A stretch of DNA of 64,000 nt, taken from contig JACAEL010000038.1 in NCBI GenBank assembly GCA_013388835.1, forward strand, positions 171 through 64,170, in the 5' to 3' direction. The stretch comes from Candidatus Thorarchaeota archaeon (lineage in GTDB: Archaea > Asgardarchaeota > Thorarchaeia > Thorarchaeales > Thorarchaeaceae). Positions 1 through 64,000 of the stretch are shown here, piece after piece. Below the pieces are notes generated by a model. It ran no database searches and was not told the DNA's origin. It saw nothing but the letters and a program-made list of their open reading frames with translations. The translations under genes were made by a program, and so were the position numbers. The number at the start of each line of letters is the position of its first letter. Positions within the stretch are counted from its first letter, which is position 1.

Positions 1-126
1 GTGAGCAGACCGAGCTGGGACACACTTCTCAGAGTGGCCTCCAGAATAGTCAACGAGGTCAAGGGTATCAATCGAGTGACCTATGACCTCACGAGCAAGC
101 CGCCCGGCACGATCGAGTGGTACTAG
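1..126 (+). CDS. 3' end of an upstream gene (C-terminal 41 codons, ...[31 protein letters not shown]); product not recognised
   Basis: Open frame 1 runs from the window edge to TAG at 124-126. The next gene starts 47 bp downstream. Confidence 0.3.
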
Positions 127-172
127 ACATCAACAGCAAGTATAAGCGGGACGCTGTAGGGGTTTCCACAAG

Positions 173-1318
173 ATGCGCGGCCGTCTTGTATATCCGTTTT
201 CCGAAGAGCTACTCGCCTACGAGTTCAGTCCGACACATCCTCTCAAGCCGGACAGACTGAGGTTGACCTACGAGTTGTCTGAGAGGATGGGCCTGCTTGA
301 CGAGGTCAGACTTGTCCAACCAGTACCAGCCACACGAGACGAACTCGAGATGTTCCATTCACCCGACTTCGTAGATGCAGTCATGGACAGTTCCAATTCA
401 TCCCGGATAGATGCGTATCACGGGCTCGGAACAGCTGACAACCCCGTCTTCCCGGGCATCTACGAGGCGGCGACCAAGTACGTGGGCGCGACGCTTGATG
501 GTGCGAGAGAGATTGTCAAGGGAGCATCAAACGCGTTCGTGATCTCGGGAGGACTCCACCATGCTCAGCGTAGCGAGGCATCCGGCTTCTGCATATTCAA
601 CGATGTGGTTCTTGCGATAATGCTGATTCAGAAGAAGACACCCTGCCGCGTCCTCTATTACGACTTCGATGCGCATCACGGTGATGGTGTTCAGAACGCG
701 TTCTACAGGTCCAAGGACGTGCTGACTATCTCGACCCACCAGACAGGGAAGACCCTGTTTCCAGGCACTGGCTTCGTCTACGAGACCGGTGGAGGAGAGG
801 GCACGGGTTACTCGGTCAACATTCCACTGCTACCGGGCTCAGGGTCACCAGAGCTGATAAAGTCGTTCGAGGAAGTTGTGGTGCCACTCTTTGAGAGCTA
901 CAGACCCGACCTGCTTGTCACTCAGCTTGGCGTGGACGGCCACTACATGGACCCGCTTGCCAACCTAGCATTCACCACACATGGATACGAGCATGTCCTC
1001 ACAAGACTCCGCGACCTGTCAAACAGTATCTGCAGACTGGGCTGGCTGGCACTTGGAGGAGGTGGCTATCACATCCTGAACGTAGCCCGTCTATGGACGC
1101 TCTTTCTGGCCATAATGCTTGACAGGAAGGTAGACGAGCAGTTGCCGATGGACATGGTGGAAGCGTGCAGCAAGATGCATCAGCGGTGTCCGACCACCAT
1201 GCGGGACCACGACAGGGTCGTTCAGATGTACTTGGACAGGGCAGAAGTGGAGCTGGATCTCGAACGCACACTGAGAAGAGTGAAAGAGCTTGTGTTTCCG
1301 TATCACGGACTGGCCTAG
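173..1318 (+). CDS. Histone deacetylase / acetoin-utilisation AcuC family deacetylase
   Basis: 381-aa ORF with class I HDAC/AcuC signatures (GGLHHAQRSEASGFCIFND, YYDFDAHHGDGVQNAFY, GGGGY). Confidence 0.85.
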   Translation: MRGRLVYPFSEELLAYEFSPTHPLKPDRLRLTYELSERMGLLDEVRLVQPVPATRDELEMFHSPDFVDAVMDSSNSSRIDAYHGLGTADNPVFPGIYEAATKYVGATLDGAREIVKGASNAFVISGGLHHAQRSEASGFCIFNDVVLAIMLIQKKTPCRVLYYDFDAHHGDGVQNAFYRSKDVLTISTHQTGKTLFPGTGFVYETGGGEGTGYSVNIPLLPGSGSPELIKSFEEVVVPLFESYRPDLLVTQLGVDGHYMDPLANLAFTTHGYEHVLTRLRDLSNSICRLGWLALGGGGYHILNVARLWTLFLAIMLDRKVDEQLPMDMVEACSKMHQRCPTTMRDHDRVVQMYLDRAEVELDLERTLRRVKELVFPYHGLA

Positions 1319-1980
1319 TGTCGTTCAGCCTCAGCACACCCGGACGTGACCAAGTCAATCCACCGCTTGACAATCCGGGTCACAAGGTCGGACGCCGCAG
1401 CGACTATCAGTGAGTCAGCATCCTCCGCAAGGAGAGAAGAAGGGTCGATGCCAGACCTCGCCATCCGCCAGAGGGGAGGAAAGCACATGAGACCTAGTGC
1501 CTCGAATATTGACTCTGAGTCATTGCCAGCAACTTGGAGTCTGGTGCCAAGCGCATCAACTGGGGAGAGCTTCGAGTCGGCATCCAGCAACTGCGAGAAG
1601 GTATCCATGTCAGCGCTCATGACGACATCTGGATCCACGCAATCGTCATACACCTTGGGCTTGGAGTCTTCAAATGCGATCGATACCACCTCGCCTGTGT
1701 CGGTCGCACGAAAACAGACAGTCAAGTTCGCGTACGAGATGCTCGGCGCATCAAGTATCTCCTCAATCTCTTCTTCGGACATCTCCTTGAGCGCGTAAAG
1801 CTTGTCCACACTTGCTCGTAGAGCAGCTCTGCATCCGTCAACGACTGGAGCCAGATACTCCATGATCATGTATCTGTCCTCGCTGATCTCACGTCCAATG
1901 ACGCTGAGCTTCTGCTCCAGTGTCTTGGGAACCTCGGGTCGTTTCAACTGACATCTGGTACTAGCTCGGCGCAATCCCAT
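1315..1980 (-). CDS. Hypothetical protein, possible SCP2-like C-terminal region; start uncertain (ORF open to 2103)
   Basis: Long minus-strand ORF ending 4 bp inside the stop of the HDAC gene. The first plausible Met (MGLRRAS) is at 1980. The acidic/hydrophobic C-terminal pattern resembles a lipid-carrier fold only weakly. Confidence 0.35.
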   Translation of the reverse strand: MGLRRASTRCQLKRPEVPKTLEQKLSVIGREISEDRYMIMEYLAPVVDGCRAALRASVDKLYALKEMSEEEIEEILDAPSISYANLTVCFRATDTGEVVSIAFEDSKPKVYDDCVDPDVVMSADMDTFSQLLDADSKLSPVDALGTRLQVAGNDSESIFEALGLMCFPPLWRMARSGIDPSSLLAEDADSLIVAAASDLVTRIVKRWIDLVTSGCAEAERH

Positions 1981-2223
1981 ATAGAGGTGATGATGAGTGA
2001 GGAGAAGGCAGAGCCTGTGCAGATAGTCCCACATTGTGAGCACAAGTGCGTGATGTCGAGTCATGCTACGCGGAGCAACAGCACACTGACCGTCGTCCTC
2101 CACGCATCTCGTCGTTCGCGCACGGTTGTGGGCAGTCTGCGTCGCTCAACCTTCACGTCAAGATACGCCCCCATGCAGTCATCGCCACAGAAGAAGTGAA
2201 AAGCGACAGGGCCTACTGCATGC

Positions 2224-2982
2224 ATGTGCTCACTGATGACGATAGACATCCATACACACCTAGGACCTGATAGGATGTCCATGAGCAGTATCAAGGCGGC
2301 TCAACTTGACCAAGAAGTCGACAAGCTGATTCAGGACATGGACACGAATGGCATTCAGAGGGCTGTCCTGAGCCCCTTCGGACAGGTGACCACAGACTTA
2401 TGCCTTGAGGCGGTCAGGATGTCCCCCGACCGACTGGCGACAGCGTGTAGAGTGATGCCAAGACCAGTCGATGTGGCAGAGGAGCAGATCAAGAAATACG
2501 CAGATGCTGGATGCGTGGCGCTGTCGCTTGATGACCAAGACTACTATCCACAAGACCCAGCAGCCCAGCTACTAGTCAAGAACGCAGTTGATAGAGGGCT
2601 TCCAGTCTTCATTCACACTTACAATGCAACCACTGAGACATATGCATTCATTGACCGATTGTCGCTCGTGCATCAGGATGGGAGGTTCATGGTCAGTCAC
2701 ATGGGTGGGTTGTTTGGGTTCTCCAAGGTGCTTCCTCTGTGTGCGCGCGACAATGTATGGATGGAGATATCCGTGACACTTCCGCGGCTTGTGGAGTCTC
2801 CTCTGAGAGTATACCTTGATGCGTTAGCTCAGGACCTCGGGGTCCGCAGACTTGTGTTCGGGTCTGAGAACCGGTCGGACTATGAAGACATACTTGCTTC
2901 GCTGAACATGCTGGACATCAACGTGGAGATGAGCAGGTGCATACTGGACAGCAACGCACAGACAATCCTGAAGACGCGCTGA
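2224..2982 (+). CDS. Amidohydrolase-2-like TIM-barrel metal-dependent hydrolase
   Basis: N-terminal IDIHTHLGP metal-binding motif; length 252 aa; later HxH/D pattern typical of the PF04909-like family. Confidence 0.55.
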   Translation: MCSLMTIDIHTHLGPDRMSMSSIKAAQLDQEVDKLIQDMDTNGIQRAVLSPFGQVTTDLCLEAVRMSPDRLATACRVMPRPVDVAEEQIKKYADAGCVALSLDDQDYYPQDPAAQLLVKNAVDRGLPVFIHTYNATTETYAFIDRLSLVHQDGRFMVSHMGGLFGFSKVLPLCARDNVWMEISVTLPRLVESPLRVYLDALAQDLGVRRLVFGSENRSDYEDILASLNMLDINVEMSRCILDSNAQTILKTR

Positions 2983-3140
2983 GTAGATCATGTACCGGTG
3001 TCATCGAACTCACACACAACCAGTCCGAGCCACCTGTACTCAGAGGACCACGCGACGTCATTGCTTTGACTAGACCGTGAAGGACCGGAATGCACCGGGA
3101 CGGCTCCAATCTGCATCACCGTCTATGGAGATTGAACCTT

Positions 3141-3563
3141 TCACTTCCGTGTGTCACTCTTGTGAATCATCGCGCAAGACTGGTTCAGATAGGATGCGCT
3201 AAGGAATCGTTCCATCTCATCGACTTCCACCAGTCCAATGAGAGAGAGAGGCCCAGCCCTCACAGTAGGCAGGCGCTCGATGTCATCGGTGCCCAACTCT
3301 GAAGAGTAGTCCTCAACATACTTCTCGACGATGTCAACACCGCAGCTGTAGGCCTCCATGCGTTGAGCTGCACTCTTCAGCGTCTGGAGAGTCTGATGAC
3401 AGATTGGGCAGCTTTCGCTCATGTAGATGATGACTCTGAAACGATAGCTGTCCAAAGGTGCATTACGGGTGTCAGTCACGACGTGTACCACGTCACCTCC
3501 CGCCGAGCGCACCTGAGTCAGCTCCTTGCTTTGCTCTCGGATGAAGGCAATCTCGCGAGCCAC
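3141..3563 (-). CDS. Thioredoxin/glutaredoxin-fold protein with CPxC motif
   Basis: 140-aa ORF containing YMSESCPICHQTL (CPIC redox motif) in a thioredoxin-like context. Confidence 0.45.
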   Translation of the reverse strand: MAREIAFIREQSKELTQVRSAGGDVVHVVTDTRNAPLDSYRFRVIIYMSESCPICHQTLQTLKSAAQRMEAYSCGVDIVEKYVEDYSSELGTDDIERLPTVRAGPLSLIGLVEVDEMERFLSASYLNQSCAMIHKSDTRK

Positions 3564-3617
3564 CTCTCATCTCTTCTCTTCTGTGCGAAAGCAGCCCAGC
3601 ATCGACTCCCACGCAGT

Positions 3618-3914
3618 CTACTCTGCAAACACTGGAGGCTTCAGCCTCACCTCATCGCGCACAGTGTCCACTGCTCTAAGTGGGATGGCCTCCCAGCTGG
3701 CAATCTTGGACGCGTCATGATTCCTCTCCACTATGACGAGGGGTCCTTCAGCAGTATCATACCAGAGCTTCTTCACACGCCCTATCGGGAAGCCCCTGAA
3801 GTCGCAGACGATCTTGTCCTTCAACAGCCACTTGATTCTATCAGAGTCCATATGTTTGACCTGAGCATCGGGTGGGCTCCTGATACAAGAGACTGAGTAT
3901 GTTGATGGTATCAC
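3618..3914 (-). CDS. Hypothetical small protein (98 aa)
   Basis: ORF spacing fits between neighbouring minus-strand genes; no recognisable motif. Confidence 0.3.
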   Translation of the reverse strand: MIPSTYSVSCIRSPPDAQVKHMDSDRIKWLLKDKIVCDFRGFPIGRVKKLWYDTAEGPLVIVERNHDASKIASWEAIPLRAVDTVRDEVRLKPPVFAE

Positions 3915-3932
3915 AGACTCAAGGTGCGACTA

Positions 3933-4466
3933 TCACAGAATCAGTGGGATCACCTTGTACATACAGTCGAGGACAAATCCCATCACAAATGGAAAGCCCA
4001 TCCACACGAGATAGTTTCCCACCGGTGCGGTGAACCTGTTGAACTGCGGAGGAACGAAACTGAAGAACCCGTTGTCGACGGGCTTCCACAGCCAGAGCCC
4101 AATCTGCCTGCTAAAGACTGGCTCAATTGCAACGAAGTCAACAAGGAATCCGAGCGTCCCGGCGAAGACCAGCGCTGCTGCATCGCCCAGTCCCAACCAC
4201 AGACCTGCAAGGTGACAGGATTGGCATACAAAGACCCACATGAACGGAATGTATACGGGCACACGACCTATGAAGAGGCCGTTGGTCGGCGTGTAGTGGT
4301 AGTAGCCCTTTCCGGAGACATAATGCTCACCCGCAAGTCCGATTGCTAGAATCATCACCGTCTGTGGTACAATGAACACCCCTCGCAAGTACCACAGAGT
4401 ATGTGCCGTGAATGCAGAAAGCACGACGAATAGCGTGACAGCTAGGAAACCAATCGTTCGTGACAA
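3933..4466 (-). CDS. Integral membrane protein (about 5 TM helices), unknown function
   Basis: 177-aa ORF dominated by hydrophobic segments (FLAVTLFVVLSAF, VMILAIGLAG, FMWVFVCQSCHLAGLWLGLG, VWMGFPFVMGFVL). Confidence 0.5.
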   Translation of the reverse strand: MSRTIGFLAVTLFVVLSAFTAHTLWYLRGVFIVPQTVMILAIGLAGEHYVSGKGYYHYTPTNGLFIGRVPVYIPFMWVFVCQSCHLAGLWLGLGDAAALVFAGTLGFLVDFVAIEPVFSRQIGLWLWKPVDNGFFSFVPPQFNRFTAPVGNYLVWMGFPFVMGFVLDCMYKVIPLIL

Positions 4467-4471
4467 TCAGT

Positions 4472-4798
4472 CTACTCCCTCTTCTTCAGTCTTCTACCTG
4501 CCGAAGAGATGGCGTCACGTACTCGTTCTGAACGCTCGATGAGCTTCACAACGTAGCTTCGTCCAACCTTGTGCTTGAGCACTGTCTGGGCACGAAGTGT
4601 GTCCTGTATCTCGAGTATCGTGGCGACCACCTTGTCGACAGTGCGGCGGTCGATCCCAGTCTTTCGTGCTATCGCAGCTATCGACAGCGATGCGTCCTCA
4701 CCCAGATCCTTCAGCACCTTGAGGACTTCCCTCATTGCATCCGGAAACGCCATGCGCGGCTCTGGCGGTACGACTGGAATCGACATGGTATATCGCAT
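4472..4798 (-). CDS. Winged-helix transcriptional regulator (archaeal HTH family)
   Basis: 108 aa. The HTH-like segment LSIAAIARKTGIDRRTVDKVV is followed by a basic wing and C-terminal helix. Confidence 0.5.
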   Translation of the reverse strand: MRYTMSIPVVPPEPRMAFPDAMREVLKVLKDLGEDASLSIAAIARKTGIDRRTVDKVVATILEIQDTLRAQTVLKHKVGRSYVVKLIERSERVRDAISSAGRRLKKRE

Positions 4799-4993
4799 AT
4801 CTCAAGCGTATCAGAGCATATATACATTACTGTGTACACATTATTATCGCAGTATTACTGTGTACATGTAGAGGGGACGCAGTCGATTTCCCTTACGTGG
4901 CCCCAATTACCGATCACGGTTCTAGCCGGGCTTCAGAGCCAGTTAAAGCTAGCTACAATGAATGGTAATGACAGAGTGTCTGTCACACGACCG

Positions 4994-5758
4994 TCAGAAG
5001 GCCAGCCAACCGCCATCGACGGCTAGGATGTGCCCGGTTATGTAACGGGCATCGTCGCTTGCAAGGAAACAGACAGCACCACGAATCCACTCGGTCTCAG
5101 CGAGCGTTGGGAGAGCGGTCCTTGGACGTATGACCTGCTCTCGAATCTCGTCACTTGCGAATGCCTCCCTGGACATTGGCGTCGGAAAGAAGCCGGGAGC
5201 AATACCGTTCACGCGTATACCATACTGCCCAAGCTCGATTGCAAGAGCCTTTGTCATCGTGATGAGCCCACCCTTGGCGGCGTAGTAGCCCACTTCTGTG
5301 AACCTGGTTCCCCCGTAACCAAATACGGAGGCGATGTTGATAATCGATCCTGACCGTTTCGGTATCATTATCCGGGCAGCCTCACGGGAGGCAAGGAAGG
5401 CAGAGGTGAGATTCACATCTATGACAGTCCTCCAGTCCTCCAGTGTCTGTTCGACCAACGGCTTGACAATGAACATGCCTGCGTTGTTGACCAGAATGTC
5501 GACCGTCCCGAGCTTGTTAACGCAGCAGTTGACCATCTCACGGATATCAGACTCACGTGTGACATCTGTCACAAGTGGGATTGCCTTGACACCATAGCGG
5601 CTCTCGAGCCTGCCTGCTAGGTTCTCGAGCAGTGTCCTTCTTCTTGCAGCCAAGACAATGTTCGCTCCAGACTCTGCCAGGGCGATGGAGAACTGCTCAC
5701 CCAGACCGGCGGATGCTCCAGTCACTATAGCAGCCTTTCCTGCCAGGTTGTAACTCAT
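4994..5758 (-). CDS. SDR-family oxidoreductase (3-oxoacyl-ACP reductase-like)
   Basis: TGASAGLGE Rossmann motif, NNAG, catalytic YxxxK (YYAAKGG), 254 aa. Confidence 0.85.
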   Translation of the reverse strand: MSYNLAGKAAIVTGASAGLGEQFSIALAESGANIVLAARRRTLLENLAGRLESRYGVKAIPLVTDVTRESDIREMVNCCVNKLGTVDILVNNAGMFIVKPLVEQTLEDWRTVIDVNLTSAFLASREAARIMIPKRSGSIINIASVFGYGGTRFTEVGYYAAKGGLITMTKALAIELGQYGIRVNGIAPGFFPTPMSREAFASDEIREQVIRPRTALPTLAETEWIRGAVCFLASDDARYITGHILAVDGGWLAF

Positions 5759-6135
5759 CTCAACAACCCAGCCAACACAAATGAAATGAGCTGATAAGAC
5801 TGCTGCTCAGAGACTCGTGAGCGCGTCGCACCAAGCACTCGTGGCAGAGTCAAGACTACGCATGGACCGGTCGTTGGCGATTGACAGGACATGATGTATT
5901 GATGTTGTCAGGCTTCTGCTGAACATAGGAGTCTGTCGGTCTCAGAGGACTCAACTGGTCCCACTCCAGTTCCAGAGGTCAGTTGAAGTCTGGAGCCAAT
6001 TTCGGTTGGTCCGTGTCCAGATGACGTTACACGAGCAGGAAGCAGTGTGCAGAGTGAGCAAGACACATGTTATCACACGAGACTCTGCAGACACCAACGT
6101 CCCATGTCCTCGGCGAACCATCAACGGGGAATGTC

Positions 6136-6714
6136 TCACTGGTCAGACTTGGGCTCTTCATATCCCCAGTCCATGACAACTCGGTCGCCGGTCGGCAAGA
6201 ATGCGCCCGGCAGGAGGTAACCAATGAGGCCCATCAGAAGACCAGCGATATTCATGGATCCGCCAAGAACAATGTATGTGCGTGAGTCGCTCTCCTGCTT
6301 GTAACTCACGTCACACCAGTCAGCCCCGGACATTCGGTCCAGCGTCACAGTGTAGAGGCCAGGTTCCAGAGGCATGACTTGCCGCTGTTGATAGACTGGC
6401 GGATTGGTGTTCGGTATCTTGTCGTCAACAGTCAGTGTCATGTTCAGTGTTCTGACCTCCAGGGTCTGATTGTTGACCACCGTAAAGTCGACAAGTATGA
6501 CCGAGGCATTCTCAGCCTTCACGGTAACTCCAATCTCAAGCTGAGGGTAATAACCGGGAGAGTTGTACATCTCGAAGTCAGACACGTCGCCCTCGGTGAC
6601 CACATAACCAACATAATGATAGGGTGCCATGAGGACGATGATGCCACCTATTATTATGACTGCAGCACCGCCAAAGTAGAAGAAGGCCTTCCTGACCAGC
6701 CAACCCTTCGCCAT
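6136..6714 (-). CDS. N-terminally membrane-anchored hypothetical protein with extracellular beta-rich domain
   Basis: 192 aa. A single N-terminal TM (FFYFGGAAVIIIGGIIVLMAP) is followed by a region rich in V, T and N. Confidence 0.45.
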   Translation of the reverse strand: MAKGWLVRKAFFYFGGAAVIIIGGIIVLMAPYHYVGYVVTEGDVSDFEMYNSPGYYPQLEIGVTVKAENASVILVDFTVVNNQTLEVRTLNMTLTVDDKIPNTNPPVYQQRQVMPLEPGLYTVTLDRMSGADWCDVSYKQESDSRTYIVLGGSMNIAGLLMGLIGYLLPGAFLPTGDRVVMDWGYEEPKSDQ

Positions 6715-6930
6715 CAGTCACACTCGTTAGCGACATCGCCTGCGGAGCAATATAGATGTAACGAACAGCGCCTGCCCTCACTGACTCAATGCCCTCCGAC
6801 CTCTCGCCCATACCCGCTGGAGTCGCAGGGCGCAGACCTGTCAGAGCGCAGCCTGTTGCTGAAGCGGCCTGAAGCAGAATAGATACATCGGAGCAATGCC
6901 TATTTTTCCGCCGACCATGAGTAGAGTGGA

Positions 6931-7392
6931 TTGCCCGTACAGAACCCCCTGACTCCGCTTCTCAGACTGGCCCTGCAGACGGCCAAGACTCAGTACGAGT
7001 CATACATCGACGCGATGAGCAAGATAGAGAACGGGGAGCTGAGGAGCCTGTATCAGAGACTGGCCGAGTCTGAAGCCGCAATAGTCGCGAAGATACAGCA
7101 CATGATGATCACGGGAGTCCTCGACGAGATAGAAGAGCTTGAGTCGTGGAAGGACGAACTCTTCACACCTGATCTTAATTTCTCCAATCGTGGACGGGAG
7201 GAAGCTGACTCACGGGCAGACATCTGTGACAGGGTACTACAGAGGAGTATCAGCTCGTGCTCGCTCTATATGCAGATGGCCTCAAGGGCAAACTCAGAGC
7301 TTCTCAGCCGGGTCTGCAAGTACCTGGCATACCTGAAGATGTGGCAGATTGCGGAGCTGATGAGTATGCGTCAGTCGCTAGGACTCGCTTGA
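6931..7392 (+). CDS. Hypothetical helical protein (possible four-helix-bundle)
   Basis: 153-aa ORF with heptad-like charged/hydrophobic pattern; start may be an internal Met (MSKIENG). Confidence 0.35.
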   Translation: MPVQNPLTPLLRLALQTAKTQYESYIDAMSKIENGELRSLYQRLAESEAAIVAKIQHMMITGVLDEIEELESWKDELFTPDLNFSNRGREEADSRADICDRVLQRSISSCSLYMQMASRANSELLSRVCKYLAYLKMWQIAELMSMRQSLGLA

Positions 7393-7614
7393 CGGACGCG
7401 ACAGCTAAGGGACTCATAGTAGGCCCCCCAATGCACATTGCATAGCAGACTGACCGGGGGCTGTCTGCATCAAGCCCACGGCCCTGCTCGAGCATGGTCG
7501 CGAACGCCGATGCTTGTGACCCTTGGCGATGACGCCGACTATGGTTGGACCTGCTTCAATACGGTCGGAGACACAGGCAGCACGACATGCGGAGAGTCTT
7601 TAGGCACAGAGAAC

Positions 7615-7968
7615 TCACTTCGCGTTCTTTGCCCATATGACAATGGTGACGACGAACAACACGTCGCCCGTCAGGACCAGCAGCCCCCCGGCCGCTGCAT
7701 TGAAGACAAGAGAAGCTATCGGGCCAGCTCCCTGCAACAGGGCCAGTATGCACCCAACAATCACCAAGACTCTGTTGCGCATGAACAGCCCGACCAACAA
7801 AGGCACGGAGAGCGCTGCCATCAGCAGGAGATACACCTCAGGACTGGAGACGCTCATGGCAAGAACGAGGTTACCCATGTAATAGAAGAACAGACCGAAG
7901 ATCGGAATCACGCGAAGGTACTTGCTAAGATCCACCATATTCTTCCCTGTCAACACGACGCCGTGCAT
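7615..7968 (-). CDS. Small membrane protein (3-4 TM)
   Basis: 117 aa, highly hydrophobic (IPIFGLFFYYMGNLVLAMSV, LLLMAALSVPLLVGLF, LVIVGCILALL). Confidence 0.4.
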   Translation of the reverse strand: MHGVVLTGKNMVDLSKYLRVIPIFGLFFYYMGNLVLAMSVSSPEVYLLLMAALSVPLLVGLFMRNRVLVIVGCILALLQGAGPIASLVFNAAAGGLLVLTGDVLFVVTIVIWAKNAK

Positions 7969-8044
7969 CCGTCTTAAAGATTAACCCATATGCAGGTGCG
8001 AGTTCTCTGACCGCAGGCTTTAAAACCGGGACTGAGAGCGGAAC

Positions 8045-8467
8045 ATGGCAGAACTGACGGAGCTCCGAATCATGGCCTACATGTTCTATGTCATGTTGAT
8101 ACCGATTGCTCTCATACTATTCACCTTCCTTGCTTTCTACATCACGTCGGAGGGTTCCAAGTGGCAGAAGCATCGGTTCCTGGGTGTCTTTGCACGATTC
8201 ATTCAGGCATCCCCAAAGAGGAGGTTCTTGGTCTTTCTCATGCTCCTGTTGTTGATGGTTCCAGCGATGCTTGGGGTGTTGGCAGGGTTTTGGTACGATG
8301 TGGTGATGGCAAATGAAGTGCCTTCCAACACCACACCAGTAGTCAACACACTGCTGCTCATCTTCCTGTTCGCTGCTGTGATGCTCCCTGTCATGTGGTC
8401 CCACTTCAGGATGTGGCGTCAAGCAGTCAGAAGTGCCGCGGAAGTCAGGATCAAAGCAGCCCAATAG
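8045..8467 (+). CDS. Small membrane protein (4 TM)
   Basis: 140 aa with four hydrophobic helices; the Phe-rich ORF on the minus strand at the same place is rejected. Confidence 0.45.
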   Translation: MAELTELRIMAYMFYVMLIPIALILFTFLAFYITSEGSKWQKHRFLGVFARFIQASPKRRFLVFLMLLLLMVPAMLGVLAGFWYDVVMANEVPSNTTPVVNTLLLIFLFAAVMLPVMWSHFRMWRQAVRSAAEVRIKAAQ

Positions 8468-8712
8468 GCTGCACGGTTGACGGCGATCATTCCGCGGGTG
8501 ATGCACGGGTCTGCGACGGACAGACCGTGCTTGCCACAGGAGTAGTCTGGTTCTCACGAGACCGCACTGCTGTCAGTCCTTAACGCTCTCTGAGGCATTC
8601 AGTTGACCTAGGCTCAATGGTCCCTCACCGGAGTTTGTAAGACACCTACAGCAGTTTCACATCTGTCGGACCACTGAGCATTCGCTGCAGCACTTCCGAA
8701 GCCAGCACTGAG

Positions 8713-9636
8713 GTGTCGATAGCAGTGAGATATGTAGACCACGGAGACGGCCTCTTCACAGTCGTGGGCGGCGCATTCCCCCTCTGCAACACCCAAGTGA
8801 TCGACTCCGGCGAACTGAGTGTCATCGACCCCGGTTGTGCCATAGAAGACCTCAGAGCATTCCTGAGGAGTCGAGGGCGCGAGCTTCGCGACGTGAAGAA
8901 TGTCATGCTCTCGCATATCCACCCCGACCACATAACACATGCAGTACGACTTGAACGCCTTTCCAGATGTAGGATAGTCGCAAACGAGATCACAGCGCCA
9001 TTGTTCAACGACAAGGAGAAGATGAAGGTCTTCCTGGGATTCCACCCCGGCCATCCTGTACGGGAGCACTGGGAGAGGCTCGTCAATGACAGGATGTACG
9101 GTGCACTGGAAGAAGGAAGAGTTGGAGAGGTCGTTTCTGATGGTGACAGGATAGCCCTTGGCGATGTCACACTCAGAATGCTCAGCACTCCGGGCCACAC
9201 AGCAGACCACATGTGCATCGAAGTGGTCGAAACCAAGACCATGATTGCCGCGGACATTGACTGCACAGAGTTCGGTCCGTACTATGGCCACCCGACTTCA
9301 TCCATACCATCGTTTAGGGATTCCATAAGAAGACTTCACGCAATGGACATCTCCAAGTTCCTGAGTGGTCATGCGACACAGGTCGAGATTAGGGACCATC
9401 GTCAGGCATTGGAGGCCTACGACCGCCAATTCGACATTCGAGAGGACCTCGTTCTAAACGCAGTCGTGAGCGGAGCAAAGTCGCTGGACGATATCGTCTC
9501 GGACCCCATAGTATACCCATCCCTGTCCAACGTTGTGTTTCTTCAGTTCGAACGGTGGATGATTGAGCATCATGTCAAGTCCCTGATCACCAAAGGACTA
9601 CTGAGAGAAGACAGGGGAGTCCTCAAAGCCACATAG
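8713..9636 (+). CDS. MBL-fold metallo-hydrolase
   Basis: HxHxDH motif (LSHIHPDHITHAV), downstream His (TPGHTADH), 307 aa. Confidence 0.75.
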   Translation: MSIAVRYVDHGDGLFTVVGGAFPLCNTQVIDSGELSVIDPGCAIEDLRAFLRSRGRELRDVKNVMLSHIHPDHITHAVRLERLSRCRIVANEITAPLFNDKEKMKVFLGFHPGHPVREHWERLVNDRMYGALEEGRVGEVVSDGDRIALGDVTLRMLSTPGHTADHMCIEVVETKTMIAADIDCTEFGPYYGHPTSSIPSFRDSIRRLHAMDISKFLSGHATQVEIRDHRQALEAYDRQFDIREDLVLNAVVSGAKSLDDIVSDPIVYPSLSNVVFLQFERWMIEHHVKSLITKGLLREDRGVLKAT

Positions 9637-9734
9637 CGACTCGCAGCAGTGGCTGACCTTGTAGCCACACGCAATACTCCATATGCTGTCCGTGCGTTAC
9701 AACAACAGACCTGAGAGAAGACAGGTGTGATTGA

Positions 9735-11843
9735 TTGATGACACGCGACGTGAGAAGGAGCAATCGCCTGGCTGCCGAGAAGAGTCCATATCTCCAGCAA
9801 CACTCCAATAACCCTGTTGACTGGTATCCATGGGGCGAGGAGGCATTCGAGGAGGCTCATAGACAGAACAAGCCAGTCTTCCTGTCGATAGGATACAGCA
9901 CCTGCCACTGGTGCCATGTGATGGCCCACGAGTCATTTGAAGACAGCGAAGTCGCAGAGAGACTGAACCAAGTCTTCATCAGCGTCAAGGTAGACAGAGA
10001 GGAACGCCCGGACATAGACAAGGTGTACATGCAGGTCGCTCAGATGATGACCGGAAGGGGTGGCTGGCCTCTGACACTGGTGCTGACCCCAGACAAGGAG
10101 CCCTTCTTTGCCGGCACTTACCTGCCCAAGCACTCACAAGGTGGAATGCTAGGGCTTATCGAACTCACAGAGCGTGTGCGTGAACTCTGGCAGTCCGACA
10201 GGGACAACATACAGGAAGTGGTCACCCGTGTCAAAGACGCTCTCGCTGCACAACAGAGGCATGATGCTCTGCCCAGCGAACCGGACATCGAGGTGCTCAA
10301 TGCCGCCTTTGACGGCTATGTTGCTCGATTCGACGACAAACATGGCGGATTCGGTACTGCTCCCAAGTTTCCATCGCCTCACAACCTGATGCTTCTGCTA
10401 AGGCACTGGAAGAGGACTGGAAACGACTTCGCGCTGTACATGGTCGACAAGACGCTCAGAGAGATGCGAAGGGGAGGAGTCTACGATCACTTGGGAGGTG
10501 GCTTTCACAGATACGCCACTGATGCGTTGTGGAGGGTGCCTCACTTTGAGAAGATGCTGTACGATCAGGCCATGATGGCACTGGCTTGTCTTGAGGCATA
10601 CCAGGCAACGGGAACTCCACTATTCGCATCTGTGGTACGCGAGACGCTCGACTTCGTGCTGAGAGAGCTCCAAGACCGTGAGGGGGGCTTCCTGTCGGCT
10701 ATCGACGCGGACAGCGAGGGACAAGAGGGGAAGTTCTATGTCTGGTCTGCTGACGAGATTAGGGCATCGCTCTCTGACGACGAATACAGAGTCATTGTAA
10801 CTGCATTCAATGTCAGGGAGTCTGGTAACTTTGAGGACGAGGCCTCCGGAAGTCCTACCGGGCTCAACATCCTGTATCAGACATACTCCGACGAGGTGAA
10901 TGCGAAGCTTGTCGGACTGCCAGTCGACCAGTTCACACAACTCCTCACTTCTGCGAAGAAGAAGCTGTTCGAGATGCGCAGTCGAAGGACCGCTCCTCAT
11001 GTCGATGACAAGGTCCTGACCGACTGGAATGGACTGATGATAGCAGCAATGGCGCGAGCAGGGGCAATCCTCAATGAGAGAGAGTACGTCCAGTCTGCAG
11101 AACGTGCCGCAGACTTCATCATCACGAGGATGTCCAATGGTGACCGTCTGCTGCACCGCTATCGTGACGGTGAGTGTGCAGTGGAAGCGTTCCTCGACGA
11201 CTACGCGTTTCTCATACTTGGCCTGATAGAGCTCTATCAATCGACCTTTGAGGTCAAGTACCTCGAACAGGCGACAAGACTCAGTAAGCTCACAGTCAGT
11301 CTGTTCTGGGACTCTGAAGGAGGGGGTTTCTTCTTCTCGCCAGCGTCATCGGAAAGCATGCTCACTCGTCCCAAGGACGCATATGACGGAGCGATACCAT
11401 CGGGCAATTCAATGATGGTTCTGAACAGTATCAGACTCGGACGACTGCTGGGTGATGAGAGCATGGAGCAGACAGCACGCAATACGCTGAATGCCTTCGC
11501 TGACGAGATAGCCAATATGCCGATGAGCCACAGCATGATGCTGGTTGCCATAGACTACCTTCGCGGTCCCTCCCACGAGGTGATAGTTGCCGGGGCTCCT
11601 GATGACGTGGTGACGGTCAGGATGATAGCAGAGATACGTCGGAGGTACCTGCCTTCGGTGATGCTGATACTGGTTGGAACCGAACAGCAACGTGACAGCA
11701 TAACGCGATTGGCCCCATACGTCAGATTCTATGGGCCCATCAATGGTCGTACCACGGCATACGTATGCATAGACCGCACCTGCCAACTGCCAACTGACGA
11801 CGTCACTCAGATGTTACACCAGTTGGGTGTTCACCACTTGTGA
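9735..11843 (+). CDS. Thioredoxin-domain (DUF255) / N-acylglucosamine-2-epimerase-like fusion protein (YyaL family)
   Basis: N-terminal [21 protein letters not shown]...[11 protein letters not shown] is the classical DUF255 thioredoxin signature. The 702-aa length and alpha/alpha-toroid-like C-terminus fit the family. Confidence 0.85.
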
Positions 11844-11928
11844 AGAAGTCTGCTCCGTATTCATGGCGCCCAACACTATTCTTATCTGTGTGAATCGAGG
11901 CTCGACGGCAGCGACCGGTGGTCATGAA

Positions 11929-14088
11929 ATGTCCGAAAGACTCCCAGCTCGTCTGGCACTCGTGCTGTTTCTCTGCATGTCGGCGGTAATCTCGTTCACT
12001 GGGGCTCCGCCGTCCCAAATACCACGGGATGCAACAGTCCTCAGCAACGGTACTGAACCGATAATCTACCGCGGGGGGACAATTGACACTGTAAGAGTCA
12101 TTGCGTACGCCAGTCTGGAAGACGCCCTCTCTGCGGTCAATGATGGTGAGGCGGACGTGTTTGGACTGATGGTCGAGAGGGAGCACTACACGCTAATAGA
12201 CTCATACCCCAATCTTGAGAGACAGTGGTCACACGACACAAGGGCGTGCGCGATAGTCCTGAACGCCCAAGCATACCCCTTGCATGACTCGCACCTGAGA
12301 AGAGCAATAGCTTTTGCAGTCAACAAGACCATGATCAGGGACGTCATGGGAACGGTGGATCTGGCGGACTTCGCAGTCCCCTTGTCAAGCGAGTACTCTC
12401 CCGAGTCCAAGTACGGAGGGCTATTCTACGACAGGGACATCGCGCACGCAAACGCCGAACTTGGTATGGCTGGCATCTTGGATGTTGACGAGAATGGGTA
12501 TGTCGAAGCACCGAACGGGAGCAGTCTTACCCTGAGACTGACATACCCATATGATGTCTACGGCATGAACGAGACCGCGCAGCTGATATCAAATGACCTT
12601 CTGTCAGTAGGAATCAACAACACACTCGTCCCGCTTGATTCGGTTTCGCTCCAGACAGGTCTGGCCAATCACAGTCTGGACTTCGAGCTTGCTCTGTGCC
12701 ACATGGAGTTTCCCCTCTATGATGCTGACTGGGCCATCAGAACATTCCACTCGTCAATGGTGTCGGTCGCGGGAGAGAACATCGCGCGGGTGAGTGACCC
12801 TCAGATCAACTCGATGGTCGGACGTCTGTTGGCAAACTCGAAACTCTCTGCAATGCACACACTCGTCTACGAGGGGCTCCAACTCATTAGAGACCTATGC
12901 CCTATCATACCACTGTTCTTCTACAACTGGCTGTCGGTCTACTCCACAGCCAACTTGGATGGATGGAACAATCACACGAGCGGCGGAGCATATTCTGTCT
13001 GGAACCCTGTGACCCTCGCACCGAAGACGGGAAAGCCAAGTCAGATGACCGTTGCAGTGCTCCCAAGTTTCTTCTCGGACTTCTTTCGCTCCTTGAATCC
13101 GTTATATCAGTGTAACAACGTATCGTGGACGCCAATTGATTCCAACTGGTACTACAGGCGGCACTTCAATCCATACCTCCTAGTCTATGACTCGCTGACT
13201 GCGACACACCTAGACGGTACTGCAGTACCTAGGTTGAGTACATACTGGGAGGTTCAGTTCAGTGACCAGAAGCCAGACATCCGTCCGCTGACCTCCAGGG
13301 CGGTCTTCTACTGCGACCCGGCAGCAAACTGGACCGATGGGACCCGGCTGACCGCACAGGATGTGAGGTTCTCAATGGAGCTCTATCGAAACCTGTCAGC
13401 CATCGAGGATGCAGAGATCATCGAGTCGGTCAAGGTCACCGGGAGTCACACAGCTGGTGTCAATCTCAACAGCACTCTGATGTACCACTACAGAGTCCTA
13501 GGTTCACTTCCTGTCCTGCCACTGCACATCATGGGTGGCATGAATAGTACCCAGGTCAGCGCATGGAATCCCACTCCGGCTGAAGCGATTGGCTCAGGAC
13601 CATACAAGTTCGCTGAGCTTGTTCTTGGTGAGGAGCTTACACTGACCCGAAACACGGGATACTATCCTCAGCTGGACATGGAACCTCCAAGACTCACACA
13701 GATCTACCTGTCGCCCCAGAACCCCATCCCTGCTGAGACTGTCACTGTACGAGCATATCTGGATGACCGAAGCAGGATAGCAAATGTCTCTCTGAGCTGG
13801 ACTAGTCATGTGGGAACTCTGAATTTCACAACAGAAACGACAATGCAGGAGACCTCTCAGGGTTACGTAGGCATCATTCCCGCCAGCATCACGTCCTCTT
13901 CTGTAAACTACAGTATTCGGGCGACTGACATCTGGGGCAACTCGGCAGTTCTAGCTACAGGGTTGTACCCACAGGCTTCGAATGGCGGTATCGGGGCACC
14001 TGACCTGACGATTGCCGTACTCGTCATGGGTGCAATCGGACTGGCTGCAACTGGCCTCGTCGCTCGACACGCGAGGCAGAGAGGCTAG
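11929..14088 (+). CDS. Extracellular solute-binding protein family 5 (Opp/Dpp-like) with extra C-terminal domain and C-terminal TM anchor
   Basis: Signal peptide from Met at 11929 (MSERLPARLALVLFLCMSAVISF). The SBP_bac_5-like core (…RRAIAFAVNKTMIRDVMG…) is followed by many N-glycosylation sequons and a C-terminal helix IAVLVMGAIGLAATGLVARHARQRG. The ORF is open from 11827. Confidence 0.7.
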   Translation: MSERLPARLALVLFLCMSAVISFTGAPPSQIPRDATVLSNGTEPIIYRGGTIDTVRVIAYASLEDALSAVNDGEADVFGLMVEREHYTLIDSYPNLERQWSHDTRACAIVLNAQAYPLHDSHLRRAIAFAVNKTMIRDVMGTVDLADFAVPLSSEYSPESKYGGLFYDRDIAHANAELGMAGILDVDENGYVEAPNGSSLTLRLTYPYDVYGMNETAQLISNDLLSVGINNTLVPLDSVSLQTGLANHSLDFELALCHMEFPLYDADWAIRTFHSSMVSVAGENIARVSDPQINSMVGRLLANSKLSAMHTLVYEGLQLIRDLCPIIPLFFYNWLSVYSTANLDGWNNHTSGGAYSVWNPVTLAPKTGKPSQMTVAVLPSFFSDFFRSLNPLYQCNNVSWTPIDSNWYYRRHFNPYLLVYDSLTATHLDGTAVPRLSTYWEVQFSDQKPDIRPLTSRAVFYCDPAANWTDGTRLTAQDVRFSMELYRNLSAIEDAEIIESVKVTGSHTAGVNLNSTLMYHYRVLGSLPVLPLHIMGGMNSTQVSAWNPTPAEAIGSGPYKFAELVLGEELTLTRNTGYYPQLDMEPPRLTQIYLSPQNPIPAETVTVRAYLDDRSRIANVSLSWTSHVGTLNFTTETTMQETSQGYVGIIPASITSSSVNYSIRATDIWGNSAVLATGLYPQASNGGIGAPDLTIAVLVMGAIGLAATGLVARHARQRG

Positions 14089-14091
14089 ACA

Positions 14092-14280
14092 TCAGGCATA
14101 CTGGCAGTGTGCGTGCTCATATGGAGTGGTCCCACGAACCGTGCACTCGCAGCACGCCGTGGGGTCACCGCAGAGGGAACTTGCGTGACCGGCATCCTGT
14201 GCACATGCATTCGGACTGCGGAAGTCGTGACTTCGCTGAATGAGGAGCTTCGCCAGTGCGTGGCTCTCTGAGAGCATCAT
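14092..14280 (-). CDS. Candidate Cys-rich small ORF (62 aa; putative RiPP precursor-like peptide)
   Basis: It lies immediately 3' of the C39-like gene on the same strand. It has a helical N-terminal 24 aa and then six Cys in 34 aa (CAQDAGHASSLCGDPTACCECT...HC). Coding status is unverified. Confidence 0.2.
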   Translation of the reverse strand: MMLSESHALAKLLIQRSHDFRSPNACAQDAGHASSLCGDPTACCECTVRGTTPYEHAHCQYA

Positions 14281-14288
14281 CTGGAGTA

Positions 14289-15785
14289 CTACTGCGATGG
14301 CTTCCTGATGATGTAGATGATGACTACCACGACAACGACTCCCACAGCAGCTCCTGCAACCACAAGGAGAGGACCATACACCACCAGCGGGTCACTGGGC
14401 CAGATCTCCGCAAGACACAATCCGGCCTCGCGCCAGGATTCGGCAATGCATGATAAGTGCGAGTTCAACTCGCTCAGTTGATTGGAATACTGAATCAATG
14501 CGCCATCGAGGTCCCCGGTGGTGTTGTAGACGGATGCCAGCGTTCGGAACAGGCTGATGATTGGACCATCGACTACGCTTAGGTTGCCGGGGTGAATCAG
14601 GCTGGAGTTGCTTGAGACTGCCGCGAAGTGCGGCAGCGCCTTATTGGCTGCTGCAATGAAGGCCGTTGTATTCCGCCCTGTGAGCAGAGTAGGCACACTG
14701 TTCAGACATGACCTATAGGCGAGGTACTGAAGCGACACTTGGCTTTCGACACCTATCCCGATGAAGAAGAGGAGAGAGGCCTTGAACTTCACTTCATCCG
14801 GCATCCCGTCGAATACCTGGAGATACTCCTTGAGCCCAGCACTTGTCAGGTCGTTTGCAAGTTCACGGTATGCGCTGTATCCGAACTTCCACAGATATGC
14901 GGAAGGACTGTCAGGTGCATAGACTGTGCCCACGCCAAGCAGCATGTCGCGCATGTAGGGGCCAAGCAGTTCACCGGGTTGCGCAGACGGAACGGTCTGT
15001 TTCTTGATTAGAATGCTGATGTAATACCTGTTGAACCAAGCGGTGTTTAGGCTGGTATAGGCTATCTCGGTGTAGTTGCCGCGTCCATCATACGGGTATC
15101 CGAAGTTCATTCCAAAAGACCCAACTCCGGGGTCAATGATTGTTGCTTTGCCCGCTGTGTCGTTGTAGCCAACTATCACAACCGCGTGCCCGCCACCTGA
15201 TATGCCCAGATTCCGCAGGTAGTCGTAGTCACTGGCTGGGAGCCATAACGGGTCAACGCTGATGAGGAGCCCATGGCCCGAGTCAATTGCACTTCTCATG
15301 AGGGAAAAGGCGTCCGTCTGCCCGTTCAGCAGTCCGGCATAGATGCCCCGGTGCCTGAGGACTTCAATCTGCTCTTCTATTCCCTCCACCTCCGCGGAGA
15401 AATACACCGAGTAGTTGAGACCGTACACACGACAGACAAAGTCCACGGGATAGATCTGCGAGTACAGTGCTCCCGGGTAGAGTAACATCGTGTCATTGTA
15501 GCGTATGTAGGCAGTGGAGAATCCGACGCCTGCGGCCGCAAACAGGTCGTGCATGCTCAGCGGTATGCCCTCGTACTGAAGCAGGACACTTGTGGCAGCC
15601 CAGTTGCAGAAGCCATTGATCTCCTGCCACACATAAGGTACACCAACAAGAGGACCCTCTGATGCGGGAACAAAACCATCACGCGCTATCACAGGGTCCT
15701 TCCCACTCGCGTCGCCAAGACCCTGCATGAGCAGGCCTGTGAGCACCGCGAAGACCAATACCGCAAGTACCAGCCGACGACTCAT
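14289..15785 (-). CDS. Secreted, C-terminally membrane-anchored protein with peptidase C39-like domain
   Basis: N-terminal signal peptide; QEINGFCNWAATSVLLQYEG (C39 Cys motif Q-x5-C-x-x-A-x-x-x-L); GGGHAVVIVGYNDTAGKATIIDPG (C39 His/Asp region); C-terminal TM VVAGAAVGVVVVVVIIYII plus basic tail. Confidence 0.55.
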   Translation of the reverse strand: MSRRLVLAVLVFAVLTGLLMQGLGDASGKDPVIARDGFVPASEGPLVGVPYVWQEINGFCNWAATSVLLQYEGIPLSMHDLFAAAGVGFSTAYIRYNDTMLLYPGALYSQIYPVDFVCRVYGLNYSVYFSAEVEGIEEQIEVLRHRGIYAGLLNGQTDAFSLMRSAIDSGHGLLISVDPLWLPASDYDYLRNLGISGGGHAVVIVGYNDTAGKATIIDPGVGSFGMNFGYPYDGRGNYTEIAYTSLNTAWFNRYYISILIKKQTVPSAQPGELLGPYMRDMLLGVGTVYAPDSPSAYLWKFGYSAYRELANDLTSAGLKEYLQVFDGMPDEVKFKASLLFFIGIGVESQVSLQYLAYRSCLNSVPTLLTGRNTTAFIAAANKALPHFAAVSSNSSLIHPGNLSVVDGPIISLFRTLASVYNTTGDLDGALIQYSNQLSELNSHLSCIAESWREAGLCLAEIWPSDPLVVYGPLLVVAGAAVGVVVVVVIIYIIRKPSQ

Positions 15786-15843
15786 TGGCGTTCATTCGCC
15801 TCGAGTTTGACAATAGAACATAAACATATGCACCGGTGATGCT

Positions 15844-16998
15844 TTGACGCAGACAGTGCAGGCGACACTCAGTCATGTTTATTCCCGTTCCGACCATGCA
15901 CTATTCGAGAGTAACGTGAACTACCATCTGGTGCTCACACGCGAATGCAACCTAAACTGCTCGTACTGCCGCGGAGGAGAGAACATAGGCGCGACGCCAG
16001 ATGTCCAGTACTCTATGGACGACCTCGCGAACTTCTTGGAGAGAGACCCCGACCCACAGCTCATGTTGTATGGTGGAGAGCCGACCTTGCGTATTCCGCT
16101 CTTGACGTCTCTGATGGACCGGTTCCCTCGCAGTCGCTTCATGCTTCAGACAAACGGTCTTCTGCTTCACAGGATACCCGAAGAGTACGTTCGGAGGTTC
16201 CACTCAATCCTCGTATCGATAGACGGACCTGAGACACTCACAGACCACTATCGTTCCCGTGGGGTCTATCGAAGGGTCTTGGAGAACGTGAGATGGCTGG
16301 AGAGCATAGGCTATCCGGGTGACAAGGTGGCCCGCATGGCAGTCTCTCAGGAGACGGACATATACGAAGCGGTCAGACATCTATTGGACCTTCGCGACCC
16401 CACGTTCGACCATGTCCACTGGCAACTCAATGTGGTCTGGTCCGCAGAGGGAAACTGGACCGATTTCCCCAGATGGCTTCAAGACTCATACAAGCCTCGA
16501 CTCGAGCAGCTCGTGCACGCGTGGGTGACCAAGATGCAAGAGGGGGTTGTGGAGGGCATAGTCCCCTTCCTGCCCTTGATGTACTCACTGTTGACCGGAC
16601 GGAGTTCAAGACTCAGATGCGGCTCAGGCATCGACACATTTGTTGTTCACACTGACGGCACGATAGGCGTCTGTCCCATCTCTCCGGACTGGGAGTTCTC
16701 ATTGGTAGGCGACATATGGTCAACAGACCCAGCATCTCTCGCCAACGTAATGACCGTGGATGAGCCATGTCCGTCCTGCGATCACTTCTGGGTCTGCGGC
16801 GGCAGGTGTCTCTTTGCAAACAAGGAGAGACTCTGGGGACAAGAGGGCTTCGATAGGATATGCACCAGCGTGAAGCACCTAGTGGGCTGCCTTGAGAAGG
16901 AGGTCCCGGTGGTGCACGGCTTCATCGAGGCGGGGACCATCAGCATTGAGGAATTCAACTATCCTGAGCACAATAATGGTTGTGAGATCATTCCCTAG
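15844..16998 (+). CDS. Radical SAM protein with C-terminal SPASM/twitch domain (peptide-modifying maturase-like, anSME family)
   Basis: CNLNCSYCRGGE (CX3CX2C), GGEPTL, C-terminal Cys cluster CPISPDW...CPSCDHFWVCGGRC. Confidence 0.8.
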   Translation: MTQTVQATLSHVYSRSDHALFESNVNYHLVLTRECNLNCSYCRGGENIGATPDVQYSMDDLANFLERDPDPQLMLYGGEPTLRIPLLTSLMDRFPRSRFMLQTNGLLLHRIPEEYVRRFHSILVSIDGPETLTDHYRSRGVYRRVLENVRWLESIGYPGDKVARMAVSQETDIYEAVRHLLDLRDPTFDHVHWQLNVVWSAEGNWTDFPRWLQDSYKPRLEQLVHAWVTKMQEGVVEGIVPFLPLMYSLLTGRSSRLRCGSGIDTFVVHTDGTIGVCPISPDWEFSLVGDIWSTDPASLANVMTVDEPCPSCDHFWVCGGRCLFANKERLWGQEGFDRICTSVKHLVGCLEKEVPVVHGFIEAGTISIEEFNYPEHNNGCEIIP

Positions 16999-17498
16999 CT
17001 GAACTCATCTTCAGGCTCTTCAGCCGCACAGAGTTCTTTTCGCATGATAACGATGGGCTCCCCCTCGCTCTCTCCAGTACCAACCTTCACATAACCATGC
17101 TTGATGTAGAAGTTCAGCTGGTTCTCGATTATGCCATAGACGTCAATCTCTATGCAAGTCGCGCCCATATGCTGGAGCATGTTCTCGGCGTAGTCGACAA
17201 GCACAGTCCCAATCCTACGTCCTCGAAACTTGGAACGCACTGCAACCCTAGCGATGACACCGGTCTTCCCACGCAGACTGGCCCGCATGGTGCCCACCAC
17301 CTGGTCACCTAGTAGAGCCACATAGACATTCCCCATCTGAATGTGTCGCGATATCTTGTCGAGGCCTTCCTTGAGGGCAATTGGGGTTGAGCCGAGTTGT
17401 TTCTTCAGCGGGGCGTAGGCCTCATTGATGATGTCCTTGATGATGTCAACCTCAGACATTGTGGCACGACGAACCGTGACCTCTGCATAGTTGTACAT
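16995..17498 (-). CDS. GNAT-family N-acetyltransferase
   Basis: 167 aa with the acetyl-CoA binding motif RGRRIGTVLVDYAE and a GNAT fold pattern. Confidence 0.7.
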   Translation of the reverse strand: MYNYAEVTVRRATMSEVDIIKDIINEAYAPLKKQLGSTPIALKEGLDKISRHIQMGNVYVALLGDQVVGTMRASLRGKTGVIARVAVRSKFRGRRIGTVLVDYAENMLQHMGATCIEIDVYGIIENQLNFYIKHGYVKVGTGESEGEPIVIMRKELCAAEEPEDEFS

Positions 17499-17699
17499 CG
17501 ATGGTTCTCCTAGTAATGAAGTGGTTCACTGACACATAACGCGACTTGAATAAAACCTATCTGTTGTGACCGGCCCTGTATGACAAGTCGTGCAGACCTC
17601 TCATCGCAGGACAAAGACTGACACACGGACGGGCTTTCGATGTGTGTCCATGCTCAAATAGGTCAGGCTACGGGATGGCCCCTCTGCAGGCAGGCCAAC

Positions 17700-18209
17700 T
17701 CACGACCTGACTTTTCCAACAGGGCCCCCTAGCCAATCTGTGCAAAGAACCTGATGTACAATGCCATGATTGTTTGCCAAATGCAAGACGTTTCTTGCTT
17801 CTTCAAGAGATACAGTTTCTGCTACTCCTCGTTCAAGCTCATCGGAGAATTCGTCTAGTCCAGTGCATATGCGGAGAGACTCATCACACTTCTTGTAGGT
17901 CATACGGCTTTCACAGTTACGAGGCGAGAAGCTGCTTGCATTTTCCAGTACATTGACTGCGGTCTCGTAGGACAGAGTGATTGAAACATGTCCAAAAACA
18001 GCGTCAGGACGTGGTAACACTCTTCCTTCAGGGTGGGGGTCAGTGTCTGCCCGTTTGACATGATCTTGCATTCGAAAACCTGCCAGCGCTATGACGTATT
18101 TCCCTAGTGCCTCTGCTCTGCCCTCAGAGGTACCTGTTAACAATGCTTTGAAATGACTCTGTCGAACTCGGTCTTCAAGGGCGAAATAGACATCCGACTC
18201 ATCCTTCAA
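17700..18209 (-). CDS. Hypothetical protein (169 aa)
   Basis: Well-spaced ORF, no recognisable motif. Confidence 0.4.
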   Translation of the reverse strand: MKDESDVYFALEDRVRQSHFKALLTGTSEGRAEALGKYVIALAGFRMQDHVKRADTDPHPEGRVLPRPDAVFGHVSITLSYETAVNVLENASSFSPRNCESRMTYKKCDESLRICTGLDEFSDELERGVAETVSLEEARNVLHLANNHGIVHQVLCTDWLGGPVGKVRS

Positions 18210-18501
18210 AGCTATGACTCAGGAGGTCAAGGCACTCATCGATACCAACTACGACTCCATTGTCATCTACGTGATGAAGTCCGAGGCATCCGCTAAGAAA
18301 CAGCTCATCGGCCTTGACCTGTCACTGCGAAACCTCATCGTCTGACTTCCCAAGACCTTTATGAATGACTTGCATCACCGGAGGCCTTTGAACACCTCTC
18401 CCTGCAGCGACCACATAAGCCTTATCTGGAGAGAAGAAGTAGAGAAGCACCGGTTCCAATCAGACTAGAAGTAGGGTTGAAATAAGGACAAGAAAGATGA
18501 A

Positions 18502-18597
18502 GTAGAAGAAGTGGAGTCACAGAAGATGAGTTCACACGACAAGAAGGAAGTAGAAGAAGTGGAGTCACAGAAGATGAGTTCACACGACAAGAAGGAA
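18502..18597. repeat. Perfect tandem duplication, 2 x 48 bp (gtagaagaagtggagtcacagaagatgagttcacacgacaagaaggaa)
   Basis: Read directly from the sequence: 18502-18549 is identical to 18550-18597. It lies in a purine-rich non-coding stretch between genes. Confidence 0.9.
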
Positions 18598-19140
18598 GTC
18601 GCCGAAGGGGCCTGTGTCAATTGCGCAGTGTTCCTCTTTGTGATTCTTGTCTTCTCGATTGCCGCACTTGTTCTGTAGTGTCGCGTCTCAGGAGGGGCTT
18701 GACTGACATTCCTGATTGACCCGCCACTCTTAGTGGGTTTCAGCATGTTGTCGTGCTGGATAGGAGAGAGGTTTCCGACAAGGACAAGAGCCCCGATTGG
18801 TACAGCACTGGCCATCTTCTCTCTGTGTGTGATAGTCTTCACAAGCACCTCACTCTATCTCAACCTATCATACATGAACTGGTTCTGGATGCCTTTCTCG
18901 CCGGCGGTGACATCGGGAAGAGACCTCATGATCAACTCGGGCATATTCCATTTCGAGTCTGTGAATACCGCGGGGCTCATCGATGCACTTGCGGCCATAC
19001 AAGTGCTCCTATATCCGCTATGGACATACCTCGGGCTGAGGCTCTGGCACCAGCTGAAGAAAAAGCAGCCAGCCAGTTCATCATAGAGTGATAGTGATGT
19101 CAGCAGGAGAGTCCGCCACCTGACTCAGGACAGACCGGCG

Positions 19141-20025
19141 TTGCGCTTTGCACGACGGGACAGGCAGGGAAGGCTACTGCCACCATTCCCGTTTGACCCT
19201 GTGAGTCTTACGCAACAGACACGGAGAGTCGTGTGTAGGACCGAGGGGAACGTCACTCTCAGAAAGTACACCAGCTTCTATAAGGCAGGTGTGTACGGTG
19301 GGATAGCGACGGCCTACTCTGTCGGATGCAACTTCAGGTGTGTCTTCTGCTGGGTCGACTGGTCCAGAGACTGGCCCGAGGACTTCGGTGTCTTCTGTTC
19401 GCCGACGCAAGTCTATGCCAGACTCAGAGAGGTGATGAGGGAGGGAGGAGTCAGAAGAGCGAGAATAAGCGGCGCGGAACCCACACTCTGTCCAGACCAC
19501 TTATTCGCAGTACTTGAGATGGTGCATCGAGACCGAGATGACTTCGACCTCTTCGTAATAGAAACCAACGGAGTGGTGATTGCAACAGAAGACACCGTCG
19601 CTGAAACCCTTGCCCGATACGCCTCAAGAAAGAGGAGCGATGAAACCGTCGGACATGTGCGGCTGTCCATCCGTGGCGGGTGGCCCAAACCGTTCGAGGA
19701 GAAGACTGGATGCAAGGGGGAGTACGTCGACTTGCCGTTCCTCGCTGCAAAACGACTGTGGGATGCAGGCGTGTCATTCCATGTTGCGGTCGTGGTGGAC
19801 CCAAGGTTCACATCCGAGGAGGAGAAGAATGAGATATACAGACGCCTAGGCGAGATAGACCCATCCGTTCGCAGAGGCGTGGAAGAGGAGTATCTGGATC
19901 CCTACCCACACGCGCTTGTTCGTCTCAGAGCTGTGGGACGGACCGATGTGACAGGGACCGAGGAGTCCAACAGGGAGCGTCAGGCCAGGAGCCGCATGCC
20001 GGTAGAAGAAACCGGCAACGACTGA
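19141..20025 (+). CDS. Radical SAM domain protein (small, about 294 aa)
   Basis: GIATAYSVGCNFRCVFCWVDW contains CX3CX2C; a GGE-like AEPTL segment follows. Start uncertain. Confidence 0.55.
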   Translation: MRFARRDRQGRLLPPFPFDPVSLTQQTRRVVCRTEGNVTLRKYTSFYKAGVYGGIATAYSVGCNFRCVFCWVDWSRDWPEDFGVFCSPTQVYARLREVMREGGVRRARISGAEPTLCPDHLFAVLEMVHRDRDDFDLFVIETNGVVIATEDTVAETLARYASRKRSDETVGHVRLSIRGGWPKPFEEKTGCKGEYVDLPFLAAKRLWDAGVSFHVAVVVDPRFTSEEEKNEIYRRLGEIDPSVRRGVEEEYLDPYPHALVRLRAVGRTDVTGTEESNRERQARSRMPVEETGND

Positions 20026-20177
20026 GACACAAGCGTAACGGATGTACGCAACGTGCTGCTAAAGCTCTGCAACCATCGAGGGGGTCTACTGCAGACGGGG
20101 TACATGTATGGATAGGACTTCTGAGAACGAAGAAAAAGAGACAAGAAGGGGGCCTTGCAGACCCCACTTCATGAATA

Positions 20178-21578
20178 CTACTTCTCCTTGTCCTTGTCCT
20201 CTTCTTCACCCAGTCGCTTGGGCTTTCCAAGCCTGCGACTCTCGTCCACCACGAGTCTCCGAGAGTCTGGTGTTGAGAGGTCGTGTCCCTGCTTCCCCTT
20301 CTTGACTCCCTCGGTCGTCTCTGTCGGCCATGCTTCACCCGGCTTGGGCGCCTTGGCCGCTACATCGCTGTCGACCTCCCCGGGTTCGAATGTCCTGCCT
20401 TCTTGCCGGGCCCGGTCAAGGACTCGTTCAGTCCGCTGCACTGTCACGTAATAGAGCATGGTAATGATCGCAGCGATTGGGAAAGCTATCAGCTTGGCAA
20501 TGTCTCGAAAGAGGAAGGTGGCAAATGAGGTAGATGCACCCCAGTCGAACTGTGACCATGTTGACAGGACGGTCCCCGAGGTGGCACTCACTGCGATGAT
20601 GCTGTCAACGTAGAAGAAGCCGCTGGCAAGGAAGAAGGTGATCAGTGGACCGAGGTCTCTGAGGCGCGAACGAGACTCTTCCACGGCCTCCGTCACTGTG
20701 CGACCGATGCCACTCATGGCATACAACAGGAAGAACAGGGACATTGCCACGTCCGCCGCTTCTATCTGAGGCGCACCCGTCCTCCGCATCACATTCACAA
20801 GGAAGTAACCGGAATAGACTGCGATGAAGACCGTGAGCAGCGCCACGTTCAATGCGGCACCTCTCCTTGCATACCTGAAGAAGGTCAGAAGTGCAATGAG
20901 ACCGAACAGACCGAGCAGACCGAATGCCACCAACAAGAAGGGTGCGTGAGTTGCCAGATTTGATGCATATCCCGGAAAGATGCCCTGCAGTGTATCTGCA
21001 ATTCCAAACGCATTTACGGGTATTAGCACATATACGGCCAATGCTTCACCCGCCATGATTGCCAGGCCAATGATGAGGATGATGAAGCTTCCAATGCCAA
21101 TCACAACGCCACCCTTCTTTGGCTCAGCCACTGTGGCGATTCTCAGACTCGTTCTTGAAGAGAGATAGGCCTGAAAAGCAATCCACCCGATCCAGCCAGA
21201 CATCGCAAAGAACAGAATGGCTTGCTGGTTGAGCAGTATGGACATGAACACCGCTATGGCGAATGACACTGCCAGCCACGCCACACCTTTCAGTTCAGTG
21301 ACACGACCTCGACCCCGTCTTGTGATCCAGAGGTTGTCGAGCTTCAATGCGGTCAGGAGCACACCGATACCGAAGTAGATGGAACCGGTCGCGCCCACAT
21401 AGACAAAGAAGTTCACCAAGATGGGCTCTAGCCCGCCCACGTTGTACGTCATCAAGTATGACACAAAGAGAGCGAGAAATGTCGTTGTCACGAAGATTAT
21501 CAGATAGGCCAAGTACCGGCGGGTCTTGAAGAACACGCCTAGGCCACCAAACATATTGGACAGAAAGGGAATTCCCAT
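20178..21578 (-). CDS. Polytopic integral membrane protein (more than 10 TM) with charged C-terminal tail
   Basis: 466 aa, alternating long hydrophobic helices; C-terminal KPKRLGEEEDKDKEK. Confidence 0.55.
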   Translation of the reverse strand: MGIPFLSNMFGGLGVFFKTRRYLAYLIIFVTTTFLALFVSYLMTYNVGGLEPILVNFFVYVGATGSIYFGIGVLLTALKLDNLWITRRGRGRVTELKGVAWLAVSFAIAVFMSILLNQQAILFFAMSGWIGWIAFQAYLSSRTSLRIATVAEPKKGGVVIGIGSFIILIIGLAIMAGEALAVYVLIPVNAFGIADTLQGIFPGYASNLATHAPFLLVAFGLLGLFGLIALLTFFRYARRGAALNVALLTVFIAVYSGYFLVNVMRRTGAPQIEAADVAMSLFFLLYAMSGIGRTVTEAVEESRSRLRDLGPLITFFLASGFFYVDSIIAVSATSGTVLSTWSQFDWGASTSFATFLFRDIAKLIAFPIAAIITMLYYVTVQRTERVLDRARQEGRTFEPGEVDSDVAAKAPKPGEAWPTETTEGVKKGKQGHDLSTPDSRRLVVDESRRLGKPKRLGEEEDKDKEK

Positions 21579-22003
21579 ATCAGTAGTCCTCCCTGATGCG
21601 GACGAACGAGGGCTTGGATGGATTTAAGGTTTGCATGAGTTGGGTGAAAGGCTCAGCTGCAGTAGTCTCACCGCGAGGAGTGACCGATACGAGGGATTCG
21701 ACCCTGAGGAAGCCATCGCAATACCAGTGGTTGAGAGAAAAGAGGCGCCTGCATCAGACATCATCCAAGAACAAGTAGCGGCTCGCACTCCAAGCCCCTG
21801 AGCACATGACTACACTCCTCAACAGAGGAGTCGCTACGGGTATGATGTTCTTTGTCTATCGTTGGTCGGGGTTCCAGTCGCAGAGCGACACTGGTCCTAG
21901 GACACCGGAGCCGTCTGCTCGTAATGCGTTGAGAGAGTGTGTGTCATACACGGTTCAAGATTAGTAGCTGTCACCGACGAGTGAAAATCGAATGAGGATA
22001 GCT

Positions 22004-22786
22004 CTAGGTGGACTCGGCAACATCCTGTAAAGAGGCACCTTTCGTCGCCACGAAGCAGCCCATGTCGCCAAGTCGGTTGAACACGATGTGACTGAAGCCC
22101 GCCCTCGTTATCAGTTCCTCCCACTGGCTCCGCGTCTTGAGCATCCAGTAGTAGAGAGGGGTGGCATAAAGGAGGCCGGTGGGTTCTCTGAGGACTTCGA
22201 TGAGCATCAGATGACCCCCGGCTCGCAACACACGTATTGCCTCTCTCAGGGCCTTGAGCTTCATCTCGTCACCTCGGAGGTTGTTGAAGACATTCGCCCC
22301 AGCGAATATGTCGAAGCTCTCATCATCATACTGAAGGGATGTGATATCCCCACTCTCAAAGCGCACACGGTCTCCGACCCCCTCCGCAACCGCATTTCGC
22401 ATCGCTCTCTCAGGGGAGTTGCCGGGGAGCTCGGCGGTCTCCCAGATGTCTATACCTGTCACAAGACCGTGTGGCAAGACTCGCGCCAGACCCACTGTGA
22501 GCTTTCCCAGTCCGCAGCCAAGGTCCAGCGCAGACTCCGTGCCGCGGAAGGGTAGCAGCTTTGAAACATCGAATGCTCGCCTCTGGTCAAGCCGACTCAA
22601 TGAGACAAGGTAGGTGAGCAACAGACAGACTCCCGAAACGGTCAAAAAGACCCCAAGGAGTGCGAACCCGATCCATGTGCCTAGGAGTAGTGTGACAACC
22701 GTTCCTGCCACTATCAAACACGCAACCGTGCCTATCATCCAGTTTTGCCCATAGTTGCCATAGTGGGGCGTCATGCGCTTGCTCAT
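22004..22786 (-). CDS. Class I SAM-dependent methyltransferase with N-terminal two-TM anchor
   Basis: Motif I ALDLGCGLGKLTVGLA after two N-terminal hydrophobic helices. Confidence 0.75.
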   Translation of the reverse strand: MSKRMTPHYGNYGQNWMIGTVACLIVAGTVVTLLLGTWIGFALLGVFLTVSGVCLLLTYLVSLSRLDQRRAFDVSKLLPFRGTESALDLGCGLGKLTVGLARVLPHGLVTGIDIWETAELPGNSPERAMRNAVAEGVGDRVRFESGDITSLQYDDESFDIFAGANVFNNLRGDEMKLKALREAIRVLRAGGHLMLIEVLREPTGLLYATPLYYWMLKTRSQWEELITRAGFSHIVFNRLGDMGCFVATKGASLQDVAEST

Positions 22787-23637
22787 GTCACAACAGACCT
22801 CTGTATTCAGTCTGGCATACCTCCGGTCTCATAAGCATTTGTGACAACCACCAGAGTGGACTCGCTCATGACATCGGGATAGTGTCGAGTATGTTGTGCT
22901 CCATCCGAAAGTTGCAACACGTCCCCGAGTAACACCAAATGCCTGTATAACTAGCCTAGCTTTGGATAGGCTTATATCGGAGCGTGCAACTACCACACTC
23001 GTGGTCAGGTACCGAGCAGGGCCTAGTTTTCGTAACATGCCCTCATTACACAACTCCCCCCCTCCTACCACGATTAGCCCTCTTGGTACCGGCCACACCT
23101 CATTCTGACTGCACGGATGACTGGGCAGAAGGGGCCATGCGCAGGAATCTGGGCGGGTTTTGTTACAGTAAGCTGACCAATCGAACCATATCCCTGAGAC
23201 AGTGTCACCCAATACACTCCAATGGTAGTCACCAAGTGTTGCAGATCTGCAGTGTCAGATACCCGTCTGAAAAACCCAAATCAACCATCGAAGTCCGTGT
23301 GCGCCAGACACAAGATGGGACACCAACAACACTCCAGAAGATGATAGTATCCCATCAGTAAATGTGATAGCAGCTGTGCCGCATCGACTGTGACTTCAGT
23401 GGTGATTCGCATGCTTCTCCTTGTGCAGTGTGCAGCAGATGCATCTCAACTGGGCGGGACTAACAAGACAATGGTACCTACTGGCATGGTTGCCATGTCC
23501 GCCCCATTGACCTGTCATGAGGGCCCCACACTGTGCACAGACGGCCCAATTCCACCTGAGTCAGAAGTGACCATGGCTGCATCCACAATAAGAAGACACA
23601 TATCCACTCAGGTGATACTCGACGGAGAGATGATACA

Positions 23638-25254
23638 GTGAATGTGATAGTGAACGGCACACGACTTACCGTTTTCGGAGTAGTCCTGCTGTTCCGCGCC
23701 ACCATGCTCACGTCAACCGTCACTCCCGTGCCGGTCCGCGCCGCAGAGGCGTGGACAGTTGCACTGGACGAAGCCTATGCACCTCACGAGTACTGGGAGA
23801 ATGAGTCTGCAAAGGGCTTCAACACTGACGTCATACGCTACGTCGCGGAGTCCATGAGCAGAGATGTCGTGTGGGTTCCCCTCCCTTGGGCTAAGGCATA
23901 CCAGGCACTGCAGAATGGCACGGTGGAGAGTCTCTGCATGGCTCGAACACCACAGCGTGAACTCATCTTTGACTTCAGCCAGCCAATCATGAACCTGACG
24001 CTCAGGGTGTTTGTGCGGGGAGACGTCAGCGGCATCATTGACATCAGCGAACTGGCCAATCGTACTGTGGCCGTCGAAGCGGACGACATCTGTGAATCAA
24101 AGCTCAACGAGCTGTGCCCCGATGCCGTAGTAGTGCGGGTGGATTCCCAGGCGGAGGCTATCAGGCTCGTTGCAGAGGGAGAGGTCACTGCTGCCTTCTG
24201 CAACAGGTATGCTGGAGCCTATGCGATAATCGAACACTCGTATTCGGACATCAAGATGGTCGCGCAACCCATCGACGGGGGGATCAGATGCATTGCAGTG
24301 GCCAAGGGCAACCTAGTCCTGCTTGGCAGCATCAATGCGGGCCTGAATGAGATGGTGGCGACAGGCGAGTACGACAGAGTCTTGGAGAAGTGGTTCGGTG
24401 CATACCCATTCGCCGAAGAGAATCAATTGATGCTCAGGGCAGCCATGGTGACGAGCTTTGTCGCGTTGCTTGCGGTGTTTGGAATCGCGACTATGGCAAC
24501 ATGGAACAGGTCACTTAGCCGCAGAGTGAACCATGCCACATCCAAGCTCGCACTCTTGGGCGACCTGTTCAGACATGACCTCAGAAACATCGGGCAGTGC
24601 ATGTACACCAGCCTGGAACTCGTAGCAGATGAAACAACTGACGAGTCGACGAAGGAGAGCGCAATACAGACTGCCTTGTCTGCTGTTCAAAGAGCAGAGC
24701 GGCTCACGTCGGACTTTTCGATGGTAGAGTCGATGACCGCCGGAAAGCATCCGCTTGTTGAGACTCCCTTGAAGACCATTCTAGTCTCAGCGCTAGCTGA
24801 AGTCGCGTTAGAGGGCGGTGCCACGTTTGAGTTCGAGTCACAGGACATATCCGACACGAACGTCATCGCAGTCAGTGCACTCAAGGAAGCCATTACGCGA
24901 GTGATGAGATTCATGGTCAACCTCGCGAATAGCAGCATTGCGAAGGTGCCTATCAGCGTTGCAGTCTCATTGGACCGTGACTGGGCGACTCTTGTCATCA
25001 GTTCCAAGGTCGTATGCATACCAGATGACGTCAAGGAGGGGCTCCTGAGAAGGTATCTTGGCGTCAGGACTCCAGTTGTGGGACTCGATCTCTCAATTGT
25101 CCATGCGATTGTGACTGCCAGCAGGGGACTTGTGACAATCGAGAACATAGTCCCCGGTGACTGGAGAAAGGGTGTCGCTGTAAAGATGCTTCTGAGAATC
25201 CCGCACAAGAGGATCCGGATGCCTGGTTTCCGCATGGGATCTAGAGCGGACTGA
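23638..25254 (+). CDS. Sensor histidine kinase with periplasmic SBP_bac_3 (amino-acid-binding) ectodomain
   Basis: Signal/TM, then a periplasmic-binding-protein type 3-like region, a second TM (AAMVTSFVALLAVFGIATMA), an H-box-like LFRHDLRN and a C-terminal HATPase G-box region (GLDLSIVHAIV). Confidence 0.7.
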   Translation: MNVIVNGTRLTVFGVVLLFRATMLTSTVTPVPVRAAEAWTVALDEAYAPHEYWENESAKGFNTDVIRYVAESMSRDVVWVPLPWAKAYQALQNGTVESLCMARTPQRELIFDFSQPIMNLTLRVFVRGDVSGIIDISELANRTVAVEADDICESKLNELCPDAVVVRVDSQAEAIRLVAEGEVTAAFCNRYAGAYAIIEHSYSDIKMVAQPIDGGIRCIAVAKGNLVLLGSINAGLNEMVATGEYDRVLEKWFGAYPFAEENQLMLRAAMVTSFVALLAVFGIATMATWNRSLSRRVNHATSKLALLGDLFRHDLRNIGQCMYTSLELVADETTDESTKESAIQTALSAVQRAERLTSDFSMVESMTAGKHPLVETPLKTILVSALAEVALEGGATFEFESQDISDTNVIAVSALKEAITRVMRFMVNLANSSIAKVPISVAVSLDRDWATLVISSKVVCIPDDVKEGLLRRYLGVRTPVVGLDLSIVHAIVTASRGLVTIENIVPGDWRKGVAVKMLLRIPHKRIRMPGFRMGSRAD

Positions 25255-25273
25255 TGGGACTATCTGCATTGAA

Positions 25274-25681
25274 CTACTGTTCTGGTCGGCCCGTACGCAA
25301 CACAGGCTCTACTCGTTTCTCGTAGAAGTAGCCCACTGATGAGTAGACAGTATAGAGCCCCCTCCTCCTTCCTATGATGAGTCCTGCCCGTTCAAGTATT
25401 GACAAGTGATGCGACATCGTGCTCTTTGACTTCTTCACTATGTGTGCCAGGACCGTCAGACAGTACTCGCCCTTGCCCAAGATGTGATACAGCTTGTATC
25501 TCAGTTCATGGCCTAATGCGGCATGATACAATATCTCTCGCTGGGCATTCTTGTCCTTGTCGAGATCTGACAGCAGCCGCCTATGGTCTGAAACAAAAGC
25601 CTCGAAGTCTGTGTCTATGCCCATTGCGTCCAGACACGCCTGAAGTCTATGCACTTCATCAACACCTTGCCTGTAACACAC
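25274..25681 (-). CDS. ArsR/SmtB-family transcriptional regulator
   Basis: HTH LRYKLYHILGKGEYCLTVLAHIVKKSKSTMSHHLSILERAGLI; true start may be the internal Met at about 25621. Confidence 0.7.
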   Translation of the reverse strand: MCYRQGVDEVHRLQACLDAMGIDTDFEAFVSDHRRLLSDLDKDKNAQREILYHAALGHELRYKLYHILGKGEYCLTVLAHIVKKSKSTMSHHLSILERAGLIIGRRRGLYTVYSSVGYFYEKRVEPVLRTGRPEQ

Positions 25682-25786
25682 ACCATAAAATCGGTATTAT
25701 TGCTATCGTTGTCGTTCAGTGGAACCTCGTTCAGTATCGCAATAGTTAAATGTGTTCGAAAATGGTCAAACTGGTCGTGACCCATT

Positions 25787-26404
25787 ATGACAACTAGGTT
25801 CGTACCTCCAGACTGGGCGTTCGAGTTCCATGGACATCTCTGTCCGTTCCTGCCTATTGGTTATCGAATGGGCAGACTCGCAATGGAATACCTCAAGTTA
25901 GACCGAGAGAAGGATCACGGGTTCTTTGTATTCCCGGAGACTGGTGAGGGCCATCCTCAGACCTGCATGGTCGATGGAATACAGGCTGCTACCGGAGCCA
26001 CCTACGGAAAGGTGCTCATGGAGAAAACGTTCTATGGCAAACTGGCAGCCACCTTCTTCCACCCAAAGAACGGGGCCGTTCGCCTATCCCTGACGCCTGA
26101 CTTCATCGATGCGATGAGCAAGTTCGAGTTCTTTGCCTATCGCAAGAAGGGAGTGGAGCCATCCGAGATTCCACATGAAGTGACTGAAGAGGTAACAAAG
26201 TGGACCTATGAGCAGCCTGACAAGTTCATGTTCAAGGTTGAATTCAAGCCCGACTTCAAGTTCACTCCACCGAAAGGGTCGTTCAACAAGAGCAAGTGCA
26301 GCATCTGCGGTGAGTACGTGTTCGAGAGATACCTCCGCATGAAGGACGGCGCACCGGTCTGCATCCCGTGCTCGGGATACGCCAGAGCCAAGCCGGAGTC
26401 CTAG
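25787..26404 (+). CDS. FwdE/FmdE-family protein with C-terminal zinc ribbon
   Basis: FHGHLCPFLPIGYRMG N-terminal motif and C-terminal CSICGEY...CIPC. Confidence 0.7.
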   Translation: MTTRFVPPDWAFEFHGHLCPFLPIGYRMGRLAMEYLKLDREKDHGFFVFPETGEGHPQTCMVDGIQAATGATYGKVLMEKTFYGKLAATFFHPKNGAVRLSLTPDFIDAMSKFEFFAYRKKGVEPSEIPHEVTEEVTKWTYEQPDKFMFKVEFKPDFKFTPPKGSFNKSKCSICGEYVFERYLRMKDGAPVCIPCSGYARAKPES

Positions 26405-26430
26405 AGACCACGAGTCTGGAGGGGTATCCT

Positions 26431-27195
26431 GTGGATGTTGTATTGCTATACGCGGTGATCTTCGCCTTCGTCATAGCCTTTGTGTTTTCGATGTTCGGCC
26501 AAGGGGGTGGATCTGTATACTCTCCGCTCCTCATTCTCCTAGGATACGCCGTACTGGTGTCCACTTCCACCTCACTATTCCTGAACCTGATAACGTCTCT
26601 GTCTGCAGGCTACATATTCTACCGCAACAAGCTGATTGACATCAAGGCGTCGTTACTGTTCGTGCCGGGAATCGGCTTTGGAGCATTCGTCGGAGGAGCT
26701 CTTTCTGCATTCGTTGAGGGGGTCTACGTCATGTGGCTGTTTGTCGTCTTCCTCGGTGTGATAGGCGCCAGAATGATCTATACCTACTGGGAGAGGGGGA
26801 CGACGGAGGGCGCCTATCCCGAGGTCCTGCCAACCAAGATGAAGGTCCTAGTCATCCTGTTCAGTTTCGCTGTTGGGTTCATATCAGGCCTCTTGGGAGT
26901 GGGTGGTGGCGTGTTCATAGTCCCATTCATGGTCTACGTGTGCAAGTATCCAACAAAGTTCGCTGCTGGTTCCTCACACCTCATCATATCGTTCTCCGCT
27001 TTCTTTGGCATCGTTGGTCATGCGGCATTTCACAGCCTAGACCTCCTGTTGATTGCTGCGACTGGGATGGCTGTGTTGGTTGGAGGCAATCTTGGTGCCA
27101 GAGCGAGCATGAAGATGAAGGTGCAGGGAATCAAGGCTGGACTTGGGCTCATCATGTGGATACTTGCCGTGATGCTACTTGTTCAAATAATCTGA
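26431..27195 (+). CDS. TauE/SafE (DUF81) family sulfite/anion exporter
   Basis: Two repeated 4-TM halves with GQGGGS…PLL and GVGGGVFIVPFMVY motifs. ORF open from 26368; GTG at 26431 avoids overlap with the preceding gene. Confidence 0.75.
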   Translation: MDVVLLYAVIFAFVIAFVFSMFGQGGGSVYSPLLILLGYAVLVSTSTSLFLNLITSLSAGYIFYRNKLIDIKASLLFVPGIGFGAFVGGALSAFVEGVYVMWLFVVFLGVIGARMIYTYWERGTTEGAYPEVLPTKMKVLVILFSFAVGFISGLLGVGGGVFIVPFMVYVCKYPTKFAAGSSHLIISFSAFFGIVGHAAFHSLDLLLIAATGMAVLVGGNLGARASMKMKVQGIKAGLGLIMWILAVMLLVQII

Positions 27196-27716
27196 AGCAC
27201 ATCAACAACTGCCAATCCGACAAGAAATGAATAGTCCTAGACAAAGCAAGTCGCTTGAGAAGAAAACTACCGGCATGACTGATTCTGTGCACACCGATTG
27301 TGATGGGAGTATGGTCCCACTTTTTGGGCTTCCCAGTCACCGATGGTACAACGTTCATCTCTAGTTGGACGAAGTGGACATTGGTATGCCAACAGGATCC
27401 GTCCCGGAGCGGCTCTCGGAAGGCGCACACCTCGAGGACTCGTCAGCTGTCGGGCAGACCTCGGGAGTCGTGTGACCGCACAATGACACATATGCATCGA
27501 ACTGCGCATGTCCAAGACTGCCCGACCGCGCGGCAGCAGCTACCTACCCCCTGAGTGACGGCCCGCCCCCTCTATGTGGGACCGATGTGTTCCTTCGACT
27601 GGGACCACCCGGTACGGCACGCACTCTGACGATGCAGCACGGCCAGTTGTCCAGTCCGTTCATTCACCAGCGCGTGGATTATATACTGTCTGTTGTCAAT
27701 AGGTGTGAGGATTCGT

Positions 27717-28625
27717 ATGAGTACTGACGCCGACCAGATCTACCAGATGCTGTTCGAGAGAGAGGTTGTCAGTTCCGACGAGATCGTAGCGGTTGTCCGG
27801 TCAGTGCTGGGGCGTGATGTCTCCCGCGACTACGCCTTCCGCAGGTACGCCACCCCGCTCATCCGGAGCGGAAAGCTGAGACGGATCCGGAGGGGACTGT
27901 ACTATGCGCCTGACAACAGACGTCCCTATGCGAACACGGACCTCGTAGCGTGCAGTCTTCGGAAGTCCGCCTTTCTCGGTTACCAGGACGCCGCCGAGTT
28001 GTGGGGCGCAGTCTACTTCATGACCACGTCCCGTGTCAAGGTCTGTGTGTCAAGAAAGGACCGCTTCAAACCGTTCATCTACGGACCGTACGAGTATATA
28101 CCGGTGATAGTGAGGGACTTCAGTTCCGTTGTGGCCTCCAAGAAGGGACGCGGACTGAAGAAAGAGGTGAGGTTGACGAACAGACTGCGCACCTTCATCG
28201 ACTGTGTCAAGCGGCCCGACCTGGTCGGCGGCTGGGGTGGCGTCTACAACACCCTCGGGAGGCTGAGAGGCGTAGACCTCGACCAGCTGAGAGAGGAGGT
28301 CATTCGCTCAGGGAACCAGATGCTGATTCGCAAAGTCGGTATGATTCTTGAGTTGGTTGGCAATGACTTTGCGCGCTTCGACGAGGCGAAGCTCAATGAG
28401 GTGCTCGATGACCTCGAGCGGCGCGTCACCAGCAGACCAATGCGACTCACCAACTGTGAATACGAGATCCGGTTCAACGAGCCCTGGCTGCGGGACCTCC
28501 GTTGGAACCTGTACCGTCCCCCAAGGTTCGAGGTGATCGTGAGGGGGCGCGTCGCCATGGACGACCCCATCATGGGACTGTGGGAGGATCGACTTCCGAA
28601 ATCCATGCGCCCCGGCTCAGCGTAG
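27717..28625 (+). CDS. AbiEi-like wHTH domain protein (type IV TA antitoxin-like N-terminus), solitary
   Basis: The N-terminus IYQMLFEREVVSSDEIVAVV…RSGKLRRIRRGLYYAPD resembles the AbiEi_4 wHTH signature. The TATA-like attatatac sits about 30 bp upstream of ATG 27717. No AbiEii-like nucleotidyltransferase follows. Confidence 0.4.
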   Translation: MSTDADQIYQMLFEREVVSSDEIVAVVRSVLGRDVSRDYAFRRYATPLIRSGKLRRIRRGLYYAPDNRRPYANTDLVACSLRKSAFLGYQDAAELWGAVYFMTTSRVKVCVSRKDRFKPFIYGPYEYIPVIVRDFSSVVASKKGRGLKKEVRLTNRLRTFIDCVKRPDLVGGWGGVYNTLGRLRGVDLDQLREEVIRSGNQMLIRKVGMILELVGNDFARFDEAKLNEVLDDLERRVTSRPMRLTNCEYEIRFNEPWLRDLRWNLYRPPRFEVIVRGRVAMDDPIMGLWEDRLPKSMRPGSA

Positions 28626-29002
28626 CGCATACCAACCATCGGGCCCGTCACCAACCACAGTCCGCCAGCCCGGTGCTTCGGCCCGGGCACATCATGGGCT
28701 TCCGAGTAGCTCTCGGTCGTTCTTGCATCGTCTTGCCTTGACGTAATCCGTTTGAATCCGGGGAAAACAGTCGATGACAGATGTGTGCCAGTAGGAGGAA
28801 ACACTGAGAATACCATCAGGGTCAAGTGCGCACACCATTCAAACCATCTCGGCATAGTATTCTACAGCGCGGATTGGAATGAACGGAGACCGGACAGTCG
28901 GGCGGCACACACGACTCTTGCATTACCCGACATGCCGACAGGTCAAGACGAACAGAACCGGGTTGTCAAGCGAAGGCCACTCGAAATGGTCGCTCGCTTG
29001 CG

Positions 29003-29278
29003 TCACTGCTCGTGTCGTCTTTTTTCGGCTCTCTGTTCCATGGCCCTGAAGTCCTTCACTAGCTCAGCGCTCACCGGGCCCAGGAAGTACCTGCCATCAG
29101 CGGTCTGGCTGACACCCGGCATTGCAAACAGGTTGAGCAAGGCCCACCGTAGCCTCTCGTCAGTGTCCAGTTCCGGCACCGGAATGGCGGTCTCCGGTGA
29201 GAATGCCTCTGCGTCCAAGAGTCGCATCAACACATCATATTGGTCCATCAGCTCATCACCCATTGGACTTCCGTACAA
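29003..29278 (-). CDS. Hypothetical small acidic protein (91 aa)
   Basis: Isolated ORF in a low-density region. Confidence 0.25.
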   Translation of the reverse strand: MYGSPMGDELMDQYDVLMRLLDAEAFSPETAIPVPELDTDERLRWALLNLFAMPGVSQTADGRYFLGPVSAELVKDFRAMEQRAEKRRHEQ

Positions 29279-30536
29279 GCATGTACGGTGTCAGTCCTCA
29301 TACGTGAATGTGCGACCGCCTTTATAATGCTAGCACGCGTGTCTGACCATAGGGCTGTCGCTGACCAAGACAGGTCTCATTCGGCTGGCATACGGACGGA
29401 CTTGTCCTCATGTCCTACTGGAGGACTGGGTCAAGTCAAGGATACCGAGTCCTGCGTCAGGCTGGTGCACGCTTGTGGACTACTCTGTGACACGCCAAGT
29501 GAGAGTGACGGTGGTCGGTGAGGTTGCAGCAGCTGTTCGAGAGATGCACACTTGGGACTTGTCCCATATCGTCTTTATATGGCCCGACGCAGAAACATGA
29601 AGCCGAGGTCATCCGACACTCTAGCGGACCTCAAGGAGTCAATGTGGTGCCGTCTCCTATGAGAAGGAAGACTCCTGTGTCCAACTCTGTCCAACCGATG
29701 ATGAACGGTATCTCCGTAGAAACAGAAACCCTTGGTACGCATGGGAAAGGAGATCACCGACACCATTGCTCTGTACCTACATGGGACGCAGGTCAGAGGA
29801 CTCAGGACGCTCTTTCAGATCCATTCTGAACCACTCCAGGGCAGTCACCAACAACGCATGCCTGATGCTGTATCCGAACGAGTCATTCAGGCAGGCGTTC
29901 ATGCAGGACCCATCGCTGGTCAAACAGGTCTGGGAGTGCTTATGAGGGATATCTCAGGATGCTCTGAGGAGCGAGGGGAGGGTCTATGGAGGTGTGCTGC
30001 ACAAGCTGGAACCAAAGGAACTGGCAGCGGCCCATGCAGAGGAAACTGCGAAACTACTGGGCGGACAGCAGTTGTTGACTCAGCCTCTATTTGGAGCGGC
30101 ATCGGGCCTGTACTGGAGCTGAGCGGCACTAATGTCACAGCGACAGGTACACAGCGCTCTTCGCACTCTCGCCTTCTGGATTCTCCTCTTTCTCCGCACC
30201 TCTCTGCCCTCTGTACAGCTCATTCCAAGTTGGACGGGTGCCTGGAGTGTTCTGCAGCTCGCGGTACACAGAAGCCTTGTCGCTGCCAAGAGATGAGGGG
30301 CGGGAGAGTCACTCCTCGAGGGTTCATGAAGTGTCTAGCCGACCTCAGATTCTGCATGGAGGCATACAAGCACGACGCAGTCAGCTTCTAGAGTGTACTG
30401 GTTCTCGGCAGCGGTTGCACGCCCATGCGTCCAACTCTGTGCGCCTCACGATGAGCAGTCCCATTGACTGAATACGCGGCTTATCACAGCCTACGTTCAA
30501 TTGTGTGTCTGTGAACAGATGCAGAAGCCGCAGCAA

Positions 30537-30833
30537 TCATTGCAATCCAAGCGCCCAGTACGGTAAGGTCGACTGAGAATCCTGAGCGCTCTGCTGCCGC
30601 GCTGATAGGAGCTCCTGCAGCATCCTCGCGGCAGTTTCGTACTTCTCAAGCGCCTCTGGATTCGCAGAACCATCCTTCCCGGCATAGTCGTGACAGATGA
30701 GATGAAGCATCTCGCTGTATTCCGATATGTTTCCGGGCAGTCCATGTATTGATGTGAGGGTCCTCCACGCCTCACGGTTGGTAAACAGGTGGATGACACA
30801 CACTGCAAGGTGTGTATCCCCGACTGACTGCAT
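30537..30833 (-). CDS. Hypothetical small helical protein (98 aa); overlaps 5' end of neighbouring ORF
   Basis: ORF only; no motif. Confidence 0.2.
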   Translation of the reverse strand: MQSVGDTHLAVCVIHLFTNREAWRTLTSIHGLPGNISEYSEMLHLICHDYAGKDGSANPEALEKYETAARMLQELLSARQQSAQDSQSTLPYWALGLQ

Positions 30834-31068
30834 CTCTTAGGGTCATGGGGATGGAGCCGTGCGCCAGATACTGACAACCGAGTCGATGATACTTGCTGCC
30901 TGTCTCAGTGACGTACACCGTCACATCCCCATTGCTGCCAGACCCTGACGAAGTCAGGATGACTGCAGCCCCGGCTCCGACAACTATGGTGACTACCACC
31001 ATCACTATCAGCAGAGTCTGCTTGCTTGGTCCTTTCTTGAACTGACTACTAAGACCTTCCTTCTCCAT
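30772..31068 (-). CDS. Small N-terminally membrane-anchored protein with C-terminal Cys/His metal-binding-like motif (YH…C…C..C.P)
   Basis: TM LLIVMVVVTIVVGAGAAVIL, Ser/Gly linker, then KYHRLGCQYL…YTPCSVCHPP. Confidence 0.4.
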   Translation of the reverse strand: MEKEGLSSQFKKGPSKQTLLIVMVVVTIVVGAGAAVILTSSGSGSNGDVTVYVTETGSKYHRLGCQYLAHGSIPMTLRDAVSRGYTPCSVCHPPVYQP

Positions 31069-31449
31069 GGCGGCGTCGCCACCGGCATATATCTAGGGCG
31101 CACTTGTTAATCAATTCTCTTATGCCTTGTCAGTGGATTTGCAGTGCACGATCTCAGAGAATGGACCAATTGTCAATTTGGCTCATGAAACCTAATCAAT
31201 GACTAGAGATGTGCCAAGCGGCAATCCACCTGGAATGAAGATTGTGACAGTAGGGAACTCCTAGATGGACCTCAGCACGTGGTCCCTAAAGAGATCGGAC
31301 TCGCTATGAATCGCTCTCTCCGTTCCCAACGGTTGTGAAACGAGTGGCTGCAGCGTGTCCGAGACAAGACTCCACGGGTCGACTCACTGGTCGAAGCCTG
31401 CAGTCGCAACTCACCAGAAGATCACTTGCTGTGACGACTCCTACGAGAA

Positions 31450-31746
31450 TCAGTCTGCGTAGACATTAGCGGTCGCGGGAAGAACGCCAATGTGACGCCT
31501 TGTCGCTGTCGCTTGGCGTGGCATGTCCATCCCAAGTATCGACAAAGTCCGGGATGTTGGCGCTATGACTCCTGTCAGCATTCTCACCGCTGTGGTTTCG
31601 CCCCCACAATTCGGTCCGGGAAGACCGAAGACCTCGCCATGCCTCACGGTGAAGCTGATTCCGTCGACGGCGCGTACATCACCATAGAGTCTGACGAGGT
31701 CCTGAACGACTACGACCTCATCCACTGACGCCATCAGTCCGAGCAA
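31450..31746 (-). pseudogene. Truncated ABC-transporter ATP-binding protein remnant (N-terminal about 98 codons, degenerate Walker A)
   Basis: LVRLYGDVRAVDGISFTVRHGEVFGLPGPNCGGETTAVRMLTGV matches the ABC N-terminus. Walker A is degraded (GPNGAGKTT to GPNCGGETT) and the frame stops before Q-loop/signature/Walker B. Confidence 0.55.
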
Positions 31747-31902
31747 TCAGGGCTGTCGTCTGATCTCCGCAAGCTCATCCTTGATGCACTGCAGCTGATG
31801 GATCAAGTCCGCCATGCATTCCTCAAGATGTGATAGTCTCTCGTCCCGACTGAGCTTCTTGTGGTGTTCACCATAGTCACATCCGTGTCTGCATTTGGTC
31901 AT
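31747..31902 (-). CDS. Candidate 51-aa Cys/His-containing small protein
   Basis: Reverse-strand ORF ATG(31902)…TGA(31747): MTKCRHGCDYGEHHKKLSRDERLSHLEECMADLIHQLQCIKDELAEIRRQP. Compact, helical C-terminus; absent from the supplied ORF track because it is below 60 aa. Confidence 0.25.
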   Translation of the reverse strand: MTKCRHGCDYGEHHKKLSRDERLSHLEECMADLIHQLQCIKDELAEIRRQP

Positions 31903-31989
31903 GGAAACCACCTGTCACAGAGAGCTGAAGTGCTTGTACCATATAACTTATCGCTAGCATAATCAGCAGTGACTTCCGATGTGTGAAGC

Positions 31990-32382
31990 ATGTTAGAACG
32001 ATGTGAGTCCATTGGGTCGTGTCTGAGACCTCTGGAGAGCGTGATTCGACTCCTGAGCCATCAGTATACGGTCTCACTGGTCCTGCTGTCGGGAAGGACA
32101 GACGGCAGCCTGAGATACTCGCAGATAAGGGAGGGGCTTGCCAAGGAAGCAGAAGCCAGTATCAGCGACTCAACATTGTCAAGGACCCTCTCAGAGCTGG
32201 TCGACTTGGGAATCCTCAGCCGTAAGAGCTTCGACGAGATACCACCCCATGTGGAGTACTCCCTGACCGACTCGGGACGAGACCTGTTCCACATCCTTGA
32301 GGACCTCGGAGTGTGGTCGCGGGAACAGTGTCATCTGGGACAACTCAAGATCCCGAGCCATGGTCACGGACTCGGCGGATGA
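31990..32382 (+). CDS. HxlR-family winged-helix transcriptional regulator
   Basis: LESVIRLLSHQYTVSLVLLSGRTDGSLRYSQIREGL…SLTDSGRDL, a typical HxlR/MarR-like wHTH. Confidence 0.7.
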   Translation: MLERCESIGSCLRPLESVIRLLSHQYTVSLVLLSGRTDGSLRYSQIREGLAKEAEASISDSTLSRTLSELVDLGILSRKSFDEIPPHVEYSLTDSGRDLFHILEDLGVWSREQCHLGQLKIPSHGHGLGG

Positions 32383-32681
32383 TGCTCAAGAACATAGAGG
32401 GGATGCGACCGGAACCGCGCTCCCGACCATCTGACAATGGGAGCCATCATGGCTTCAACCGCCAGCACTCCGGCTCCGGACGCATTCCCATCTGGTGTTT
32501 CGTACGTAAGCACGAAGCATACTAGAGATAGAACAGACTCTCTGTGCATACCTTGTACTCCTGCGGGTCTACAGCAGCTGCCCAGAGGTCATACAGTCCT
32601 GATCCTGACGAAACAGTTAAGGCCGTTGGGTACGGATGTATGAATGAGAGAACCCACGCAAGGGCATCAGGTGAAAGAATA

Positions 32682-32957
32682 ATGGAAAGATTGGGCGCGG
32701 ATGTGGGAATAGGAGAACCCATGAGTGAATTGAACGAGATTGAAATGATAGGGAGAGTGAGGGAGTTGAAGGACATAAGCGAGAAGGCAGGTTTCAAGAT
32801 GGGGAATCGCATATGGGCAGTGGCAGGGAGGGACGGTGCGATGACTGTGAGGGCTGTGAATCTCGAGACCTTCATTGATGAACTGTGTGGATGCATAACT
32901 GTTGAAGGGGACTTGGACCCTCTGCGTCTCAAAGACACCTGGAGAACGGCGCCTTGA
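32682..32957 (+). CDS. Putative antitoxin partner of the downstream PIN toxin (VapB-like), family not recognised
   Basis: ORF overlaps the start of the PIN gene by 4 bp (ATGA arrangement). ATG at 32682 gives about 91 aa; the ORF is open from 32544. Confidence 0.3.
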   Translation: MERLGADVGIGEPMSELNEIEMIGRVRELKDISEKAGFKMGNRIWAVAGRDGAMTVRAVNLETFIDELCGCITVEGDLDPLRLKDTWRTAP

Positions 32958-33358
32958 TTCTAGTGGATTCCAACATCTGGGCATACTACTTCGACTCCAC
33001 TCTAGCTGAACACCCGCGGGTCAAATCACCACTTGAGAGAGCATTGAGGCAGGACGAGGCCGCGGTTAACGCGACGATAGTTGTTGAAACACTGCACTAC
33101 CTAGTCAAACGCTTGGGTTCAGAGATAGGGAGAGAGAAAGCAGGCATCTTCATGAACTACGGATTACCTCTGTACAGTCTGGATAGGTCAACACTGGTCT
33201 TGACGGCAGCCAAACTCTGCCAGTTCGGGCATCTTGGAATAGGAGGTCGCGATGCATCGATTCTGGCGACAATGGACATGAAGAGAATCAGGACCATCAT
33301 GACCCACGACCAAGCGTTCAAGCGTGTGCCAGAGATAGAAGTGATAGACCCTTGCTGA
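32954..33358 (+). CDS. PIN-domain ribonuclease toxin (VapC-like)
   Basis: MILVDSNIWAYYFD…, conserved acidic residues (D5, E/D about 40, D about 100: ILATMD), 134 aa. Confidence 0.75.
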   Translation: MILVDSNIWAYYFDSTLAEHPRVKSPLERALRQDEAAVNATIVVETLHYLVKRLGSEIGREKAGIFMNYGLPLYSLDRSTLVLTAAKLCQFGHLGIGGRDASILATMDMKRIRTIMTHDQAFKRVPEIEVIDPC

Positions 33359-33640
33359 GAGAGTCCAGAGCGCTAGGTAGCTCTCGATTACTGGGACACT
33401 TCGAATCGCTTGGGACACCACCCATAAGGGTTTCCAAGAACTCCTGTGCTACGGGACAACCAAGTGCAGAGCATCCAGAAATCATTCCAGACCTCCTGCT
33501 GGATGCTGACAACTGGCGCACATGGACGGAACAAGAGCCAACTGATTGTGAGGTGGGTCTTGACATGAGTCCCAACTGCTCAGCACATCTTCTGCGGCTG
33601 TGTTGTACTCGACTTCGAGGGGCAGTCCTTCCTGTCGCAC

Positions 33641-34417
33641 ATGTGCCAGCTATCACTCGAGGGATACCGACTACGCTATAAGGAGTCCAGACGGAAAACT
33701 CTGAGAATTGACTTGAGCATGCTTGTTGACTGGTCATTAGAGGCCTGGTTGTCCAGTGCACGGGCCCTTGTCAGTTGGAGCCGGTCTGTGAGAGCCGATA
33801 CATCCATTGCGCTCGTTGTCAGACACTCCCACAGGACCATCATCGCCGACTATGAGCAGGTACTGAGAGGGGGTCTTACCGAGACCGGCAAGGCTACCTC
33901 ATATGAGATGGGAAGACGGCTTGACACGAGGAGACCGGTGCACATGTTCACCAGCTTCGTCCCCAGATGTGCTGAGACGACAGAGCACATGGCGAGAGGA
34001 CTTGCTGATGCGGGTGGCACAGTGGTTGACATTGAACCACTACCCACTCTGGTCAAGCCCGAGCATACCGAGGAGAGAGTCTGGGAGAACCTACAACCGG
34101 ATGGGGACAATGTCATCGACTTCGTCAACAGGTGGTCAGATGGCACTCTCGGGGAGGGCATTGAGGAGTTCAGAGTCTTTGGTGCACGGCTCTGGTCAGA
34201 CACGGTAGAACGACTCTTGTCACAGCAGGACCCAGTCATGCACATCCATGTGACTCACGACCTCTCACTGATGAGCCTCAAGAGGCTTCTCCTTCGCAGG
34301 CCGTTGGTTGAAGCAGACCGAGAGCCATATCTGGGCGGAATTGGACTCGTTCGTACACACAGTGGTGTTCAGCTGTTCATTGGTCGTGACAAGAGCCTCA
34401 TCGAGATCATAGTCTAA
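33641..34417 (+). CDS. Histidine-phosphatase (PGAM-like) superfamily protein
   Basis: IALVVRHSHRT (RHG-type catalytic motif) followed by a TxxG…SS…R…T pattern. Confidence 0.4.
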   Translation: MCQLSLEGYRLRYKESRRKTLRIDLSMLVDWSLEAWLSSARALVSWSRSVRADTSIALVVRHSHRTIIADYEQVLRGGLTETGKATSYEMGRRLDTRRPVHMFTSFVPRCAETTEHMARGLADAGGTVVDIEPLPTLVKPEHTEERVWENLQPDGDNVIDFVNRWSDGTLGEGIEEFRVFGARLWSDTVERLLSQQDPVMHIHVTHDLSLMSLKRLLLRRPLVEADREPYLGGIGLVRTHSGVQLFIGRDKSLIEIIV

Positions 34418-34514
34418 GAGTCTGACGTCACAGGGGGTGGTGGTGTGGAGGAGGGGGATAGACTCACACTACAGTAAAAAGACGGCAATACAACTTCACT
34501 GTGAGTGAGATTCC

Positions 34515-35579
34515 ATGCAGTCACCGGAGCTGATACCACTCCTGGCGGTCTCGTCCTTCTGGAGTCTGGTCACCATGGTAGTGATAGCGAGGTCATGGTG
34601 GAAGACTCGTCTTCTGCCCACCCTCCTCTACAGTATAGCCATCGCATGCTTCTCCGGAATGGCGCTCGACCTTCTGCTCGACCAGTTCTGGATACCGTTC
34701 CGCGACTGGGAACTCTACATCGGTGTGAAACGACTCTGGTGGTCGAACGTCCTACTGGCCATCTTTGTTGTCACAGGTTTTCTCTGCTGGTACTTTGCGA
34801 TAATGTACTCTCAATATGAGACACCTCCGAGAAGCTCGATGCTTGTCGTCTTCTTGGTTGGCGCAGCCCTCGTCAGCGAGATAATGAAGGAGGACTGGTC
34901 GAGCAACATCCCCCTGCTCATAGAGGCGGCTGCTTTCAGCATCATAATAGTTGAGATACTCAGATACGCAAGACGAGTTCTGCCCACTGTCACAGATGCC
35001 GACCGCAGACTGGTCGTTAGGCTCTACTTCCTCGGGTTCATGGTCTGGATACTGGCCGCGCCACTGGGAGTCATCCTGGGAAACATCGGACCGGAGTTCG
35101 ACTGGGCTGCGTTCTCATGGCCGATTCCCTACTCGGCAGGCCTGTTCATGATCTCGATAGCGGTCTCGAGGAACCCAAGACTGCTCTTCATCAGCAAGGC
35201 ACGCCCGATGGACCTCATTGTGCTTGACAAGGATGGAGTTCTGTTGTTCAGTTACCGGTTCGTTGAGTCGTCGGCCAGTGTGGACCCTGAGCTGATGGGC
35301 TCAGCGATGTCCGGAATACTGTCGCTCATTCGAGAGATGCTCTCAAGCCAGAAGCAAGTTCATCGAATCGACCATGGCGACGCAAAGATACTGGTCGAGA
35401 GCGGCCCGATGACGACCTTCCTTCTTATCGTCACGGAGGAGACCGCCAGATTCAGGCAGTCGCTTCGCAACCTCCAGCTTGAGTTCGAAGCCAACTACAG
35501 AGAGGAACTGACAAGCTCGCCTTCTGTCACAAGCGCCTTCAGCGACTTCAAGTGGCGAGCCAGAGAGGTATTCCTGTGA
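34515..35579 (+). CDS. Multi-pass membrane protein (about 6-7 TM) with cytoplasmic C-terminal alpha/beta domain
   Basis: 354 aa; the hydrophobic N-terminal 230 aa are followed by a soluble region (MDLIVLDKDGVLLFSYRF…ILVESGPMTTFLLIV). Confidence 0.5.
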   Translation: MQSPELIPLLAVSSFWSLVTMVVIARSWWKTRLLPTLLYSIAIACFSGMALDLLLDQFWIPFRDWELYIGVKRLWWSNVLLAIFVVTGFLCWYFAIMYSQYETPPRSSMLVVFLVGAALVSEIMKEDWSSNIPLLIEAAAFSIIIVEILRYARRVLPTVTDADRRLVVRLYFLGFMVWILAAPLGVILGNIGPEFDWAAFSWPIPYSAGLFMISIAVSRNPRLLFISKARPMDLIVLDKDGVLLFSYRFVESSASVDPELMGSAMSGILSLIREMLSSQKQVHRIDHGDAKILVESGPMTTFLLIVTEETARFRQSLRNLQLEFEANYREELTSSPSVTSAFSDFKWRAREVFL

Positions 35580-35601
35580 GCCCGGAGACCTTAAACCATC
35601 C

Positions 35602-36081
35602 GTGTCACATGTAATGGTGGAGATGCAGACGATGAGCGAACTGTGGACCAGATGGCTGCTGTTTGCCTCACTGGGCGTCACGGTCGCGGGTGCATGCTTC
35701 GCCTTTGTCTTTCCCTACTTTCTTCCCCAAGTGTTGGAAGTCTATTTCTTCGAGCTCACAGGTGAAGGCTTTGCCTCGCTGTCGGCGGATGAGCTTCGAT
35801 TCTTCAACCTGCTCTCTGGAGTCATCGGTGGTACAATGTTTGGCTGGGGGCTTCTACTGACAATGCTCTCGCTCAGACTTCAAAGAGTGGACCAGGACTG
35901 GGCATGGGCAGCCCTTGCAGTGAGTGCCATTGGATGGTTCATTGTCGACACCACCGCGACCGTTCTTGTCAGGAGTCTCACAAACACGATTCTCAATCTC
36001 ACAATACTCCTTGTGATTCTTCCGCCGCTCGTTGCGCAGCGTGCAAGAGTCGTACAGGGAATGAAGCAGCTCATGCGATGA
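35602..36081 (+). CDS. Small integral membrane protein (4 TM)
   Basis: 159 aa hydrophobic ORF. Confidence 0.45.
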   Translation: MSHVMVEMQTMSELWTRWLLFASLGVTVAGACFAFVFPYFLPQVLEVYFFELTGEGFASLSADELRFFNLLSGVIGGTMFGWGLLLTMLSLRLQRVDQDWAWAALAVSAIGWFIVDTTATVLVRSLTNTILNLTILLVILPPLVAQRARVVQGMKQLMR

Positions 36082-36126
36082 TGGCATGAGACGCCAGACT
36101 CGACGCTGGTCCACTCTGCGTTCACA

Positions 36127-37056
36127 ATGACGGGCCTGCGTCCATGGTCCGAAGGTGATATCAGTCAGGAGACAGGAGGACGACCGGACATGAGAACACA
36201 GCACATCGGTAAGCGAGGAATGCTCTTCACGTTCGACGACCCCTACGTGACCAACTGCTACGCCATAGGACTGGACGCCAAGGTCATCCTCTGTGACACG
36301 TTCTGTGGGCCGGATGCGATGAGTCAAGTGATGGATGGCCTCAGAGCAGAGGGTCTTGACAGAGAGGTGTGGGTATTCAACACGCATGCGGACTACGACC
36401 ATGTGTGGGGCAACTGTGCCTTCAAGTCCTCGACAATCATCGGTCACAAGTCCTGTCGGGAGAGAATAGAATCTGAGGAGGCACGAACAGCTCTGGACAC
36501 ATACGCCGCTCACAGGAGAGGCAGAGTGTCTCTCGTGCCACCCAATCTCACGTTCACTGACAGGCTGGCCCTCCCTGAGGAGGACATCGAGTTCTTCTTC
36601 ACGCCAGGGCACACTCACGACTCATCATCATGCTATGACGCCCTTGACAGAGTGATTGTGGTAGGAGACAACATTGAGACCCCGATACCATATGTGAACG
36701 AGGACAACCTAGATCAATACATCTCCTCCATTGAGTCATGTCTGGTTCTCAACTCCGCCTGCATAATCTCGGGTCATGACAGCCCTCAGTATGACAGAAG
36801 GCTTGCACAGTCGAATCTGGAGTACCTGCAGGCCTTCAGAGACTGGTCTTTGGACATCGAGTCCCTTGAGGAGAGAGCACGCAGCATACACCTGACCAAT
36901 CTCATCACGCTGCTCAGCAGACGCTCGACCTCAAGCGTATGTGACAGGGCATCAGAGCATTGCCGGCAGGCACTTGCTGTCCTCCACAGGATGCCGCGGA
37001 GCGATGCAGTGAGAGAGGCCATCAGGGAGGTCTCAAGGTTCGTGCGGCCGCACTAG
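36127..37056 (+). CDS. MBL-fold metallo-hydrolase
   Basis: VFNTHADYDHVWGN (HxHxDH), later TPGHTHDS and GHD. Confidence 0.7.
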   Translation: MTGLRPWSEGDISQETGGRPDMRTQHIGKRGMLFTFDDPYVTNCYAIGLDAKVILCDTFCGPDAMSQVMDGLRAEGLDREVWVFNTHADYDHVWGNCAFKSSTIIGHKSCRERIESEEARTALDTYAAHRRGRVSLVPPNLTFTDRLALPEEDIEFFFTPGHTHDSSSCYDALDRVIVVGDNIETPIPYVNEDNLDQYISSIESCLVLNSACIISGHDSPQYDRRLAQSNLEYLQAFRDWSLDIESLEERARSIHLTNLITLLSRRSTSSVCDRASEHCRQALAVLHRMPRSDAVREAIREVSRFVRPH

Positions 37057-37910
37057 ACCTCCTCGAACTCGTCCTTCTTCAGTGCCAGACGCCGGGGATT
37101 GATGAACAGGCTCAGCTCGTACCGGTGCTGTTTCGGCTTGGCCTTTCCGTGGGTCAACATGTCGAGGCTGCGCTGAATGCGTTCACGAATGTCCTTTCGA
37201 TACCGGATGATGAGCGAGAAACACTGCAAGATCCTGCAGAACTGGTCGTTCTCGGCAAGTATGCGGTCATTGACTGAGACGACAAACTCACCACCGATGT
37301 CGCCGAACTTGCTGTCGATCTGTGCAACCTCTACACTCCCAGACAGCAACATGACCCGGAAGTCATCTCCTGCAGTTGCCCTCTTGCCCTCAATGTTGAA
37401 GACCTCGAAAGTCCCATCCGGACCGGGCATGTGGAACGAGTAGCTCTCCGTTGATGCCACTCCTCGTCTCAGTTGCCGAACATGGGTCACAATCTCCGTG
37501 TCCTTCGTGAGCACAGCAAAAGACACCAGTGGCATCTCTGAAGCGACGCTGTTAGCGTACTCATCGGCAACCATCTCCTCGGCAGACGCAATCCACTGTC
37601 CGGAGCTGGAGAACATCTTCACGACGAGCCGACGCTTCATCTCGTCCGGCTCCTGACCCCATGTCGAGTTTCTCAGGACTATGAAGCCTGTCTTCACTCT
37701 CGGCGGCAGGTTCTTCTCGCCGGGCTTCAGTCTGGCCTCCATTATCTTTCCGATTATGTCAGAGTCACTAGTGAACTGCCGGCTCTTGGCACGCCATTGT
37801 TCATCCTGCCTGATGCCAACCTCGTCTCCGTGAAACCCAGTGGCATACAGGTCTTGGCTCAACACGCGGTAGACAGTTGAACCGCCACGCTTCTCTGCTT
37901 CCTTAGACAT
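37053..37910 (-). CDS. Hypothetical protein (285 aa), immediately downstream of mutS on same strand
   Basis: Clean ORF, no recognised motif. Confidence 0.45.
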   Translation of the reverse strand: MSKEAEKRGGSTVYRVLSQDLYATGFHGDEVGIRQDEQWRAKSRQFTSDSDIIGKIMEARLKPGEKNLPPRVKTGFIVLRNSTWGQEPDEMKRRLVVKMFSSSGQWIASAEEMVADEYANSVASEMPLVSFAVLTKDTEIVTHVRQLRRGVASTESYSFHMPGPDGTFEVFNIEGKRATAGDDFRVMLLSGSVEVAQIDSKFGDIGGEFVVSVNDRILAENDQFCRILQCFSLIIRYRKDIRERIQRSLDMLTHGKAKPKQHRYELSLFINPRRLALKKDEFEEV

Positions 37911-38122
37911 TCACTCACCGCGATGGAGAGTAGCTTGAGGTTCTATATCAGGGTTGCTCGCAGGTGTCCCTCTCTCGACAGATGCTGACCACATCTGTGC
38001 GAGCCTGTTGTGACCACAGTGACATCTGCGGACTCCGATGCAGACTGAATGGCTGAGTGACCGGCTGACTGTGGTTTCAGGACACAATGGTGTGGCGCCG
38101 CAACGGGACCAGACACCAGCAC

Positions 38123-40717
38123 TTACCCACGCCGCTTGATCTCGTCCTGCATCTCACGCAGTTTGAGAAGGGCGTCCATCGGTGTGGTCCGGTCCAAGTC
38201 CATGTGCCGGATTCGTTCCACGATCGGGTCTTCTACTACGAGCGGCTCGAGGCTCGTCTGTACAGCGTCGGTGTGGGAAGCATCCAGGACTACCATGTTC
38301 TCCTTCTCGATCCTCTGCAGCAGCTGTCGTGCCCGCTTGATGACCGGCTCCGGAATGCCTGCCAGAGCAGCAACCTGAATGCCATAGCTCTTGTCTGTGC
38401 CGCCCTCGACCACCCTGTGAAGGAATACTATTGTGTCGCCGGACTCCTTAGCGAGCGTGTGCATGTTCTTCACCCCGTGGTAGCTGCGTGCCATGTCCGT
38501 CAGTTGGTGAAAGTGTGTGGCGAACAGAGTGCGGGTCTTCATCTGCGCCACTCTCTCCGCAACTGCCCATGCAAGCGCCATCCCATCGAAGGTTGAGGTG
38601 CCCCGGCCTATCTCATCGAGGACCACCAGGCTCCGGTCTGTGGCGTTGTTGAGTATGTTTGCGGTCTCAATCATCTCCACCATGAAAGTGCTCTGGCGTG
38701 CTGTGAGGTCGTCAAATGCGCCGACTCTGGTGAAGATCCTGTCCACGCATCCAATCTCTGCCTCCTTGGCCGGCACAAAGGAGCCCATCTGTGCCATCAG
38801 CACAATCAGCGCCGCCTGACGCATGTATGTGGACTTGCCCGCCATGTTCGGCCCTGTGACAATGACTAGGGTGGACCCGCCATCTCCCAGCTCTAGGCTG
38901 TTGGGGACGAACTCGTTCGGACCAAGGATGAGTTCAAGGGACGGGTGTCGCCCGTCCACTATCCGGATGGCCGTCCCCTCGGTCACCCTGGGCCGCGTGT
39001 ACTTGCGAGTGACAGCAACCTCAGCGAGAGCAGCGAGCACGTCGATGACTGCGATTGCTTGACTGTTGTTCCGTAAGGCATCGGACACATCACGCACGAG
39101 CCCTCGCAGTCGCTCGTAGATCTCATACTCCAGTCGGTTGATTCTGTCCTCACCTGCGAGCACCGCCTCTTCCTTCTCCTTTAGCTCCGGTGTGACGAAC
39201 CTCTCCGCATTCGCCAGTGTCTGTTTCCGCTCGTAGTCGTCAGGGACCTGGCTCAGGTTGCTGTTGGTCACCTCGATGTAGTAGCCGAAGACCTTGTTGA
39301 ACCCGACTCGTAGCGACTTGATTCCAGTCCTCATCCGCTCCCGCTGCTGAAGAGACGCAATCCACTTCTTGTCACTGGCTATGGAGGCCTTGAGCCGGTC
39401 GAGCTCCTCGTCGAAGCCGTCGCGAATCATCCCTCCCTCCCGGACACTCAGAGGCAGGTCATCGAGCAGAGCTGCCTTCAGTGTGGACTGAAGCTGGCTC
39501 AGGGGCTGAAGTCTTGATGCTGCCTCCACCAATACCTCAGACCTGAGTCCGCTGGCGATGGCCTTGAGGTGGGGTATCTTCTCGAGCGAGTTGCCCAGTG
39601 CAAGCAGGTCTCTTGCGCATCCGGTACCAAAGACGACCCTGCTAGTCGTCCTCTCAAGGTCACCGAACGCCTTCAATCCGGAGATGAGGTCCTTTCTCAG
39701 TATGGCCGCACGTGATAGCTCATCGATTGCGTCGAGCCTGCGGTCAATCGCGGCCACCGTCTTCAGAGGCTGTAGCATCCACTGTCGTAGCAGCCGCTTG
39801 CCCATCGGCGTCACAGTCTCCGAGAGGACTTCCAAGAGCGTCCCTCGCGTCGAACCGTCTCTGGCATTCCTGGTGAGTTCCAGATTCCGCTGTGTGGTGG
39901 AGTCAAGCACCATGTACTCGTCAAGTGAGTAGGACCTCAGAGTGGAGACCGTGACTGAGGATGTGCGGTGGACCTCCTGCACATATGACAGAGCTGCCCC
40001 CGCTGCTGCAACAGCCAGGCGCTTGTCCGCAAGTCCGAAGCCGTCGAGTGTGACCACGCGAAAGTGCTCCTTCAGACGCTGCTCGGCCGACCGCTCAGAG
40101 AACTCGGTGTCATTTCTGATGGTGACTCTGGCCCCGAAGCCCTGAAACGTGTCGCGGACGTTCTGCTCTCTTGCGACCGAGTCGGGAAGAAGGATCTCCG
40201 AAGGGCACAGCCGGCCTATCTCGTTGAGGACACGCTCGCATGTGATGGTGCCTGGGAACTCGGCAGCCATGAACTGACCGGTCGACACATCTATGGCGGA
40301 GAGCCCCACATGATCGCCATGGGGGACGAGTGCCACGAGGAAGTTGTTCTTTGCGTCCTCCAGAATCGTACTCTCAAGGACCGTACCGGGGGTTATCAGA
40401 CGCACAATGTCCCGTCTCACTATCCCCTTTGCCTCGGAGGGGTCCTCCACCTGGTCTGCCATCGCGACGGTGTAGCCCGCCTGCAGAAGCTTTGCAGCAT
40501 ATGACTCGACTGCGGTATAGGGGACTCCACACATGGGCCACCTGTCGACGCCCTCGCCGCGAGAGGTCAGTACTATGTCCAGCACCCGACTTGCTGTGAT
40601 CGCGTCCTCGTTGAACATCTCATAGAAGTCACCAAGTCGGAACATCAGAATGCTGTTTGGATGCGCCCTCTTCAGCTGAAGGTACTGACGCTGCATGGGG
40701 GTCTGCTTCTGAACCAT
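38123..40717 (-). CDS. mutS: DNA mismatch repair protein MutS (MutS1-type, 864 aa)
   Basis: N-terminal mismatch-binding MQRQYLQLK…GDFYEMF, Walker A GPNMAGKSTYMRQ, Walker B DE in VVLDEIGRGTSTFDG, C-terminal HTH-like region. Confidence 0.9.
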   Translation of the reverse strand: MVQKQTPMQRQYLQLKRAHPNSILMFRLGDFYEMFNEDAITASRVLDIVLTSRGEGVDRWPMCGVPYTAVESYAAKLLQAGYTVAMADQVEDPSEAKGIVRRDIVRLITPGTVLESTILEDAKNNFLVALVPHGDHVGLSAIDVSTGQFMAAEFPGTITCERVLNEIGRLCPSEILLPDSVAREQNVRDTFQGFGARVTIRNDTEFSERSAEQRLKEHFRVVTLDGFGLADKRLAVAAAGAALSYVQEVHRTSSVTVSTLRSYSLDEYMVLDSTTQRNLELTRNARDGSTRGTLLEVLSETVTPMGKRLLRQWMLQPLKTVAAIDRRLDAIDELSRAAILRKDLISGLKAFGDLERTTSRVVFGTGCARDLLALGNSLEKIPHLKAIASGLRSEVLVEAASRLQPLSQLQSTLKAALLDDLPLSVREGGMIRDGFDEELDRLKASIASDKKWIASLQQRERMRTGIKSLRVGFNKVFGYYIEVTNSNLSQVPDDYERKQTLANAERFVTPELKEKEEAVLAGEDRINRLEYEIYERLRGLVRDVSDALRNNSQAIAVIDVLAALAEVAVTRKYTRPRVTEGTAIRIVDGRHPSLELILGPNEFVPNSLELGDGGSTLVIVTGPNMAGKSTYMRQAALIVLMAQMGSFVPAKEAEIGCVDRIFTRVGAFDDLTARQSTFMVEMIETANILNNATDRSLVVLDEIGRGTSTFDGMALAWAVAERVAQMKTRTLFATHFHQLTDMARSYHGVKNMHTLAKESGDTIVFLHRVVEGGTDKSYGIQVAALAGIPEPVIKRARQLLQRIEKENMVVLDASHTDAVQTSLEPLVVEDPIVERIRHMDLDRTTPMDALLKLREMQDEIKRRG

Positions 40718-40908
40718 GACTCCTCGTCGGCCCTGTCCGAGGCGTGACTAATAACAGCATCGCATTACCATGAGCAGTGTGCACCGGGACCCATTGCTTG
40801 GACGGTATCATCTTGGCACCACACTCTGCAGTGATCCTGACAATGCTTGCGACATCCACGTAGAAAGCTTTAGATAATCGGCCGAATGCATCAGGACGGA
40901 GGCCTGTC

Positions 40909-42114
40909 TTGACGCCAAAGGAGAAGTACGAGGTTGTGGTCGTTGGTGCTGGTCCTGCTGGGAGCACGGCGGCCAGGACTGTTGCAGAGCATGGTCATTC
41001 GGTCCTTCTTCTAGAGCGAAGACGAAGGATAGGCTGGCCTGTCCAGTGTGGCGAGCTTCTTCCGGCAAGGACCGAGATAGAGCGTCTGCTGCCGGAGTCC
41101 CCTCGCGCTTCTAGACTCTGTACACCCCCTGCTCACACGGTCACGAACAGGTGCAGACTCCTCCGTCTTGTCTCTCCGCTTGGTAGTATTGCCGAGTTCA
41201 GATTCCTCCACAGCGTACTTGACCGTTCTCTGTTCGACCAGTTCCTCGCAGACCGAGCCGTGGACGCAGGCGCTGAGCTGTGCCTTGAGACTGCCGCAGT
41301 CAACCGGTCTGCAGACAACCACATCGGCCTTCGTATACGAGGGCGGGAGAGTCTCGTGGTCAGTGGCCGAGTCGTCGTCGGAGCCGATGGACCAAAGTCC
41401 CTGATAGCAACCTCGATTCGAAGCGTGTATCCCAATGAGGACCGCGACATGTCGCTCTCGATGCAGTATGTGATGCGCGGTGTTGAGTGCGATGAGGACG
41501 TCACCGAGATGCACTTCGGTAGCAGTGTTGCTCCGGGAGGCTATGCATGGATCATACCGAAGGGTGACGAAGTGGCAAATGTGGGTCTCGGTCTGAGGAG
41601 AGCTTTCTCTCGTGAGGGTACGCTTCTGCGCGACTACCTGAACCGATTTGTGAAACGCAATCCCAATGTGTCGGGGATGCTGGCGCGTGCAAAGGTGGTG
41701 AGCAGGATAAGCGCCTACATCCCTGTGGGAGGACCGACCAAGAGAGTCCATGGGCCCGGTGTCGTACTGGCCGGTGATGCCGCCGGTCACGTGATGGCCT
41801 CGAACGGTGGAGGGATTCCCACAGCACTGGTCGCGGGCGAGCTCGCAGGCATGGCAGTCTCAAGTCACCTGAAGGGCGGAGCACCACTGTCATCGTATGA
41901 TGCTGCATGTAGGAAGGAGATGGGCGCCGTGCTGGAGGAGGCACTCAGAGTGCTGAGAGTCGCTGACAGGGTGATGCGCTCCGACACAGTCACAGACCAG
42001 TGCATGCGGCTGGCCGGGCCGCGGTTTCTTCAGCATCTGATCCGGTGCAGGCTTCCCCTGCCCGTCGCGCTCGCATCGAAGACACTGGTCCGGGCACTGG
42101 AGTGGACGGACTGA
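40909..42114 (+). CDS. Geranylgeranyl reductase family FAD-dependent oxidoreductase (archaeal lipid saturation)
   Basis: YEVVVVGAGPAGSTAAR FAD motif, CGE, and the length and architecture of the GGR/ChlP family. Confidence 0.75.
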   Translation: MTPKEKYEVVVVGAGPAGSTAARTVAEHGHSVLLLERRRRIGWPVQCGELLPARTEIERLLPESPRASRLCTPPAHTVTNRCRLLRLVSPLGSIAEFRFLHSVLDRSLFDQFLADRAVDAGAELCLETAAVNRSADNHIGLRIRGRESLVVSGRVVVGADGPKSLIATSIRSVYPNEDRDMSLSMQYVMRGVECDEDVTEMHFGSSVAPGGYAWIIPKGDEVANVGLGLRRAFSREGTLLRDYLNRFVKRNPNVSGMLARAKVVSRISAYIPVGGPTKRVHGPGVVLAGDAAGHVMASNGGGIPTALVAGELAGMAVSSHLKGGAPLSSYDAACRKEMGAVLEEALRVLRVADRVMRSDTVTDQCMRLAGPRFLQHLIRCRLPLPVALASKTLVRALEWTD

Positions 42115-42122
42115 GCCCATGA

Positions 42123-43070
42123 CTAGTAGAGGCGTTCCACCACGAAGTCAGCGAGTGCCAGCAGAGTGTCCTTTCTCGTCAGTTCCTCATCGCGCAGCTG
42201 CTGTCTTGCCTCTTCAGCGTAGTGCTTTGCCAGTCGCACGGTCTCCTCAACGGCTCGCGTCTCGTCAATCATCCTGAGCGCTGGTTCGATGTCCGACATA
42301 CTGAGCCCCCGGATTGCACGGGCTCGCACTTCGTCGGATGAGGACTCGAGGCCATATACAAGCGGATAGCTGATACGCCTGTGTCTGAGGTCTGAGAGTG
42401 CTGATGTGTCCGCATCGCGCTGAAGCGAACGGACGTCAAGTACATCATCCCGTAGTTGAAACGCTATGCCAATCATCTTGCCGAACTCCCCAAGGACCTC
42501 CACCTGTCTGTCAGTCCCGCCCCCGAGCAGGGCGCCCACTTGAGATATCCCCATCATGAAGGAGGCAGTCTTGCTTCTCACCACACTCATGTAATATGAG
42601 GTGGTCATGTGTCCAGGATTGGAGAGGTCGATGAGAAAGTCGGACGCTTCTCCCTCACACATCACAATCCCGCATTCGCTAAGCCTCTGAAGGACTTCTG
42701 GTACAGCTCTCTGCCCTATGATTCGCACGGCAAGGGCAATCAAGAGGTCTCCTGCAATGACTGCAATCTTGGTGCCGTACTTCAGGTGGGTAGACGTGAC
42801 ACCACGACGAACACTGTCATCATCGATGATGTCGTCGTGGATCAGACTGGCGGTCTGGATCAGTTCTGTCGCTGCTGCAAAGGGCAGTGCGTCTTCGGCG
42901 GTGCCTCCAACGCTTATGCACGCGAGGAGCATCAAGAGAGACCGGACTTTCTTTCCACTCGCCTTGAGCAGATGGTGTGCGGCCTCGTAGAGCACAGCTG
43001 GCTCTCTTCCGGTCCTAACTCCGAGCAGTCGCTCAATCTCCTCGTCGACCAGACTGAGCAGCTCTGTCAC
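42123..43070 (-). CDS. Polyprenyl synthetase (GGPP synthase-like trans-prenyltransferase)
   Basis: First DDxxD (LIHDDIIDDD) and second DDxxD (QLRDDVLD) aspartate-rich motifs. Confidence 0.85.
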   Translation of the reverse strand: MTELLSLVDEEIERLLGVRTGREPAVLYEAAHHLLKASGKKVRSLLMLLACISVGGTAEDALPFAAATELIQTASLIHDDIIDDDSVRRGVTSTHLKYGTKIAVIAGDLLIALAVRIIGQRAVPEVLQRLSECGIVMCEGEASDFLIDLSNPGHMTTSYYMSVVRSKTASFMMGISQVGALLGGGTDRQVEVLGEFGKMIGIAFQLRDDVLDVRSLQRDADTSALSDLRHRRISYPLVYGLESSSDEVRARAIRGLSMSDIEPALRMIDETRAVEETVRLAKHYAEEARQQLRDEELTRKDTLLALADFVVERLY

Positions 43071-43297
43071 ATCGCCGCGTTCAAGAAAACTGAGCGGAGA
43101 GGCGTCTGTCCTGATTCCATTCGGCTGTTCATTTCGAGCGTCGGCTATTTCACGACGGCCTCCGAATCCTTGTCTTCAAGAAGCATCGTTCTGCAACGGC
43201 CTCGGTTCTCCAAGACCAGCAAGAGGCGTTCTCACTGACGGTTCAGTACGGAATGCTTAAACGTTTCGCGTAGCTGCATCGGTAATACTCCTTTCAT

Positions 43298-44350
43298 GTG
43301 AGCCGATATCAGATGAGCCAAGAGCAGACTCCTCCTAGCAAGGCACGCATCTGGTTGAGAGAGATGCGACTTCCGTTTCTCACTGCGACGATAGTGCCAA
43401 TCGGATTTGGTACGGCAATGGCGTGGGCGGTCCATGGAGTCTTCATGCTCGACCTGTTTCTCCTGACGAACCTCGCAGGTGCCTGTCTTCACATCGGTGC
43501 CAACGTCGCCAACGACTACTTTGACCATGTGAATCGGACAGACGACATGAACGTTGACTTCGTACGTCCCTTTAGTGGCGGCGCTAGACTCATTCAGGAA
43601 GGACTGCTGAGACCCAAGGAGGTCCTTGCTGGTGCGCTCGTCATCCTTGCGTTCGGAGGTGTGATAGGCCTGTACCTCTTCACCGTGAGGGGCCTTGTCA
43701 TTCTCATCCTCGGTGGCATCGGTGCGTTCTCCGGCTTCTTCTACTCGGCTCCACCATTCAAGTTCCAAGCGCGAGGTATGGGAGAGCCCTTCATCGGTCT
43801 CAACTTCGGAGTCCTGATGGTATTCGGGGCATACTACGTGCAGGTGCCAGAGCTGTCTCTCGACCCACTGATTGCATCTCTCCCAATTGCCACGCTTGTG
43901 ACGGCCATCCTCTACATCAACCAGTTCCCTGACTCGCGAGCAGATGAGGCGGCAGGGAAGAGGACTCTTGTCGTGCGGCTCGGTCTCAGAGCATCGGCGA
44001 AGGGCTACCTCTTCCTAATGCTGTTCGAGTACGCCTCACTCATACTGGGCATCATCATGGGATTCGTTCACCCGTTTGCCCTGGCGGCCCTCGGGACCAT
44101 TCCACTCGCCGCAAAGGGAAGTGCGGTGGCACTCAGGGAGTATGAACATCCACTCGGGCTTATCCCCTCCTACGCCTCGACCATCATGAACCACCTTCTC
44201 ACCGGTGCCGCCATGGCGGGTGCATATGTTCTGGTCGGGCTCGGTCTGACATACGAGTTCGCTGTGGCTCTGGGCATCTGTGTCCTGGTGGTCTCCTGTG
44301 TCAATGCTCGGAAGATGAGGGCTCCGCCTGCTCCGCCGTCCTCTGTCTGA
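43298..44350 (+). CDS. UbiA-family aromatic/lipid prenyltransferase (MenA- or DGGGP-synthase-like)
   Basis: NDYFDHVNRTDD (NDxxDxxxD) and a second Asp-rich motif in a 9-TM protein. Confidence 0.8.
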   Translation: MSRYQMSQEQTPPSKARIWLREMRLPFLTATIVPIGFGTAMAWAVHGVFMLDLFLLTNLAGACLHIGANVANDYFDHVNRTDDMNVDFVRPFSGGARLIQEGLLRPKEVLAGALVILAFGGVIGLYLFTVRGLVILILGGIGAFSGFFYSAPPFKFQARGMGEPFIGLNFGVLMVFGAYYVQVPELSLDPLIASLPIATLVTAILYINQFPDSRADEAAGKRTLVVRLGLRASAKGYLFLMLFEYASLILGIIMGFVHPFALAALGTIPLAAKGSAVALREYEHPLGLIPSYASTIMNHLLTGAAMAGAYVLVGLGLTYEFAVALGICVLVVSCVNARKMRAPPAPPSSV

Positions 44351-45245
44351 TACCGCGCACAAGACACCTGAAGAAGGCTCGCAGGTCTCTTGGCCGGACA
44401 TGGAGGGCAGGCACGCTTCCCATGTAGTCAACATAGGACTGACCGAATCGTTCAATGAGCTCGGCCTCCTCACGTCTGATGTGAACTCGCACGAGCAGAC
44501 AGACTGCCAGAGCGATTATGAGGGAGTAGATTGAGAACCTCAACGCAATGACAGACAGAGCATAGAGGATGGCTGAGAAGTACGCGGGATGGCGCAACAG
44601 GGAGTATATCTCGTGGTTCTGGACCTCTGACTCCTCAGGGAAGTACAGGTAGAGCACGACCATGTAGTCAACCCCAAACGTGAAGAAGGCACTGAGTGTG
44701 GTGAGAAGACCGATGGCGAAGATAGTGGAGAAGCAGAGTACTCTCAGTATCACGTCTACCTCTGCCGGCACCCCGAGAATGGGCAGCAGTGACCGCGACC
44801 ACTGAATGGTGACGTAGTTCACCGGGCTACCGAGAGGAACGGATCGGATTGACGTCGCAGCATGAAGAAGCAGTGATGGAATCAGCGCGACGCCCGCAAG
44901 GCCATTTCGAACCACCTTCTGATATGCAAGTGGTCCGTACAGTGCCTTCATTGATGCTCGTCGGGTCCACATCCGGGCTATCAGTCTTAGAGAGATCACC
45001 GACATGGTCAGGCTTCCGATGATTGGCAGGTACGGCTCGACAGCAACAAGCACATCCACACCAGGGAAGAGCCGGGGAAGGACATCCACAGAGAGCAGAA
45101 GGAGGTATCCCATGCATGTGGTCAACAAGACGCCCAAGGGGAATAGCAGTATCCGTCTCCCCGGATAGTCGGGCAGCTTTTCTCGAAGCCGGTCAAGACC
45201 CTTGATGTGCATCACTATAGACCTCGTCGTGCAGACGAGAGGCAT
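44301..45245 (-). CDS. Membrane protein with C-terminal isoprenylcysteine carboxyl methyltransferase (ICMT)/phospholipid methyltransferase-like domain
   Basis: The C-terminus RHPAYFSAILYAL…RVHIRREEAELIERFGQSYVDYMGSVPALHVRP matches the ICMT-family signature (RHPxY…EE…FG..Y..Y); several N-terminal TM helices. Confidence 0.55.
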   Translation of the reverse strand: MPLVCTTRSIVMHIKGLDRLREKLPDYPGRRILLFPLGVLLTTCMGYLLLLSVDVLPRLFPGVDVLVAVEPYLPIIGSLTMSVISLRLIARMWTRRASMKALYGPLAYQKVVRNGLAGVALIPSLLLHAATSIRSVPLGSPVNYVTIQWSRSLLPILGVPAEVDVILRVLCFSTIFAIGLLTTLSAFFTFGVDYMVVLYLYFPEESEVQNHEIYSLLRHPAYFSAILYALSVIALRFSIYSLIIALAVCLLVRVHIRREEAELIERFGQSYVDYMGSVPALHVRPRDLRAFFRCLVRGIRQRTAEQAEPSSSEH

Positions 45246-45284
45246 ACGGTGAGATTAGACTTCCGGTGAGCTTGCATCAGTGAC

Positions 45285-46514
45285 TCAGTATATCTCATCC
45301 AGCCCGTCCCACTTCAGGCCGAGTGCCTGTGCAACCAGCACTGCGAGGTCCTTCACCTGCTTGCTACTGCCAGTCTGCGGCAGCTGTTCATGCATGAAGT
45401 CAACGCATGAGGGACAGGCGGTGGCCACGACCTGTGCGCTGGTGGCCTCGATATCCTCGACCTTCAGGCGGTTTATCTTGACAGAGAAGTCCGGGTCGAA
45501 CGCGCGGAGGACTCCACCACTTCCGCAACAGAAGCTCTTGTTCTTGGTGTGAGGCAGCTCCTCAAAGGTGACCCCAGGCAGGTTCTCGAGCACCTTGCGG
45601 GGTTCTTCATAGATGCCGCTGTTCCTTCCCGCATCGCACCCGTCATGGAATGTCACTGACACGTCCAGCGGACTGGTGAGGCCGCTGATTCTGCCGCGGT
45701 CGATGAGGTCAGCATAGTACTGAGCACCGTAGATGACCTCGAAGGGCACATCGATGTCCAGGAACTCGTGGTACTCTTCCTTCCACATCCTGTAGCAGCC
45801 AGGACAATTCGTGACCAGCCGCTCCACCCCGAGTTCCCTGTACTTGGCAATGTTGTGTTCGGCGAACAGTCTTGCGGTCTCGAAGTCGCCTGCCATTATC
45901 ATGGGGGCTCCGCAGCACCACTCCTGATCGCCCAGGACTGTGTAGTCTTCCTCCACCCGGTCCATTATGAGCGTCGTGGCGATGGTGGCCTGAATCGGCA
46001 CCGCCCTGTAAGAGGATGCGCAGCCGAAGAAGAACGCCGTCTTGGCTCTGCGACCCACACGCGACAGGAGGGCGTCCTCGTCGGGGTGCCAGTACGACCA
46101 GCCCTCCACCCGGTCCATCTGGCTCTGGCCTTGGACATTGTAAGACTTCAGAAGTGTCTCTCGGGCCGTCTTGAGCTGCTCGGGCCACATCCCCGCCTTG
46201 AAGAAGTCTGCTCGCATCGTCTGATACAGCTTCACGAAGGGGATGTTGACCTGACAGACCTCCTCACAGCCTCCACACAGTGTGCAGCCAAAGACCGCGT
46301 CCCTGAGACCGGTCAGTCCTTCAGACGGCTTGATTCTCTTCTGGAGAAGGGCTCGGGTCAGAAGCATCTTTCCCTTTCCTGAGTAACTGTCCACGCGCTT
46401 CACCTTGTATGTGGGGCAGGCACCATTGCCCACCTGGCAGAAGGAACACTGAGCACATCTGAATGCCATCTCCTGGAGACCATACTCTTGTAGTGTTGAG
46501 AATCGCATGGACAC
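45285..46514 (-). CDS. (Fe-S)-binding oxidoreductase with two 4Fe-4S motifs and two CCG domains (GlcF/GlpC/HdrD-like)
   Basis: CAQCSFCQVGNGACP and CTLCGGCEEVCQ ferredoxin motifs; CCG domains (CCGAPM…, CPGCY…, CCGSGG…). Confidence 0.8.
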   Translation of the reverse strand: MSMRFSTLQEYGLQEMAFRCAQCSFCQVGNGACPTYKVKRVDSYSGKGKMLLTRALLQKRIKPSEGLTGLRDAVFGCTLCGGCEEVCQVNIPFVKLYQTMRADFFKAGMWPEQLKTARETLLKSYNVQGQSQMDRVEGWSYWHPDEDALLSRVGRRAKTAFFFGCASSYRAVPIQATIATTLIMDRVEEDYTVLGDQEWCCGAPMIMAGDFETARLFAEHNIAKYRELGVERLVTNCPGCYRMWKEEYHEFLDIDVPFEVIYGAQYYADLIDRGRISGLTSPLDVSVTFHDGCDAGRNSGIYEEPRKVLENLPGVTFEELPHTKNKSFCCGSGGVLRAFDPDFSVKINRLKVEDIEATSAQVVATACPSCVDFMHEQLPQTGSSKQVKDLAVLVAQALGLKWDGLDEIY

Positions 46515-46778
46515 TCACCAAGCCGGGCGCATCAAGCCAGACAACAGGCGAGCTGTCGTAGTTGGACTAGAAATACCTTTTCACATGACCAGTCCCGTCC
46601 AGCCAGACCATCCGGACCCGAGGCTGACAGGCAAGTCTGATTGATTGCAGGACCAAGCACATCTCCCACGGCGGGTCGCTTGTGCAGGAGATGAAAAGGA
46701 CACCCACCTCGCCAGCTTTTTAAGTCGTGACGGCCCCTGCGTGAAACCGGACCCAGATCGAACAGGGAGCCGCCTCCA

Positions 46779-48719
46779 ATGACTTTGAAGAAACATCTCG
46801 TAGATGAACTCACGGAGGTATTTGGTGAGAGGGTCGTCACTGCCAAGCACGAGCTCATCATCCATGCCCAAGACGTTGGCGCTCTGCCCAAGCAGGTCGG
46901 CTGGCTGATGAACACGAATCCGGATGCCGTAGTACGACCCCAGAGCGTGGAGGAGGTCCGCGCGCTCTATGCGTTTGCCAACAAGCACCACATCCCGCTC
47001 ACACCCAGAGGTGCTGGCACTTCCGGTTATGGTGGTGCTATCCCGCGTAACGGCGGCGTGGTCGTAGACATGCGGCTCTTTGACAAGGTGCTGTCAGTGG
47101 ATTCGCAGGCTCTCACTGTCACTGTACAGCCGGGAATCTCTTGGGCGAACCTTCAGCATCACCTGAACCGAATGGGACTGGACTTGCGCTGCTACCCGTC
47201 ATCGGGCATCTCGGCTACTGTTGGCGGCTGGGTCGCCCAGGGCGGCGATGGTATTGGTTCCCTCAAGTACGGGAACATCAATCAGAATGTAGTTGAGGTC
47301 GAGGTTGTCCTGCCGAATGGTCAGGTGGTGACCAGCCGTGACACCGACCTGTTCTGTGACACTGAAGGTATTCTTGGGATTATCACAAGGGTGACGCTCA
47401 AGATTAAGCCGCTCACTCGCATAGTCCCCATTGTGGTCAGCTTTTCTGAGAACTACCTCATGACATTCGCAATCGAGAAGATACTTGAGAGAGCCCCGCT
47501 CCCAATGACGATGAAGTTCGAGGAGTCCAAGTACACGGACCTCAAGAAGCAGGCATGGGAAGGACACGGACCATTCCCGTTCCCGGTCGACCACTGCACC
47601 CTTCTGGTCGCATTTGATGGTCCAGACGAGGAGATTGAACGAGGTCTCGAAGTGGTCCGCGAGGTCACTACCGAGTACAAGGGCCGCGTCTATGACAGGC
47701 AGGTGTCGGAACATGAGTGGGCCGAGCGATACTACCCGATGAGAATCAAGAAGCTTGGCCCCACACTCGTGGTCGGTCAGGCCTTTGCACCCCTGGAGAG
47801 ACTCGAGGCCATCCTTGACGACTTCCAGTTCGAACAGGCCTCGGCAAGAGCTGGCATTGACGGATACGTGAACTCCAAGACCGGCGTCACAATGATGGGC
47901 TATTTCCTGGAGGACGAGCGAAGGACCTTTTTCATGCTCTCGTGGGTGCAGAGCTTTGTGATCTTCAAGATTGCACAGCGACACGGTGGTCATCCCCACT
48001 CCACAGGGATATGGCTCGCAAACTATGCGCCAGTCTACTTTGGAAGACGGAGGCTCGGGCGTATCAGAGCGGCGAAACTCAAGTATGACCCCAACGAGGT
48101 GTCCAACCCCGGGAAGGTGTTCGCATACTGGCTGCCGCTCATACTCCGTATTGGCAAGTACTTCATGTGGATTGCCTTTGACCTCTTCCGAAACGGGTTT
48201 GGCCGCATGGCCCCCATACTCTTGAAGTGGCTACAGAATCTGCCGCCACTCAAGTGGGTGTTGCGCTGGGGACGCGCGCACAGCCCGTGGCCTGTGCAAT
48301 ATGGACTGGGATGTTGCATGGCCGATGGAGCAGCGGCGGTGGCTTCGAGATGGGACCTTGAGAGGTTCGGCATGCTGCCGCTCTTCGGACCCAGGCAGTG
48401 TGATGTCCTGTGGATATCGGGGTCACTCACAAAGAAGATGGCCCCAAGGCTCAAGCGTATCTACGAACAGATGCCCGAACCCAAGTATGTCATCTGTTTT
48501 GGGCAGTGCGCTGCGAGTGGTGGCCTCTTCTGGGATGGATACTCGCTCGAAACAGACCCGGAGAAGATCGTGCCTGTCGATGTCTACTTGCCCGGTTGCC
48601 CACCGAAGCCGGAGGACTTTGTGAGGGCACACCTCATTCTGCAGAACAAGATACGGGCAGGCACCACTCACTGGCAGAGGCGATACGAGAATCAGGACGC
48701 AATGGGAGTCATTCAGTAG
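46779..48719 (+). CDS. In-frame fusion of FAD-linked oxidase (GlcD/D-lactate dehydrogenase type) and NADH-quinone oxidoreductase subunit B (NuoB, N2-cluster subunit)
   Basis: Residues 1-480 carry the FAD PCMH domain (PRGAGTSGYGGAIP…NPGKVF, the usual C-terminus of GlcD-family proteins). There is no stop. After a roughly 55-aa hydrophobic/amphipathic linker comes the NuoB core (WGRAHSPWPVQYGLGCCMAD…CFGQCAASGG…YLPGCPP with the four N2-ligating Cys). The ORF is continuous, 646 aa. Confidence 0.8.
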   Translation: MTLKKHLVDELTEVFGERVVTAKHELIIHAQDVGALPKQVGWLMNTNPDAVVRPQSVEEVRALYAFANKHHIPLTPRGAGTSGYGGAIPRNGGVVVDMRLFDKVLSVDSQALTVTVQPGISWANLQHHLNRMGLDLRCYPSSGISATVGGWVAQGGDGIGSLKYGNINQNVVEVEVVLPNGQVVTSRDTDLFCDTEGILGIITRVTLKIKPLTRIVPIVVSFSENYLMTFAIEKILERAPLPMTMKFEESKYTDLKKQAWEGHGPFPFPVDHCTLLVAFDGPDEEIERGLEVVREVTTEYKGRVYDRQVSEHEWAERYYPMRIKKLGPTLVVGQAFAPLERLEAILDDFQFEQASARAGIDGYVNSKTGVTMMGYFLEDERRTFFMLSWVQSFVIFKIAQRHGGHPHSTGIWLANYAPVYFGRRRLGRIRAAKLKYDPNEVSNPGKVFAYWLPLILRIGKYFMWIAFDLFRNGFGRMAPILLKWLQNLPPLKWVLRWGRAHSPWPVQYGLGCCMADGAAAVASRWDLERFGMLPLFGPRQCDVLWISGSLTKKMAPRLKRIYEQMPEPKYVICFGQCAASGGLFWDGYSLETDPEKIVPVDVYLPGCPPKPEDFVRAHLILQNKIRAGTTHWQRRYENQDAMGVIQ

Positions 48720-49178
48720 GTGAGGTCAATGTCGCTCAGAGAAGACACAGAGTTCTATTGCCTGCTCTGGCTTGGCATGGTCACACTGGGCTCGTACTAC
48801 TTCAACGTGTTCTATCTGTCAGCCACGAGCTCGACCTATCTCTCCGCCATCGGCTCATTGTTGCCCGTCCTGCTGGGGGCTCCCCTGATGCTTGTCTTTC
48901 TGTTCGTTGGTTATCTGAAGCCGGCAAGAGGCCGCATCAAGATGAACATGCTGGCCCTCGCGGTCATCGTCATGGTGTTCTACGCCATAATGATTGCAGG
49001 AGAGCCAACCGGCCAGGCTGGCGGCATGTACACCGCGTTCTGGGGCGCGGGAAGCTCACTGCTTGTCGCAGGTGCCCTTGCGATTCGGCCGTCACTGACC
49101 GAGAGCACCTCTCGTGGCATGCTTGACGTGTCAAAGCTGAAGTATCCGCCCGAGCCGCCAACCGACTCTGCAGAGTAG
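48720..49178 (+). CDS. Small integral membrane protein (4 TM)
   Basis: 152 aa hydrophobic ORF starting 1 bp after the fusion gene stop. Confidence 0.45.
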   Translation: MRSMSLREDTEFYCLLWLGMVTLGSYYFNVFYLSATSSTYLSAIGSLLPVLLGAPLMLVFLFVGYLKPARGRIKMNMLALAVIVMVFYAIMIAGEPTGQAGGMYTAFWGAGSSLLVAGALAIRPSLTESTSRGMLDVSKLKYPPEPPTDSAE

Positions 49179-49180
49179 AC

Positions 49181-49480
49181 TCACAGCTCCTTGAGCCACG
49201 CATAGGCGGAGAAACTCAGCAGCAGGCCAAATGCAATCCACGCGAAGAGGACTATACCCGGTCCCCAGTCGAACAGCGTCAGGTCCAAGTAGCCGTGCAC
49301 CCCTGTCACAGTCCCCGAGAACATCGTCATCAGTGTCCGGGAGGACCTAGTCTTCAAGTGAGCCAACAGAAAGGTCGACAGAAACAGGATGCCGCCCGTG
49401 CCAAAGAAAACCATGTGAAAGAATGTCAGTTCCACTGTTGATGCGAGCGCATACCAGAAATAGGAGCCCACGAATGCCAT
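49181..49480 (-). CDS. Small integral membrane protein (about 99 aa, 3 TM)
   Basis: Start taken at Met MAFVGSYFWY (49480). The longer ORF to 49687 reads through the direct repeats and is rejected. Confidence 0.45.
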   Translation of the reverse strand: MAFVGSYFWYALASTVELTFFHMVFFGTGGILFLSTFLLAHLKTRSSRTLMTMFSGTVTGVHGYLDLTLFDWGPGIVLFAWIAFGLLLSFSAYAWLKEL

Positions 49481-49496
49481 TCCACTGAGCAGAACG

Positions 49497-49606
49497 GTTT
49501 CAATCCCCGCGATATGGGATCTGTTTCTGCGACCAAGTATCTCTTGGCACGGGGCGTTCCTGTTTCCATGTTTCACTCCCCGCGATATGGGATCTGTTTC
49601 TGCGAC
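49497..49606. repeat. Two 37-bp direct repeats (gtttcaatccccgcgatatgggatctgtttctgcgac / gtttcactcc…, 1 mismatch) separated by a 36-bp unique spacer; minimal CRISPR-like array or regulatory direct repeat
   Basis: Read directly: repeat 1 at 49497-49533, spacer 49534-49569, repeat 2 at 49570-49606. Repeat length, spacer length and the GTTTCAAT 5' end are CRISPR-like. No cas genes are in the window. Confidence 0.5.
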
Positions 49607-50038
49607 ATGTCGGCCCCCGAACAGGCAATCTATGGTGTTGGAGTACGGATAGGCCTGCATTCTGGGGTGAGTTGTGTGCATCATCATTCTGCAAGGTCGC
49701 TTATAAACATCCCCACGCAGTATCGGTGGATGTCAAGTTGGGGGAAGGCCGAAGGGGTGAGGAAGGTCTACTGTCCCCTAGGAAAGGTTGTACAGACCGC
49801 GTCTTGTCAGCTGCTGCCGTCTCTCTCAATTGCTGACGGCTCGGGCAGGCTGTTCGAGAAGGCAGACAATGACCGTCCGGCACTCGCAGGACAGTCCGAA
49901 GCGTTTTTATGAAGCATGTCGGTAGCGGACGCCTAACGCCGGCATCCAAGGGACTCGACACAGCGCGGAGAGACATCGGGACAATGAATGTCTTGAGGGT
50001 CAGTCTGCTATTGCGTCGCCCAAGGAGAATCTGACGAC

Positions 50039-50521
50039 ATGAGCCTGACTGGTCTGCAGTGGAGTTCAACTGAAATGCGCCTGTTCATCGACTTCATCCC
50101 GGTCCTCCTGTGGGCCATATTCGCCATGGTACTCGTTGTCATAATGCTGTTGGCCTCTTGGGTGTTGCGCCCCCACGTCCTTCAGAACTCGGAGAAGACC
50201 TCGACCTACGAGTGTGGTGAGGAGCCTGTGGGCCCTGCGAGGATCTCGTATCCATACAACTACATGGTCTACACCGTGCTTTTTGTTGTGATCGACGTCC
50301 TCGGAGCCTTCCTCTACATCGTGGCGGCATCCACACTTCGTCTGTCAGTACCGGTGGTCTGGGAGGTGCTTCTGTTCGTAGTGCTGTTGGCCAGCGGTGT
50401 CGGCTACGCGATGAAGGTTCTGCCACATACGTCCACAGCCGGGAGTGAGACTCTGGCCCTGTATCGTGCGGCCAAGGCTGCATACATCGAGGGAGAACGC
50501 GAATCTGTGAGGTCAGACTGA
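50039..50521 (+). CDS. nuoA: NADH-quinone oxidoreductase subunit A (NuoA/Nqo7)
   Basis: 3-TM protein with YECGEEP motif. Confidence 0.85.
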   Translation: MSLTGLQWSSTEMRLFIDFIPVLLWAIFAMVLVVIMLLASWVLRPHVLQNSEKTSTYECGEEPVGPARISYPYNYMVYTVLFVVIDVLGAFLYIVAASTLRLSVPVVWEVLLFVVLLASGVGYAMKVLPHTSTAGSETLALYRAAKAAYIEGERESVRSD

Positions 50522-51123
50522 TGCAAGAGATTGAAGTGTTACTCGAACAGGTAGAGTTCGTGGCCATCGCCGTTGCGGTGATAGTCTTGGCGCTCCTTGC
50601 TCTTGAACACAAGGAGATTGTCTATGCGGCCTTCTTCTTCGGAATCATGGCCTCGGTGGTCGCGGGCGTCTTCCTCTTGCTCGAGGCCCCTTTCATCGCC
50701 GGTATGCAGATTGCCGTATACACGGGCGGAATCAGTGCGCTCATCATCTTTGCTGTACTGCTCTTGCCCAGGGCGCAGGACTCCTCGCTAGAGGTCTTCG
50801 AGTCTCCCAGAAGGAGGCGACTGGGGCTGGCCACTGCTGCGGGAGTCATGACGCTCTCCGGAGCGCTGGCACTTCTCTTCCCATGGTACGAGGCGTTTCC
50901 AGCTGGCCAACCTGACCTGGCCCAGAGCCTGCAGGAGCTTGCCGTCTGGATGTGGGGCACGCACGGTGTCATTGTTCAGATGGTTGCCCTGACGATGCTG
51001 ACTTCCATTGTTGGGACCATGACACTGCTGAGGATGGAGAAGACCGAACATCTCCAAGAGATTGCCACGTACACCAAGTCGGCTGAAGCCACCGACACGA
51101 GAGAGGAGGCTGAGAGACAGTGA
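50521..51123 (+). CDS. nuoJ: NADH-quinone oxidoreductase subunit J (NuoJ/ND6-like)
   Basis: 5-TM about 200 aa with the NuoJ-like VYTGGISALIIFAVLLL segment; position before nuoK. Confidence 0.7.
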   Translation: MQEIEVLLEQVEFVAIAVAVIVLALLALEHKEIVYAAFFFGIMASVVAGVFLLLEAPFIAGMQIAVYTGGISALIIFAVLLLPRAQDSSLEVFESPRRRRLGLATAAGVMTLSGALALLFPWYEAFPAGQPDLAQSLQELAVWMWGTHGVIVQMVALTMLTSIVGTMTLLRMEKTEHLQEIATYTKSAEATDTREEAERQ

Positions 51124-51431
51124 TCCCCCTGTCGTGGTATCTCATTCTGGCTTTCATTCTCATTGGTCTCGGGGCATACGGTATGGTTGTCAAGAGGAAT
51201 CTGATTCGTATTCTCATAGGCTCTGAGATCATGGCCAACGGTGTCAACATCGCGTTTGTTGCGACCTCGCTGTACTACCCGGTCTTCAACATCACTGGCC
51301 AGGCACTCATCGTCCTTGTGATATCCATCTCGGCGGCTCACACTGCGCTTGCGATGGTGTTGATGCTTCTCTACTACAGGCGATACAAGACTGTGGACCT
51401 TGGTCGTCGTCAGGTTGTGGAGGTGCGGTGA
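51120..51431 (+). CDS. nuoK: NADH-quinone oxidoreductase subunit K (NuoK/ND4L)
   Basis: 103 aa, 3 TM, LIGLGAYGMVVKRNLIRILIGSEIMANGVNIAFV. Confidence 0.85.
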   Translation: MIPLSWYLILAFILIGLGAYGMVVKRNLIRILIGSEIMANGVNIAFVATSLYYPVFNITGQALIVLVISISAAHTALAMVLMLLYYRRYKTVDLGRRQVVEVR

Positions 51432-51935
51432 TTGACGGAGAGTCCCTCAGCTCTGGCCTTTGCTCGAAGTGTCACGAACCGGTATCCGGACGTGCAGGCA
51501 GATGTGATTGACGAACACAATGTCAAGCTGAGCACACCCCCCGAAAGGATTCGTGATGTCGTTTCGCTCATCGACTCAGGCCTTTCAGACGCGTTCCCAG
51601 AGTCGGTCTTCGGTGTCGATCTGACCGGAGACCAGTACGAGCTGATATACTACTTCTGGTCCCACAACGCGCGACTCCTCTGCCAAGTGCGAGTGAGACT
51701 GACAGGACCCACCCCCTCCGTGCACTCCGTGGCCGACATGTTTCCGGGACTGGAGTGGCACGAGCGGGAGACCCATGAGATGTTCGGGATCCAGTTCGTG
51801 GGGCATCCGGACCTGAGGCCCCTCTTGCTTCCGGAGGAACTTAGAGGCAAGTACCCTCTCCGGAAGAGCTTCCAGACCGATAGGAGTCGTCTTGAGGAGT
51901 CGGGGCTTCCGTTGCGAGGAGGTGCGAGCGAGTGA
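51432..51935 (+). CDS. nuoC: NADH-quinone oxidoreductase subunit C (30 kDa)
   Basis: FPGLEWHERETHEMFGIQFVGHPDLRPLLLPEE signature. Confidence 0.85.
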   Translation: MTESPSALAFARSVTNRYPDVQADVIDEHNVKLSTPPERIRDVVSLIDSGLSDAFPESVFGVDLTGDQYELIYYFWSHNARLLCQVRVRLTGPTPSVHSVADMFPGLEWHERETHEMFGIQFVGHPDLRPLLLPEELRGKYPLRKSFQTDRSRLEESGLPLRGGASE

Positions 51936-53080
51936 CAACGAGACAGAAGCCGGACATACTCGAAGAGGCCTCTGAGATATGGTTTGGTCCTCAGCATGTC
52001 TCCGCTCACGGCTGGGCCACAAAGCTCACCATCGTTGGTGACTACGTGGTCGAGTGTGACCCGCACGCGGGCTACTTCCACAGGTCTGCGGAGAAGGTGC
52101 TGGAGTATCGTAACTTCAACCAAGGACCTCTGGTCATGGAGCGACTCTGCATGCTAGAGGCGTTTCTCGCAGAGTATCCCTACGTGAGTGCAGTGGAGAA
52201 GATAGCCGGTCTCGAAGTGCCAGAGAGGGCCAGAGTCCTGAGGACCATCATGATGGAGGCCAGTCGGATCCACAGCCTTCAGTTCTGGTGGGGGCAGTTC
52301 TCAGCCGAGCTCGGGCTGTTCGCAATGTTGCTCTGGCCGTGGATTGACAGAGAGTACTTCCTCGACACGTTCGAGGAGCTTACCGGGTCCAGACACACGG
52401 TGTCATTCAGCACTCCCGGCGGAGTGAGGTATGACATGACAGAGAAGGTCGCTCAGAAGCTGGACCGGGCGCTCACACGCCTGGAAGAGAGGATGCCCAA
52501 GTTTCGTGACATGCTCATGGGAAGCCCGACCTTTCGGCTTCGAACCCGAGGCGTGGGGCTACTGAGCGGCAGAGAGGCAATCAGGCTTGGACTGAGCGGC
52601 CCAAATGTGAAGGCATGCGGAATCCCGATGGACCTGCGCAAGGACATGCCTGACCCGAACCTGGCCTACGACCTCGTGGACTTCGAGGTGCCGACGGTGG
52701 AGAGCAAGGAACACCCGGGGATGAGTGACGCATACGACAGGATGGTGCAGCGATTCCACGAGGTCGAGACCTCAGTGAGCATAATCAGACAGCTCCTGCC
52801 TCATCTCAAGCCGGGCCCTGTCATCGACCCGAAGGCACGAGCGAAGACCAACCGACTTCCTGAGGGGGAGGCGTACGGAAGGGTCGAGGGCACACGAGGC
52901 ATCACAACAGTCTGGCTGAAGACCACCGACAAGGCACAGACACCCTATCGGGCGAAGGTGCGAGGACCGTGTTTCAACTCATACTACTCGCTAAAGCACC
53001 TCGTACCCGGACACAGATTTGCGGACTTCATAGTGGTGTTTGGTAGCCTTGACCCGTATCCGGGTTGGTGGGACAGGTGA
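51932..53080 (+). CDS. nuoD: NADH-quinone oxidoreductase subunit D (49 kDa)
   Basis: 382 aa, conserved NuoD regions (…HRSAEK…, C-terminal RGPCFNSYYSL…GSLDPYPGWWDR). Confidence 0.9.
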   Translation: MTTRQKPDILEEASEIWFGPQHVSAHGWATKLTIVGDYVVECDPHAGYFHRSAEKVLEYRNFNQGPLVMERLCMLEAFLAEYPYVSAVEKIAGLEVPERARVLRTIMMEASRIHSLQFWWGQFSAELGLFAMLLWPWIDREYFLDTFEELTGSRHTVSFSTPGGVRYDMTEKVAQKLDRALTRLEERMPKFRDMLMGSPTFRLRTRGVGLLSGREAIRLGLSGPNVKACGIPMDLRKDMPDPNLAYDLVDFEVPTVESKEHPGMSDAYDRMVQRFHEVETSVSIIRQLLPHLKPGPVIDPKARAKTNRLPEGEAYGRVEGTRGITTVWLKTTDKAQTPYRAKVRGPCFNSYYSLKHLVPGHRFADFIVVFGSLDPYPGWWDR

Positions 53081-53094
53081 GGAGGTGACATAGA

Positions 53095-54222
53095 GTGCAG
53101 TTCGACTTCTTCGAATGGCTTTCCGGGATACCGTCATGGCTCTGGGGCATACTCAGCTGGCTCTGGGGTGTCGTGCAGTGGTGGTTCTTCTGGGTCTGGG
53201 GACTCTTCGAATGGGTCTGGGGACTCGTTGTTGTCAACTTCTGGTTCCTGTTCAAAGCGGTCGTGTTTCCCGGTCTGATATTCATAGTCCTCGCAATCAT
53301 CTACTCCGTGTGGTTCTCAAGAAAACTGTGGGGTCGCATACAGGGCCGACGTGGTCCCTTCCACATCGGGAAGTATGGGGGTCTGCAGCTGTTCGCGGAT
53401 GCGATAAAGCTGGTCTCAAAGGAGACAATCATTCCAGACGGCGCCAAGAGGTGGATGTACCGGCTGCTTCCCAGTCTGCTTCTTGTGATTGTGATATTGC
53501 CGTTCGCCTTCGTACCCTGGGACGAATGGTGGTACATCTCAGACCTGTCTGTCAGCCTGGTCCTCATGTTCGCATTCGTGACCGCGGTCCCAGTGATTGC
53601 ACTCCTCGCAGGGTGGATCAGCGGGTCGAAGTACTCTCTGATAGGCGGCTTCAGAGCAGCGAACAACCAGTTTGCGGCGGAGATACCTCTCCTCATATCG
53701 TCAGTGGGCCCGGCGCTTCTTGCAGGCTCGCTCAGTATCATGACGATATCTCAGTCCCAGACAGCCATCTGGTACGTCTTTCTGCTTCCGGTGAGCTGCG
53801 CCACTTTCATCGTGAGTGCCGCTGCCACTACTGGCCTGGTGCCTTTCGATGCACCGATTGCAGACTCTGAGATCATATTCGGATGGAGAACGGAGTTCAG
53901 TGGCATCTACTTCACCATGACCTACTTTGCTGAGTTCGCAAAGCAGTTCCTCTACAGTGCAATGACGGTGGCGTTGTTTCTCGGGGGCTCTTACGGTCTG
54001 CCATTCCTGCCGGGGGTTGTCAACTTTCTCATCAAGACGCTGATAGTCATGTTCTTCTTTGTGGTCGTGACGAGTTCCTTCTTCCGTATTCGTCAGGATG
54101 AGATAGTCTACCACTCGTGGCGATACCTGCTGCCGCTGTCACTCCTGAATCTCGTCGTGGCCATGCTTGTCCTTGCCTATTTCCCACCGCTGGCCAGCGC
54201 GCTGCAGGGCATAGGAGGTTGA
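53095..54222 (+). CDS. nuoH: NADH-quinone oxidoreductase subunit H (ND1) with unusual Trp-rich N-terminal extension
   Basis: 8-TM NuoH core (GRIQGRRGPFHIGKYGGLQLFADAIKL, …FVPWD…) preceded by about 50 aa WLWGILSWLWGVVQWWFFWVWGLFEWVWGL. Confidence 0.85.
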   Translation: MQFDFFEWLSGIPSWLWGILSWLWGVVQWWFFWVWGLFEWVWGLVVVNFWFLFKAVVFPGLIFIVLAIIYSVWFSRKLWGRIQGRRGPFHIGKYGGLQLFADAIKLVSKETIIPDGAKRWMYRLLPSLLLVIVILPFAFVPWDEWWYISDLSVSLVLMFAFVTAVPVIALLAGWISGSKYSLIGGFRAANNQFAAEIPLLISSVGPALLAGSLSIMTISQSQTAIWYVFLLPVSCATFIVSAAATTGLVPFDAPIADSEIIFGWRTEFSGIYFTMTYFAEFAKQFLYSAMTVALFLGGSYGLPFLPGVVNFLIKTLIVMFFFVVVTSSFFRIRQDEIVYHSWRYLLPLSLLNLVVAMLVLAYFPPLASALQGIGG

Positions 54223-54226
54223 GACA

Positions 54227-54658
54227 ATGAGATTCTTCGCAGTCTTGGGTGACATATTCAGAGTCCTCAGACACATATTCAGACAGATCTTCGAGCGACC
54301 AATCACAGAGCTGTATCCCTACGAGGACCGCTACTATCCAGAGCGTACAAGGGGACGTCACATCCATGTCAGAGAGAACTGCACGGCCTGTGGACAGTGT
54401 GTCAGGGCCTGCCCGAACGTTGCGATTCGGATTGACAAGGCCGATAGGAAGTTCGAGAAGGACGCGGCACTCTACTTCGACTACACCAGATGCATCTTCT
54501 GTGGGCTATGCGTCCAGGCATGCAGGTTCAACGCGCTGTTTCACACTCCTGTGACGGACCTCTCTGAGGGAGACCGGGAGAGTCTGACATATGGTCCTGA
54601 GAGGATGTCCACTCTTGACAGAGAGCCTCTGAAGTGGCGTGGAAGGAGGTTCAGGTAG
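54227..54658 (+). CDS. nuoI: NADH-quinone oxidoreductase subunit I (2x[4Fe-4S], TYKY)
   Basis: CTACGQCVRACP and CIFCGLCVQACRFNAL ferredoxin motifs. Confidence 0.85.
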   Translation: MRFFAVLGDIFRVLRHIFRQIFERPITELYPYEDRYYPERTRGRHIHVRENCTACGQCVRACPNVAIRIDKADRKFEKDAALYFDYTRCIFCGLCVQACRFNALFHTPVTDLSEGDRESLTYGPERMSTLDREPLKWRGRRFR

Positions 54659-56178
54659 TGCAGACTCTCGAACTGCCGCTCATGGCCTCGTCGCTGGTTG
54701 TCCTCTTCATTGGAGGGCTCATCATCTACCTGCTCAGGGGTAAACTACAGGGGTCGGCTGGCAAGGTTGCAGTCGGCTTCTCATCGCTGTCAGTCGCGCT
54801 CATGATACCACCTTTCTACAGAGTGCTCGTGGAGAGAGGCACGGCATACGAGGGCTTCAGGTGGTCTGCAGTGCTTGGTGAGTTCGGCCTCAACCTCGAC
54901 CAGATAGCCTTCCCCATCACGTTCGCCATTGTAGTGCTCGGTTTCTTCTCAGTGTTGTACGCAGTGGGATACACTGAGCATACTGAGAACAGACCGACCT
55001 TCTTCGCCAATCAGCTGTTCTTTCTGATGGGCATGCAATGGGTCACTCTTGCAACCAACATCCTGGAGTTCTTCATCGCGTGGGAGCTCATGCTGGTTCC
55101 CAGCTACTTCCTCATTCTCTTCTGGGGACTGCCTGAGACCAGACAGCGAACAGCCATGAAGTTCTGGCTGTACACACAGAGCGGCGCAGTCACCATATTC
55201 ATCGGTCTGGCGCTGCTATACTATGTTTCGGGAGCGAGCAGTTTCGATATCGCAGTCATTCAGGCGGCGTATCCGCTCTTCGCTGGTCAGTCCCAACTCC
55301 TCAAGTTGATCTTCGTCCTGTTGGCGGCGGGTTTCCTTGTGAAGATGGCCGTCGTTCCGCTTCACTGGTGGTTGCCGCCCGTGCATGCTGAGGCCCCCAC
55401 ACCAATCTCAGTACTCCTCTCCGGCGCCATGATCGAGACAGGCGCATATGCGCTGGTCAGATTCGGGACGATAACTATGCCGGGGACGGCAAGGGAACTG
55501 TCATTTGTAGTCGCCGCGGTTGGCGTGGTCACCATGTTCTATGGTGGGTTCATGGCACTCGCACAGAAGGACATCAAGCGCCTCCTCGCATACTCGTCGG
55601 TCTCACAGATGGGCTACGTCCTGTTCGCTCTTGGCACCTTCTCATCCTTTGGTATGGCCGGAGGACTCTTCCATCTCATCAACCACGCATTCTCCAAGGG
55701 CCTGCTCTTCATGACCGCGGGCGCCGTGATACACCAGACACATCTACGCGACATTGATCTCATGGGTGGTCTCCACAACAAGATGCCAGTGACCGCCTTC
55801 GCTGCAGCGATAGGCGCAATGAGTATTGCCGGGAGTCCTCCGCTCTCCGGCTTTGCGAGCGAGTGGATGATGTTCCTCGGCGGCTTTCAGGCTGCGCTCA
55901 TCACGGACACCGGGGTCGGGTCAGTGCCATTTCTGGCCATCACGATACTGGCGCTCTCAAGCACGATTCTGAGTGCAGGCTATATGCTTCGCTTCCTCTG
56001 GAAGGTATTCCTGGGTCCACATCCTGAGACACTGGAAGATGTGAGAGAGGGTCCGAGGTCGATGACTGTCCCGATGATTGCCCTGTCCGTCCTCATTGTG
56101 CTGCTCGGAATACTACCCGGCCTAGTCCTCGACGTCATAACGGCGGGGACGAACGGCATTCCAAACATACTACCCTGA
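54634..56178 (+). CDS. Extra complex-I antiporter-like subunit (NuoN/NuoM-type, Mrp-antiporter fold), fourth such subunit in the operon
   Basis: 14-TM protein with the conserved PLHWWLPPVHAEAPTPISVLLSGAMIETGAYALVRF segment. The start may be the GTG/ATG just after the nuoI stop (54658 or 54682). Confidence 0.75.
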   Translation: MAWKEVQVVQTLELPLMASSLVVLFIGGLIIYLLRGKLQGSAGKVAVGFSSLSVALMIPPFYRVLVERGTAYEGFRWSAVLGEFGLNLDQIAFPITFAIVVLGFFSVLYAVGYTEHTENRPTFFANQLFFLMGMQWVTLATNILEFFIAWELMLVPSYFLILFWGLPETRQRTAMKFWLYTQSGAVTIFIGLALLYYVSGASSFDIAVIQAAYPLFAGQSQLLKLIFVLLAAGFLVKMAVVPLHWWLPPVHAEAPTPISVLLSGAMIETGAYALVRFGTITMPGTARELSFVVAAVGVVTMFYGGFMALAQKDIKRLLAYSSVSQMGYVLFALGTFSSFGMAGGLFHLINHAFSKGLLFMTAGAVIHQTHLRDIDLMGGLHNKMPVTAFAAAIGAMSIAGSPPLSGFASEWMMFLGGFQAALITDTGVGSVPFLAITILALSSTILSAGYMLRFLWKVFLGPHPETLEDVREGPRSMTVPMIALSVLIVLLGILPGLVLDVITAGTNGIPNILP

Positions 56179-56189
56179 GGTGAGGTCAA

Positions 56190-58454
56190 GTGCTGCTAGG
56201 ACTGCCCTACTATCTGATTGTCGTGATTCCTCTGGCAGGCTCTCTGTTCGTCCCACTGGTCGGTCGCTTCAACGAGAGGCTCCGCGACTGGACTCCAGCG
56301 ATTCTCATGGGTATCAGCATGGTCTTGTGCTGGTCGCTGCTGGGAGACATGGACGCTCCTCAGGGGCCGACGAGTTGGGTGTGGATTGCGTCGCTGAATC
56401 TCCACTTCGAGCTTCTCATAGATCCCCTCTCGGTCATCATGGCAATACTCTCAAGCACACTCTGTTTCCTCATCTATGTCTACTCCACAGAGTACATGGC
56501 ACACGAGGGCGACCGTGACAGATTCTTCTTTCTCATGCTTGCCTTTGGCGGCGGGATGCTCACACTTGTCCTGAGCAACAACCTGCTCATCGCCTTCATC
56601 GGCTGGGAGATCATGGGCTTCTGCTCCTACGGTCTCATAGGCTTCTGGACCGACAGGCGAAATCCCCCTGAGACCGACCCGACCGATGTGAAGTATGGCA
56701 ACTCCTTGCTCAGCTTCAAGACAGAGGGACAGTACAACACCCACTGTGGCACAAAGGCATTCATCGTGACGCGGGTGGGCGACGCATTCATGCTCGGAGG
56801 CATCCTGCTCCTGTTTGCGTTCGCGGGGACCTTCTCATTCACCGGCACCGAGTCTCTGTCAAGCAATGCCAATGACTGGTGGGGTGGTCTCGCTGCCATC
56901 GGCCTGCTCATTCCCACACTTCTGTTGATATTCATGGGTGCGATCGGGAAGTCAGGACAGGTGCCCCTTCAGGTCTGGCTGCCGGAGGCCATGGCTGGGC
57001 CAACATCCGTGTCCGCGCTCATTCATGCGGCAACAATGGTCAAGGCGGGTGTGTACATCACTGCACGCTTCGTCGTCACCATTGCCGGTGCGTCGGGAAT
57101 CAGCGAAGGCGGACATGGCCTGTGGACCCCGCTTCAGCAGGTTGGCATGGAGTCCGCATTCACATTCTTCCTGATTGTGGGTGTGATCGGTGGTCTCACC
57201 GCCTTCATGACCGCTACAATGGGCATGGTGTCCATGGAGCTGAAGCAGGTGTTGGCGTTCTCCACGCTGAGCCAGCTCGGATACATGATGCTGGCTCTGG
57301 GCACAGCAGGCATGCTGGGCACTCACTACGAGCCGGCCTACCTCAGCAGTGTGCTCCATGTGGTGAGCCACGGCGCGTTCAAGGCCCTTCTCTTCCTTGC
57401 TGCGGGTGGAGTGATCCACGCAACGCACACCAAGTACATGACCAAGATGGGCGGACTCAGAAGCAAGATGCCAAAGACATTCGCGGTCATGGTCATAGGC
57501 GTCCTTGCACTGTCCGGTATCCCTCCATTCTCAGGCTTCTGGTCAAAGGACTCCATAATCGAGTACGCGTATGAGCTGGCCCTCCATGAGAGCGTCGGTC
57601 TGTTACTCTTCGTGCTGGCCGTTGGAGCTGCAGCATGTACCATCTTCTACTCCATCCGTCTTGTCGGCATGACCTTCTTAGGAAGTCCGCATGAATCACC
57701 TGCAGAGACCACAACAGCTGCAACAGCCCACGACGACTCACACAGGCCGGACGAGGAGCACAAGGACGAGGGCCACGACAGCGGCGCTCACCACGCTTCC
57801 GAGCCCCATGACCCCGGTCCTGCAATGATGATTCCTCTGTATGTGCTGGCGGCCTTCACTGTGTTTGCATTTGCCGTCTTTCCCTTCATCCAGTCGCTGG
57901 TAATGCATGAGGGGCCCATGACCCCCGAACTGTATGCGGGCCTCCTCCTTGAGATGATGTGGGTCAAGGTCTCTCCGGAGGGAATAGTGCCGTTCGGCAT
58001 CACACTGTTGGCCCTGGCGGCGGGTGCCATACCTGCCTGGAGGATCTATGTCAGGGGCGCTGGCAGACACAACCGGGTCATTCCCGAGACCGGGCTTGCC
58101 CGACGGGTGTACAGTTTCCTCCGTCACCGCTGGTACATCAACGAGTCGTACTACTGGCTTGTTGGGAAGTTCCTTCGCTTCACCGAGTCCTGGAGAGTGA
58201 GGATTGACAACCGAGTCATAGACGGGATTGACTTTGGCTCCGCAAGAGCTGCGCGGGTCCTCTCCAAGAAGGTGCGCTGGTTTGATGACAATGTCATTGA
58301 TGGTTTCGCAGAGGGCATTGCAAAGACCGGCATCAGTGCGTCCGAGTCCAGCCAGACCTTGCAGACAGGTCGAGTCAACGACTACGTGGGTGTGATGATA
58401 TTCGGGACGGGCCTGATACTCATCCTGGTCCTGATAGTGATGGGGGTGATATAG
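56190..58454 (+). CDS. nuoL: NADH-quinone oxidoreductase subunit L (ND5) with long C-terminal extension and His/acid-rich insertion
   Basis: GWEIMGFCSYGLIGFW…, …LPEAMAGPTSVSALIHAATMV…; 754 aa with a C-terminal lateral-helix region; insert …HDDSHRPDEEHKDEGHDSGAHHASEPHD…. Confidence 0.85.
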   Translation: MLLGLPYYLIVVIPLAGSLFVPLVGRFNERLRDWTPAILMGISMVLCWSLLGDMDAPQGPTSWVWIASLNLHFELLIDPLSVIMAILSSTLCFLIYVYSTEYMAHEGDRDRFFFLMLAFGGGMLTLVLSNNLLIAFIGWEIMGFCSYGLIGFWTDRRNPPETDPTDVKYGNSLLSFKTEGQYNTHCGTKAFIVTRVGDAFMLGGILLLFAFAGTFSFTGTESLSSNANDWWGGLAAIGLLIPTLLLIFMGAIGKSGQVPLQVWLPEAMAGPTSVSALIHAATMVKAGVYITARFVVTIAGASGISEGGHGLWTPLQQVGMESAFTFFLIVGVIGGLTAFMTATMGMVSMELKQVLAFSTLSQLGYMMLALGTAGMLGTHYEPAYLSSVLHVVSHGAFKALLFLAAGGVIHATHTKYMTKMGGLRSKMPKTFAVMVIGVLALSGIPPFSGFWSKDSIIEYAYELALHESVGLLLFVLAVGAAACTIFYSIRLVGMTFLGSPHESPAETTTAATAHDDSHRPDEEHKDEGHDSGAHHASEPHDPGPAMMIPLYVLAAFTVFAFAVFPFIQSLVMHEGPMTPELYAGLLLEMMWVKVSPEGIVPFGITLLALAAGAIPAWRIYVRGAGRHNRVIPETGLARRVYSFLRHRWYINESYYWLVGKFLRFTESWRVRIDNRVIDGIDFGSARAARVLSKKVRWFDDNVIDGFAEGIAKTGISASESSQTLQTGRVNDYVGVMIFGTGLILILVLIVMGVI

Positions 58455-59993
58455 ATGCAGTCCGAACTAGCCCGTACCCTTCTGTCGCTTCTGCCGCTTG
58501 GACCACTGTGGTTCATGCTAGTCCTTCCTCTCTTCATGTCGTTTGTCGCATACCTTGCGGGCAAGAAACTGGCGCGACCAGTCGCCATTCTTACCACGCT
58601 CGTTGAGCTCGTGATTGCGGTCGCCCTCGCTCTGGCTTATGACACATCGACTCTTGCCGCTCCGTACCTGGACTACGTCTCAACCTATACGATGGGAGCG
58701 CTCCCCTACCACAGTGCAATCATCCAGCTGATAGTCGGCGTCGATGGCATCTCAGTGGTGATGGTCGTACTCTCAAGTCTGGTTGTGTTTGTCGCGGTAC
58801 TGAGTGCAACTCACATCCATGAGTCTGAGGGGACATTCTACATGCTGATGTTGCTCCTGCAGACAGGCCTCACCGGTGTGTTCGTATCACTTGACCTGAT
58901 GGGCTTCTTCGTCTTCTGGGAACTCGTACTCATCCCAATGTTCTTCGTCATAGGCAAGTTTGGGGAGGAGGGCTGTCGTCACGCTGCAATCAAGTTCTTC
59001 ATCTACACCCATCTCGGTTCGCTGGCAATGCTCCTCGGCTTCTTCGCTCTCTTCTTTGCAGGTGGGTACACCTTCGACATGGTGGCTCTGAGGAACACCC
59101 CACTGGCGCCCGAGGTGCAGATTGGCTTCGCCTTAGCGGTCTTTCTCGGCGCGGGAGTCAAGCTGCCCGTGTGGCCTCTACACAACTGGCTTCCGTGGGC
59201 ACATGTCAAGGCTCCAACCCCAGGTTCGGTCATTCTTGCTGGAATCCTACTCAAGATGGGTGGCTACGCTTTCATCCGACTGGGCGTCTGGCTGAATCCC
59301 GTGGCATTCTCACGCCTCGCAATCCCGTTCGCTGTCGTCGCGGTCTTCACCTGTATCTACGCAGCTTTCACCGCCATGGCTCAGACGGACTTGAAATCGA
59401 TGGTGGCGTACACTTCTATCAACCATATGGCCTGGGTCTTGCTCGGTGTGGCAATCGGTACTGAACTCGCGCTACAGGGAGCAGTGTTCATGATGTTCAG
59501 TCATGGCGCCATCATCTCGGTGCTCTTCATTGTGGCAGGCCAGATGAAGTACTCTGCGGGCAGTCGCGAGATACCTGCAATTCAGGGACTGTCCAAGAGG
59601 GCACCGCGCCTCTCTGCCCTGTTCGTACTCGCCTCGCTCGCAGCTTTTGGTCTCCCAGGTCTCAGCGGCTTCATAGCTGAGGCCCTTGTACTCTTTGGCT
59701 GGGCCACCCTGCTCACCATCTCGAACTTCATGGTGTGGATATGGGCTTCCTTGATCACCTTTGCGATATTCATCACGGTGGGTTACTTCCTGTGGACCCT
59801 GAACCGGACTGTCTTCAGCGAGTCCGACCCTACCAAGGAGGTCTCAGACGCACCACTGCGTGACCTGGTTGCCCCTGTGCTCATGATGGTCCCTGTGTTT
59901 GTCTTGGGCCTCTGGCCCGACCTCGTGATAGTCCAGATACAGCAGGTCATTCGCTTCATAGTCAGTAGTATGGCCGGAGGAGGTGTCCCATAG
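58455..59993 (+). CDS. nuoM: NADH-quinone oxidoreductase subunit M (ND4)
   Basis: LPVWPLHNWLPWAHVKAPTPGSVILAGILLKMGGYAFIRL matches the NuoM signature. Confidence 0.8.
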   Translation: MQSELARTLLSLLPLGPLWFMLVLPLFMSFVAYLAGKKLARPVAILTTLVELVIAVALALAYDTSTLAAPYLDYVSTYTMGALPYHSAIIQLIVGVDGISVVMVVLSSLVVFVAVLSATHIHESEGTFYMLMLLLQTGLTGVFVSLDLMGFFVFWELVLIPMFFVIGKFGEEGCRHAAIKFFIYTHLGSLAMLLGFFALFFAGGYTFDMVALRNTPLAPEVQIGFALAVFLGAGVKLPVWPLHNWLPWAHVKAPTPGSVILAGILLKMGGYAFIRLGVWLNPVAFSRLAIPFAVVAVFTCIYAAFTAMAQTDLKSMVAYTSINHMAWVLLGVAIGTELALQGAVFMMFSHGAIISVLFIVAGQMKYSAGSREIPAIQGLSKRAPRLSALFVLASLAAFGLPGLSGFIAEALVLFGWATLLTISNFMVWIWASLITFAIFITVGYFLWTLNRTVFSESDPTKEVSDAPLRDLVAPVLMMVPVFVLGLWPDLVIVQIQQVIRFIVSSMAGGGVP

Positions 59994-61488
59994 GATGCAG
60001 CAACTCACATGGCTAGTTGACGCTCTCAGAGCTCTCTTTGCACCACTTACGGACGAGATCGAGTCAGTAATCCCAACAGACCTCGTGGGTTCACTTCCCG
60101 CTCTCACGCTGGTGGCGTTCGGTCTGTTGGCGCTACTCGTGGGACTGAGGTACAATCCCCTTTCCCTGAGCCTGCTCGGTGTGGTGGTCGCTTCATTTGA
60201 GATGGTCCTGTTTGATGCCACAGGTCCCTCGTTCGGGTCGCTCTTCGTCAGGGACGGTCTGTCCGACTTCTTCATCTACATAGTCTTGATTGTGGCGTTC
60301 CTGATGCTTGTGTCATCTTCGTCCTTTGACGGCGACACAGGCGCATACAACTTCCTGTTGATGATGTCGTTCGCTGGGGCCATATGGGTTGTCATGGCGG
60401 CGGACCTCATTGCCCTCTTTGTTGCATGGGAGCTGATGTCCACTCCAACCTACGTGCTGGTAGCCATGAGTCCCAATCGCTCTGGCATTGATGGCGCGAC
60501 CAAGTACTTTGTCATGGGCCTGATGTCCACCATGCTCATCCTTCTTGGGATTGCACTGCTGTATGGAGTCACTGGGACCACACAGATGGCTGCAGTAGGG
60601 AGGGCAGTCTCAGATGTGTGGAACACCGTTCCTGTCGGTCAGGCAGCATACACGATACTACTGGCAATCGTACTGCTGGTCGTCGCATTCGGTTTCAAGA
60701 TAGGTGTGTTTCCGGGCTGGATGTGGGTGCCTGACACCTACTCGGCTGCAGATGGCAACATCGCGGGGTATCTTGCAGGCGCAACCAAGAAGACCGGCGT
60801 AGCGGCCATCATTCGACTGCTCTTTGTGGCACTCGCTGTCGCAAGATACGAATGGATATGGGTCCTCGCTCTCGTCTCGGTGCTCACCATGACCATAGGC
60901 AACTACCTGGCGCTTGGACAGAAGAGCGTGGTGAGAATGCTCGCCTTCAGCAGCATAGCCATGATGGGTTATCTCTTCATGGGCATTGCCGCCAGCACCG
61001 AGTTCGGCGTGGCCGCAGCATCGTTCCACGCACTTGTGCACGCACTCATGAAAGGGGGCGCCTTCATCCTGATCTGGGCGATATCTCTCAAGATGGCAAA
61101 GGATGTGACCTACGACGATCTGGCCGGACTGGGCAAGCGGTCGCCACTGGCTGCAGGCATACTGGCCGTCCTTGTGCTCTCGCTGATAGGGGTCCCGTTT
61201 GCAGCTGGATTCTGGTCCAAGATATTCCTTCTTTGGAGCGCTGTCGATGCCGGTCTGTGGTGGTTGGCCGTGCTAGGCATACTGAACATGGTCATGTCCC
61301 TCGGCTACTACGTTCCACTTCTCTCCAAGATGTACCAGGAGGAGCCGTCAGACAGCACACCCTTGTCCGTTGCAAGAGCACCGCTGTTCGTTTCAGCAGT
61401 ATGCGCGGTTCTGTTGGTGATAATGATGATAGACTGGGGTCTGGCCATGGACTACGCTTGGTCTGCCGGAAGTGCGCTCTTTCCCTAG
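59983..61488 (+). CDS. nuoN: NADH-quinone oxidoreductase subunit N (ND2)
   Basis: 14-TM antiporter-like protein, divergent PDxYxxA region (FPGWMWVPDTYSAADGNIAGYLAGATK); last gene of operon. Confidence 0.75.
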   Translation: MSHRMQQLTWLVDALRALFAPLTDEIESVIPTDLVGSLPALTLVAFGLLALLVGLRYNPLSLSLLGVVVASFEMVLFDATGPSFGSLFVRDGLSDFFIYIVLIVAFLMLVSSSSFDGDTGAYNFLLMMSFAGAIWVVMAADLIALFVAWELMSTPTYVLVAMSPNRSGIDGATKYFVMGLMSTMLILLGIALLYGVTGTTQMAAVGRAVSDVWNTVPVGQAAYTILLAIVLLVVAFGFKIGVFPGWMWVPDTYSAADGNIAGYLAGATKKTGVAAIIRLLFVALAVARYEWIWVLALVSVLTMTIGNYLALGQKSVVRMLAFSSIAMMGYLFMGIAASTEFGVAAASFHALVHALMKGGAFILIWAISLKMAKDVTYDDLAGLGKRSPLAAGILAVLVLSLIGVPFAAGFWSKIFLLWSAVDAGLWWLAVLGILNMVMSLGYYVPLLSKMYQEEPSDSTPLSVARAPLFVSAVCAVLLVIMMIDWGLAMDYAWSAGSALFP

Positions 61489-61552
61489 CGAGGAATGCCT
61501 TGTGTCCGCTGCACATGATTGACATCTCATGGAGACCTCCCTCGTCCCTCTG

Positions 61553-62428
61553 TCAACCAAGCCGCTTTTCAAAGAGGAGTATCGAGAATCTCTCCACCCA
61601 CTTCGGGACCCAACGTTCTGCGAGTAGGATGTGCCTGAATCTCAACGGGTAGATGCCCATGAGGAACGGACGTCCCTCTGCTCTTGCCAAGAATACCTGA
61701 GAGTAGAGTGCTCTTGTGAAGTCGCTCGGCGTCTCCGCGTAGATTGCAGTTGACCAGCCGCTGTCCTGTCCCTCTGTCCTGACAGAACCGAAAGTGACGG
61801 ACCCAATGCGCTCGTTGTCGGTCAGGATGTAAGCTCGTGCACTCTGTAGTACCTGGGAGATGCCTTCCGAGCAGAAGTCATAGGCTTTCCAGTCGTGGAT
61901 TATCACTCCGTCCGAGAAGAGATGTGCTGCCCCCTTGAGTATTCTCTCTGCAGCATCGCGCTCAGCATACTGAGGGGACTCCTTGACACCGCCCTTCTTC
62001 ACGCGTTTCAGCCCGCCTTTCCAGAAGACCCCCATTTCAGCTCTCACACTCATTCCGATACTTTTCGCGAGGCTTATTGAAGCAGAGTTGGTCGAGTCTG
62101 TGGTGTACCTGAGTCGCTCTACTCCCGCATTCCTGCCTTCCTTTACAAGCTCGTCTGTGAGGACCTTCGCCAGACCCTTCCGCCGATACCTGGGATGCAC
62201 TCTCAGCCCTTCCATCCACCCTGTGCGTCCAGAGTCAATCATGTGAAGGTTCGCAAGTCCGATGATTCTTCCTGCAACCTCGAGTCCAACCAGACGACAG
62301 CTGGGACTCTTGAGCCACTCGTCGAGCTGAGAGGGCATATAGTCGTGACCGCCCCAGGTCCTTCTTGCAATCTCGAGCACGTCATCTCTGTCTGACTCGA
62401 CCACACGACGAACCGTAAAGTCAACCAT
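61553..62428 (-). CDS. GNAT-family acetyltransferase (N-terminal GNAT plus C-terminal extension)
   Basis: MVDFTVRRVVESDRDDVLEIARRTWGG…RYRRKGLAKVL acetyl-CoA motif. The ORF is open to 62467; the Met at 62428 is preferred. Confidence 0.6.
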   Translation of the reverse strand: MVDFTVRRVVESDRDDVLEIARRTWGGHDYMPSQLDEWLKSPSCRLVGLEVAGRIIGLANLHMIDSGRTGWMEGLRVHPRYRRKGLAKVLTDELVKEGRNAGVERLRYTTDSTNSASISLAKSIGMSVRAEMGVFWKGGLKRVKKGGVKESPQYAERDAAERILKGAAHLFSDGVIIHDWKAYDFCSEGISQVLQSARAYILTDNERIGSVTFGSVRTEGQDSGWSTAIYAETPSDFTRALYSQVFLARAEGRPFLMGIYPLRFRHILLAERWVPKWVERFSILLFEKRLG

Positions 62429-62672
62429 GTTGGAGTCACTCCTGACAAATGGAATGCTTGCTACCATTGAGCGTCTTGGCTGGTGCGGCCATACGTATAA
62501 TGCATTCTATCGCAGCGACCGAGTGTAATCGCATAATCACCAGACTGGCTTCCGGACGTCGCAGATGCCGCGCAGTTCAGACTCATCACAATCCGTGAGA
62601 CGTGTGTGTCAAAGGGCATTGCAACAGCGTCACATGTTGGCGGTTCAGAATCATCCGAGTCCCTGCGGATGG

Positions 62673-63563
62673 CTACAGCAGCTCCCGTATGCGGGTCAGT
62701 ATTGCGGACCTTATCTCTCTGAGCGCCTGCTCGTAGTCCTTGAAGGAGACCGCCTTCACACCCGCACTCTCCGCAAGGTGTACCAGGTAGTCCTGTATCT
62801 CCCGAGCCCTCTCGAAGTGAAGGGCTCTCTCCTCTGGGCTGTGAGTCACGGTCCTCAGGCCGCCAGCGCCACTCTTGCTCATGAACATCGAGCGGTGGAT
62901 TGCCTCCGAAGGGTTGATCACCAGCTCGATGACGCTTGCTCCTGCGTCTTGTATTGAACCCGGAATCACATGCACTCCGTCGATGACGCACTCCAGACCC
63001 TCGCTCAGAATCCGCTCGACGGCATTTCTCAGGTGCGGGACGATCATGTCACACTGGGCCAGATAACCTCTCACCGAGGGGGACAAGGTGCTTGGTCCCG
63101 TCTGCTTGTACCTGTGTGCCTCATATGTGTGGCAGAACAACTCGGGATGCTCGTCCTCTGAGTGGATAGTCCGCAAGACCTGACGCAGCGAGTCCGTGCC
63201 AATCACTCTGGTAGCGCTGAGATCGGCAGCCACCTCCAGTGCCAGCATTGACTTACCTGTCGCCGACGCTCCTTCCAAAGCAACAACAATGGGGGACGGC
63301 CCTCCTGTCTCTCTTCTGCGTCTTTCAAACTCAGCAAGCATTGTCCACCGCCGCACAACTGCTTCTCCCAGCGCTGACAGCTCATCTTCAAGGAACCTGT
63401 TCAGAGCACTCAGCTCAAGGGGAGTAGAGCCTCTGGTGAGTCTCTGCGCCACAGCCTCCATGACTTCGGTCTGTTGACGAAGAGTGAGGCCGCACATACG
63501 GAGATGACCGGTCAGTACTGCAGGAGGATACGGGACGGACTGGCCGTCAAGAAGGACGAACAT
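62673..63563 (-). CDS. P-loop NTPase/kinase with N-terminal ATP-cone-like region (archaeal 2-phosphoglycerate-kinase-like)
   Basis: Walker A VALEGASATGKSMLALEV. The N-terminal MFVLLDGQSVPY…LTGHLRMCGLT resembles an ATP-cone. The ORF is open to 63713; start chosen to avoid overlap. Confidence 0.4.
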   Translation of the reverse strand: MFVLLDGQSVPYPPAVLTGHLRMCGLTLRQQTEVMEAVAQRLTRGSTPLELSALNRFLEDELSALGEAVVRRWTMLAEFERRRRETGGPSPIVVALEGASATGKSMLALEVAADLSATRVIGTDSLRQVLRTIHSEDEHPELFCHTYEAHRYKQTGPSTLSPSVRGYLAQCDMIVPHLRNAVERILSEGLECVIDGVHVIPGSIQDAGASVIELVINPSEAIHRSMFMSKSGAGGLRTVTHSPEERALHFERAREIQDYLVHLAESAGVKAVSFKDYEQALREIRSAILTRIRELL

Positions 63564-63604
63564 GGTGTGAGGATGAGCGGTCCTGTTCAAAAGGGAATCT
63601 CTTG

Positions 63605-64000
63605 TCAGAAGCCTCTGGAGCCACAGTAGCCACTGTCCTCTCTGCCCGGAGCACCCCAGAACGTCCGTCCCGTGCTGGAACGGCGTCGAGACGACGCATG
63701 ATGAGGCTTCCATGCGAAAGGACGACTCATATCATTGTCCATGTTGACATCGATGTCAACGTGTAATTCTCTCACAGTGGCTTGATGACCCTTCCTGAGC
63801 CTCATGCAATGGTCGTATACATCCACACTGACATCAGAAACAGAATAGACTCCACCCACCTTCATCTCAAGGGCATCCTCGTTCCATGCGACAAAAACGA
63901 TGGTGCCTGATGCGTCACCCACAAGGAGGTCTCTGACAACCAGTCTTCTGCCGGTGCTTCTTGCCACACCCCTGTACTCTCTGTCCACTCTCACCACTCT
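63605..64000 (-). CDS. Partial (5'-truncated by window edge) OB-fold-like protein, possibly ssDNA-binding/RPA-like
   Basis: VVRDLLVGDASGTIVFVAWNEDALEMKVGGVYSV is an OB-fold pattern typical of archaeal RPA/SSB; the gene continues beyond the window. Confidence 0.3.
   Translation of the reverse strand, partial: RVVRVDREYRGVARSTGRRLVVRDLLVGDASGTIVFVAWNEDALEMKVGGVYSVSDVSVDVYDHCMRLRKGHQATVRELHVDIDVNMDNDMSRPFAWKPHHASSRRRSSTGRTFWGAPGREDSGYCGSRGF

Follow-up and report, generated by a model that had tools for sequence, protein, structure and literature searches.

A FAD Dehydrogenase Domain Fused to the Complex I Subunit NuoB in Thorarchaeota

A FAD domain of the VAO/PCMH type is joined to the complex I subunit NuoB in a single Thorarchaeotal polypeptide, and this fusion is genuine, intact, and conserved. 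It is encoded in a 64,000-nucleotide stretch of DNA, which was analyzed as a whole and is referred to here as the window. Complex I–type pumps with substitute redox modules and pairs of FAD and Fe–S/CCG proteins are known elsewhere; here, the FAD part is fused to NuoB, which would provide a conserved means of joining a proton-pumping respiratory complex with an enzyme for organic substrates. The best reading of the data, tentative at a probability of about 0.45, is that a flavo-Fe–S module connects to a ferredoxin-linked, reversible pump at the pump's quinone end.

Results

Integrity and Distribution of the Fusion

The 646-residue fusion protein is the product of a single unbroken open reading frame on the forward strand (46779-48719), divided as follows:

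46779-48122 (+), residues 1-448: FAD domain (VAO/PCMH-type)
48123-48263 (+), residues 449-495: conserved amphipathic linker of 47 residues
48264-48719 (+), residues 496-646: NuoB domain, with N2 ligands C512, C513, C577, and C607

Pfam and NCBIfam searches agree with the predicted read-through from a FAD domain into a complete NuoB. In Pfam, FAD_binding_4 matches residues 48-185 (E 1e-43), FAD-oxidase_C residues 231-447, and Oxidored_q6/NuoB residues 512-617 (E 3e-24); the second of these matches reaches the last position of its profile at NPGKVF, the motif at which the original prediction had ended the FAD domain. The NuoB part scores above the NCBIfam cut-offs of NF005012 (174.7 versus 116) and TIGR01957 (168.2 versus 142.7), and the solved structures that it matches best are those of NdhK, Nqo6, and PSST (E about 1e-43). 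The four N2 ligands, all of which had been recognized from the start, are invariant in 42 fusion and 31 free NuoB sequences. NuoB was rightly described as complete, but the proposed start at WGRAHS has to be moved slightly upstream, since homology begins at approximately residue 488-493 (PLKWVLRW...).

Full-length fusions that are 70-83% identical to this product form approximately 45 clusters (at 90% identity) drawn from NCBI, JGI, ENA, and Logan assemblies, one of them on a 3,157,342-bp contig that represents a complete 3.16-Mb genome. All belong to Asgard metagenome-assembled genomes, nearly all labeled Thorarchaeota; when 1.84 billion cluster representatives were scanned exhaustively with HMMER, no FAD–NuoB fusion appeared outside that lineage. 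Purifying selection acts on the FAD domain, the linker, and NuoB alike (pN 0.09-0.19 versus pS of about 0.8). That a missed stop codon, a frameshift, or a mis-assembly has merged two genes is extremely improbable, and a sequencing artefact was rejected, because the same 644-667-residue architecture recurs in independent assemblies from four data sources, including the complete genome, with a junction that is conserved and under purifying selection. The searchable literature yielded no account of a FAD–NuoB architecture; as had been suspected, the NuoB-fused FAD dehydrogenase domain of Thorarchaeota is apparently undescribed.

The Linker and Its Point of Attachment

In an AF2 model of the fusion (mean pLDDT 84.6), the linker contains helices at residues 451-472, 480-486, and 489-500. 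With a KD19 maximum of 1.3 and a hydrophobic moment of up to 0.6, the two or three helices of the linker are amphipathic rather than transmembrane, and both the FAD and the NuoB domains would therefore remain cytoplasmic. Its average identity is 80%, compared to 74% for the FAD domain, its pN is far below pS, and it exactly takes the place of NuoB's own N-terminal segment. Together, the conserved linker and the exact replacement favor a defined geometry over a loose tether. The flavoprotein is joined to the N terminus of NuoB, which, from published complex I structures, we take to be the membrane/quinone-chamber end of the Fe–S chain, opposite the site where NuoEFG or FpoF docks. Docking in place of the NADH module, as originally proposed, is at odds with this attachment through amphipathic helices and with the continued presence of NuoI.

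The Divergent CCG Protein

Upstream of the fusion lie two further features:

45285-46514 (-): HdrD/GlpC/GlcF-like Fe–S protein (Pfam: Fer4_8 and two complete CCG domains)
46515-46778 (unstranded): divergent intergenic region, a putative promoter read from the sequence

The product of the first, with a likely ATG start at 46508, carries 2x[4Fe-4S] ferredoxin motifs and two complete CCG domains (CX..CCG..CXXC), in line with the original description. Its top NCBIfam matches (TfrB, LdhH, GlpC, TmcB, HmcF, and GlcF) all fall below the respective cut-offs, and its PDB matches are 9ojn and HdrB. The predicted pairing with the fusion holds in seven of seven fusion loci, where the CCG gene is located on the opposite strand (65-75% identity), and the divergence of the CCG protein follows that of the fusion across loci. 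A TATA-like element, TTTTTAAG, at 46716-46723, about 55 nucleotides upstream of the fusion ATG, may serve as a promoter element.

The Downstream nuo Cluster

Synteny is fixed, with the CCG gene on the opposite strand followed by the fusion, two small membrane-protein genes, nuoAJKCDHI, and four antiporter-like genes:

48720-49178 (+): ORF-X, about 150 residues, aligned across five loci (tblastn, 40-45% identity)
49181-49687 (-): ORF-Y, conserved small membrane protein with the motif SGxxxGVHGYLD
50039-50521 (+): nuoA (Pfam, NCBIfam)
50521-51123 (+): nuoJ (Pfam, NCBIfam)
51120-51431 (+): nuoK (Pfam, NCBIfam)
51432-51935 (+): nuoC
51932-53080 (+): nuoD
53095-54222 (+): nuoH
54227-54658 (+): nuoI, with two 4Fe-4S motifs in its product
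54634-56178 (+): extra NuoM-like antiporter-like subunit
56190-58454 (+): long NuoL, 754 residues
58455-59993 (+): NuoM
59983-61488 (+): NuoN

As predicted, Pfam and NCBIfam detect neither nuoB nor nuoE/F/G in this cluster, and NuoEFG-type families are likewise absent from the other large open reading frames of the window. The complex comprises 11 core subunits and a fourth antiporter-like subunit, without NuoEFG. An extra NuoM and a long NuoL underlie the “2M” arguments for a higher H+/e- ratio, which favors reverse operation.

ORF-X is conserved, encodes four hydrophobic helices and an acidic PEPEP tail, and starts so as to abut or overlap the stop codon of the fusion; the conserved portion of ORF-Y is approximately its C-terminal 110 residues (49181 to about 49520). 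Neither matches a Pfam or NCBIfam family. Both genes stand between the fusion and nuoA, and because ORF-Y is located on the opposite strand, the fusion is probably not part of the nuoA-N transcript.

NuoD retains His38 but has Met in place of Tyr87 and Cys in place of Asp86; the Tyr87 position is Met or Leu in all Thorarchaeotal sequences, and NiFe CxxC motifs are missing. The loss of the canonical quinone ligand Tyr87 makes a canonical quinone site doubtful, and with it the hand-off of electrons from N2 to quinone in the usual manner that had been assumed.

Identity of the FAD Domain

The FAD domain has conserved FAD-binding motifs and is modeled with high confidence. By fold it comes closest to mouse D-lactate dehydrogenase (TM 0.85), followed by the lipid enzyme AGPS. 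A GlcD identity was rejected, given a score far below the NCBIfam cut-off (140.7 versus 567.9) and no accompanying GlcE. In addition, across the whole FAD subfamily other residues stand where mouse D-lactate dehydrogenase has its His/His/Glu metal site. These results do not support the lactate/glycolate-type substrate suggested earlier. The closest relatives beyond archaea are covalent FAD+FeS+CCG proteins of 900-1030 residues, and many relatives bear C-terminal membrane anchors or tails.

Prenylquinone Genes and Related Loci

A prenyl-quinone-type cluster (40909-45245) precedes the CCG gene:

40909-42114 (+): geranylgeranyl-reductase family protein
42123-43070 (-): polyprenyl synthase
43298-44350 (+): MenA-like UbiA prenyltransferase
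44301-45245 (-): PEMT/ICMT-like methyltransferase

This MenA-like cluster adjoins the CCG and FAD genes conservedly in Thorarchaeotal loci, and in a sister lineage it is located on the same contig as an unfused nuoA-nuoB, about 7-10 kb away. At the same locus, one Thorarchaeotal lineage carries an orthologous FAD+CCG pair that is not fused, has the same amphipathic tail, and lies more than 10 kb from any nuo gene; the pair can therefore work without the fusion. In a sister complex I clade (NuoD 51% identical), genes for an HdrE/NarI-like and a CCG protein stand immediately before nuoJKCDHI and four antiporter-like genes, indicating that a CCG module beside such complexes recurs, although that CCG protein (24% identical) is a paralogue rather than an orthologue.

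Discussion

For the substrate, wiring, and direction of the module, we infer the following. The FAD domain and the co-located HdrD/GlpC-like CCG protein would form a flavo-Fe–S dehydrogenase, the same pair that occurs in bacteria as single polypeptides, with electrons passing in either direction between substrate, FAD, 2x[4Fe-4S], and the CCG clusters. Anchored by the fusion at the base of the peripheral arm, the module would sit at the membrane surface, close to N2 and to the opening of the quinone chamber. It would therefore exchange electrons with the quinone end of the pump, with a prenylquinone from the neighboring MenA-like cluster as carrier or by direct transfer to and from N2. NuoI, at the opposite end of the chain, would stay the ferredoxin site and a possible entry point. 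The whole would act as a reversible proton-coupled oxidoreductase between ferredoxin and an organic substrate, probably a carboxylic acid. Its likeliest direction would be oxidation of the substrate to give quinol, followed by reverse electron flow to ferredoxin driven by the proton-motive force; transfer from ferredoxin to the oxidized substrate, with pumping, is less favored. Reverse flow, if true, would give a cell living by acetogenesis or fermentation a source of low-potential electrons. Several findings weigh against this reading: NuoD is without Tyr87, the FAD domain has no LDHD-type metal site and scores far below GlcD, the CCG gene and nuoA-N probably belong to other transcription units than the fusion, an unfused FAD+CCG pair exists away from nuo genes, and the CCG protein of the sister clade is a paralogue.

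A possible though rather doubtful alternative is an ordinary ferredoxin:quinone oxidoreductase with an independent quinone-reducing dehydrogenase, the FAD and CCG proteins, anchored to the membrane through NuoB; both enzymes would feed one free quinone pool that is re-oxidized by another enzyme. The unfused pair with its amphipathic tail and the membrane anchors of many relatives are consistent with such a tether, as is a CCG family typical of the quinone-linked enzymes GlpC, DsrK, and HmcF. Against it stand the strongly conserved linker, the exact replacement of the NuoB N-terminal segment, and a window in which no terminal quinol oxidase or reductase was seen. The original prediction was an analogue of FpoF/FqoF in which the FAD/CCG module stands in for the NADH module and lactate/glycolate-type oxidation drives forward pumping via N2 to quinone. 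It draws on the absence of nuoEFG and of a separate nuoB from the cluster, the presence of both a flavoprotein and an Fe–S partner, and the fold match to D-lactate dehydrogenase. It is unlikely, since attachment is at the membrane/quinone end of NuoB rather than the distal NuoI/NuoG end, the FAD domain is neither a GlcD nor one with the LDHD metal site, and NuoD lacks Tyr87. From textbook potentials, electron transfer from lactate to menaquinone releases about 22 kJ per 2 e-, whereas a pump with four antiporter-like subunits needs at least 50-70 kJ for 4-5 H+, making forward hydroxyacid-to-quinone proton pumping energetically implausible.

L-galactonolactone dehydrogenase sits on plant complex I assembly intermediates, and by comparison the FAD domain could be an assembly, regulatory, or structural appendage, or could serve prenyl-lipid/quinone biosynthesis. 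The missing LDHD-family catalytic metal triad, the fold match to AGPS, and the adjacent MenA/GG-reductase genes would fit such a non-catalytic role, but it is very unlikely considering the conserved FAD-binding motifs under purifying selection, the dedicated Fe–S/CCG electron-transfer partner that co-evolves with the domain, and the covalent FAD-FeS-CCG redox proteins of the same subfamily in bacteria.

Comparison with Known Systems

Wiring of a flavo-Fe–S module to the quinone end, the preferred reading, has several partial parallels. Like the F420H2 dehydrogenases Fpo and Fqo, the Thorarchaeotal system is an archaeal complex I–type pump without NuoEFG that has a flavin plus an Fe–S protein as a substitute redox module. 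However, FpoF is a separate subunit of another fold and specific for F420H2, in contrast to a VAO-type flavoprotein covalently attached to the NuoB N terminus, and FpoF is thought to work at the distal end of the Fe–S chain. No FpoF was found within the window, and the Thorarchaeotal nuo proteins fall far below the cut-offs of FpoD, FpoH, and other Fpo models.

For Methanomassiliicoccales, a “headless” Fpo-like complex together with HdrD has reportedly been proposed, likewise an 11-subunit complex without an input module, with a presumed ferredoxin partner and an HdrD-like CCG protein exchanging electrons. HdrD in those archaea is the reductase of the CoM-S-S-CoB heterodisulfide, without any fused flavoprotein, whereas the Thorarchaeotal CCG protein pairs with a FAD dehydrogenase domain inside the NuoB polypeptide; the association of complex and HdrD is a hypothesis in Methanomassiliicoccales, while part of the physical link is gene-encoded in Thorarchaeota. 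The combination of a FAD_binding_4/FAD-oxidase_C flavoprotein with a ferredoxin-CCG protein also resembles 2-hydroxyacid dehydrogenases such as the GlcDEF glycolate oxidase and the fused enzymes of the Dld-II/YdiJ type, but the pair scores far below the GlcD, GlcF, and YdiJ cut-offs and lacks GlcE and the LDHD-type metal site. Dld+HdrD gene pairs, with the same two-module chemistry, are noted in Sif-/Jordarchaeia (PMC9723677). None of these enzymes or gene pairs is fused to a complex I subunit.

The second NuoM-like gene before the 754-residue NuoL, with four antiporter-like subunits in all, recalls the “2M” complex I, which is cited in PMC9040806 and is said to be defined by an extra NuoM and an elongated NuoL. 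The described 2M complexes are bacterial, linked to NADH or quinone, and have normal NuoB and NuoD, whereas the Thorarchaeotal complex is archaeal, without NuoEFG, with a fused NuoB and a NuoD devoid of Tyr87. Photosynthetic/cyanobacterial NDH-1 also lacks NuoEFG and presumably receives ferredoxin via its NuoI homologue, and NdhK is the top PDB sequence match of the NuoB domain (E 1.8e-43); NDH-1 differs in its canonical plastoquinone site, its Ndh accessory subunits, and the absence of a flavoprotein on NdhK. Finally, NuoD resembles the MBS/MBH-type membrane complexes, relatives of group-4 hydrogenases, in scoring 199 bits against MbsL versus 204 bits against Nqo4 and in an R-x-C-x-x-E motif that replaces the Asp-Tyr quinone motif. 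NuoB, by contrast, is nearer to NdhK and Nqo6 than to MbsJ or MbhJ, NiFe ligands are absent, and the membrane arm, with NuoA/J/K and a NuoL with a long C-terminal part, is complex I–like, unlike that of MBS/MBH.

Architecture of the Flavoprotein-NuoB Fusion

The genes around the fusion are laid out as follows.

38123-40717, minus strand: MutS, full-length and of bacterial type (domains I-V), adjoining the cluster
40909-45245: genes for a GG-reductase-family protein, a polyprenyl synthase, a MenA-like prenyltransferase and a PEMT/ICMT-like methyltransferase, adjoining the CCG gene
45285-46514, minus strand: CCG gene, encoding an HdrD/GlpC/GlcF-like Fe-S protein of 409 residues, divergent from the fusion
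46779-48719, plus strand: fusion of 646 residues (FAD domain, 1-448; linker, 449-495; NuoB, 496-646)
48720-49178, plus strand: ORF-X, a 152-residue membrane protein with an acidic PEPEP tail, translationally adjacent to the fusion
49181 to ~49520, minus strand: ORF-Y, a conserved small membrane protein with the motif SGxxxGVHGYLD, between ORF-X and nuoA
Downstream order, plus strand: ORF-X, nuoA, J, K, C, D (51932-53080), H (53095-54222), I, and four antiporter-like subunits (54634-61488), namely NuoM-like, NuoL, NuoM and NuoN

The original prediction of a fusion, a divergent CCG gene and a nuo cluster is confirmed by the continuous reading frame, by Pfam and NCBIfam, and by gene content. Pfam assigns FAD_binding_4 to fusion residues 48-185, FAD-oxidase_C to residues 231-447 and Oxidored_q6/NuoB (PF01058) to residues 512-617 (E 3e-24), and the FAD-oxidase_C profile reaches its last position at NPGKVF, where the FAD domain had been predicted to end. 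The NuoB part passes both family thresholds (NF005012, 174.7 bits, cut-off 116; TIGR01957, 168.2 bits, cut-off 142.7). Its similarity to solved structures is stronger for cyanobacterial NdhK, T. thermophilus Nqo6 and mitochondrial PSST (E ~1e-43) than for MbsJ (4.5e-31) and MbhJ (8.5e-27). All the cysteine ligands of N2, the terminal Fe-S cluster carried by NuoB, are present as predicted: C512, C513, C577 and C607, tandem CC included, align with the ligand motifs of NdhK and Nqo6 and are invariant in 42 fusion sequences and 31 free NuoBs. Database annotation pipelines name the fusion plain "NuoB", which hides the extra domain of these proteins.

A conserved amphipathic linker ties the FAD domain covalently to the N2 subunit. 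In an AlphaFold2 model (mean pLDDT 84.6), the linker region forms helices at residues 451-472, 480-486 and 489-500. Hydrophobic moments reach 0.6 and the 19-residue Kyte-Doolittle mean peaks at 1.3, values that rule out a transmembrane helix placing the FAD domain outside the cell. Homology to free NuoBs begins at about residue 488-493, at the position of residue 30 in NdhK and of residue 24 in Nqo6, which indicates that flavoprotein and linker replace the first ~25 NuoB residues and run into the first helix of NuoB. We take this helix to lie at the NuoH/NuoA interface, beside N2 and the quinone chamber; relative to the N terminus of NuoB, the NADH module, NuoEFG, presumably docks at the other extreme of the Fe-S chain. 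The composition of the quinone chamber and its entrance have been described (PMC4331043).

Distribution, Selection, and Gene Order

The window matches a contig of a "Candidatus Thorarchaeota" MAG at 100% identity. Full-length fusions that are 70-83% identical to that of the window fall into ~45 clusters (90% identity) across NCBI, JGI, ENA and Logan assemblies, including one from a complete 3.16-Mb genome. Purifying selection acts on the FAD domain, the linker and NuoB (pN 0.09-0.19 versus pS ~0.8), and mean identity is higher in the linker (80%) than in the FAD domain (74%). The number of clusters and the selection across the junction exclude the sequencing error or frameshift that had been raised at the outset, and the probability that the fusion is an artefact is negligible.

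In an exhaustive HMMER scan of 1.84 billion cluster representatives, a single representative, standing for one 50%-identity cluster, contained both domains, which rules out occurrence of the fusion in other phyla; all remaining matches were FAD-only, FAD+FeS+CCG or NuoB-only. A 533-residue "two-stretch" match (P0193) was discarded as repetitive, chloroplast-NdhK-like junk. Among the 120 best matches to the NuoB domain, none was labelled as a free NuoB from Thorarchaeota and none came from the 3.16-Mb contig, results that bear indirectly on whether a Thorarchaeota genome has a second nuoB. The NuoB motif YEQMPEPK was ubiquitous in a scan of genome contigs, with two Thorarchaeota loci among the matches.

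Gene order is common to the window and six further loci: (MutS ...), GG-reductase, polyprenyl synthase and (MenA-like UbiA), the CCG gene on the opposite strand, the fusion, ORF-X, ORF-Y on the opposite strand, and nuoAJKCDHI-M-L-M-N. ORF-X abuts or overlaps the stop codon of the fusion in the conserved loci. Both ORF-X and ORF-Y are candidates for additional subunits or for assembly factors. MutS is kept in the five Thorarchaeota loci that extend far enough upstream (the window, L001, L085, L086 and L087).

The UbiA protein of the window matches MenA models only, scoring 100.4 against the TIGR00751 cut-off of 102.15. A sister lineage supplies the nearest free NuoBs (68% and 64% identical). 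There, nuoA and nuoB form a separate pair (locus L003, 4951-5942), and the same contig carries a GG-reductase/polyprenyl-synthase/MenA-like cluster ~7-10 kb from that pair. In a sister-clade locus from the same JGI sample (L088, 1-14140), an HdrE/NarI-like membrane gene and a 483-residue CCG gene directly precede nuoJKCDHI and four antiporter-like genes. This CCG protein, being 24% identical, is a paralogue rather than an orthologue of the window's. Together, the neighborhoods in the window and the sister lineage indicate that this complex-I clade is repeatedly accompanied by a CCG module and by a prenyl cluster of the MenA type.

The Flavoprotein and Its CCG Partner

The best sequence and fold matches of the FAD domain are LctD and mouse D-lactate dehydrogenase (mLDHD; Foldseek TM 0.85, E 8e-33), followed by alkyl-DHAP synthase, and both Pfam and Foldseek recover the FAD_binding_4 plus FAD-oxidase_C fold of LDHD/D2HGDH-type enzymes. 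The more specific assignment to GlcD did not hold, and a lactate/glycolate-type substrate is doubtful. GlcD models score far below threshold (TIGR00387, 140.7 bits versus 567.9; NF008408, 109.1 versus 897) and no second FAD_binding_4 (GlcE-like) gene lies beside the fusion, ruling out a GlcDEF glycolate oxidase. In MAFFT alignments, G-Y-V-N-S-K-T-G-V stands where mLDHD has the motif GHVGDGNF(H), and P-H-S-T where it has GEHG; the HMMER alignment agrees, and the metal-dependent active site of D-lactate or D-2-hydroxyacid dehydrogenases (LDHD, D2HGDH type) is thereby rejected.

These replacements extend across the whole subfamily, that is, the Thorarchaeota proteins and close relatives, including bacterial FAD-FeS-CCG proteins of 900-1030 residues. 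The subfamily comprises free Asgard proteins with C-terminal amphipathic or transmembrane tails as well as these bacterial fusions, and relatives P0052-P0126 display signatures of their own (EWxERFYPMRxKxLGPS and GGxxYSxGxW). The FAD-binding motifs of the FAD domain are conserved, as is the Arg that aligns with the "WAAR" motif of mLDHD, so that judging by these residues a carboxylic-acid substrate is possible; "lactate/glycolate" is a family-level guess.

The divergent CCG protein combines a ferredoxin motif for two clusters with a pair of complete CCG domains, in agreement with the initial description: Pfam detects Fer4_8 and two CCG stretches, and the CX..CCG..CXXC motifs can be read in the translation. 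It resembles TfrB, LdhH, GlpC, TmcB, HmcF, GlcF, DsrK and HdrB, with every NCBIfam equivalog model below its cut-off (the best, TfrB, 154 versus 385; GlcF, 63.6 versus 333), which argues against identity with any one characterised member (TfrB, GlpC, GlcF, DsrK, HdrD and so on). Its matches in the PDB are HdrB and 9ojn, a 1042-residue "iron-sulfur-binding reductase." The CCG gene lies beside the fusion in 7/7 loci, at 65-75% identity, with a divergence that tracks the fusion's.

One Thorarchaeota lineage, with the same MutS/GGR/polyprenyl/UbiA locus, encodes an orthologous but unfused FAD and CCG pair (L001, 8665-11497). The two genes are co-directional, and identity is 62% for the CCG protein and 56% for the FAD protein. 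The latter, of 498 residues, ends in a tail, "...PPLKWIRNDM", that stops exactly where NuoB starts in the fusion. No nuo genes occur within 10 kb of this pair, which represents either a pre-fusion state or a truncation. In the complete Thorarchaeota genome CP070761.1 (L002, 1-9808), the stretch directly upstream of the CCG gene that belongs to the fusion contains PNPOx-like genes and two, probably three, extra FAD_binding_4 plus CCG gene pairs, the third pair only partly on the locus. These extra pairs indicate that flavoprotein/CCG dehydrogenases form a large family of paralogues.

A Complex I without an NADH Module

As predicted, the nuo cluster has no nuoB of its own and no nuoE, nuoF or nuoG, and the window's remaining large ORFs include none either. 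NuoD retains His38 (GPQHVSAHG; T. thermophilus Nqo4 numbering). Within an ungapped 37-residue stretch, Tyr87 is changed to Met/Leu and Asp86 to a Cys that is invariant in all Thorarchaeota NuoD proteins (motif ER[LIM]C[ML][LV]EAF); canonical homologues read R-x-D-Y and the sister clade reads "ERLSMLE." The missing Tyr87 speaks against the canonical quinone-reducing site of complex I (His38 plus Tyr87). NuoD scores equally with Nqo4 (204 bits) and with the MBS subunit MbsL (199 bits). A group-4 [NiFe] hydrogenase (Mbh/Ech/FHL) is rejected by the single Cys of the N-terminal motif (ERLCMLE) and by the C-terminal DPYPGWWDR, which contains none. Likewise, an Fpo/Fqo complex is excluded by scores (FpoD, 250 versus 600; FpoH, 213 versus 475; FpoL, 305 versus 1050; FpoC, FpoI and FpoK also below cut-off), and no FpoF-like gene was found among the scanned window ORFs.

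In NuoH, conserved motifs differ from those of the E. coli protein at several acidic residues, with "PFDAPIADSE" in place of "PFDQPEAEQE" and "SRK" in place of "ERR". At the sequence level, these changes hint that the quinone chamber or the entrance to the E-channel is altered. The antiporter-like set includes an extra NuoM-like gene ahead of NuoL, giving two separate NuoM-type genes (TIGR01972, 311 and 406 bits), with NuoN as the best match for the fourth gene. NuoL has 754 residues, ~140 more than usual (729-754 across Thorarchaeota loci).

Energetics and Mechanism

The fusion is encoded alongside a co-evolving Fe-S/CCG protein, and the nuo cluster retains NuoI and lacks NuoEFG. That the fused NuoB assembles with NuoC/D/H/I into a quinone-reducing complex is predicted from conserved synteny with nuoA-N. 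In the proposed model, a single dehydrogenase would be made up of the FAD, both 4Fe-4S clusters and the CCG clusters, much as bacteria combine them in one covalent protein, and it would rest on the membrane surface at the base of the peripheral arm. This dehydrogenase would trade electrons with the pump at its quinone/N2 end, and ferredoxin would use NuoI.

The original prediction had the FAD/CCG module replace the NADH module, with a hydroxyacid driving the pump forward. From textbook potentials, electron transfer from lactate to menaquinone yields ~22 kJ per two electrons, whereas translocation of 4-5 H+ requires 50-70 kJ or more; the reaction is too weak, and a forward hydroxyacid-driven pump is unlikely. 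Transfer from ferredoxin to menaquinone yields ~73 kJ, matching five H+ at ~150 mV, and the ~+50 kJ needed from hydroxyacid to ferredoxin could be paid by proton influx. The energetics thus favor a reversible, proton-coupled ferredoxin:organic-substrate oxidoreductase, for which substrate oxidation with reverse electron flow powered by the proton-motive force would be the first-ranked direction.

In the most novel version of this model, to which we assign a probability of roughly one in four, the VAO-type flavoenzyme fused to NuoB, the quinone-end subunit of a complex-I-type pump, would act together with an HdrD-like CCG protein and either a captive prenylquinone or N2 itself, through direct contact, to connect ferredoxin and an organic acid in a closed circuit inside the complex. 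The whole would operate as one proton-coupled oxidoreductase that either pumps protons or runs on the proton-motive force, and constitute a previously unrecognised energy-converting machine. Alternatively, the fusion might do nothing beyond tethering the flavoprotein, a possibility that we regard as real if doubtful. A non-catalytic or biosynthetic role for the flavoprotein is improbable, more so than the forward pump. If true, the internal-circuit version of the ferredoxin:organic-substrate model would explain how a "headless" archaeal complex-I homologue can work in an Asgard archaeon without a conventional respiratory chain.

Comparison with Known Systems

The electron source or sink of archaeal complex-I homologues that lack NuoEFG is a long-standing question, and partners are usually guessed from gene neighborhood. 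Here the partner is encoded in the same polypeptide: a flavoprotein is covalently linked to the subunit that bears N2, presumably at the quinone end and not at the usual input end, which makes the fusion a concrete, testable system for this question.

Asgard metabolism papers report Nuo complexes without NuoEFG, Dld+HdrD gene pairs in Sif-/Jordarchaeia (PMC9723677) and a hydrogenase-like complex I in Heimdallarchaeia. A catalogue of archaeal fusions contains only NuoBC(D) fusions (PMC11237513), with neither NuoB nor PF01058 listed in its supplements. The openly accessible full-text literature, Asgard metabolism papers included, yielded no description of a flavoprotein-NuoB fusion; an earlier mention elsewhere may exist. 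We regard the enzyme as a member of the complex-I family that carries a new redox module, attached covalently. In its membrane arm, the complex resembles "2M"-type complex I, with which it shares two NuoM-type genes, NuoN and an elongated NuoL; however, "2M" complexes have been described in bacteria, whereas the arrangement in the window is archaeal.

Follow-up and report, generated by a model that had tools for sequence, protein, structure and literature searches.

Positions 49497 to ~49735 on the minus strand of the analysed DNA, a 64-kb stretch of a Candidatus Thorarchaeota contig (hereafter ‘the window’), most likely constitute a complete minimal CRISPR locus of the type I-D family, consisting of a leader, a repeat, one spacer and a second repeat, and being an orphan here. 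Since both the repeat and the leader are homologous to those of arrays adjoining cas genes, we consider the unit 49497-~49735 a complete minimal array. The array, the membrane-protein gene that it abuts and the sequence up to the nuo operon comprise the following features:

49181..49495, minus strand: body of a membrane-protein gene, 104 codons plus stop (alignments, HMMER, synteny).
49181..49687, minus strand: annotated ORF NWF95866.1 (HXY34_06955), 168 aa, starting inside the leader.
49497..49533, minus strand: R1, the distal CRISPR repeat, GTCGCAGAAACAGATCCCATATCGCGGGGATTGAAAC; predicted to form a 6-bp hairpin and ending 3′ in the canonical ATTGAAAC.
49534..49569, minus strand: the single spacer, 36 nt, ATGGAAACAGGAACGCCCCGTGCCAAGAGATACTTG, unique in the window.
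49570..49606, minus strand: R2, the leader-proximal CRISPR repeat, GTCGCAGAAACAGATCCCATATCGCGGGGAGTGAAAC, with a single mismatch to R1.
49607..49735 (~130 nt), minus strand: CRISPR leader with TATA box (conserved blocks, profile match, TATA spacing).
49736..49895, no strand assigned: ~160-nt segment between the leader and the nuoA promoter, without homolog.
49896..49910, plus strand: nuo-operon promoter motif (BRE/TATA-like), CGAAGCGTTTTTATG, identical in relatives.

The two direct repeats span 37 nt each (49497-49533 and 49570-49606), start 73 nt apart and differ at one position. On the plus strand, R1 reads GTTTCAATCCCCGCGATATGGGATCTGTTTCTGCGAC; R2 carries a C in place of the A at repeat position 7 (A7→C) and is equal to R1 everywhere else. 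This 37/36/37-nt succession of repeat, spacer and repeat bore out the geometry described in an initial annotation of the DNA—two 37-bp repeats with one mismatch around a unique 36-bp spacer—including its coordinates, and it combines what defines a CRISPR, namely at least two near-identical repeats of 23–47 nt and a unique spacer of like length. Allowing up to three mismatches, the 37-mer occurs at these two sites only in the 64 kb, and none of 100 shuffled sequences contained any match. A third, degenerate repeat was sought in the flanks, where the best candidate matched at 19/37 positions, the level of chance. A tandem duplication was ruled out, as the duplicated part comprises 37 nt only and not the 73-nt unit. 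So was an assembly chimera joined via the spacer: path switching within the spacer cannot yield the junction between R1 and the gene body, and the synteny of both flanks likewise speaks against a chimera.

The biologically meaningful orientation of the array is the minus strand, on which the repeat starts with GTCGC, continues through a predicted hairpin and ends in the ATTGAAAC handle. In types I and III, an end of the ATTGAAAC type is known to become the 8-nt crRNA tag upon Cas6 processing. The predicted hairpin, with 6-bp arms GATCCC/GGGGAU and an 8-nt loop, lies 5′ of the GAAAC tail and folds at -7.3 kcal/mol, with a z-score of only -1 for an RNA this short; since neither the stem arms nor the handle vary within the repeat family, there is no covariation to assess. 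The mismatch in R2 is a T→G change on the minus strand; it affects position -7 of the handle, whose 8 nt would serve as the crRNA 5′ tag. Rfam returned nothing in the window at the gathering threshold; the top match for the repeat, below that threshold, was CRISPR-DR7 (a 37-nt model) on the minus strand.

GTDB representative genomes, JGI metagenomes and IMG/VR contained no exact 25-mer of the repeat. A looser pattern—handle, stem and GCGAC end—was scanned against the genome collection and metagenomes. The former yielded only distant bacterial family members (35 nt long in Deinococcota, 37 nt in Planctomycetota) and chance singletons. The metagenomes led to GTTTCAATCCCCTCAATATGGGATCTGCTTCTGCGAC, a repeat identical to that of the window at 34/37 positions and found in arrays of up to 40 repeats. 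The three substitutions between the two fall into the loop and the 5′ part, leaving stem arms and handle unchanged. Wherever flanking sequence was available, arrays with this family repeat adjoin cas genes, as at the following loci:

L038: array adjoining Cas1, Cas4 and Cas10d, with a Cas2-sized ORF between Cas1 and Cas4.
L041: array adjoining Cas10d, Cas7d and Cas3d.
L043 (GCA_052584815.1, contig JBNGVJ010000017.1, Thorarchaeota MAG): array beside a full type I-D operon.

The L043 operon encodes Cas1, Cas2, Cas4, an 881-aa large subunit, Csc2, Csc1, a Cas3-like helicase, a 286-aa Cas6 and Csa1. Cas1 of L038 shares 99% identity with a Cas1 from Thorarchaeota, and the named matches ranking next are from Thor- and Lokiarchaeota. 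Based on this Cas1 affinity and on the cas context of the arrays with 34/37 identity, we assign the window repeat to a Thorarchaeota type I-D repeat family. Literature searches for the repeat sequence, and for the combination of Asgard, type I-D and Thorarchaeota, found no paper.

A 15-mer match prompted us to align the sequence upstream of R2 (in minus sense) with the leaders of L041, L038/L043 and the related contigs L025 and L027. The blocks TTATAA, TGCAGAA, GAAAGC..TTATCC and TTCGG..CC proved common to the window and the family leaders, and the window’s TATA box (TTATAAA at 49702-49708 on the plus strand) is located 100 nt upstream of R2, as compared to a TATA-to-first-repeat distance of 97–98 nt in the family. 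An nhmmer profile of five leaders, from which the repeat had been left out, gave a sole match in the window with E=1.1e-6, against E=1 for the runner-up; it spans minus-strand positions 49719-49640, directly upstream of R2 and in the right orientation. In pairwise comparison, the L041 leader came closest (82/118 identical, ~5.8 sd above shuffles); identity to the known leaders is only ~60–70%. Flank homology to the array loci is confined to the leader, with nothing beyond it, and tblastn revealed no Cas1 remnant next to the leader. The 34/37 repeat family and the homologous TATA-containing leader together substantiate what had initially been described, from the letters of the window, as an orphan mini CRISPR-like array.

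Placed beside the Thorarchaeota type I-D arrays of L043 and of metagenome contigs (Ga0164310_*, Ga0153916_*), the window array has in common with them the 37-nt repeat (34/37 identical), the predicted hairpin arms ATCCC/GGGAT, the ATTGAAAC handle, a homologous leader with a TATA box ~100 nt upstream, and a spacer within the size range of 35–45 nt. It differs from them in having one spacer only and no adjoining cas operon, in three repeat substitutions, and in sitting over the 5′ end of a gene in a housekeeping neighbourhood. Small leader-bearing arrays remote from cas genes also occur in L025 and L027. In the latter, a Thorarchaeota-type contig, a 4-repeat leader-bearing array (12340-12874), which is not beside cas genes, converges after 77 nt on a second array with the same repeat in opposite orientation.

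PADLOC and Pfam scans of the 62 ORFs of at least 80 aa in the window detected no core cas gene, in line with the initial claim that none lies within 64 kb. The array is thus an orphan within this span, and cas genes adjoining the array, as in a complete CRISPR-Cas locus, are not found in the window. A PADLOC match to Csa3/CasR was rejected as a cas gene: the protein in question (25274-25681, minus strand) is a stand-alone winged-helix (wHTH) protein of 135 aa that matches the DNA-binding part of the Csa3/CasR models only (E=7e-12), is devoid of a CARF domain and is encoded 24 kb from the array. Among other elements of the window are a 310-aa protein with strong matches to AbiEi, an abortive-infection antitoxin/regulator (27693-28625, plus strand; E=6e-23), a 260-aa protein that the PADLOC mad2 model matches in part (22004-22786, minus strand; E=3e-11), and a 48-nt tandem repeat at 18487-18599 (2.1–2.3 copies, 95–100% matches over two overlapping TRF rows) that falls inside the minus-strand ORF 18465-18848.

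The gene next to R1 encodes a small multi-pass membrane protein (~116 aa) of a conserved Thorarchaeota/Asgard family, for which HMMER retrieved 21 homologs, mostly of 113–126 aa. Family members share the N-terminus M-x8-12-FFYYL, which is missing from the window gene: homology to the family starts at codon 49495-49493, directly after R1, and the gene is without a native start, its ~13 first codons and a TATA box or promoter of its own. We compared five related loci (L001, L002, L019, L020 and L021). In all five, the order is a fusion gene, a ~150-aa plus-strand gene, a 116–117-aa minus-strand membrane-protein gene and nuoA, the last two being separated by 150–210 nt that contain a divergent TATA-like pair. 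Neither the repeats nor the CRISPR module is present at any of these loci. Synteny between window and relatives holds on both sides of the array, and homology breaks exactly at the end of R1. As judged from these alignments, the CRISPR module has replaced the promoter and the ~13 first codons of the membrane-protein gene.

Regarding the promoters of the relatives, four of the five loci feature a compact divergent pair, with TAT(A/T)TAA(C/T) for the small gene and GAAG(C/T)GTTTTTAT for nuoA spaced 25–30 nt apart; the two boxes are ~130 nt apart in L001. The window has kept the nuoA half of the pair alone. In the closest relative, L002, whose fusion protein is 83% identical, a stop or frameshift divides the ortholog of the small membrane-protein gene into two ORFs (4781-5344, minus strand), suggesting the gene to be dispensable or error-prone in some lineages.

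The annotated 168-aa ORF runs in frame through R2, the spacer, R1 and one extra C at 49496, between R1 and the gene body (111 nt in total), and on into the gene body. By our estimate, chance would produce such an in-frame, stop-free read-through in a few percent of cases; selection for continued expression of the protein from the leader promoter may account for it. NWF95866.1, listed as a ‘hypothetical protein’, should accordingly be understood as a membrane-protein gene that lost its 5′ end to the CRISPR module. The initial annotation had taken this long minus-strand ORF for an artefact of translating the repeat, which is only half correct: the C-terminal 104 residues are a real conserved membrane protein. 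It had also stated that RNRSHIAGIETV appears twice, which is not true of any single ORF: with an offset of 73 nt, not divisible by 3, the two copies fall into different reading frames. Similarly, the array had been placed 17 bp upstream of the small gene. While this is indeed the distance to the ATG at 49480, that codon specifies an internal Met and is not the gene start, and the array abuts the truncated gene.

On the other flank, the ATG of nuoA (assigned by its Pfam match) at 50039 lies 433 nt from the array, matching the ~430 bp given initially. The nuoA promoter motif GAAGCGTTTTTAT, which is conserved in relatives, is found at 49896-49910 of the window, where it delimits the disturbed region on the far side. 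The segment between leader and promoter motif (49736-49895) had no homolog in the relatives or the array loci and contained no TATA-like element for the small gene. Partly overlapping this segment, positions 49726-49776 on the plus strand matched the Rfam model of sR30, an archaeal C/D-box sRNA, below threshold (19.7 bits versus a gathering threshold of 38; E=0.012), with imperfect box motifs.

At 36 nt, the spacer is within the 35–45 nt range of the family. A search of the spacer against viruses, as had been proposed at the outset, covered exact 20-mers in IMG/VR viral contigs and blastn of GenBank phages, and neither returned a match. Within the window, the best partial target matched 22/36 positions, the level reached by shuffled spacers. 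CreA/CreR-type crRNA-like regulatory RNAs (Haloarcula CreTA; cas-regulating RNAs) lie inside cas operons and have a pseudo-spacer that partly matches a nearby promoter. The window array resembles CreTA/CreR in that the unit is sized for a single crRNA and one repeat is slightly degenerate; however, no cas operon is near and no partial target exceeds the shuffle level, and a CreTA/CreR-like regulatory mini-array was rejected on both counts. As a separate observation, the first 8 nt of the spacer (49534-49541, minus strand) read ATGGAAAC, one mismatch away from the ATTGAAAC handle, and come straight after the mutated R2 handle AGTGAAAC; none of 82 family spacers is within three mismatches of the handle.

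In the scenario we favour, the leader TATA box at 49702-49708 would drive a minus-strand transcript, the pre-crRNA, that presumably starts near 49680. A cognate type I-D Cas6, if encoded elsewhere in the genome, would cleave every repeat at its hairpin base and release one crRNA composed of the 8-nt tag AGUGAAAC—carrying the T→G change—the 36-nt spacer and a 3′ repeat remnant. Loaded into an I-D Cascade (Cas10d/Csc1/Csc2) encoded elsewhere, this crRNA could mediate DNA targeting in trans. Those same Cas6 cuts would also detach the start codon from the read-through mRNA that encodes the membrane protein. As to its origin, recombination or duplication most likely brought in the module as a leader plus repeat, to which the single spacer was added later. 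Provided that the array is genuine, we lean only marginally towards an active over an inert array; counting against the scenario are the lack of cas genes in the 64 kb, the negative searches described above for the exact repeat and for a spacer target, the leader identity of only ~60–70% and the position of the sole repeat mutation, in the very handle that would tag the single crRNA.

It is conceivable, though distinctly less probable than the reading given above, that the locus is an inert relic, i.e. a true CRISPR fragment that has no matching cas system or is not processed, with the knock-out or re-wiring of the small gene as its sole effect. The lack of cas genes in the 64 kb is compatible with this, as are a single spacer without a match in the targets searched, the handle mutation in R2, and the loss of the host gene’s own start and promoter. 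However, the repeats differ at only 1/37 positions and the leader keeps both its conserved blocks and their spacing, which argues for recent origin or maintenance, and type I-D loci with the same repeat family are present in Thorarchaeota.

Further-reaching interpretations of the locus appear improbable to us. These hold that the host membrane-protein mRNA depends on the CRISPR leader and is cut by the Cas6 pathway—in which case expression of this nuo-adjacent membrane protein would be coupled to CRISPR activity—and/or that the spacer represents the displaced first 12 codons of the gene, the locus being a self-targeting fossil resolved in situ. The second proposition, for itself, we likewise judge unlikely. 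In minus-strand sense, the spacer runs ATG GAA ... TAC TTG, translating to METGTPRAKRYL. Taking out 38 nt, R1 and 1 nt more, fuses METGTPRAKRYL with VLLSGMAFVGSYFW into a 116-aa protein whose N-terminus resembles the family (e.g., ...FFYYLVLLIGM in relatives); if the 36 nt were indeed the gene’s own first 12 codons, the gene in an insertion-free allele would begin ATGGAAACAGGAACG.... The arrangement would then record self-targeting or repair and an escape from autoimmunity, with the native copy deleted or the flanks converted from the array, and would show how autoimmunity is resolved and how new arrays seed in genomes.

In favour of such a self-derived spacer, the R2 mutation creates an SD-like GGAGTGA 5–6 nt before the spacer ATG, and the spacer adds 7.6 bits against the family HMM, a value equalled by 3/281 stop-free translations of real family spacers; this statistic is, however, post hoc (~p 0.01), and another frame scores nearly the same. 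The junction is, moreover, off by one nucleotide, no closer relative exists for comparison, and to our knowledge there is no recombination or integration route that puts repeats on both sides of a native segment. Taken together, these points are weakly suggestive of a self-derived spacer.

Off-target Cas1-Cas2 integration of a foreign 36-mer, with duplication of a native 37-nt sequence, would be expected to leave exactly a 37-nt duplication around a spacer-sized insert, but this origin is effectively refuted, because bona fide arrays next to cas genes contain homologs of both the repeat (34/37) and the ~130-nt leader, and nothing like the repeat exists at the site in relatives. Just as implausible are non-CRISPR regulatory direct repeats, as the initial annotation had also entertained, or a protein-coding repeat of the nuo/small-gene promoter region: although the site is a divergent promoter region inside an annotated ORF, the two copies are read in different frames, their homology is to CRISPR arrays, and the element—looked for as a conserved promoter segment in the five related loci—is absent from all of them, even though the true nuoA promoter motif is conserved there, which led us to reject this reading.

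A CRISPR locus of the orphan type, which we prefer as the explanation of the window, belongs to an already known kind of feature. Isolated arrays have been described as CRISPR2 of Enterococcus faecalis (PMC4580645) and as a type I-F array in P. aeruginosa (PMC13142298); like the window array, they are leader-bearing and remote from cas genes, with trans use by a cognate system being possible. Those arrays contain several spacers and are intergenic, whereas the window array has one spacer, overwrites a gene start and forms part of a read-through ORF. Sulfolobales viruses carry mini-CRISPR arrays with host-type repeats (PMC6858448) that, similar to the window array, comprise one or two spacers and have no cas genes. 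They reside on viral genomes and target competing viruses, in contrast to the window array, which is chromosomal, has syntenic flanks and whose spacer lacks a viral match.

Read in this way, the locus would be a further, well-documented case of an orphan CRISPR array of minimal size with its own leader, from an Asgard archaeon, and tie one repeat and leader family to the type I-D systems of Thorarchaeota. The repeat and leader signatures may be used to assign metagenome CRISPR contigs and their spacers, and hence viruses, to Thorarchaeota.

A last observation concerns the fusion gene of this neighbourhood. The 646-aa protein encoded at 46779-48719 on the plus strand combines a GlcD-like FAD-linked oxidase (FAD_binding_4 plus FAD-oxidase_C) with a NuoB domain (Oxidored_q6). 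A protein of a Candidatus Thorarchaeota MAG is 100% identical to it, in support of this host. The operon ORFs that were checked included no separate nuoB. The GlcD-NuoB fusion is located upstream of the nuoA-J-K-C-D... operon and has orthologs of 73–83% identity in many Thorarchaeota.

Follow-up and report, generated by a model that had tools for sequence, protein, structure and literature searches.

A predicted extra-pump complex I variant with a NuoB–flavoprotein fusion conserved across Thorarchaeota

Introduction

Complex I with more than three pumps has been described before. As summarized in PMC9040806 and PMC7300363, Chadwick et al. (2018) described a 2M complex I, which combines a fourth pump with a 26-aa insertion in the lateral helix HL of NuoL. 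The four-pump 2M complex I of Nitrospira is marked by a 26-aa HL insertion, while Manganitrophaceae complexes carry NuoL HL insertions also without an extra pump gene (PMC9040806), so that an HL insertion is not fully diagnostic. For Asgard complexes lacking NuoEFG, ferredoxin has been inferred in the literature to be the electron donor.

Here, we analyzed a 64,000-nucleotide stretch of a Thorarchaeota genome (the window), for which an initial annotation had proposed a non-canonical complex I operon with four antiporter-like subunits. The complex encoded there is a lineage-wide variant of the extra-pump complex I already described; four pumps are not in themselves new, as such an enzyme is known as 2M complex I from the literature cited above.

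Results

We assigned subunits through Pfam and NCBIfam scans of the ORFs in the window. The operon at 50039–61488 on the forward strand reads nuoA-J-K-C-D-H-I, Mx, nuoL-M-N, with intergenic spacings of −25 to +14 nt, confirming the non-canonical gene order first proposed. It opens with nuoA (50039..50521; PF00507, 73 bits), nuoJ (50521..51123; PF00499, 73 bits) and nuoK (51120..51431; PF00420, 75.5 bits), followed by nuoC (51432..51935; PF00329, 101.5 bits), nuoD (51932..53080; PF00346, 209 bits), nuoH (53095..54222; PF00146, 281 bits) and nuoI (54227..54658; Fer4 families; TIGR01971, 86 bits, under cutoff). Four genes with a Proton_antipo_M domain (Pfam) complete it, and profile HMMs, the check that the annotation had proposed, classified them: the fourth antiporter-like subunit, here Mx (54634..56178; PF00361, 240 bits), and the canonical nuoM (58455..59993; PDB NuoM, 239 bits) match TIGR01972 (NDH_I_M; 311 and 406 bits, respectively), the 754-aa nuoL (56190..58454; PF00662 and PF00361) matches TIGR01974 (462 bits, over cutoff), and nuoN (59983..61488) has TIGR01770 as its best match (275 bits, below the cutoff of 332.6). 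The scans place no nuoB in the operon: the sole NuoB is the C-terminal domain of the product of 46779–48719, 1.3 kb upstream, in line with the proposed displacement as a fusion. Likewise, neither NuoE, NuoF or NuoG nor FpoF or FpoO was found among the ~60 of the window's 65 ORFs that were scanned, in agreement with the initial annotation.

Operon order and fusion recur in about 30–50 Thorarchaeota species-level genomes, and the 646-aa fusion protein is conserved at 70–83% identity across ~45 protein clusters; the arrangement is thus the norm for the lineage rather than an artefact of assembly. Found in about 50 species-level genomes, the order is far beyond chance. Of the grounds on which the annotation could have failed, one therefore applies in that this order is standard for the lineage, but the other does not, as 54634–56178 is not simply nuoN: this assignment was rejected given its best NCBIfam model, TIGR01972. 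The gene at 59983–61488 is NuoN-type, as judged from its best, below-cutoff match and its place in the tree.

Mx shows close affinity to several antiporter-like families. HyfB (284 bits) and MrpA (262 bits) follow closely on TIGR01972, and matches in the PDB extend from NdhD (190 bits) and NuoM (187 bits) to MbhH (180 bits), MbsH' (179 bits) and MrpA (172 bits). In the tree, where the canonical NuoM and NuoN clades each receive 100% bootstrap, Mx leans towards NuoM yet falls outside the canonical NuoM clade, and its sequence marks it as a member of a separate archaeal clade rather than a NuoM duplicate. Its pump residues are E/K/E/E, with the TM5 Glu, TM7 Lys and TM12 Glu kept and the TM8 Lys replaced by Glu in all five aligned Thorarchaeota Mx sequences; the alignment gives E/K/K/E for nuoM and E/K/K/K for nuoN. 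Translation of Mx may alternatively start at 54658 instead of 54634 (506 aa).

NuoL carries a matching extension. Alignments reveal an extra 26-residue HL copy at residues 673–698 (DNRVIDGIDFGSARAARVLSKKVRWF; 58206..58283, forward strand), directly followed by the canonical copy (residues 699–727), and canonical NuoL/NdhF chains can be aligned to either. The self-alignment score is 32, whereas shuffled sequences average 19.3 (sd 3.5), and this 26-residue internal repeat accounts for an HL span of 80 residues, where E. coli has 51. The fourth antiporter-like subunit is real, and its retained pump residues together with the 26-residue lateral-helix extension lend support to the earlier idea of an extra translocation module and to a possibly higher H+/e− ratio.

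Several residues near the acceptor site and coupling channel depart from the norm. Aligned to T. thermophilus Nqo4, NuoD keeps the equivalent of His38 (His26), while the equivalent of the quinone-binding Tyr87 is Met74, beside the conserved Cys73. This Met is found in 36 of 37 Thorarchaeota orthologues, all 37 of which share the motif ER[LMI]C[ML]xE[AS]F; its R-x-C-M-x-E core resembles the RICVPE of MbsL, from the sulfane-reducing MBS complex, and MbsL is the second-best match of NuoD in the PDB (199 bits). NuoD has no NiFe ligands; of the four NiFe cysteines a single one is left, and the C-terminus reads DPYPGWWDR. In NuoK, Glu36 is kept and Glu72 is a His, with AAHTA in 35 of 36 Thorarchaeota orthologues versus AAEAS in E. 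coli. The Tyr-to-Met and Glu72-to-His replacements make acceptor site and coupling channel atypical, and a non-quinone acceptor is possible. NuoI retains two CxxCxxCxxxC (4Fe-4S) motifs, at residues 52 and 89.

The fusion (46779–48719, 646 aa) joins an N-terminal flavoprotein of ~450 residues to NuoB. Its flavoprotein domain (residues 1–450; 46779..48128, forward strand) consists of FAD_binding_4 (PF01565, 148 bits) and FAD-oxidase_C (PF02913) domains. AF2 models it mostly at pLDDT >85, and Foldseek ranks mouse D-LDH first (TM 0.85, 24% identity), then LctD and AGPS, so that the model assigns it a VAO/PCMH, D-lactate-dehydrogenase/AGPS-like fold. Unlike lactate/glycolate (2-hydroxyacid) dehydrogenases, however, the domain lacks their catalytic metal triad: H398/H405/E442 of mLDHD align to Y/V/P, a His-His-Glu to Tyr/Val/Pro replacement common to the whole subfamily. 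A linker helix (residues 452–486; 48132..48236, forward strand; pLDDT ~50–65 in AF2), rich in aromatic and basic residues and with no transmembrane segment by Kyte-Doolittle analysis, may lie on the membrane surface. The NuoB domain (residues ~487–646; 48237..48719, forward strand; PF01058, 85 bits) exceeds the cutoffs of NF005012 (175 bits) and TIGR01957 (168 bits), and its Cys512/513, Cys577 and Cys607 align with the CC...C...CP motifs of E. coli NuoB, which makes them the predicted four ligands of cluster N2. AF2 gave no usable model for this domain or for the domain arrangement of the fusion.

Upstream lie conserved prenylquinone-type and iron-sulfur genes. A geranylgeranyl-reductase-family flavoprotein (40909..42114, forward strand; TIGR02032, 245 bits, over cutoff; PF22578), at the same position in loci L082, L083 and L084, possibly saturates a prenyl side chain. 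It is followed by a polyprenyl diphosphate synthase on the reverse strand (42123..43070; PF00348, 182 bits), a conserved neighbor whose best NCBIfam matches are isoprenyl diphosphate synthases, all under cutoff, and by a UbiA-family, MenA-like (1,4-dihydroxy-2-naphthoate polyprenyltransferase-like) gene on the forward strand (43298..44350; PF01040, 97 bits). The latter, which scores 159.5 bits against NF004751 (cutoff 264) and 100.4 against TIGR00751 menA (cutoff 102.15), is a conserved neighbor in other Thorarchaeota loci. The window showed no men/mqn genes for the head group, and a UbiE-family methyltransferase gene lies inside L082. Divergent from the fusion gene, an HdrD/GlcF/TfrB-like iron-sulfur protein (45285..46514, reverse strand; PF02754 CCG, 111 bits in two stretches; PF13183) combines a 2×[4Fe-4S] ferredoxin part with two CCG domains; its best NCBIfam matches, TfrB (154 bits), LdhH (132 bits) and GlpC (112 bits), are all under cutoff, and it adjoins the fusion in ~20 Thorarchaeota loci and occurs in L081–L084.

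Between fusion and nuoA, two small membrane proteins without Pfam or NCBIfam matches are encoded. Directly after the fusion gene, orf152 (48720..49178, forward strand) has at least two hydrophobic segments and tblastn matches of 30–47% identity at the same position in ~35 Thorarchaeota loci; orf168 (49181..49687, reverse strand), hydrophobic in its C-terminal half, is found at 31–48% identity in ~35 loci. The forward-strand ORF at 49514–49912 that overlaps orf168 had zero tblastn matches in any locus.

Discussion

The Thorarchaeota complex resembles 2M complex I in its fourth pump and its 26-residue NuoL HL duplication. Unlike in 2M complex I, however, Mx is no duplicated NuoM but a member of an archaeal clade of its own, NuoB is fused to a flavoprotein without the 2-hydroxyacid-dehydrogenase metal triad, NuoD has Met for the quinone-binding Tyr, and HdrD-like Fe-S and MenA-like prenylquinone genes are conserved neighbors.

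We consider it reasonably probable that this complex is related to the 11-subunit type of complex I, lacks the NADH module, is enlarged by Mx and acts as a ferredoxin-linked, quinone-coupled pump moving ~5 H+ per 2e−. Its membrane arm would be ordered NuoH-A/J/K-N-M-Mx-L, with the NuoL lateral helix, 26 residues longer, spanning Mx, and its peripheral arm would comprise NuoC, D and I and the NuoB domain of the D-LDH-fold fusion. A low-potential cytoplasmic donor, probably ferredoxin, would dock at NuoI, from whose clusters electrons would pass via N2 in NuoB to a membrane carrier of the prenyl-quinone type, probably made by the MenA-like, polyprenyl synthase and geranylgeranyl-reductase-family neighbors. 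The potential drop would drive ~5 H+ per 2e−, or, in reverse mode, five H+ would be spent to push electrons uphill to ferredoxin. Flavoprotein domain and HdrD/GlcF-like protein may act together at the Q-site as a tethered, quinone-linked redox module. The fusion of NuoB to a flavoprotein makes the earlier notion of a specialized input module plausible. Given the missing triad, however, and the Thorarchaeota locus L084, where the FAD protein, its CCG partner and prenylquinone genes have no nuo operon beside them, the flavoprotein may serve electron input or output or be a mere passenger. In the papers searched, we found no description of such a flavoprotein as input or output part of complex I.

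In a proton-pumping substrate:quinone oxidoreductase, the flavoprotein would oxidize a 2-hydroxyacid or similar organic substrate at FAD, and electrons would enter at or near N2, possibly via the HdrD/GlcF-like protein, to reduce quinone. The conserved length and sequence of the fusion across Thorarchaeota, a fold nearest to D-lactate dehydrogenases and LctD of the Ldh-Etf complex, the conserved divergent GlcF/HdrD-like partner, and bacterial homologues with the same FAD domain joined to an Fe-S/CCG domain where Thorarchaeota carry NuoB would all fit such input, which we nonetheless regard as unlikely given the subfamily-wide loss of the triad and the nuo-free L084. From lactate/pyruvate (~−190 mV) to menaquinone (~−75 mV), moreover, roughly 22 kJ per 2e− is available, far short of five, or even two, H+, and the fusion point, the NuoB N-terminus, presumably lies near the membrane interface as in the Nqo6 structure, away from the NuoI end of the cluster chain. 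Alternatively, the module could serve electron output, in which ferredoxin is oxidized, protons are pumped, and flavoprotein and HdrD-like protein re-oxidize the carrier (quinol, or N2 directly) on the spot, reducing a soluble acceptor such as a disulfide, 2-oxoacid or enoate. If so, the locus would be a self-contained mini respiratory chain in an anaerobe for which no further quinol oxidase is known. A NuoD without Tyr87 and with its MbsL-like motif and match, the HdrD/TfrB/GlpC-type CCG proteins matched best by the neighbor gene, the joint occurrence of FAD, CCG and prenylquinone genes even at L084, and the heterodisulfide-reductase domains that Appler et al. report for other complex-I-like enzymes of Asgard archaea would fit such output. 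We regard output as just as doubtful, however, as no acceptor can be named, no HdrE-type membrane anchor was identified (orf152 and orf168 are mere candidates), sequence does not reveal the direction, and the idea draws on context.

That the complex is instead a membrane-bound hydrogenase or F420H2 dehydrogenase (Fpo/Fqo) appears highly improbable. Hydrogenase function is predicted for other complex-I-like enzymes of Asgard archaea, NuoD has a weak NiFeSe_Hases Pfam match (22.6 bits), and Fpo models are among the NCBIfam matches. The hydrogenase reading is contradicted by the NuoD ligand analysis, i.e., the single remaining NiFe cysteine and the DPYPGWWDR terminus, while FpoD, FpoL, FpoH, FpoC and FpoI all score far under their cutoffs and the scanned window lacks FpoF and FpoO. 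Mx could also be a stand-alone cation/proton antiporter-like gene that entered by chance the operon of what is otherwise a standard 11-subunit complex I relative with three pumps: its nearest relatives beyond Thorarchaeota are encoded outside nuo operons, its scores to NuoM, MbhH, MbsH' and MrpA are nearly equal, and HL insertions are not strictly bound to an extra subunit (PMC9040806). This is very unlikely, however, as all Thorarchaeota loci examined have Mx between nuoI and nuoL, overlapping or spaced by 11 nt, and the NuoL HL extension is exactly the 26 residues expected for one added subunit. We also know of no single antiporter-like subunit that works alone. In Hodarchaeota, finally, a long-HL NuoL-like gene adjoins an Mx-like gene (38% and ~43% identity to the Thorarchaeota genes), a pairing that fits Mx and NuoL as physical neighbors.

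Gene content and class of the nuo operon

Profile searches (Pfam, NCBIfam) bore out the gene content that the initial annotation had given for 50039-61488 on the forward strand, i.e., nuoA-J-K-C-D-H-I-Mx-L-M-N, with Mx standing for the antiporter-like product of 54634-56178. Intergenic distances within this stretch range from -25 to +14 nt, which is typical of a single operon. All 11 core complex I subunits are encoded, ten of them in the operon and NuoB as a domain of an upstream fusion gene (46779-48719, forward strand): no nuoB was found inside the operon, and the sole NuoB domain detected is that of the fusion product. NuoI carries two 4Fe-4S motifs (CTACGQCVRAC and CIFCGLCVQAC). Members of the NuoE, NuoF, NuoG and FpoF families were not found among the about 60 of 65 ORFs scanned in the 64-kb window; within it, the N-module (NuoE, NuoF, NuoG) that marks the 14-subunit NADH:quinone oxidoreductase is thus absent. 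An Rfam scan of the window returned zero RNA families. All gene-function statements made here are sequence-based and concern 64 kb of this genome.

Other enzyme classes were considered and rejected. An Fpo/Fqo reading is contradicted by profile scores below cutoff (FpoD 250 vs 600, FpoL 305 vs 1050, FpoH 213 vs 475) and by the lack of a match to FpoF/FqoF in the window. A group 4 [NiFe] hydrogenase (Mbh/Ech/Hyf) is rejected by the absence from NuoD of the two NiFe-binding CxxC motifs of the large subunit, and an Mrp antiporter by membrane genes that are those of NuoA, NuoH, NuoJ and NuoK, with no MrpB/C/E/F/G-type genes found.

Atypical residues at the acceptor site

Alignment of NuoD to Thermus thermophilus Nqo4 showed that the quinone head-group pair His38 and Tyr87 is kept only in part: the His38 equivalent is present (His26), while the Tyr87 equivalent is Met in 36 of 37 Thorarchaeota orthologues and Leu in the remaining one. 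One of the four NiFe cysteines is left, within the N-terminal motif R-L-C-M-L-E, the C-terminal motif (DPYPGWWDR) being free of Cys. This cysteine is part of Cys73-Met74 (52148-52153), and the surrounding pattern ER[LMI]C[ML]xE[AS]F occurs in all 37 Thorarchaeota orthologues. In NuoK (51120-51431), the position of Glu72 (E. coli numbering) is occupied by His in 35 of 36 Thorarchaeota orthologues. Taken together with the NCBIfam criteria, these residues indicate an enzyme that is neither a hydrogenase nor an Fpo, and that does not have a textbook quinone site.

Among solved structures, NuoD has its second-best match in MbsL of MBS, the membrane-bound sulfane reductase of Pyrococcus furiosus (PDB 6U8Y; 199 vs 204 bits for the best match). 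The two align over their full length and share R-x-C-x-x-E at the former NiFe/quinone site, where MbsL has 'RICVPE' and NuoD R-x-C-M-x-E; the MBS subunit MbsH' is likewise among the best matches of Mx. However, the membrane arm of MBS is of the Mrp type, as opposed to the Nuo type (A, H, J, K, L, M, N) encoded here, and the C-terminal Cys of MbsL is absent from NuoD.

A fourth antiporter-like subunit outside the canonical NuoM clade

The NuoM and NuoL products of the operon reach their NCBIfam subfamily cutoffs, and the NuoN-type gene, for which the best model is TIGR01770 (275 bits, cutoff 332.6), is further assigned by its pump residues and tree position. A fourth antiporter-like gene lies within the cluster at 54634-56178 (PF00361, 240 bits), placed between nuoI and nuoL in all Thorarchaeota loci examined. 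Its product, Mx, passes the NuoM subfamily cutoff at 311 bits, with HyfB, MrpA and NuoL models scoring nearly as high. Against solved structures Mx is near-equidistant from several families (NdhD 190, E. coli NuoM 187, MbhH 180, MbsH' 179 and MrpA 172 bits); the NuoM of the window, at 239 bits against NuoM vs 120 against MbhH, is clearly identified as such.

The TM5 Glu, TM7 Lys and TM12 Glu of proton-pumping subunits are retained in Mx, as seen in an alignment with E. coli NuoL/M/N and HyfB/D/F. The TM8 Lys position is Glu in several relatives and in each of the five aligned Thorarchaeota Mx sequences (as 'MIETG'), and is therefore still ionisable. Mx thus has the residue set of a pump subunit (TM5 Glu, TM7 Lys, TM8 Lys/His, TM12 Lys/Glu) in the form E, K, E, E; NuoM, NuoN and NuoL of the window show canonical patterns in the same alignment. 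A neighbor-joining tree was built from 58 sequences (461 columns, 200 bootstraps); it is distance-based, and its taxon sampling is limited. In it, Mx is monophyletic with 100% bootstrap support and falls outside a canonical NuoM clade, also at 100%, that includes the Thorarchaeota NuoM, E. coli NuoM and both Chloroflexota M copies. Mx and the NuoM of the window share 27.7% identity. On the strength of the family scores and this tree, we rejected the readings of 54634-56178 as nuoN or as a recent duplicate of NuoM.

A search of 1.8 billion cluster representatives placed the nearest full-length relatives of Mx at 40-49% identity, those named by cluster look-up being 'NuoM family' proteins of Promethearchaeota/Hodarchaeota and Bathyarchaeia. 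In a Hodarchaeota contig (JBHLKK010000001.1, 7845-11500), a gene for a 709-aa NuoL-like protein is followed by one for a 499-aa Mx-like protein, with no other nuo genes found within 10 kb. The pair resembles a portable 'distal pump module'. The Bathyarchaeia copy of the Mx-like gene is an orphan adjoining V-ATPase genes. Given the tree placement and these two gene contexts, the fourth pump of Thorarchaeota seems to have been acquired as a distal module, in company with a long-helix NuoL, and not by NuoM duplication as in Chloroflexota. Such a recruitment fits repeated independent origins of four-pump arms, an idea reportedly put forward by Chadwick et al.

Also among the top-scoring matches of Mx in the cluster-representative search were proteins of about 1250-1330 aa with three separate antiporter-like stretches (P0241, P0242, P0244, P0245 and others, one from Sporomusa carbonis), which appear to be triple fusions of pump subunits.

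An extended lateral helix in NuoL

The NuoL of the window is 754 aa long, and its lateral helix (HL) contains an internal repeat. The 'D..v(I/V)DG' segment of canonical NuoL/NdhF chains aligns to either residues ~673-681 or ~699-707, and the two HL segments self-align at a 26-residue offset with a score of 32, compared to a shuffle mean of 19.3 (sd 3.5), i.e., residues 673-698 duplicate the segment directly after them. Measured from 'WY.NE.Y' to 'QTG', the HL span comprises 80 residues in the window, 80-81 in most Thorarchaeota, 82 in Chloroflexota and 51 in E. coli, these being modal values backed by alignment since the regular expression used returned some artefactual short lengths. The NuoL-like protein of the Hodarchaeota pair is 38% identical to the NuoL of the window over the full length, and its HL is equally long.

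A 26-amino-acid HL insertion occurs in the NuoL of the Nitrospira 2M complex I, the four-pump type, where according to PMC9040806 it was postulated to accommodate four pumping subunits instead of three; the same source describes HL insertions in some complexes without an extra pump gene. The 26-residue extension therefore means that Thorarchaeota NuoL bears the published four-pump signature, a signature that is also found in complexes lacking an additional pump gene.

A separate feature of NuoL is a His/Asp/Glu-rich loop at residues ~499-545 (57684-57824; …HDDSHRPDEEHKDEGHDSGAHHASEPHD…). Its length varies among Thorarchaeota, with a maximum at locus L012; T. elongatus NdhF has a shorter His-rich stretch at this position, and the NuoL of E. 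coli and Chloroflexota have no such loop.

NuoB as a domain of a flavoprotein fusion

In the 646-aa product of 46779-48719, residues ~490-630 are covered by the Oxidored_q6 and NCBIfam NuoB models (175 and 168 bits, above cutoff), and residues 48-447 by FAD_binding_4 and FAD-oxidase_C (PF01565, 148 bits; PF02913, 37 bits). Cys512, Cys513, Cys577 and Cys607 of the NuoB domain align with the E. coli NuoB motifs (tandem Cys, GxCAxSGG Cys and PGCPP Cys), so cluster N2 should be present. An AlphaFold2 model is confident for the N-terminal 450 residues (pLDDT mostly >85), which are followed by a single long helix at 452-486. For the NuoB domain, the pLDDT is <50 as a result of a shallow alignment there, and the model is thus uninformative on domain arrangement or on FAD-to-N2 geometry.

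In Foldseek, the best structural matches of this domain were mouse D-lactate dehydrogenase (TM 0.85, 24% identity), LctD of Ldh-EtfAB and alkyl-DHAP synthase. These are matches of the flavoprotein part of the fusion. Identification of the fusion partner as a D-lactate or glycolate dehydrogenase was nevertheless rejected. While the PCMH FAD and cap domains expected of D-2-hydroxyacid dehydrogenases (GlcD/LDHD/D2HGDH) are both present, the His-His-Glu metal triad is missing: in a phmmer alignment to 8JDB, of moderate confidence in this region, the triad falls on Tyr, Val and Pro ('IDGYVNSKTGV', 'GGHPHSTG'). The HxGDGNxH and GEHG motifs are absent throughout the subfamily alignment, and the domain scores 141 bits against TIGR00387 (glcD; cutoff 568). 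This subfamily includes unfused Thorarchaeota paralogues and bacterial proteins of 900-1030 aa, in which the FAD domain is fused to a 2x[4Fe-4S]/CCG domain where Thorarchaeota have NuoB.

No description of a GlcD/FAD-NuoB fusion, and no joint mention of Thorarchaeota and NuoM, was found in the literature searched; NuoBC and NuoBCD are the only nuo fusions given in a survey of archaeal fusions (PMC11237513). An unfused flavoprotein of 498 aa, co-directional with a CCG Fe-S gene, is encoded in another Thorarchaeota contig (SDNP01000025.1, 8665-11497). Its C-terminus ('FPPLKWIRND') corresponds to the start of the NuoB N-terminal helix, and it is followed by unrelated genes, not by a nuo operon. 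This gene may be what remained once NuoB and the nuo operon had been lost. About 5 kb downstream of this gene lies a separate NiFe-hydrogenase-like cluster. Unfused NuoB genes with 66-69% identity to the NuoB domain of the fusion were observed at two further loci (L087, 10001-10561; L089, 4951-5942), one of them a lone nuoB adjoining hypC/hypF/hypD, the other paired with nuoA and having UbiA, GGR and polyprenyl synthase genes on its flanks.

Neighboring redox and prenyl-carrier genes

Divergent from the fusion gene, at a position conserved across Thorarchaeota, is a gene for an HdrD/GlcF/TfrB-like protein with two CCG domains (45285-46514, reverse strand). Upstream of the locus, 40909-45245 encodes a prenyl-carrier block made up of a GGR-family reductase, a polyprenyl diphosphate synthase, a MenA-like UbiA prenyltransferase and an ICMT/PEMT-like membrane methyltransferase, beyond which lies MutS (38123-40717). 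The best models for the UbiA-family prenyltransferase are all MenA (159.5 bits; TIGR00751, 100.4 vs cutoff 102.15). No men/mqn head-group genes were found in the window, its two radical-SAM genes belonging to other families.

The series MutS, GGR, polyprenyl synthase, UbiA, CCG protein and FAD protein recurs in two other Thorarchaeota genomes (loci L082/L083 and SDNP01000025.1), and a more distant homologue adjoins UbiD and a 4HBT thioesterase. The FAD/CCG pair thus accompanies prenylated-carrier genes with or without an adjacent complex I, which argues that the pair is an independent redox module linked to the carrier, with a tether to complex I in most Thorarchaeota.

Conservation across Thorarchaeota

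The fusion protein has an identical counterpart in a Candidatus Thorarchaeota genome bin. Its relatives form about 45 further protein clusters at 70-83% identity, almost entirely from Thorarchaeota; their length is 644-649 aa in nearly all cases and reaches 667 aa in a few. With NuoL as query, a genome scan recovered about 52 Thorarchaeota species-level genomes, followed by a drop to Chloroflexota at 32-34% identity. We then compared gene order by tblastn of all window proteins, counting it wherever the contig extends far enough. The common order was HdrD-like (-), fusion (+), orf152 (+; 48720-49178 in the window), orf168 (-; 49181-49687) and nuoA-J-K-C-D-H-I-Mx-L-M-N. One lineage (L001/L082) departs from it in that orf152 and nuoA are separated by inserted genes for a sensor kinase, a TPR protein and a UbiE-family methyltransferase, and so does locus L044, where the fusion gene is not directly upstream of the nuo genes.

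This single recurrent order identifies the arrangement as the standard of the lineage. The initial annotation had allowed that the extra gene might prove an ordinary nuoN in an order usual for these archaea: the order is indeed usual, but the fourth antiporter-like gene is real.

The products of orf152 and orf168, between the fusion gene and nuoA, are small and hydrophobic, have no family match and occupy the same place in about 35 genomes of Thorarchaeota; roles as additional subunits, anchors or assembly factors are conceivable. In a Thorarchaeota chromosome (CP070761.1, 1-9808), the region upstream of the fusion gene holds further FAD_binding_4 and CCG/Fe-S genes in series, along with genes for an amine-oxidase-like flavoprotein and PNPOx-like proteins, the prenyl-carrier block of the window being absent there.

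Possible electron routes and physiological role

Textbook values for the redox potentials are about -450 mV for ferredoxin, about -75 mV for menaquinone and about -190 mV for a lactate-type donor. On these values, electron transfer from ferredoxin to menaquinone would release roughly 70-80 kJ per 2e-, which would cover the translocation of about five H+ if the proton-motive force is moderate. Run backwards, the enzyme would need about five H+ to reduce ferredoxin from menaquinol, a mode that would be useful to a Wood-Ljungdahl organism. We therefore favor a ferredoxin-linked, carrier-coupled four-pump enzyme as the probable form of this complex. With no NuoEFG found in the window, ferredoxin would dock at NuoI, as is usually assumed for archaeal and Asgard enzymes without NuoEFG (PMC9723677; bioRxiv 10.1101/2024.07.04.601786).

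The flavoprotein and HdrD-like protein might serve as an electron input device, but a lactate-type donor could not drive even two H+, which argues against the flavoprotein as sole input of a five-proton pump, and we regard this role as unlikely. The same module acting instead as an electron output device appears just as improbable. More tentatively than the ferredoxin-linked enzyme itself, the fusion, its HdrD-like partner and the two small membrane proteins may constitute a new module at the quinone-site end, a doubtful though conceivable arrangement that would inject electrons from an organic substrate beside N2 or re-oxidise the reduced carrier of the enzyme. If the carrier were re-oxidised to reduce a soluble acceptor, one locus would combine carrier biosynthesis, a five-proton pump and a terminal reductase. 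It would then encode an entire anaerobic respiratory chain, in an Asgard archaeon that has until now been seen as a fermenter or acetogen.

No known relatives stand closer to the eukaryotic host lineage than the Asgard archaea, and nearly all that is said of their energy metabolism has been inferred from genomes. Thorarchaeota are commonly depicted as fermenting or acetogenic, their electron transport chain being called 'incomplete'. A conserved, enlarged, NADH-independent complex I relative, found with carrier genes and a tethered redox module, suggests ferredoxin-driven membrane energy conservation, or proton-driven ferredoxin reduction for the Wood-Ljungdahl pathway, and the locus offers concrete targets for enrichment proteomics and cryo-EM. 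For the complex I field, it would represent a further, apparently independent four-pump origin, through a non-NuoM subunit and a long-helix NuoL, and it provides natural variants at three mechanistically debated positions (NuoD Tyr87, NuoK Glu72 and the TM8 Lys). The locus would gain further in interest should the tethered module prove to be a novel route for electrons into or out of complex I relatives.

Comparison with known complexes

The four-pump arm and HL insertion belong to an already known kind, the 2M complex I of Chadwick, Hemp, Fischer & Orphan (2018), described for instance from Nitrospira, Chloroflexota and heterotrophic marine Thaumarchaeota, for which one extra H+ per cycle has been proposed (as given in PMC9040806 and PMC7300363). 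Both 2M and Thorarchaeota complexes have four antiporter-like genes in the nuo cluster and a 26-residue HL insertion in NuoL. They differ in the identity of the extra subunit, a second NuoM in 2M as opposed to an Mx outside the canonical NuoM clade of our limited-sampling neighbor-joining tree, and in its gene position, after nuoL in 2M and before it in Thorarchaeota. The TM8 Glu of Mx, the flavoprotein-fused NuoB and a NuoD without Tyr87 are also unlike 2M. The Thorarchaeota complex is thus distinct in its non-NuoM extra subunit and gene position, its flavoprotein-NuoB fusion and its atypical NuoD/NuoK residues.

An 11-subunit core free of the N-module, with ferredoxin at NuoI as presumed donor, is shared with photosynthetic NDH-1, the Fpo of acetoclastic methanogens lacking FpoF, and the Nuo of Sifarchaeia/Jordarchaeia and Heimdallarchaeia. 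Mx and NuoL find their best PDB matches in NdhD and NdhF, respectively, of cyanobacterial NDH-1. These relatives, however, have three or fewer pumps, compared to four antiporter-like genes in Thorarchaeota; unlike Fpo, the Thorarchaeota complex does not satisfy Fpo-specific NCBIfam models, and no mention of a flavoprotein-NuoB fusion was found in the literature searched on these NuoEFG-less enzymes. Appler et al. cover Asgard complex-I-like enzymes but not the Thorarchaeota form, and describe Heimdallarchaeia arms as shortened, with one or more pumps missing. Candidatus Manganitrophaceae Complex_I_3 and the rhizobial 'green' complex I do have an enlarged arm and the 26-residue HL extension, yet they are bacterial, have five pumps and use MrpD-like subunits in place of NuoL, with NuoB fusions going unmentioned in the accessible part of the source (PMC9040806).

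On the flavoprotein side, the fusion shares the PCMH/VAO FAD fold (TM 0.82-0.85) with GlcDEF, Fe-S D-lactate dehydrogenases, LctD (PDB 7QH2) and mouse LDHD (8JDE), and such FAD + Fe-S/CCG dehydrogenases have a partner with two 4Fe-4S motifs and two CCG domains, comparable to the HdrD-like protein of the window. The fusion differs from them by its 22-26% identity, the absence of HxGDGNxH/GEHG and NuoB as C-terminal partner, and its flavoprotein domain is equally close in fold to alkyl-DHAP synthase, a metal-free lipid enzyme.

By genome scan, the closest NuoL relatives outside Asgard are those of Chloroflexota, with an equally long HL and nuoA-H-J-K-L-M-M-N clusters. At the Chloroflexota loci L053-L078, these clusters are membrane-arm-only, with the peripheral-arm genes located elsewhere; in L057 and L063, the opposite strand carries nuoD/H/I-like genes. 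In the three loci, of four examined, from which the second M copy was extracted, it has Leu at the TM7 Lys position ('AVLAG').
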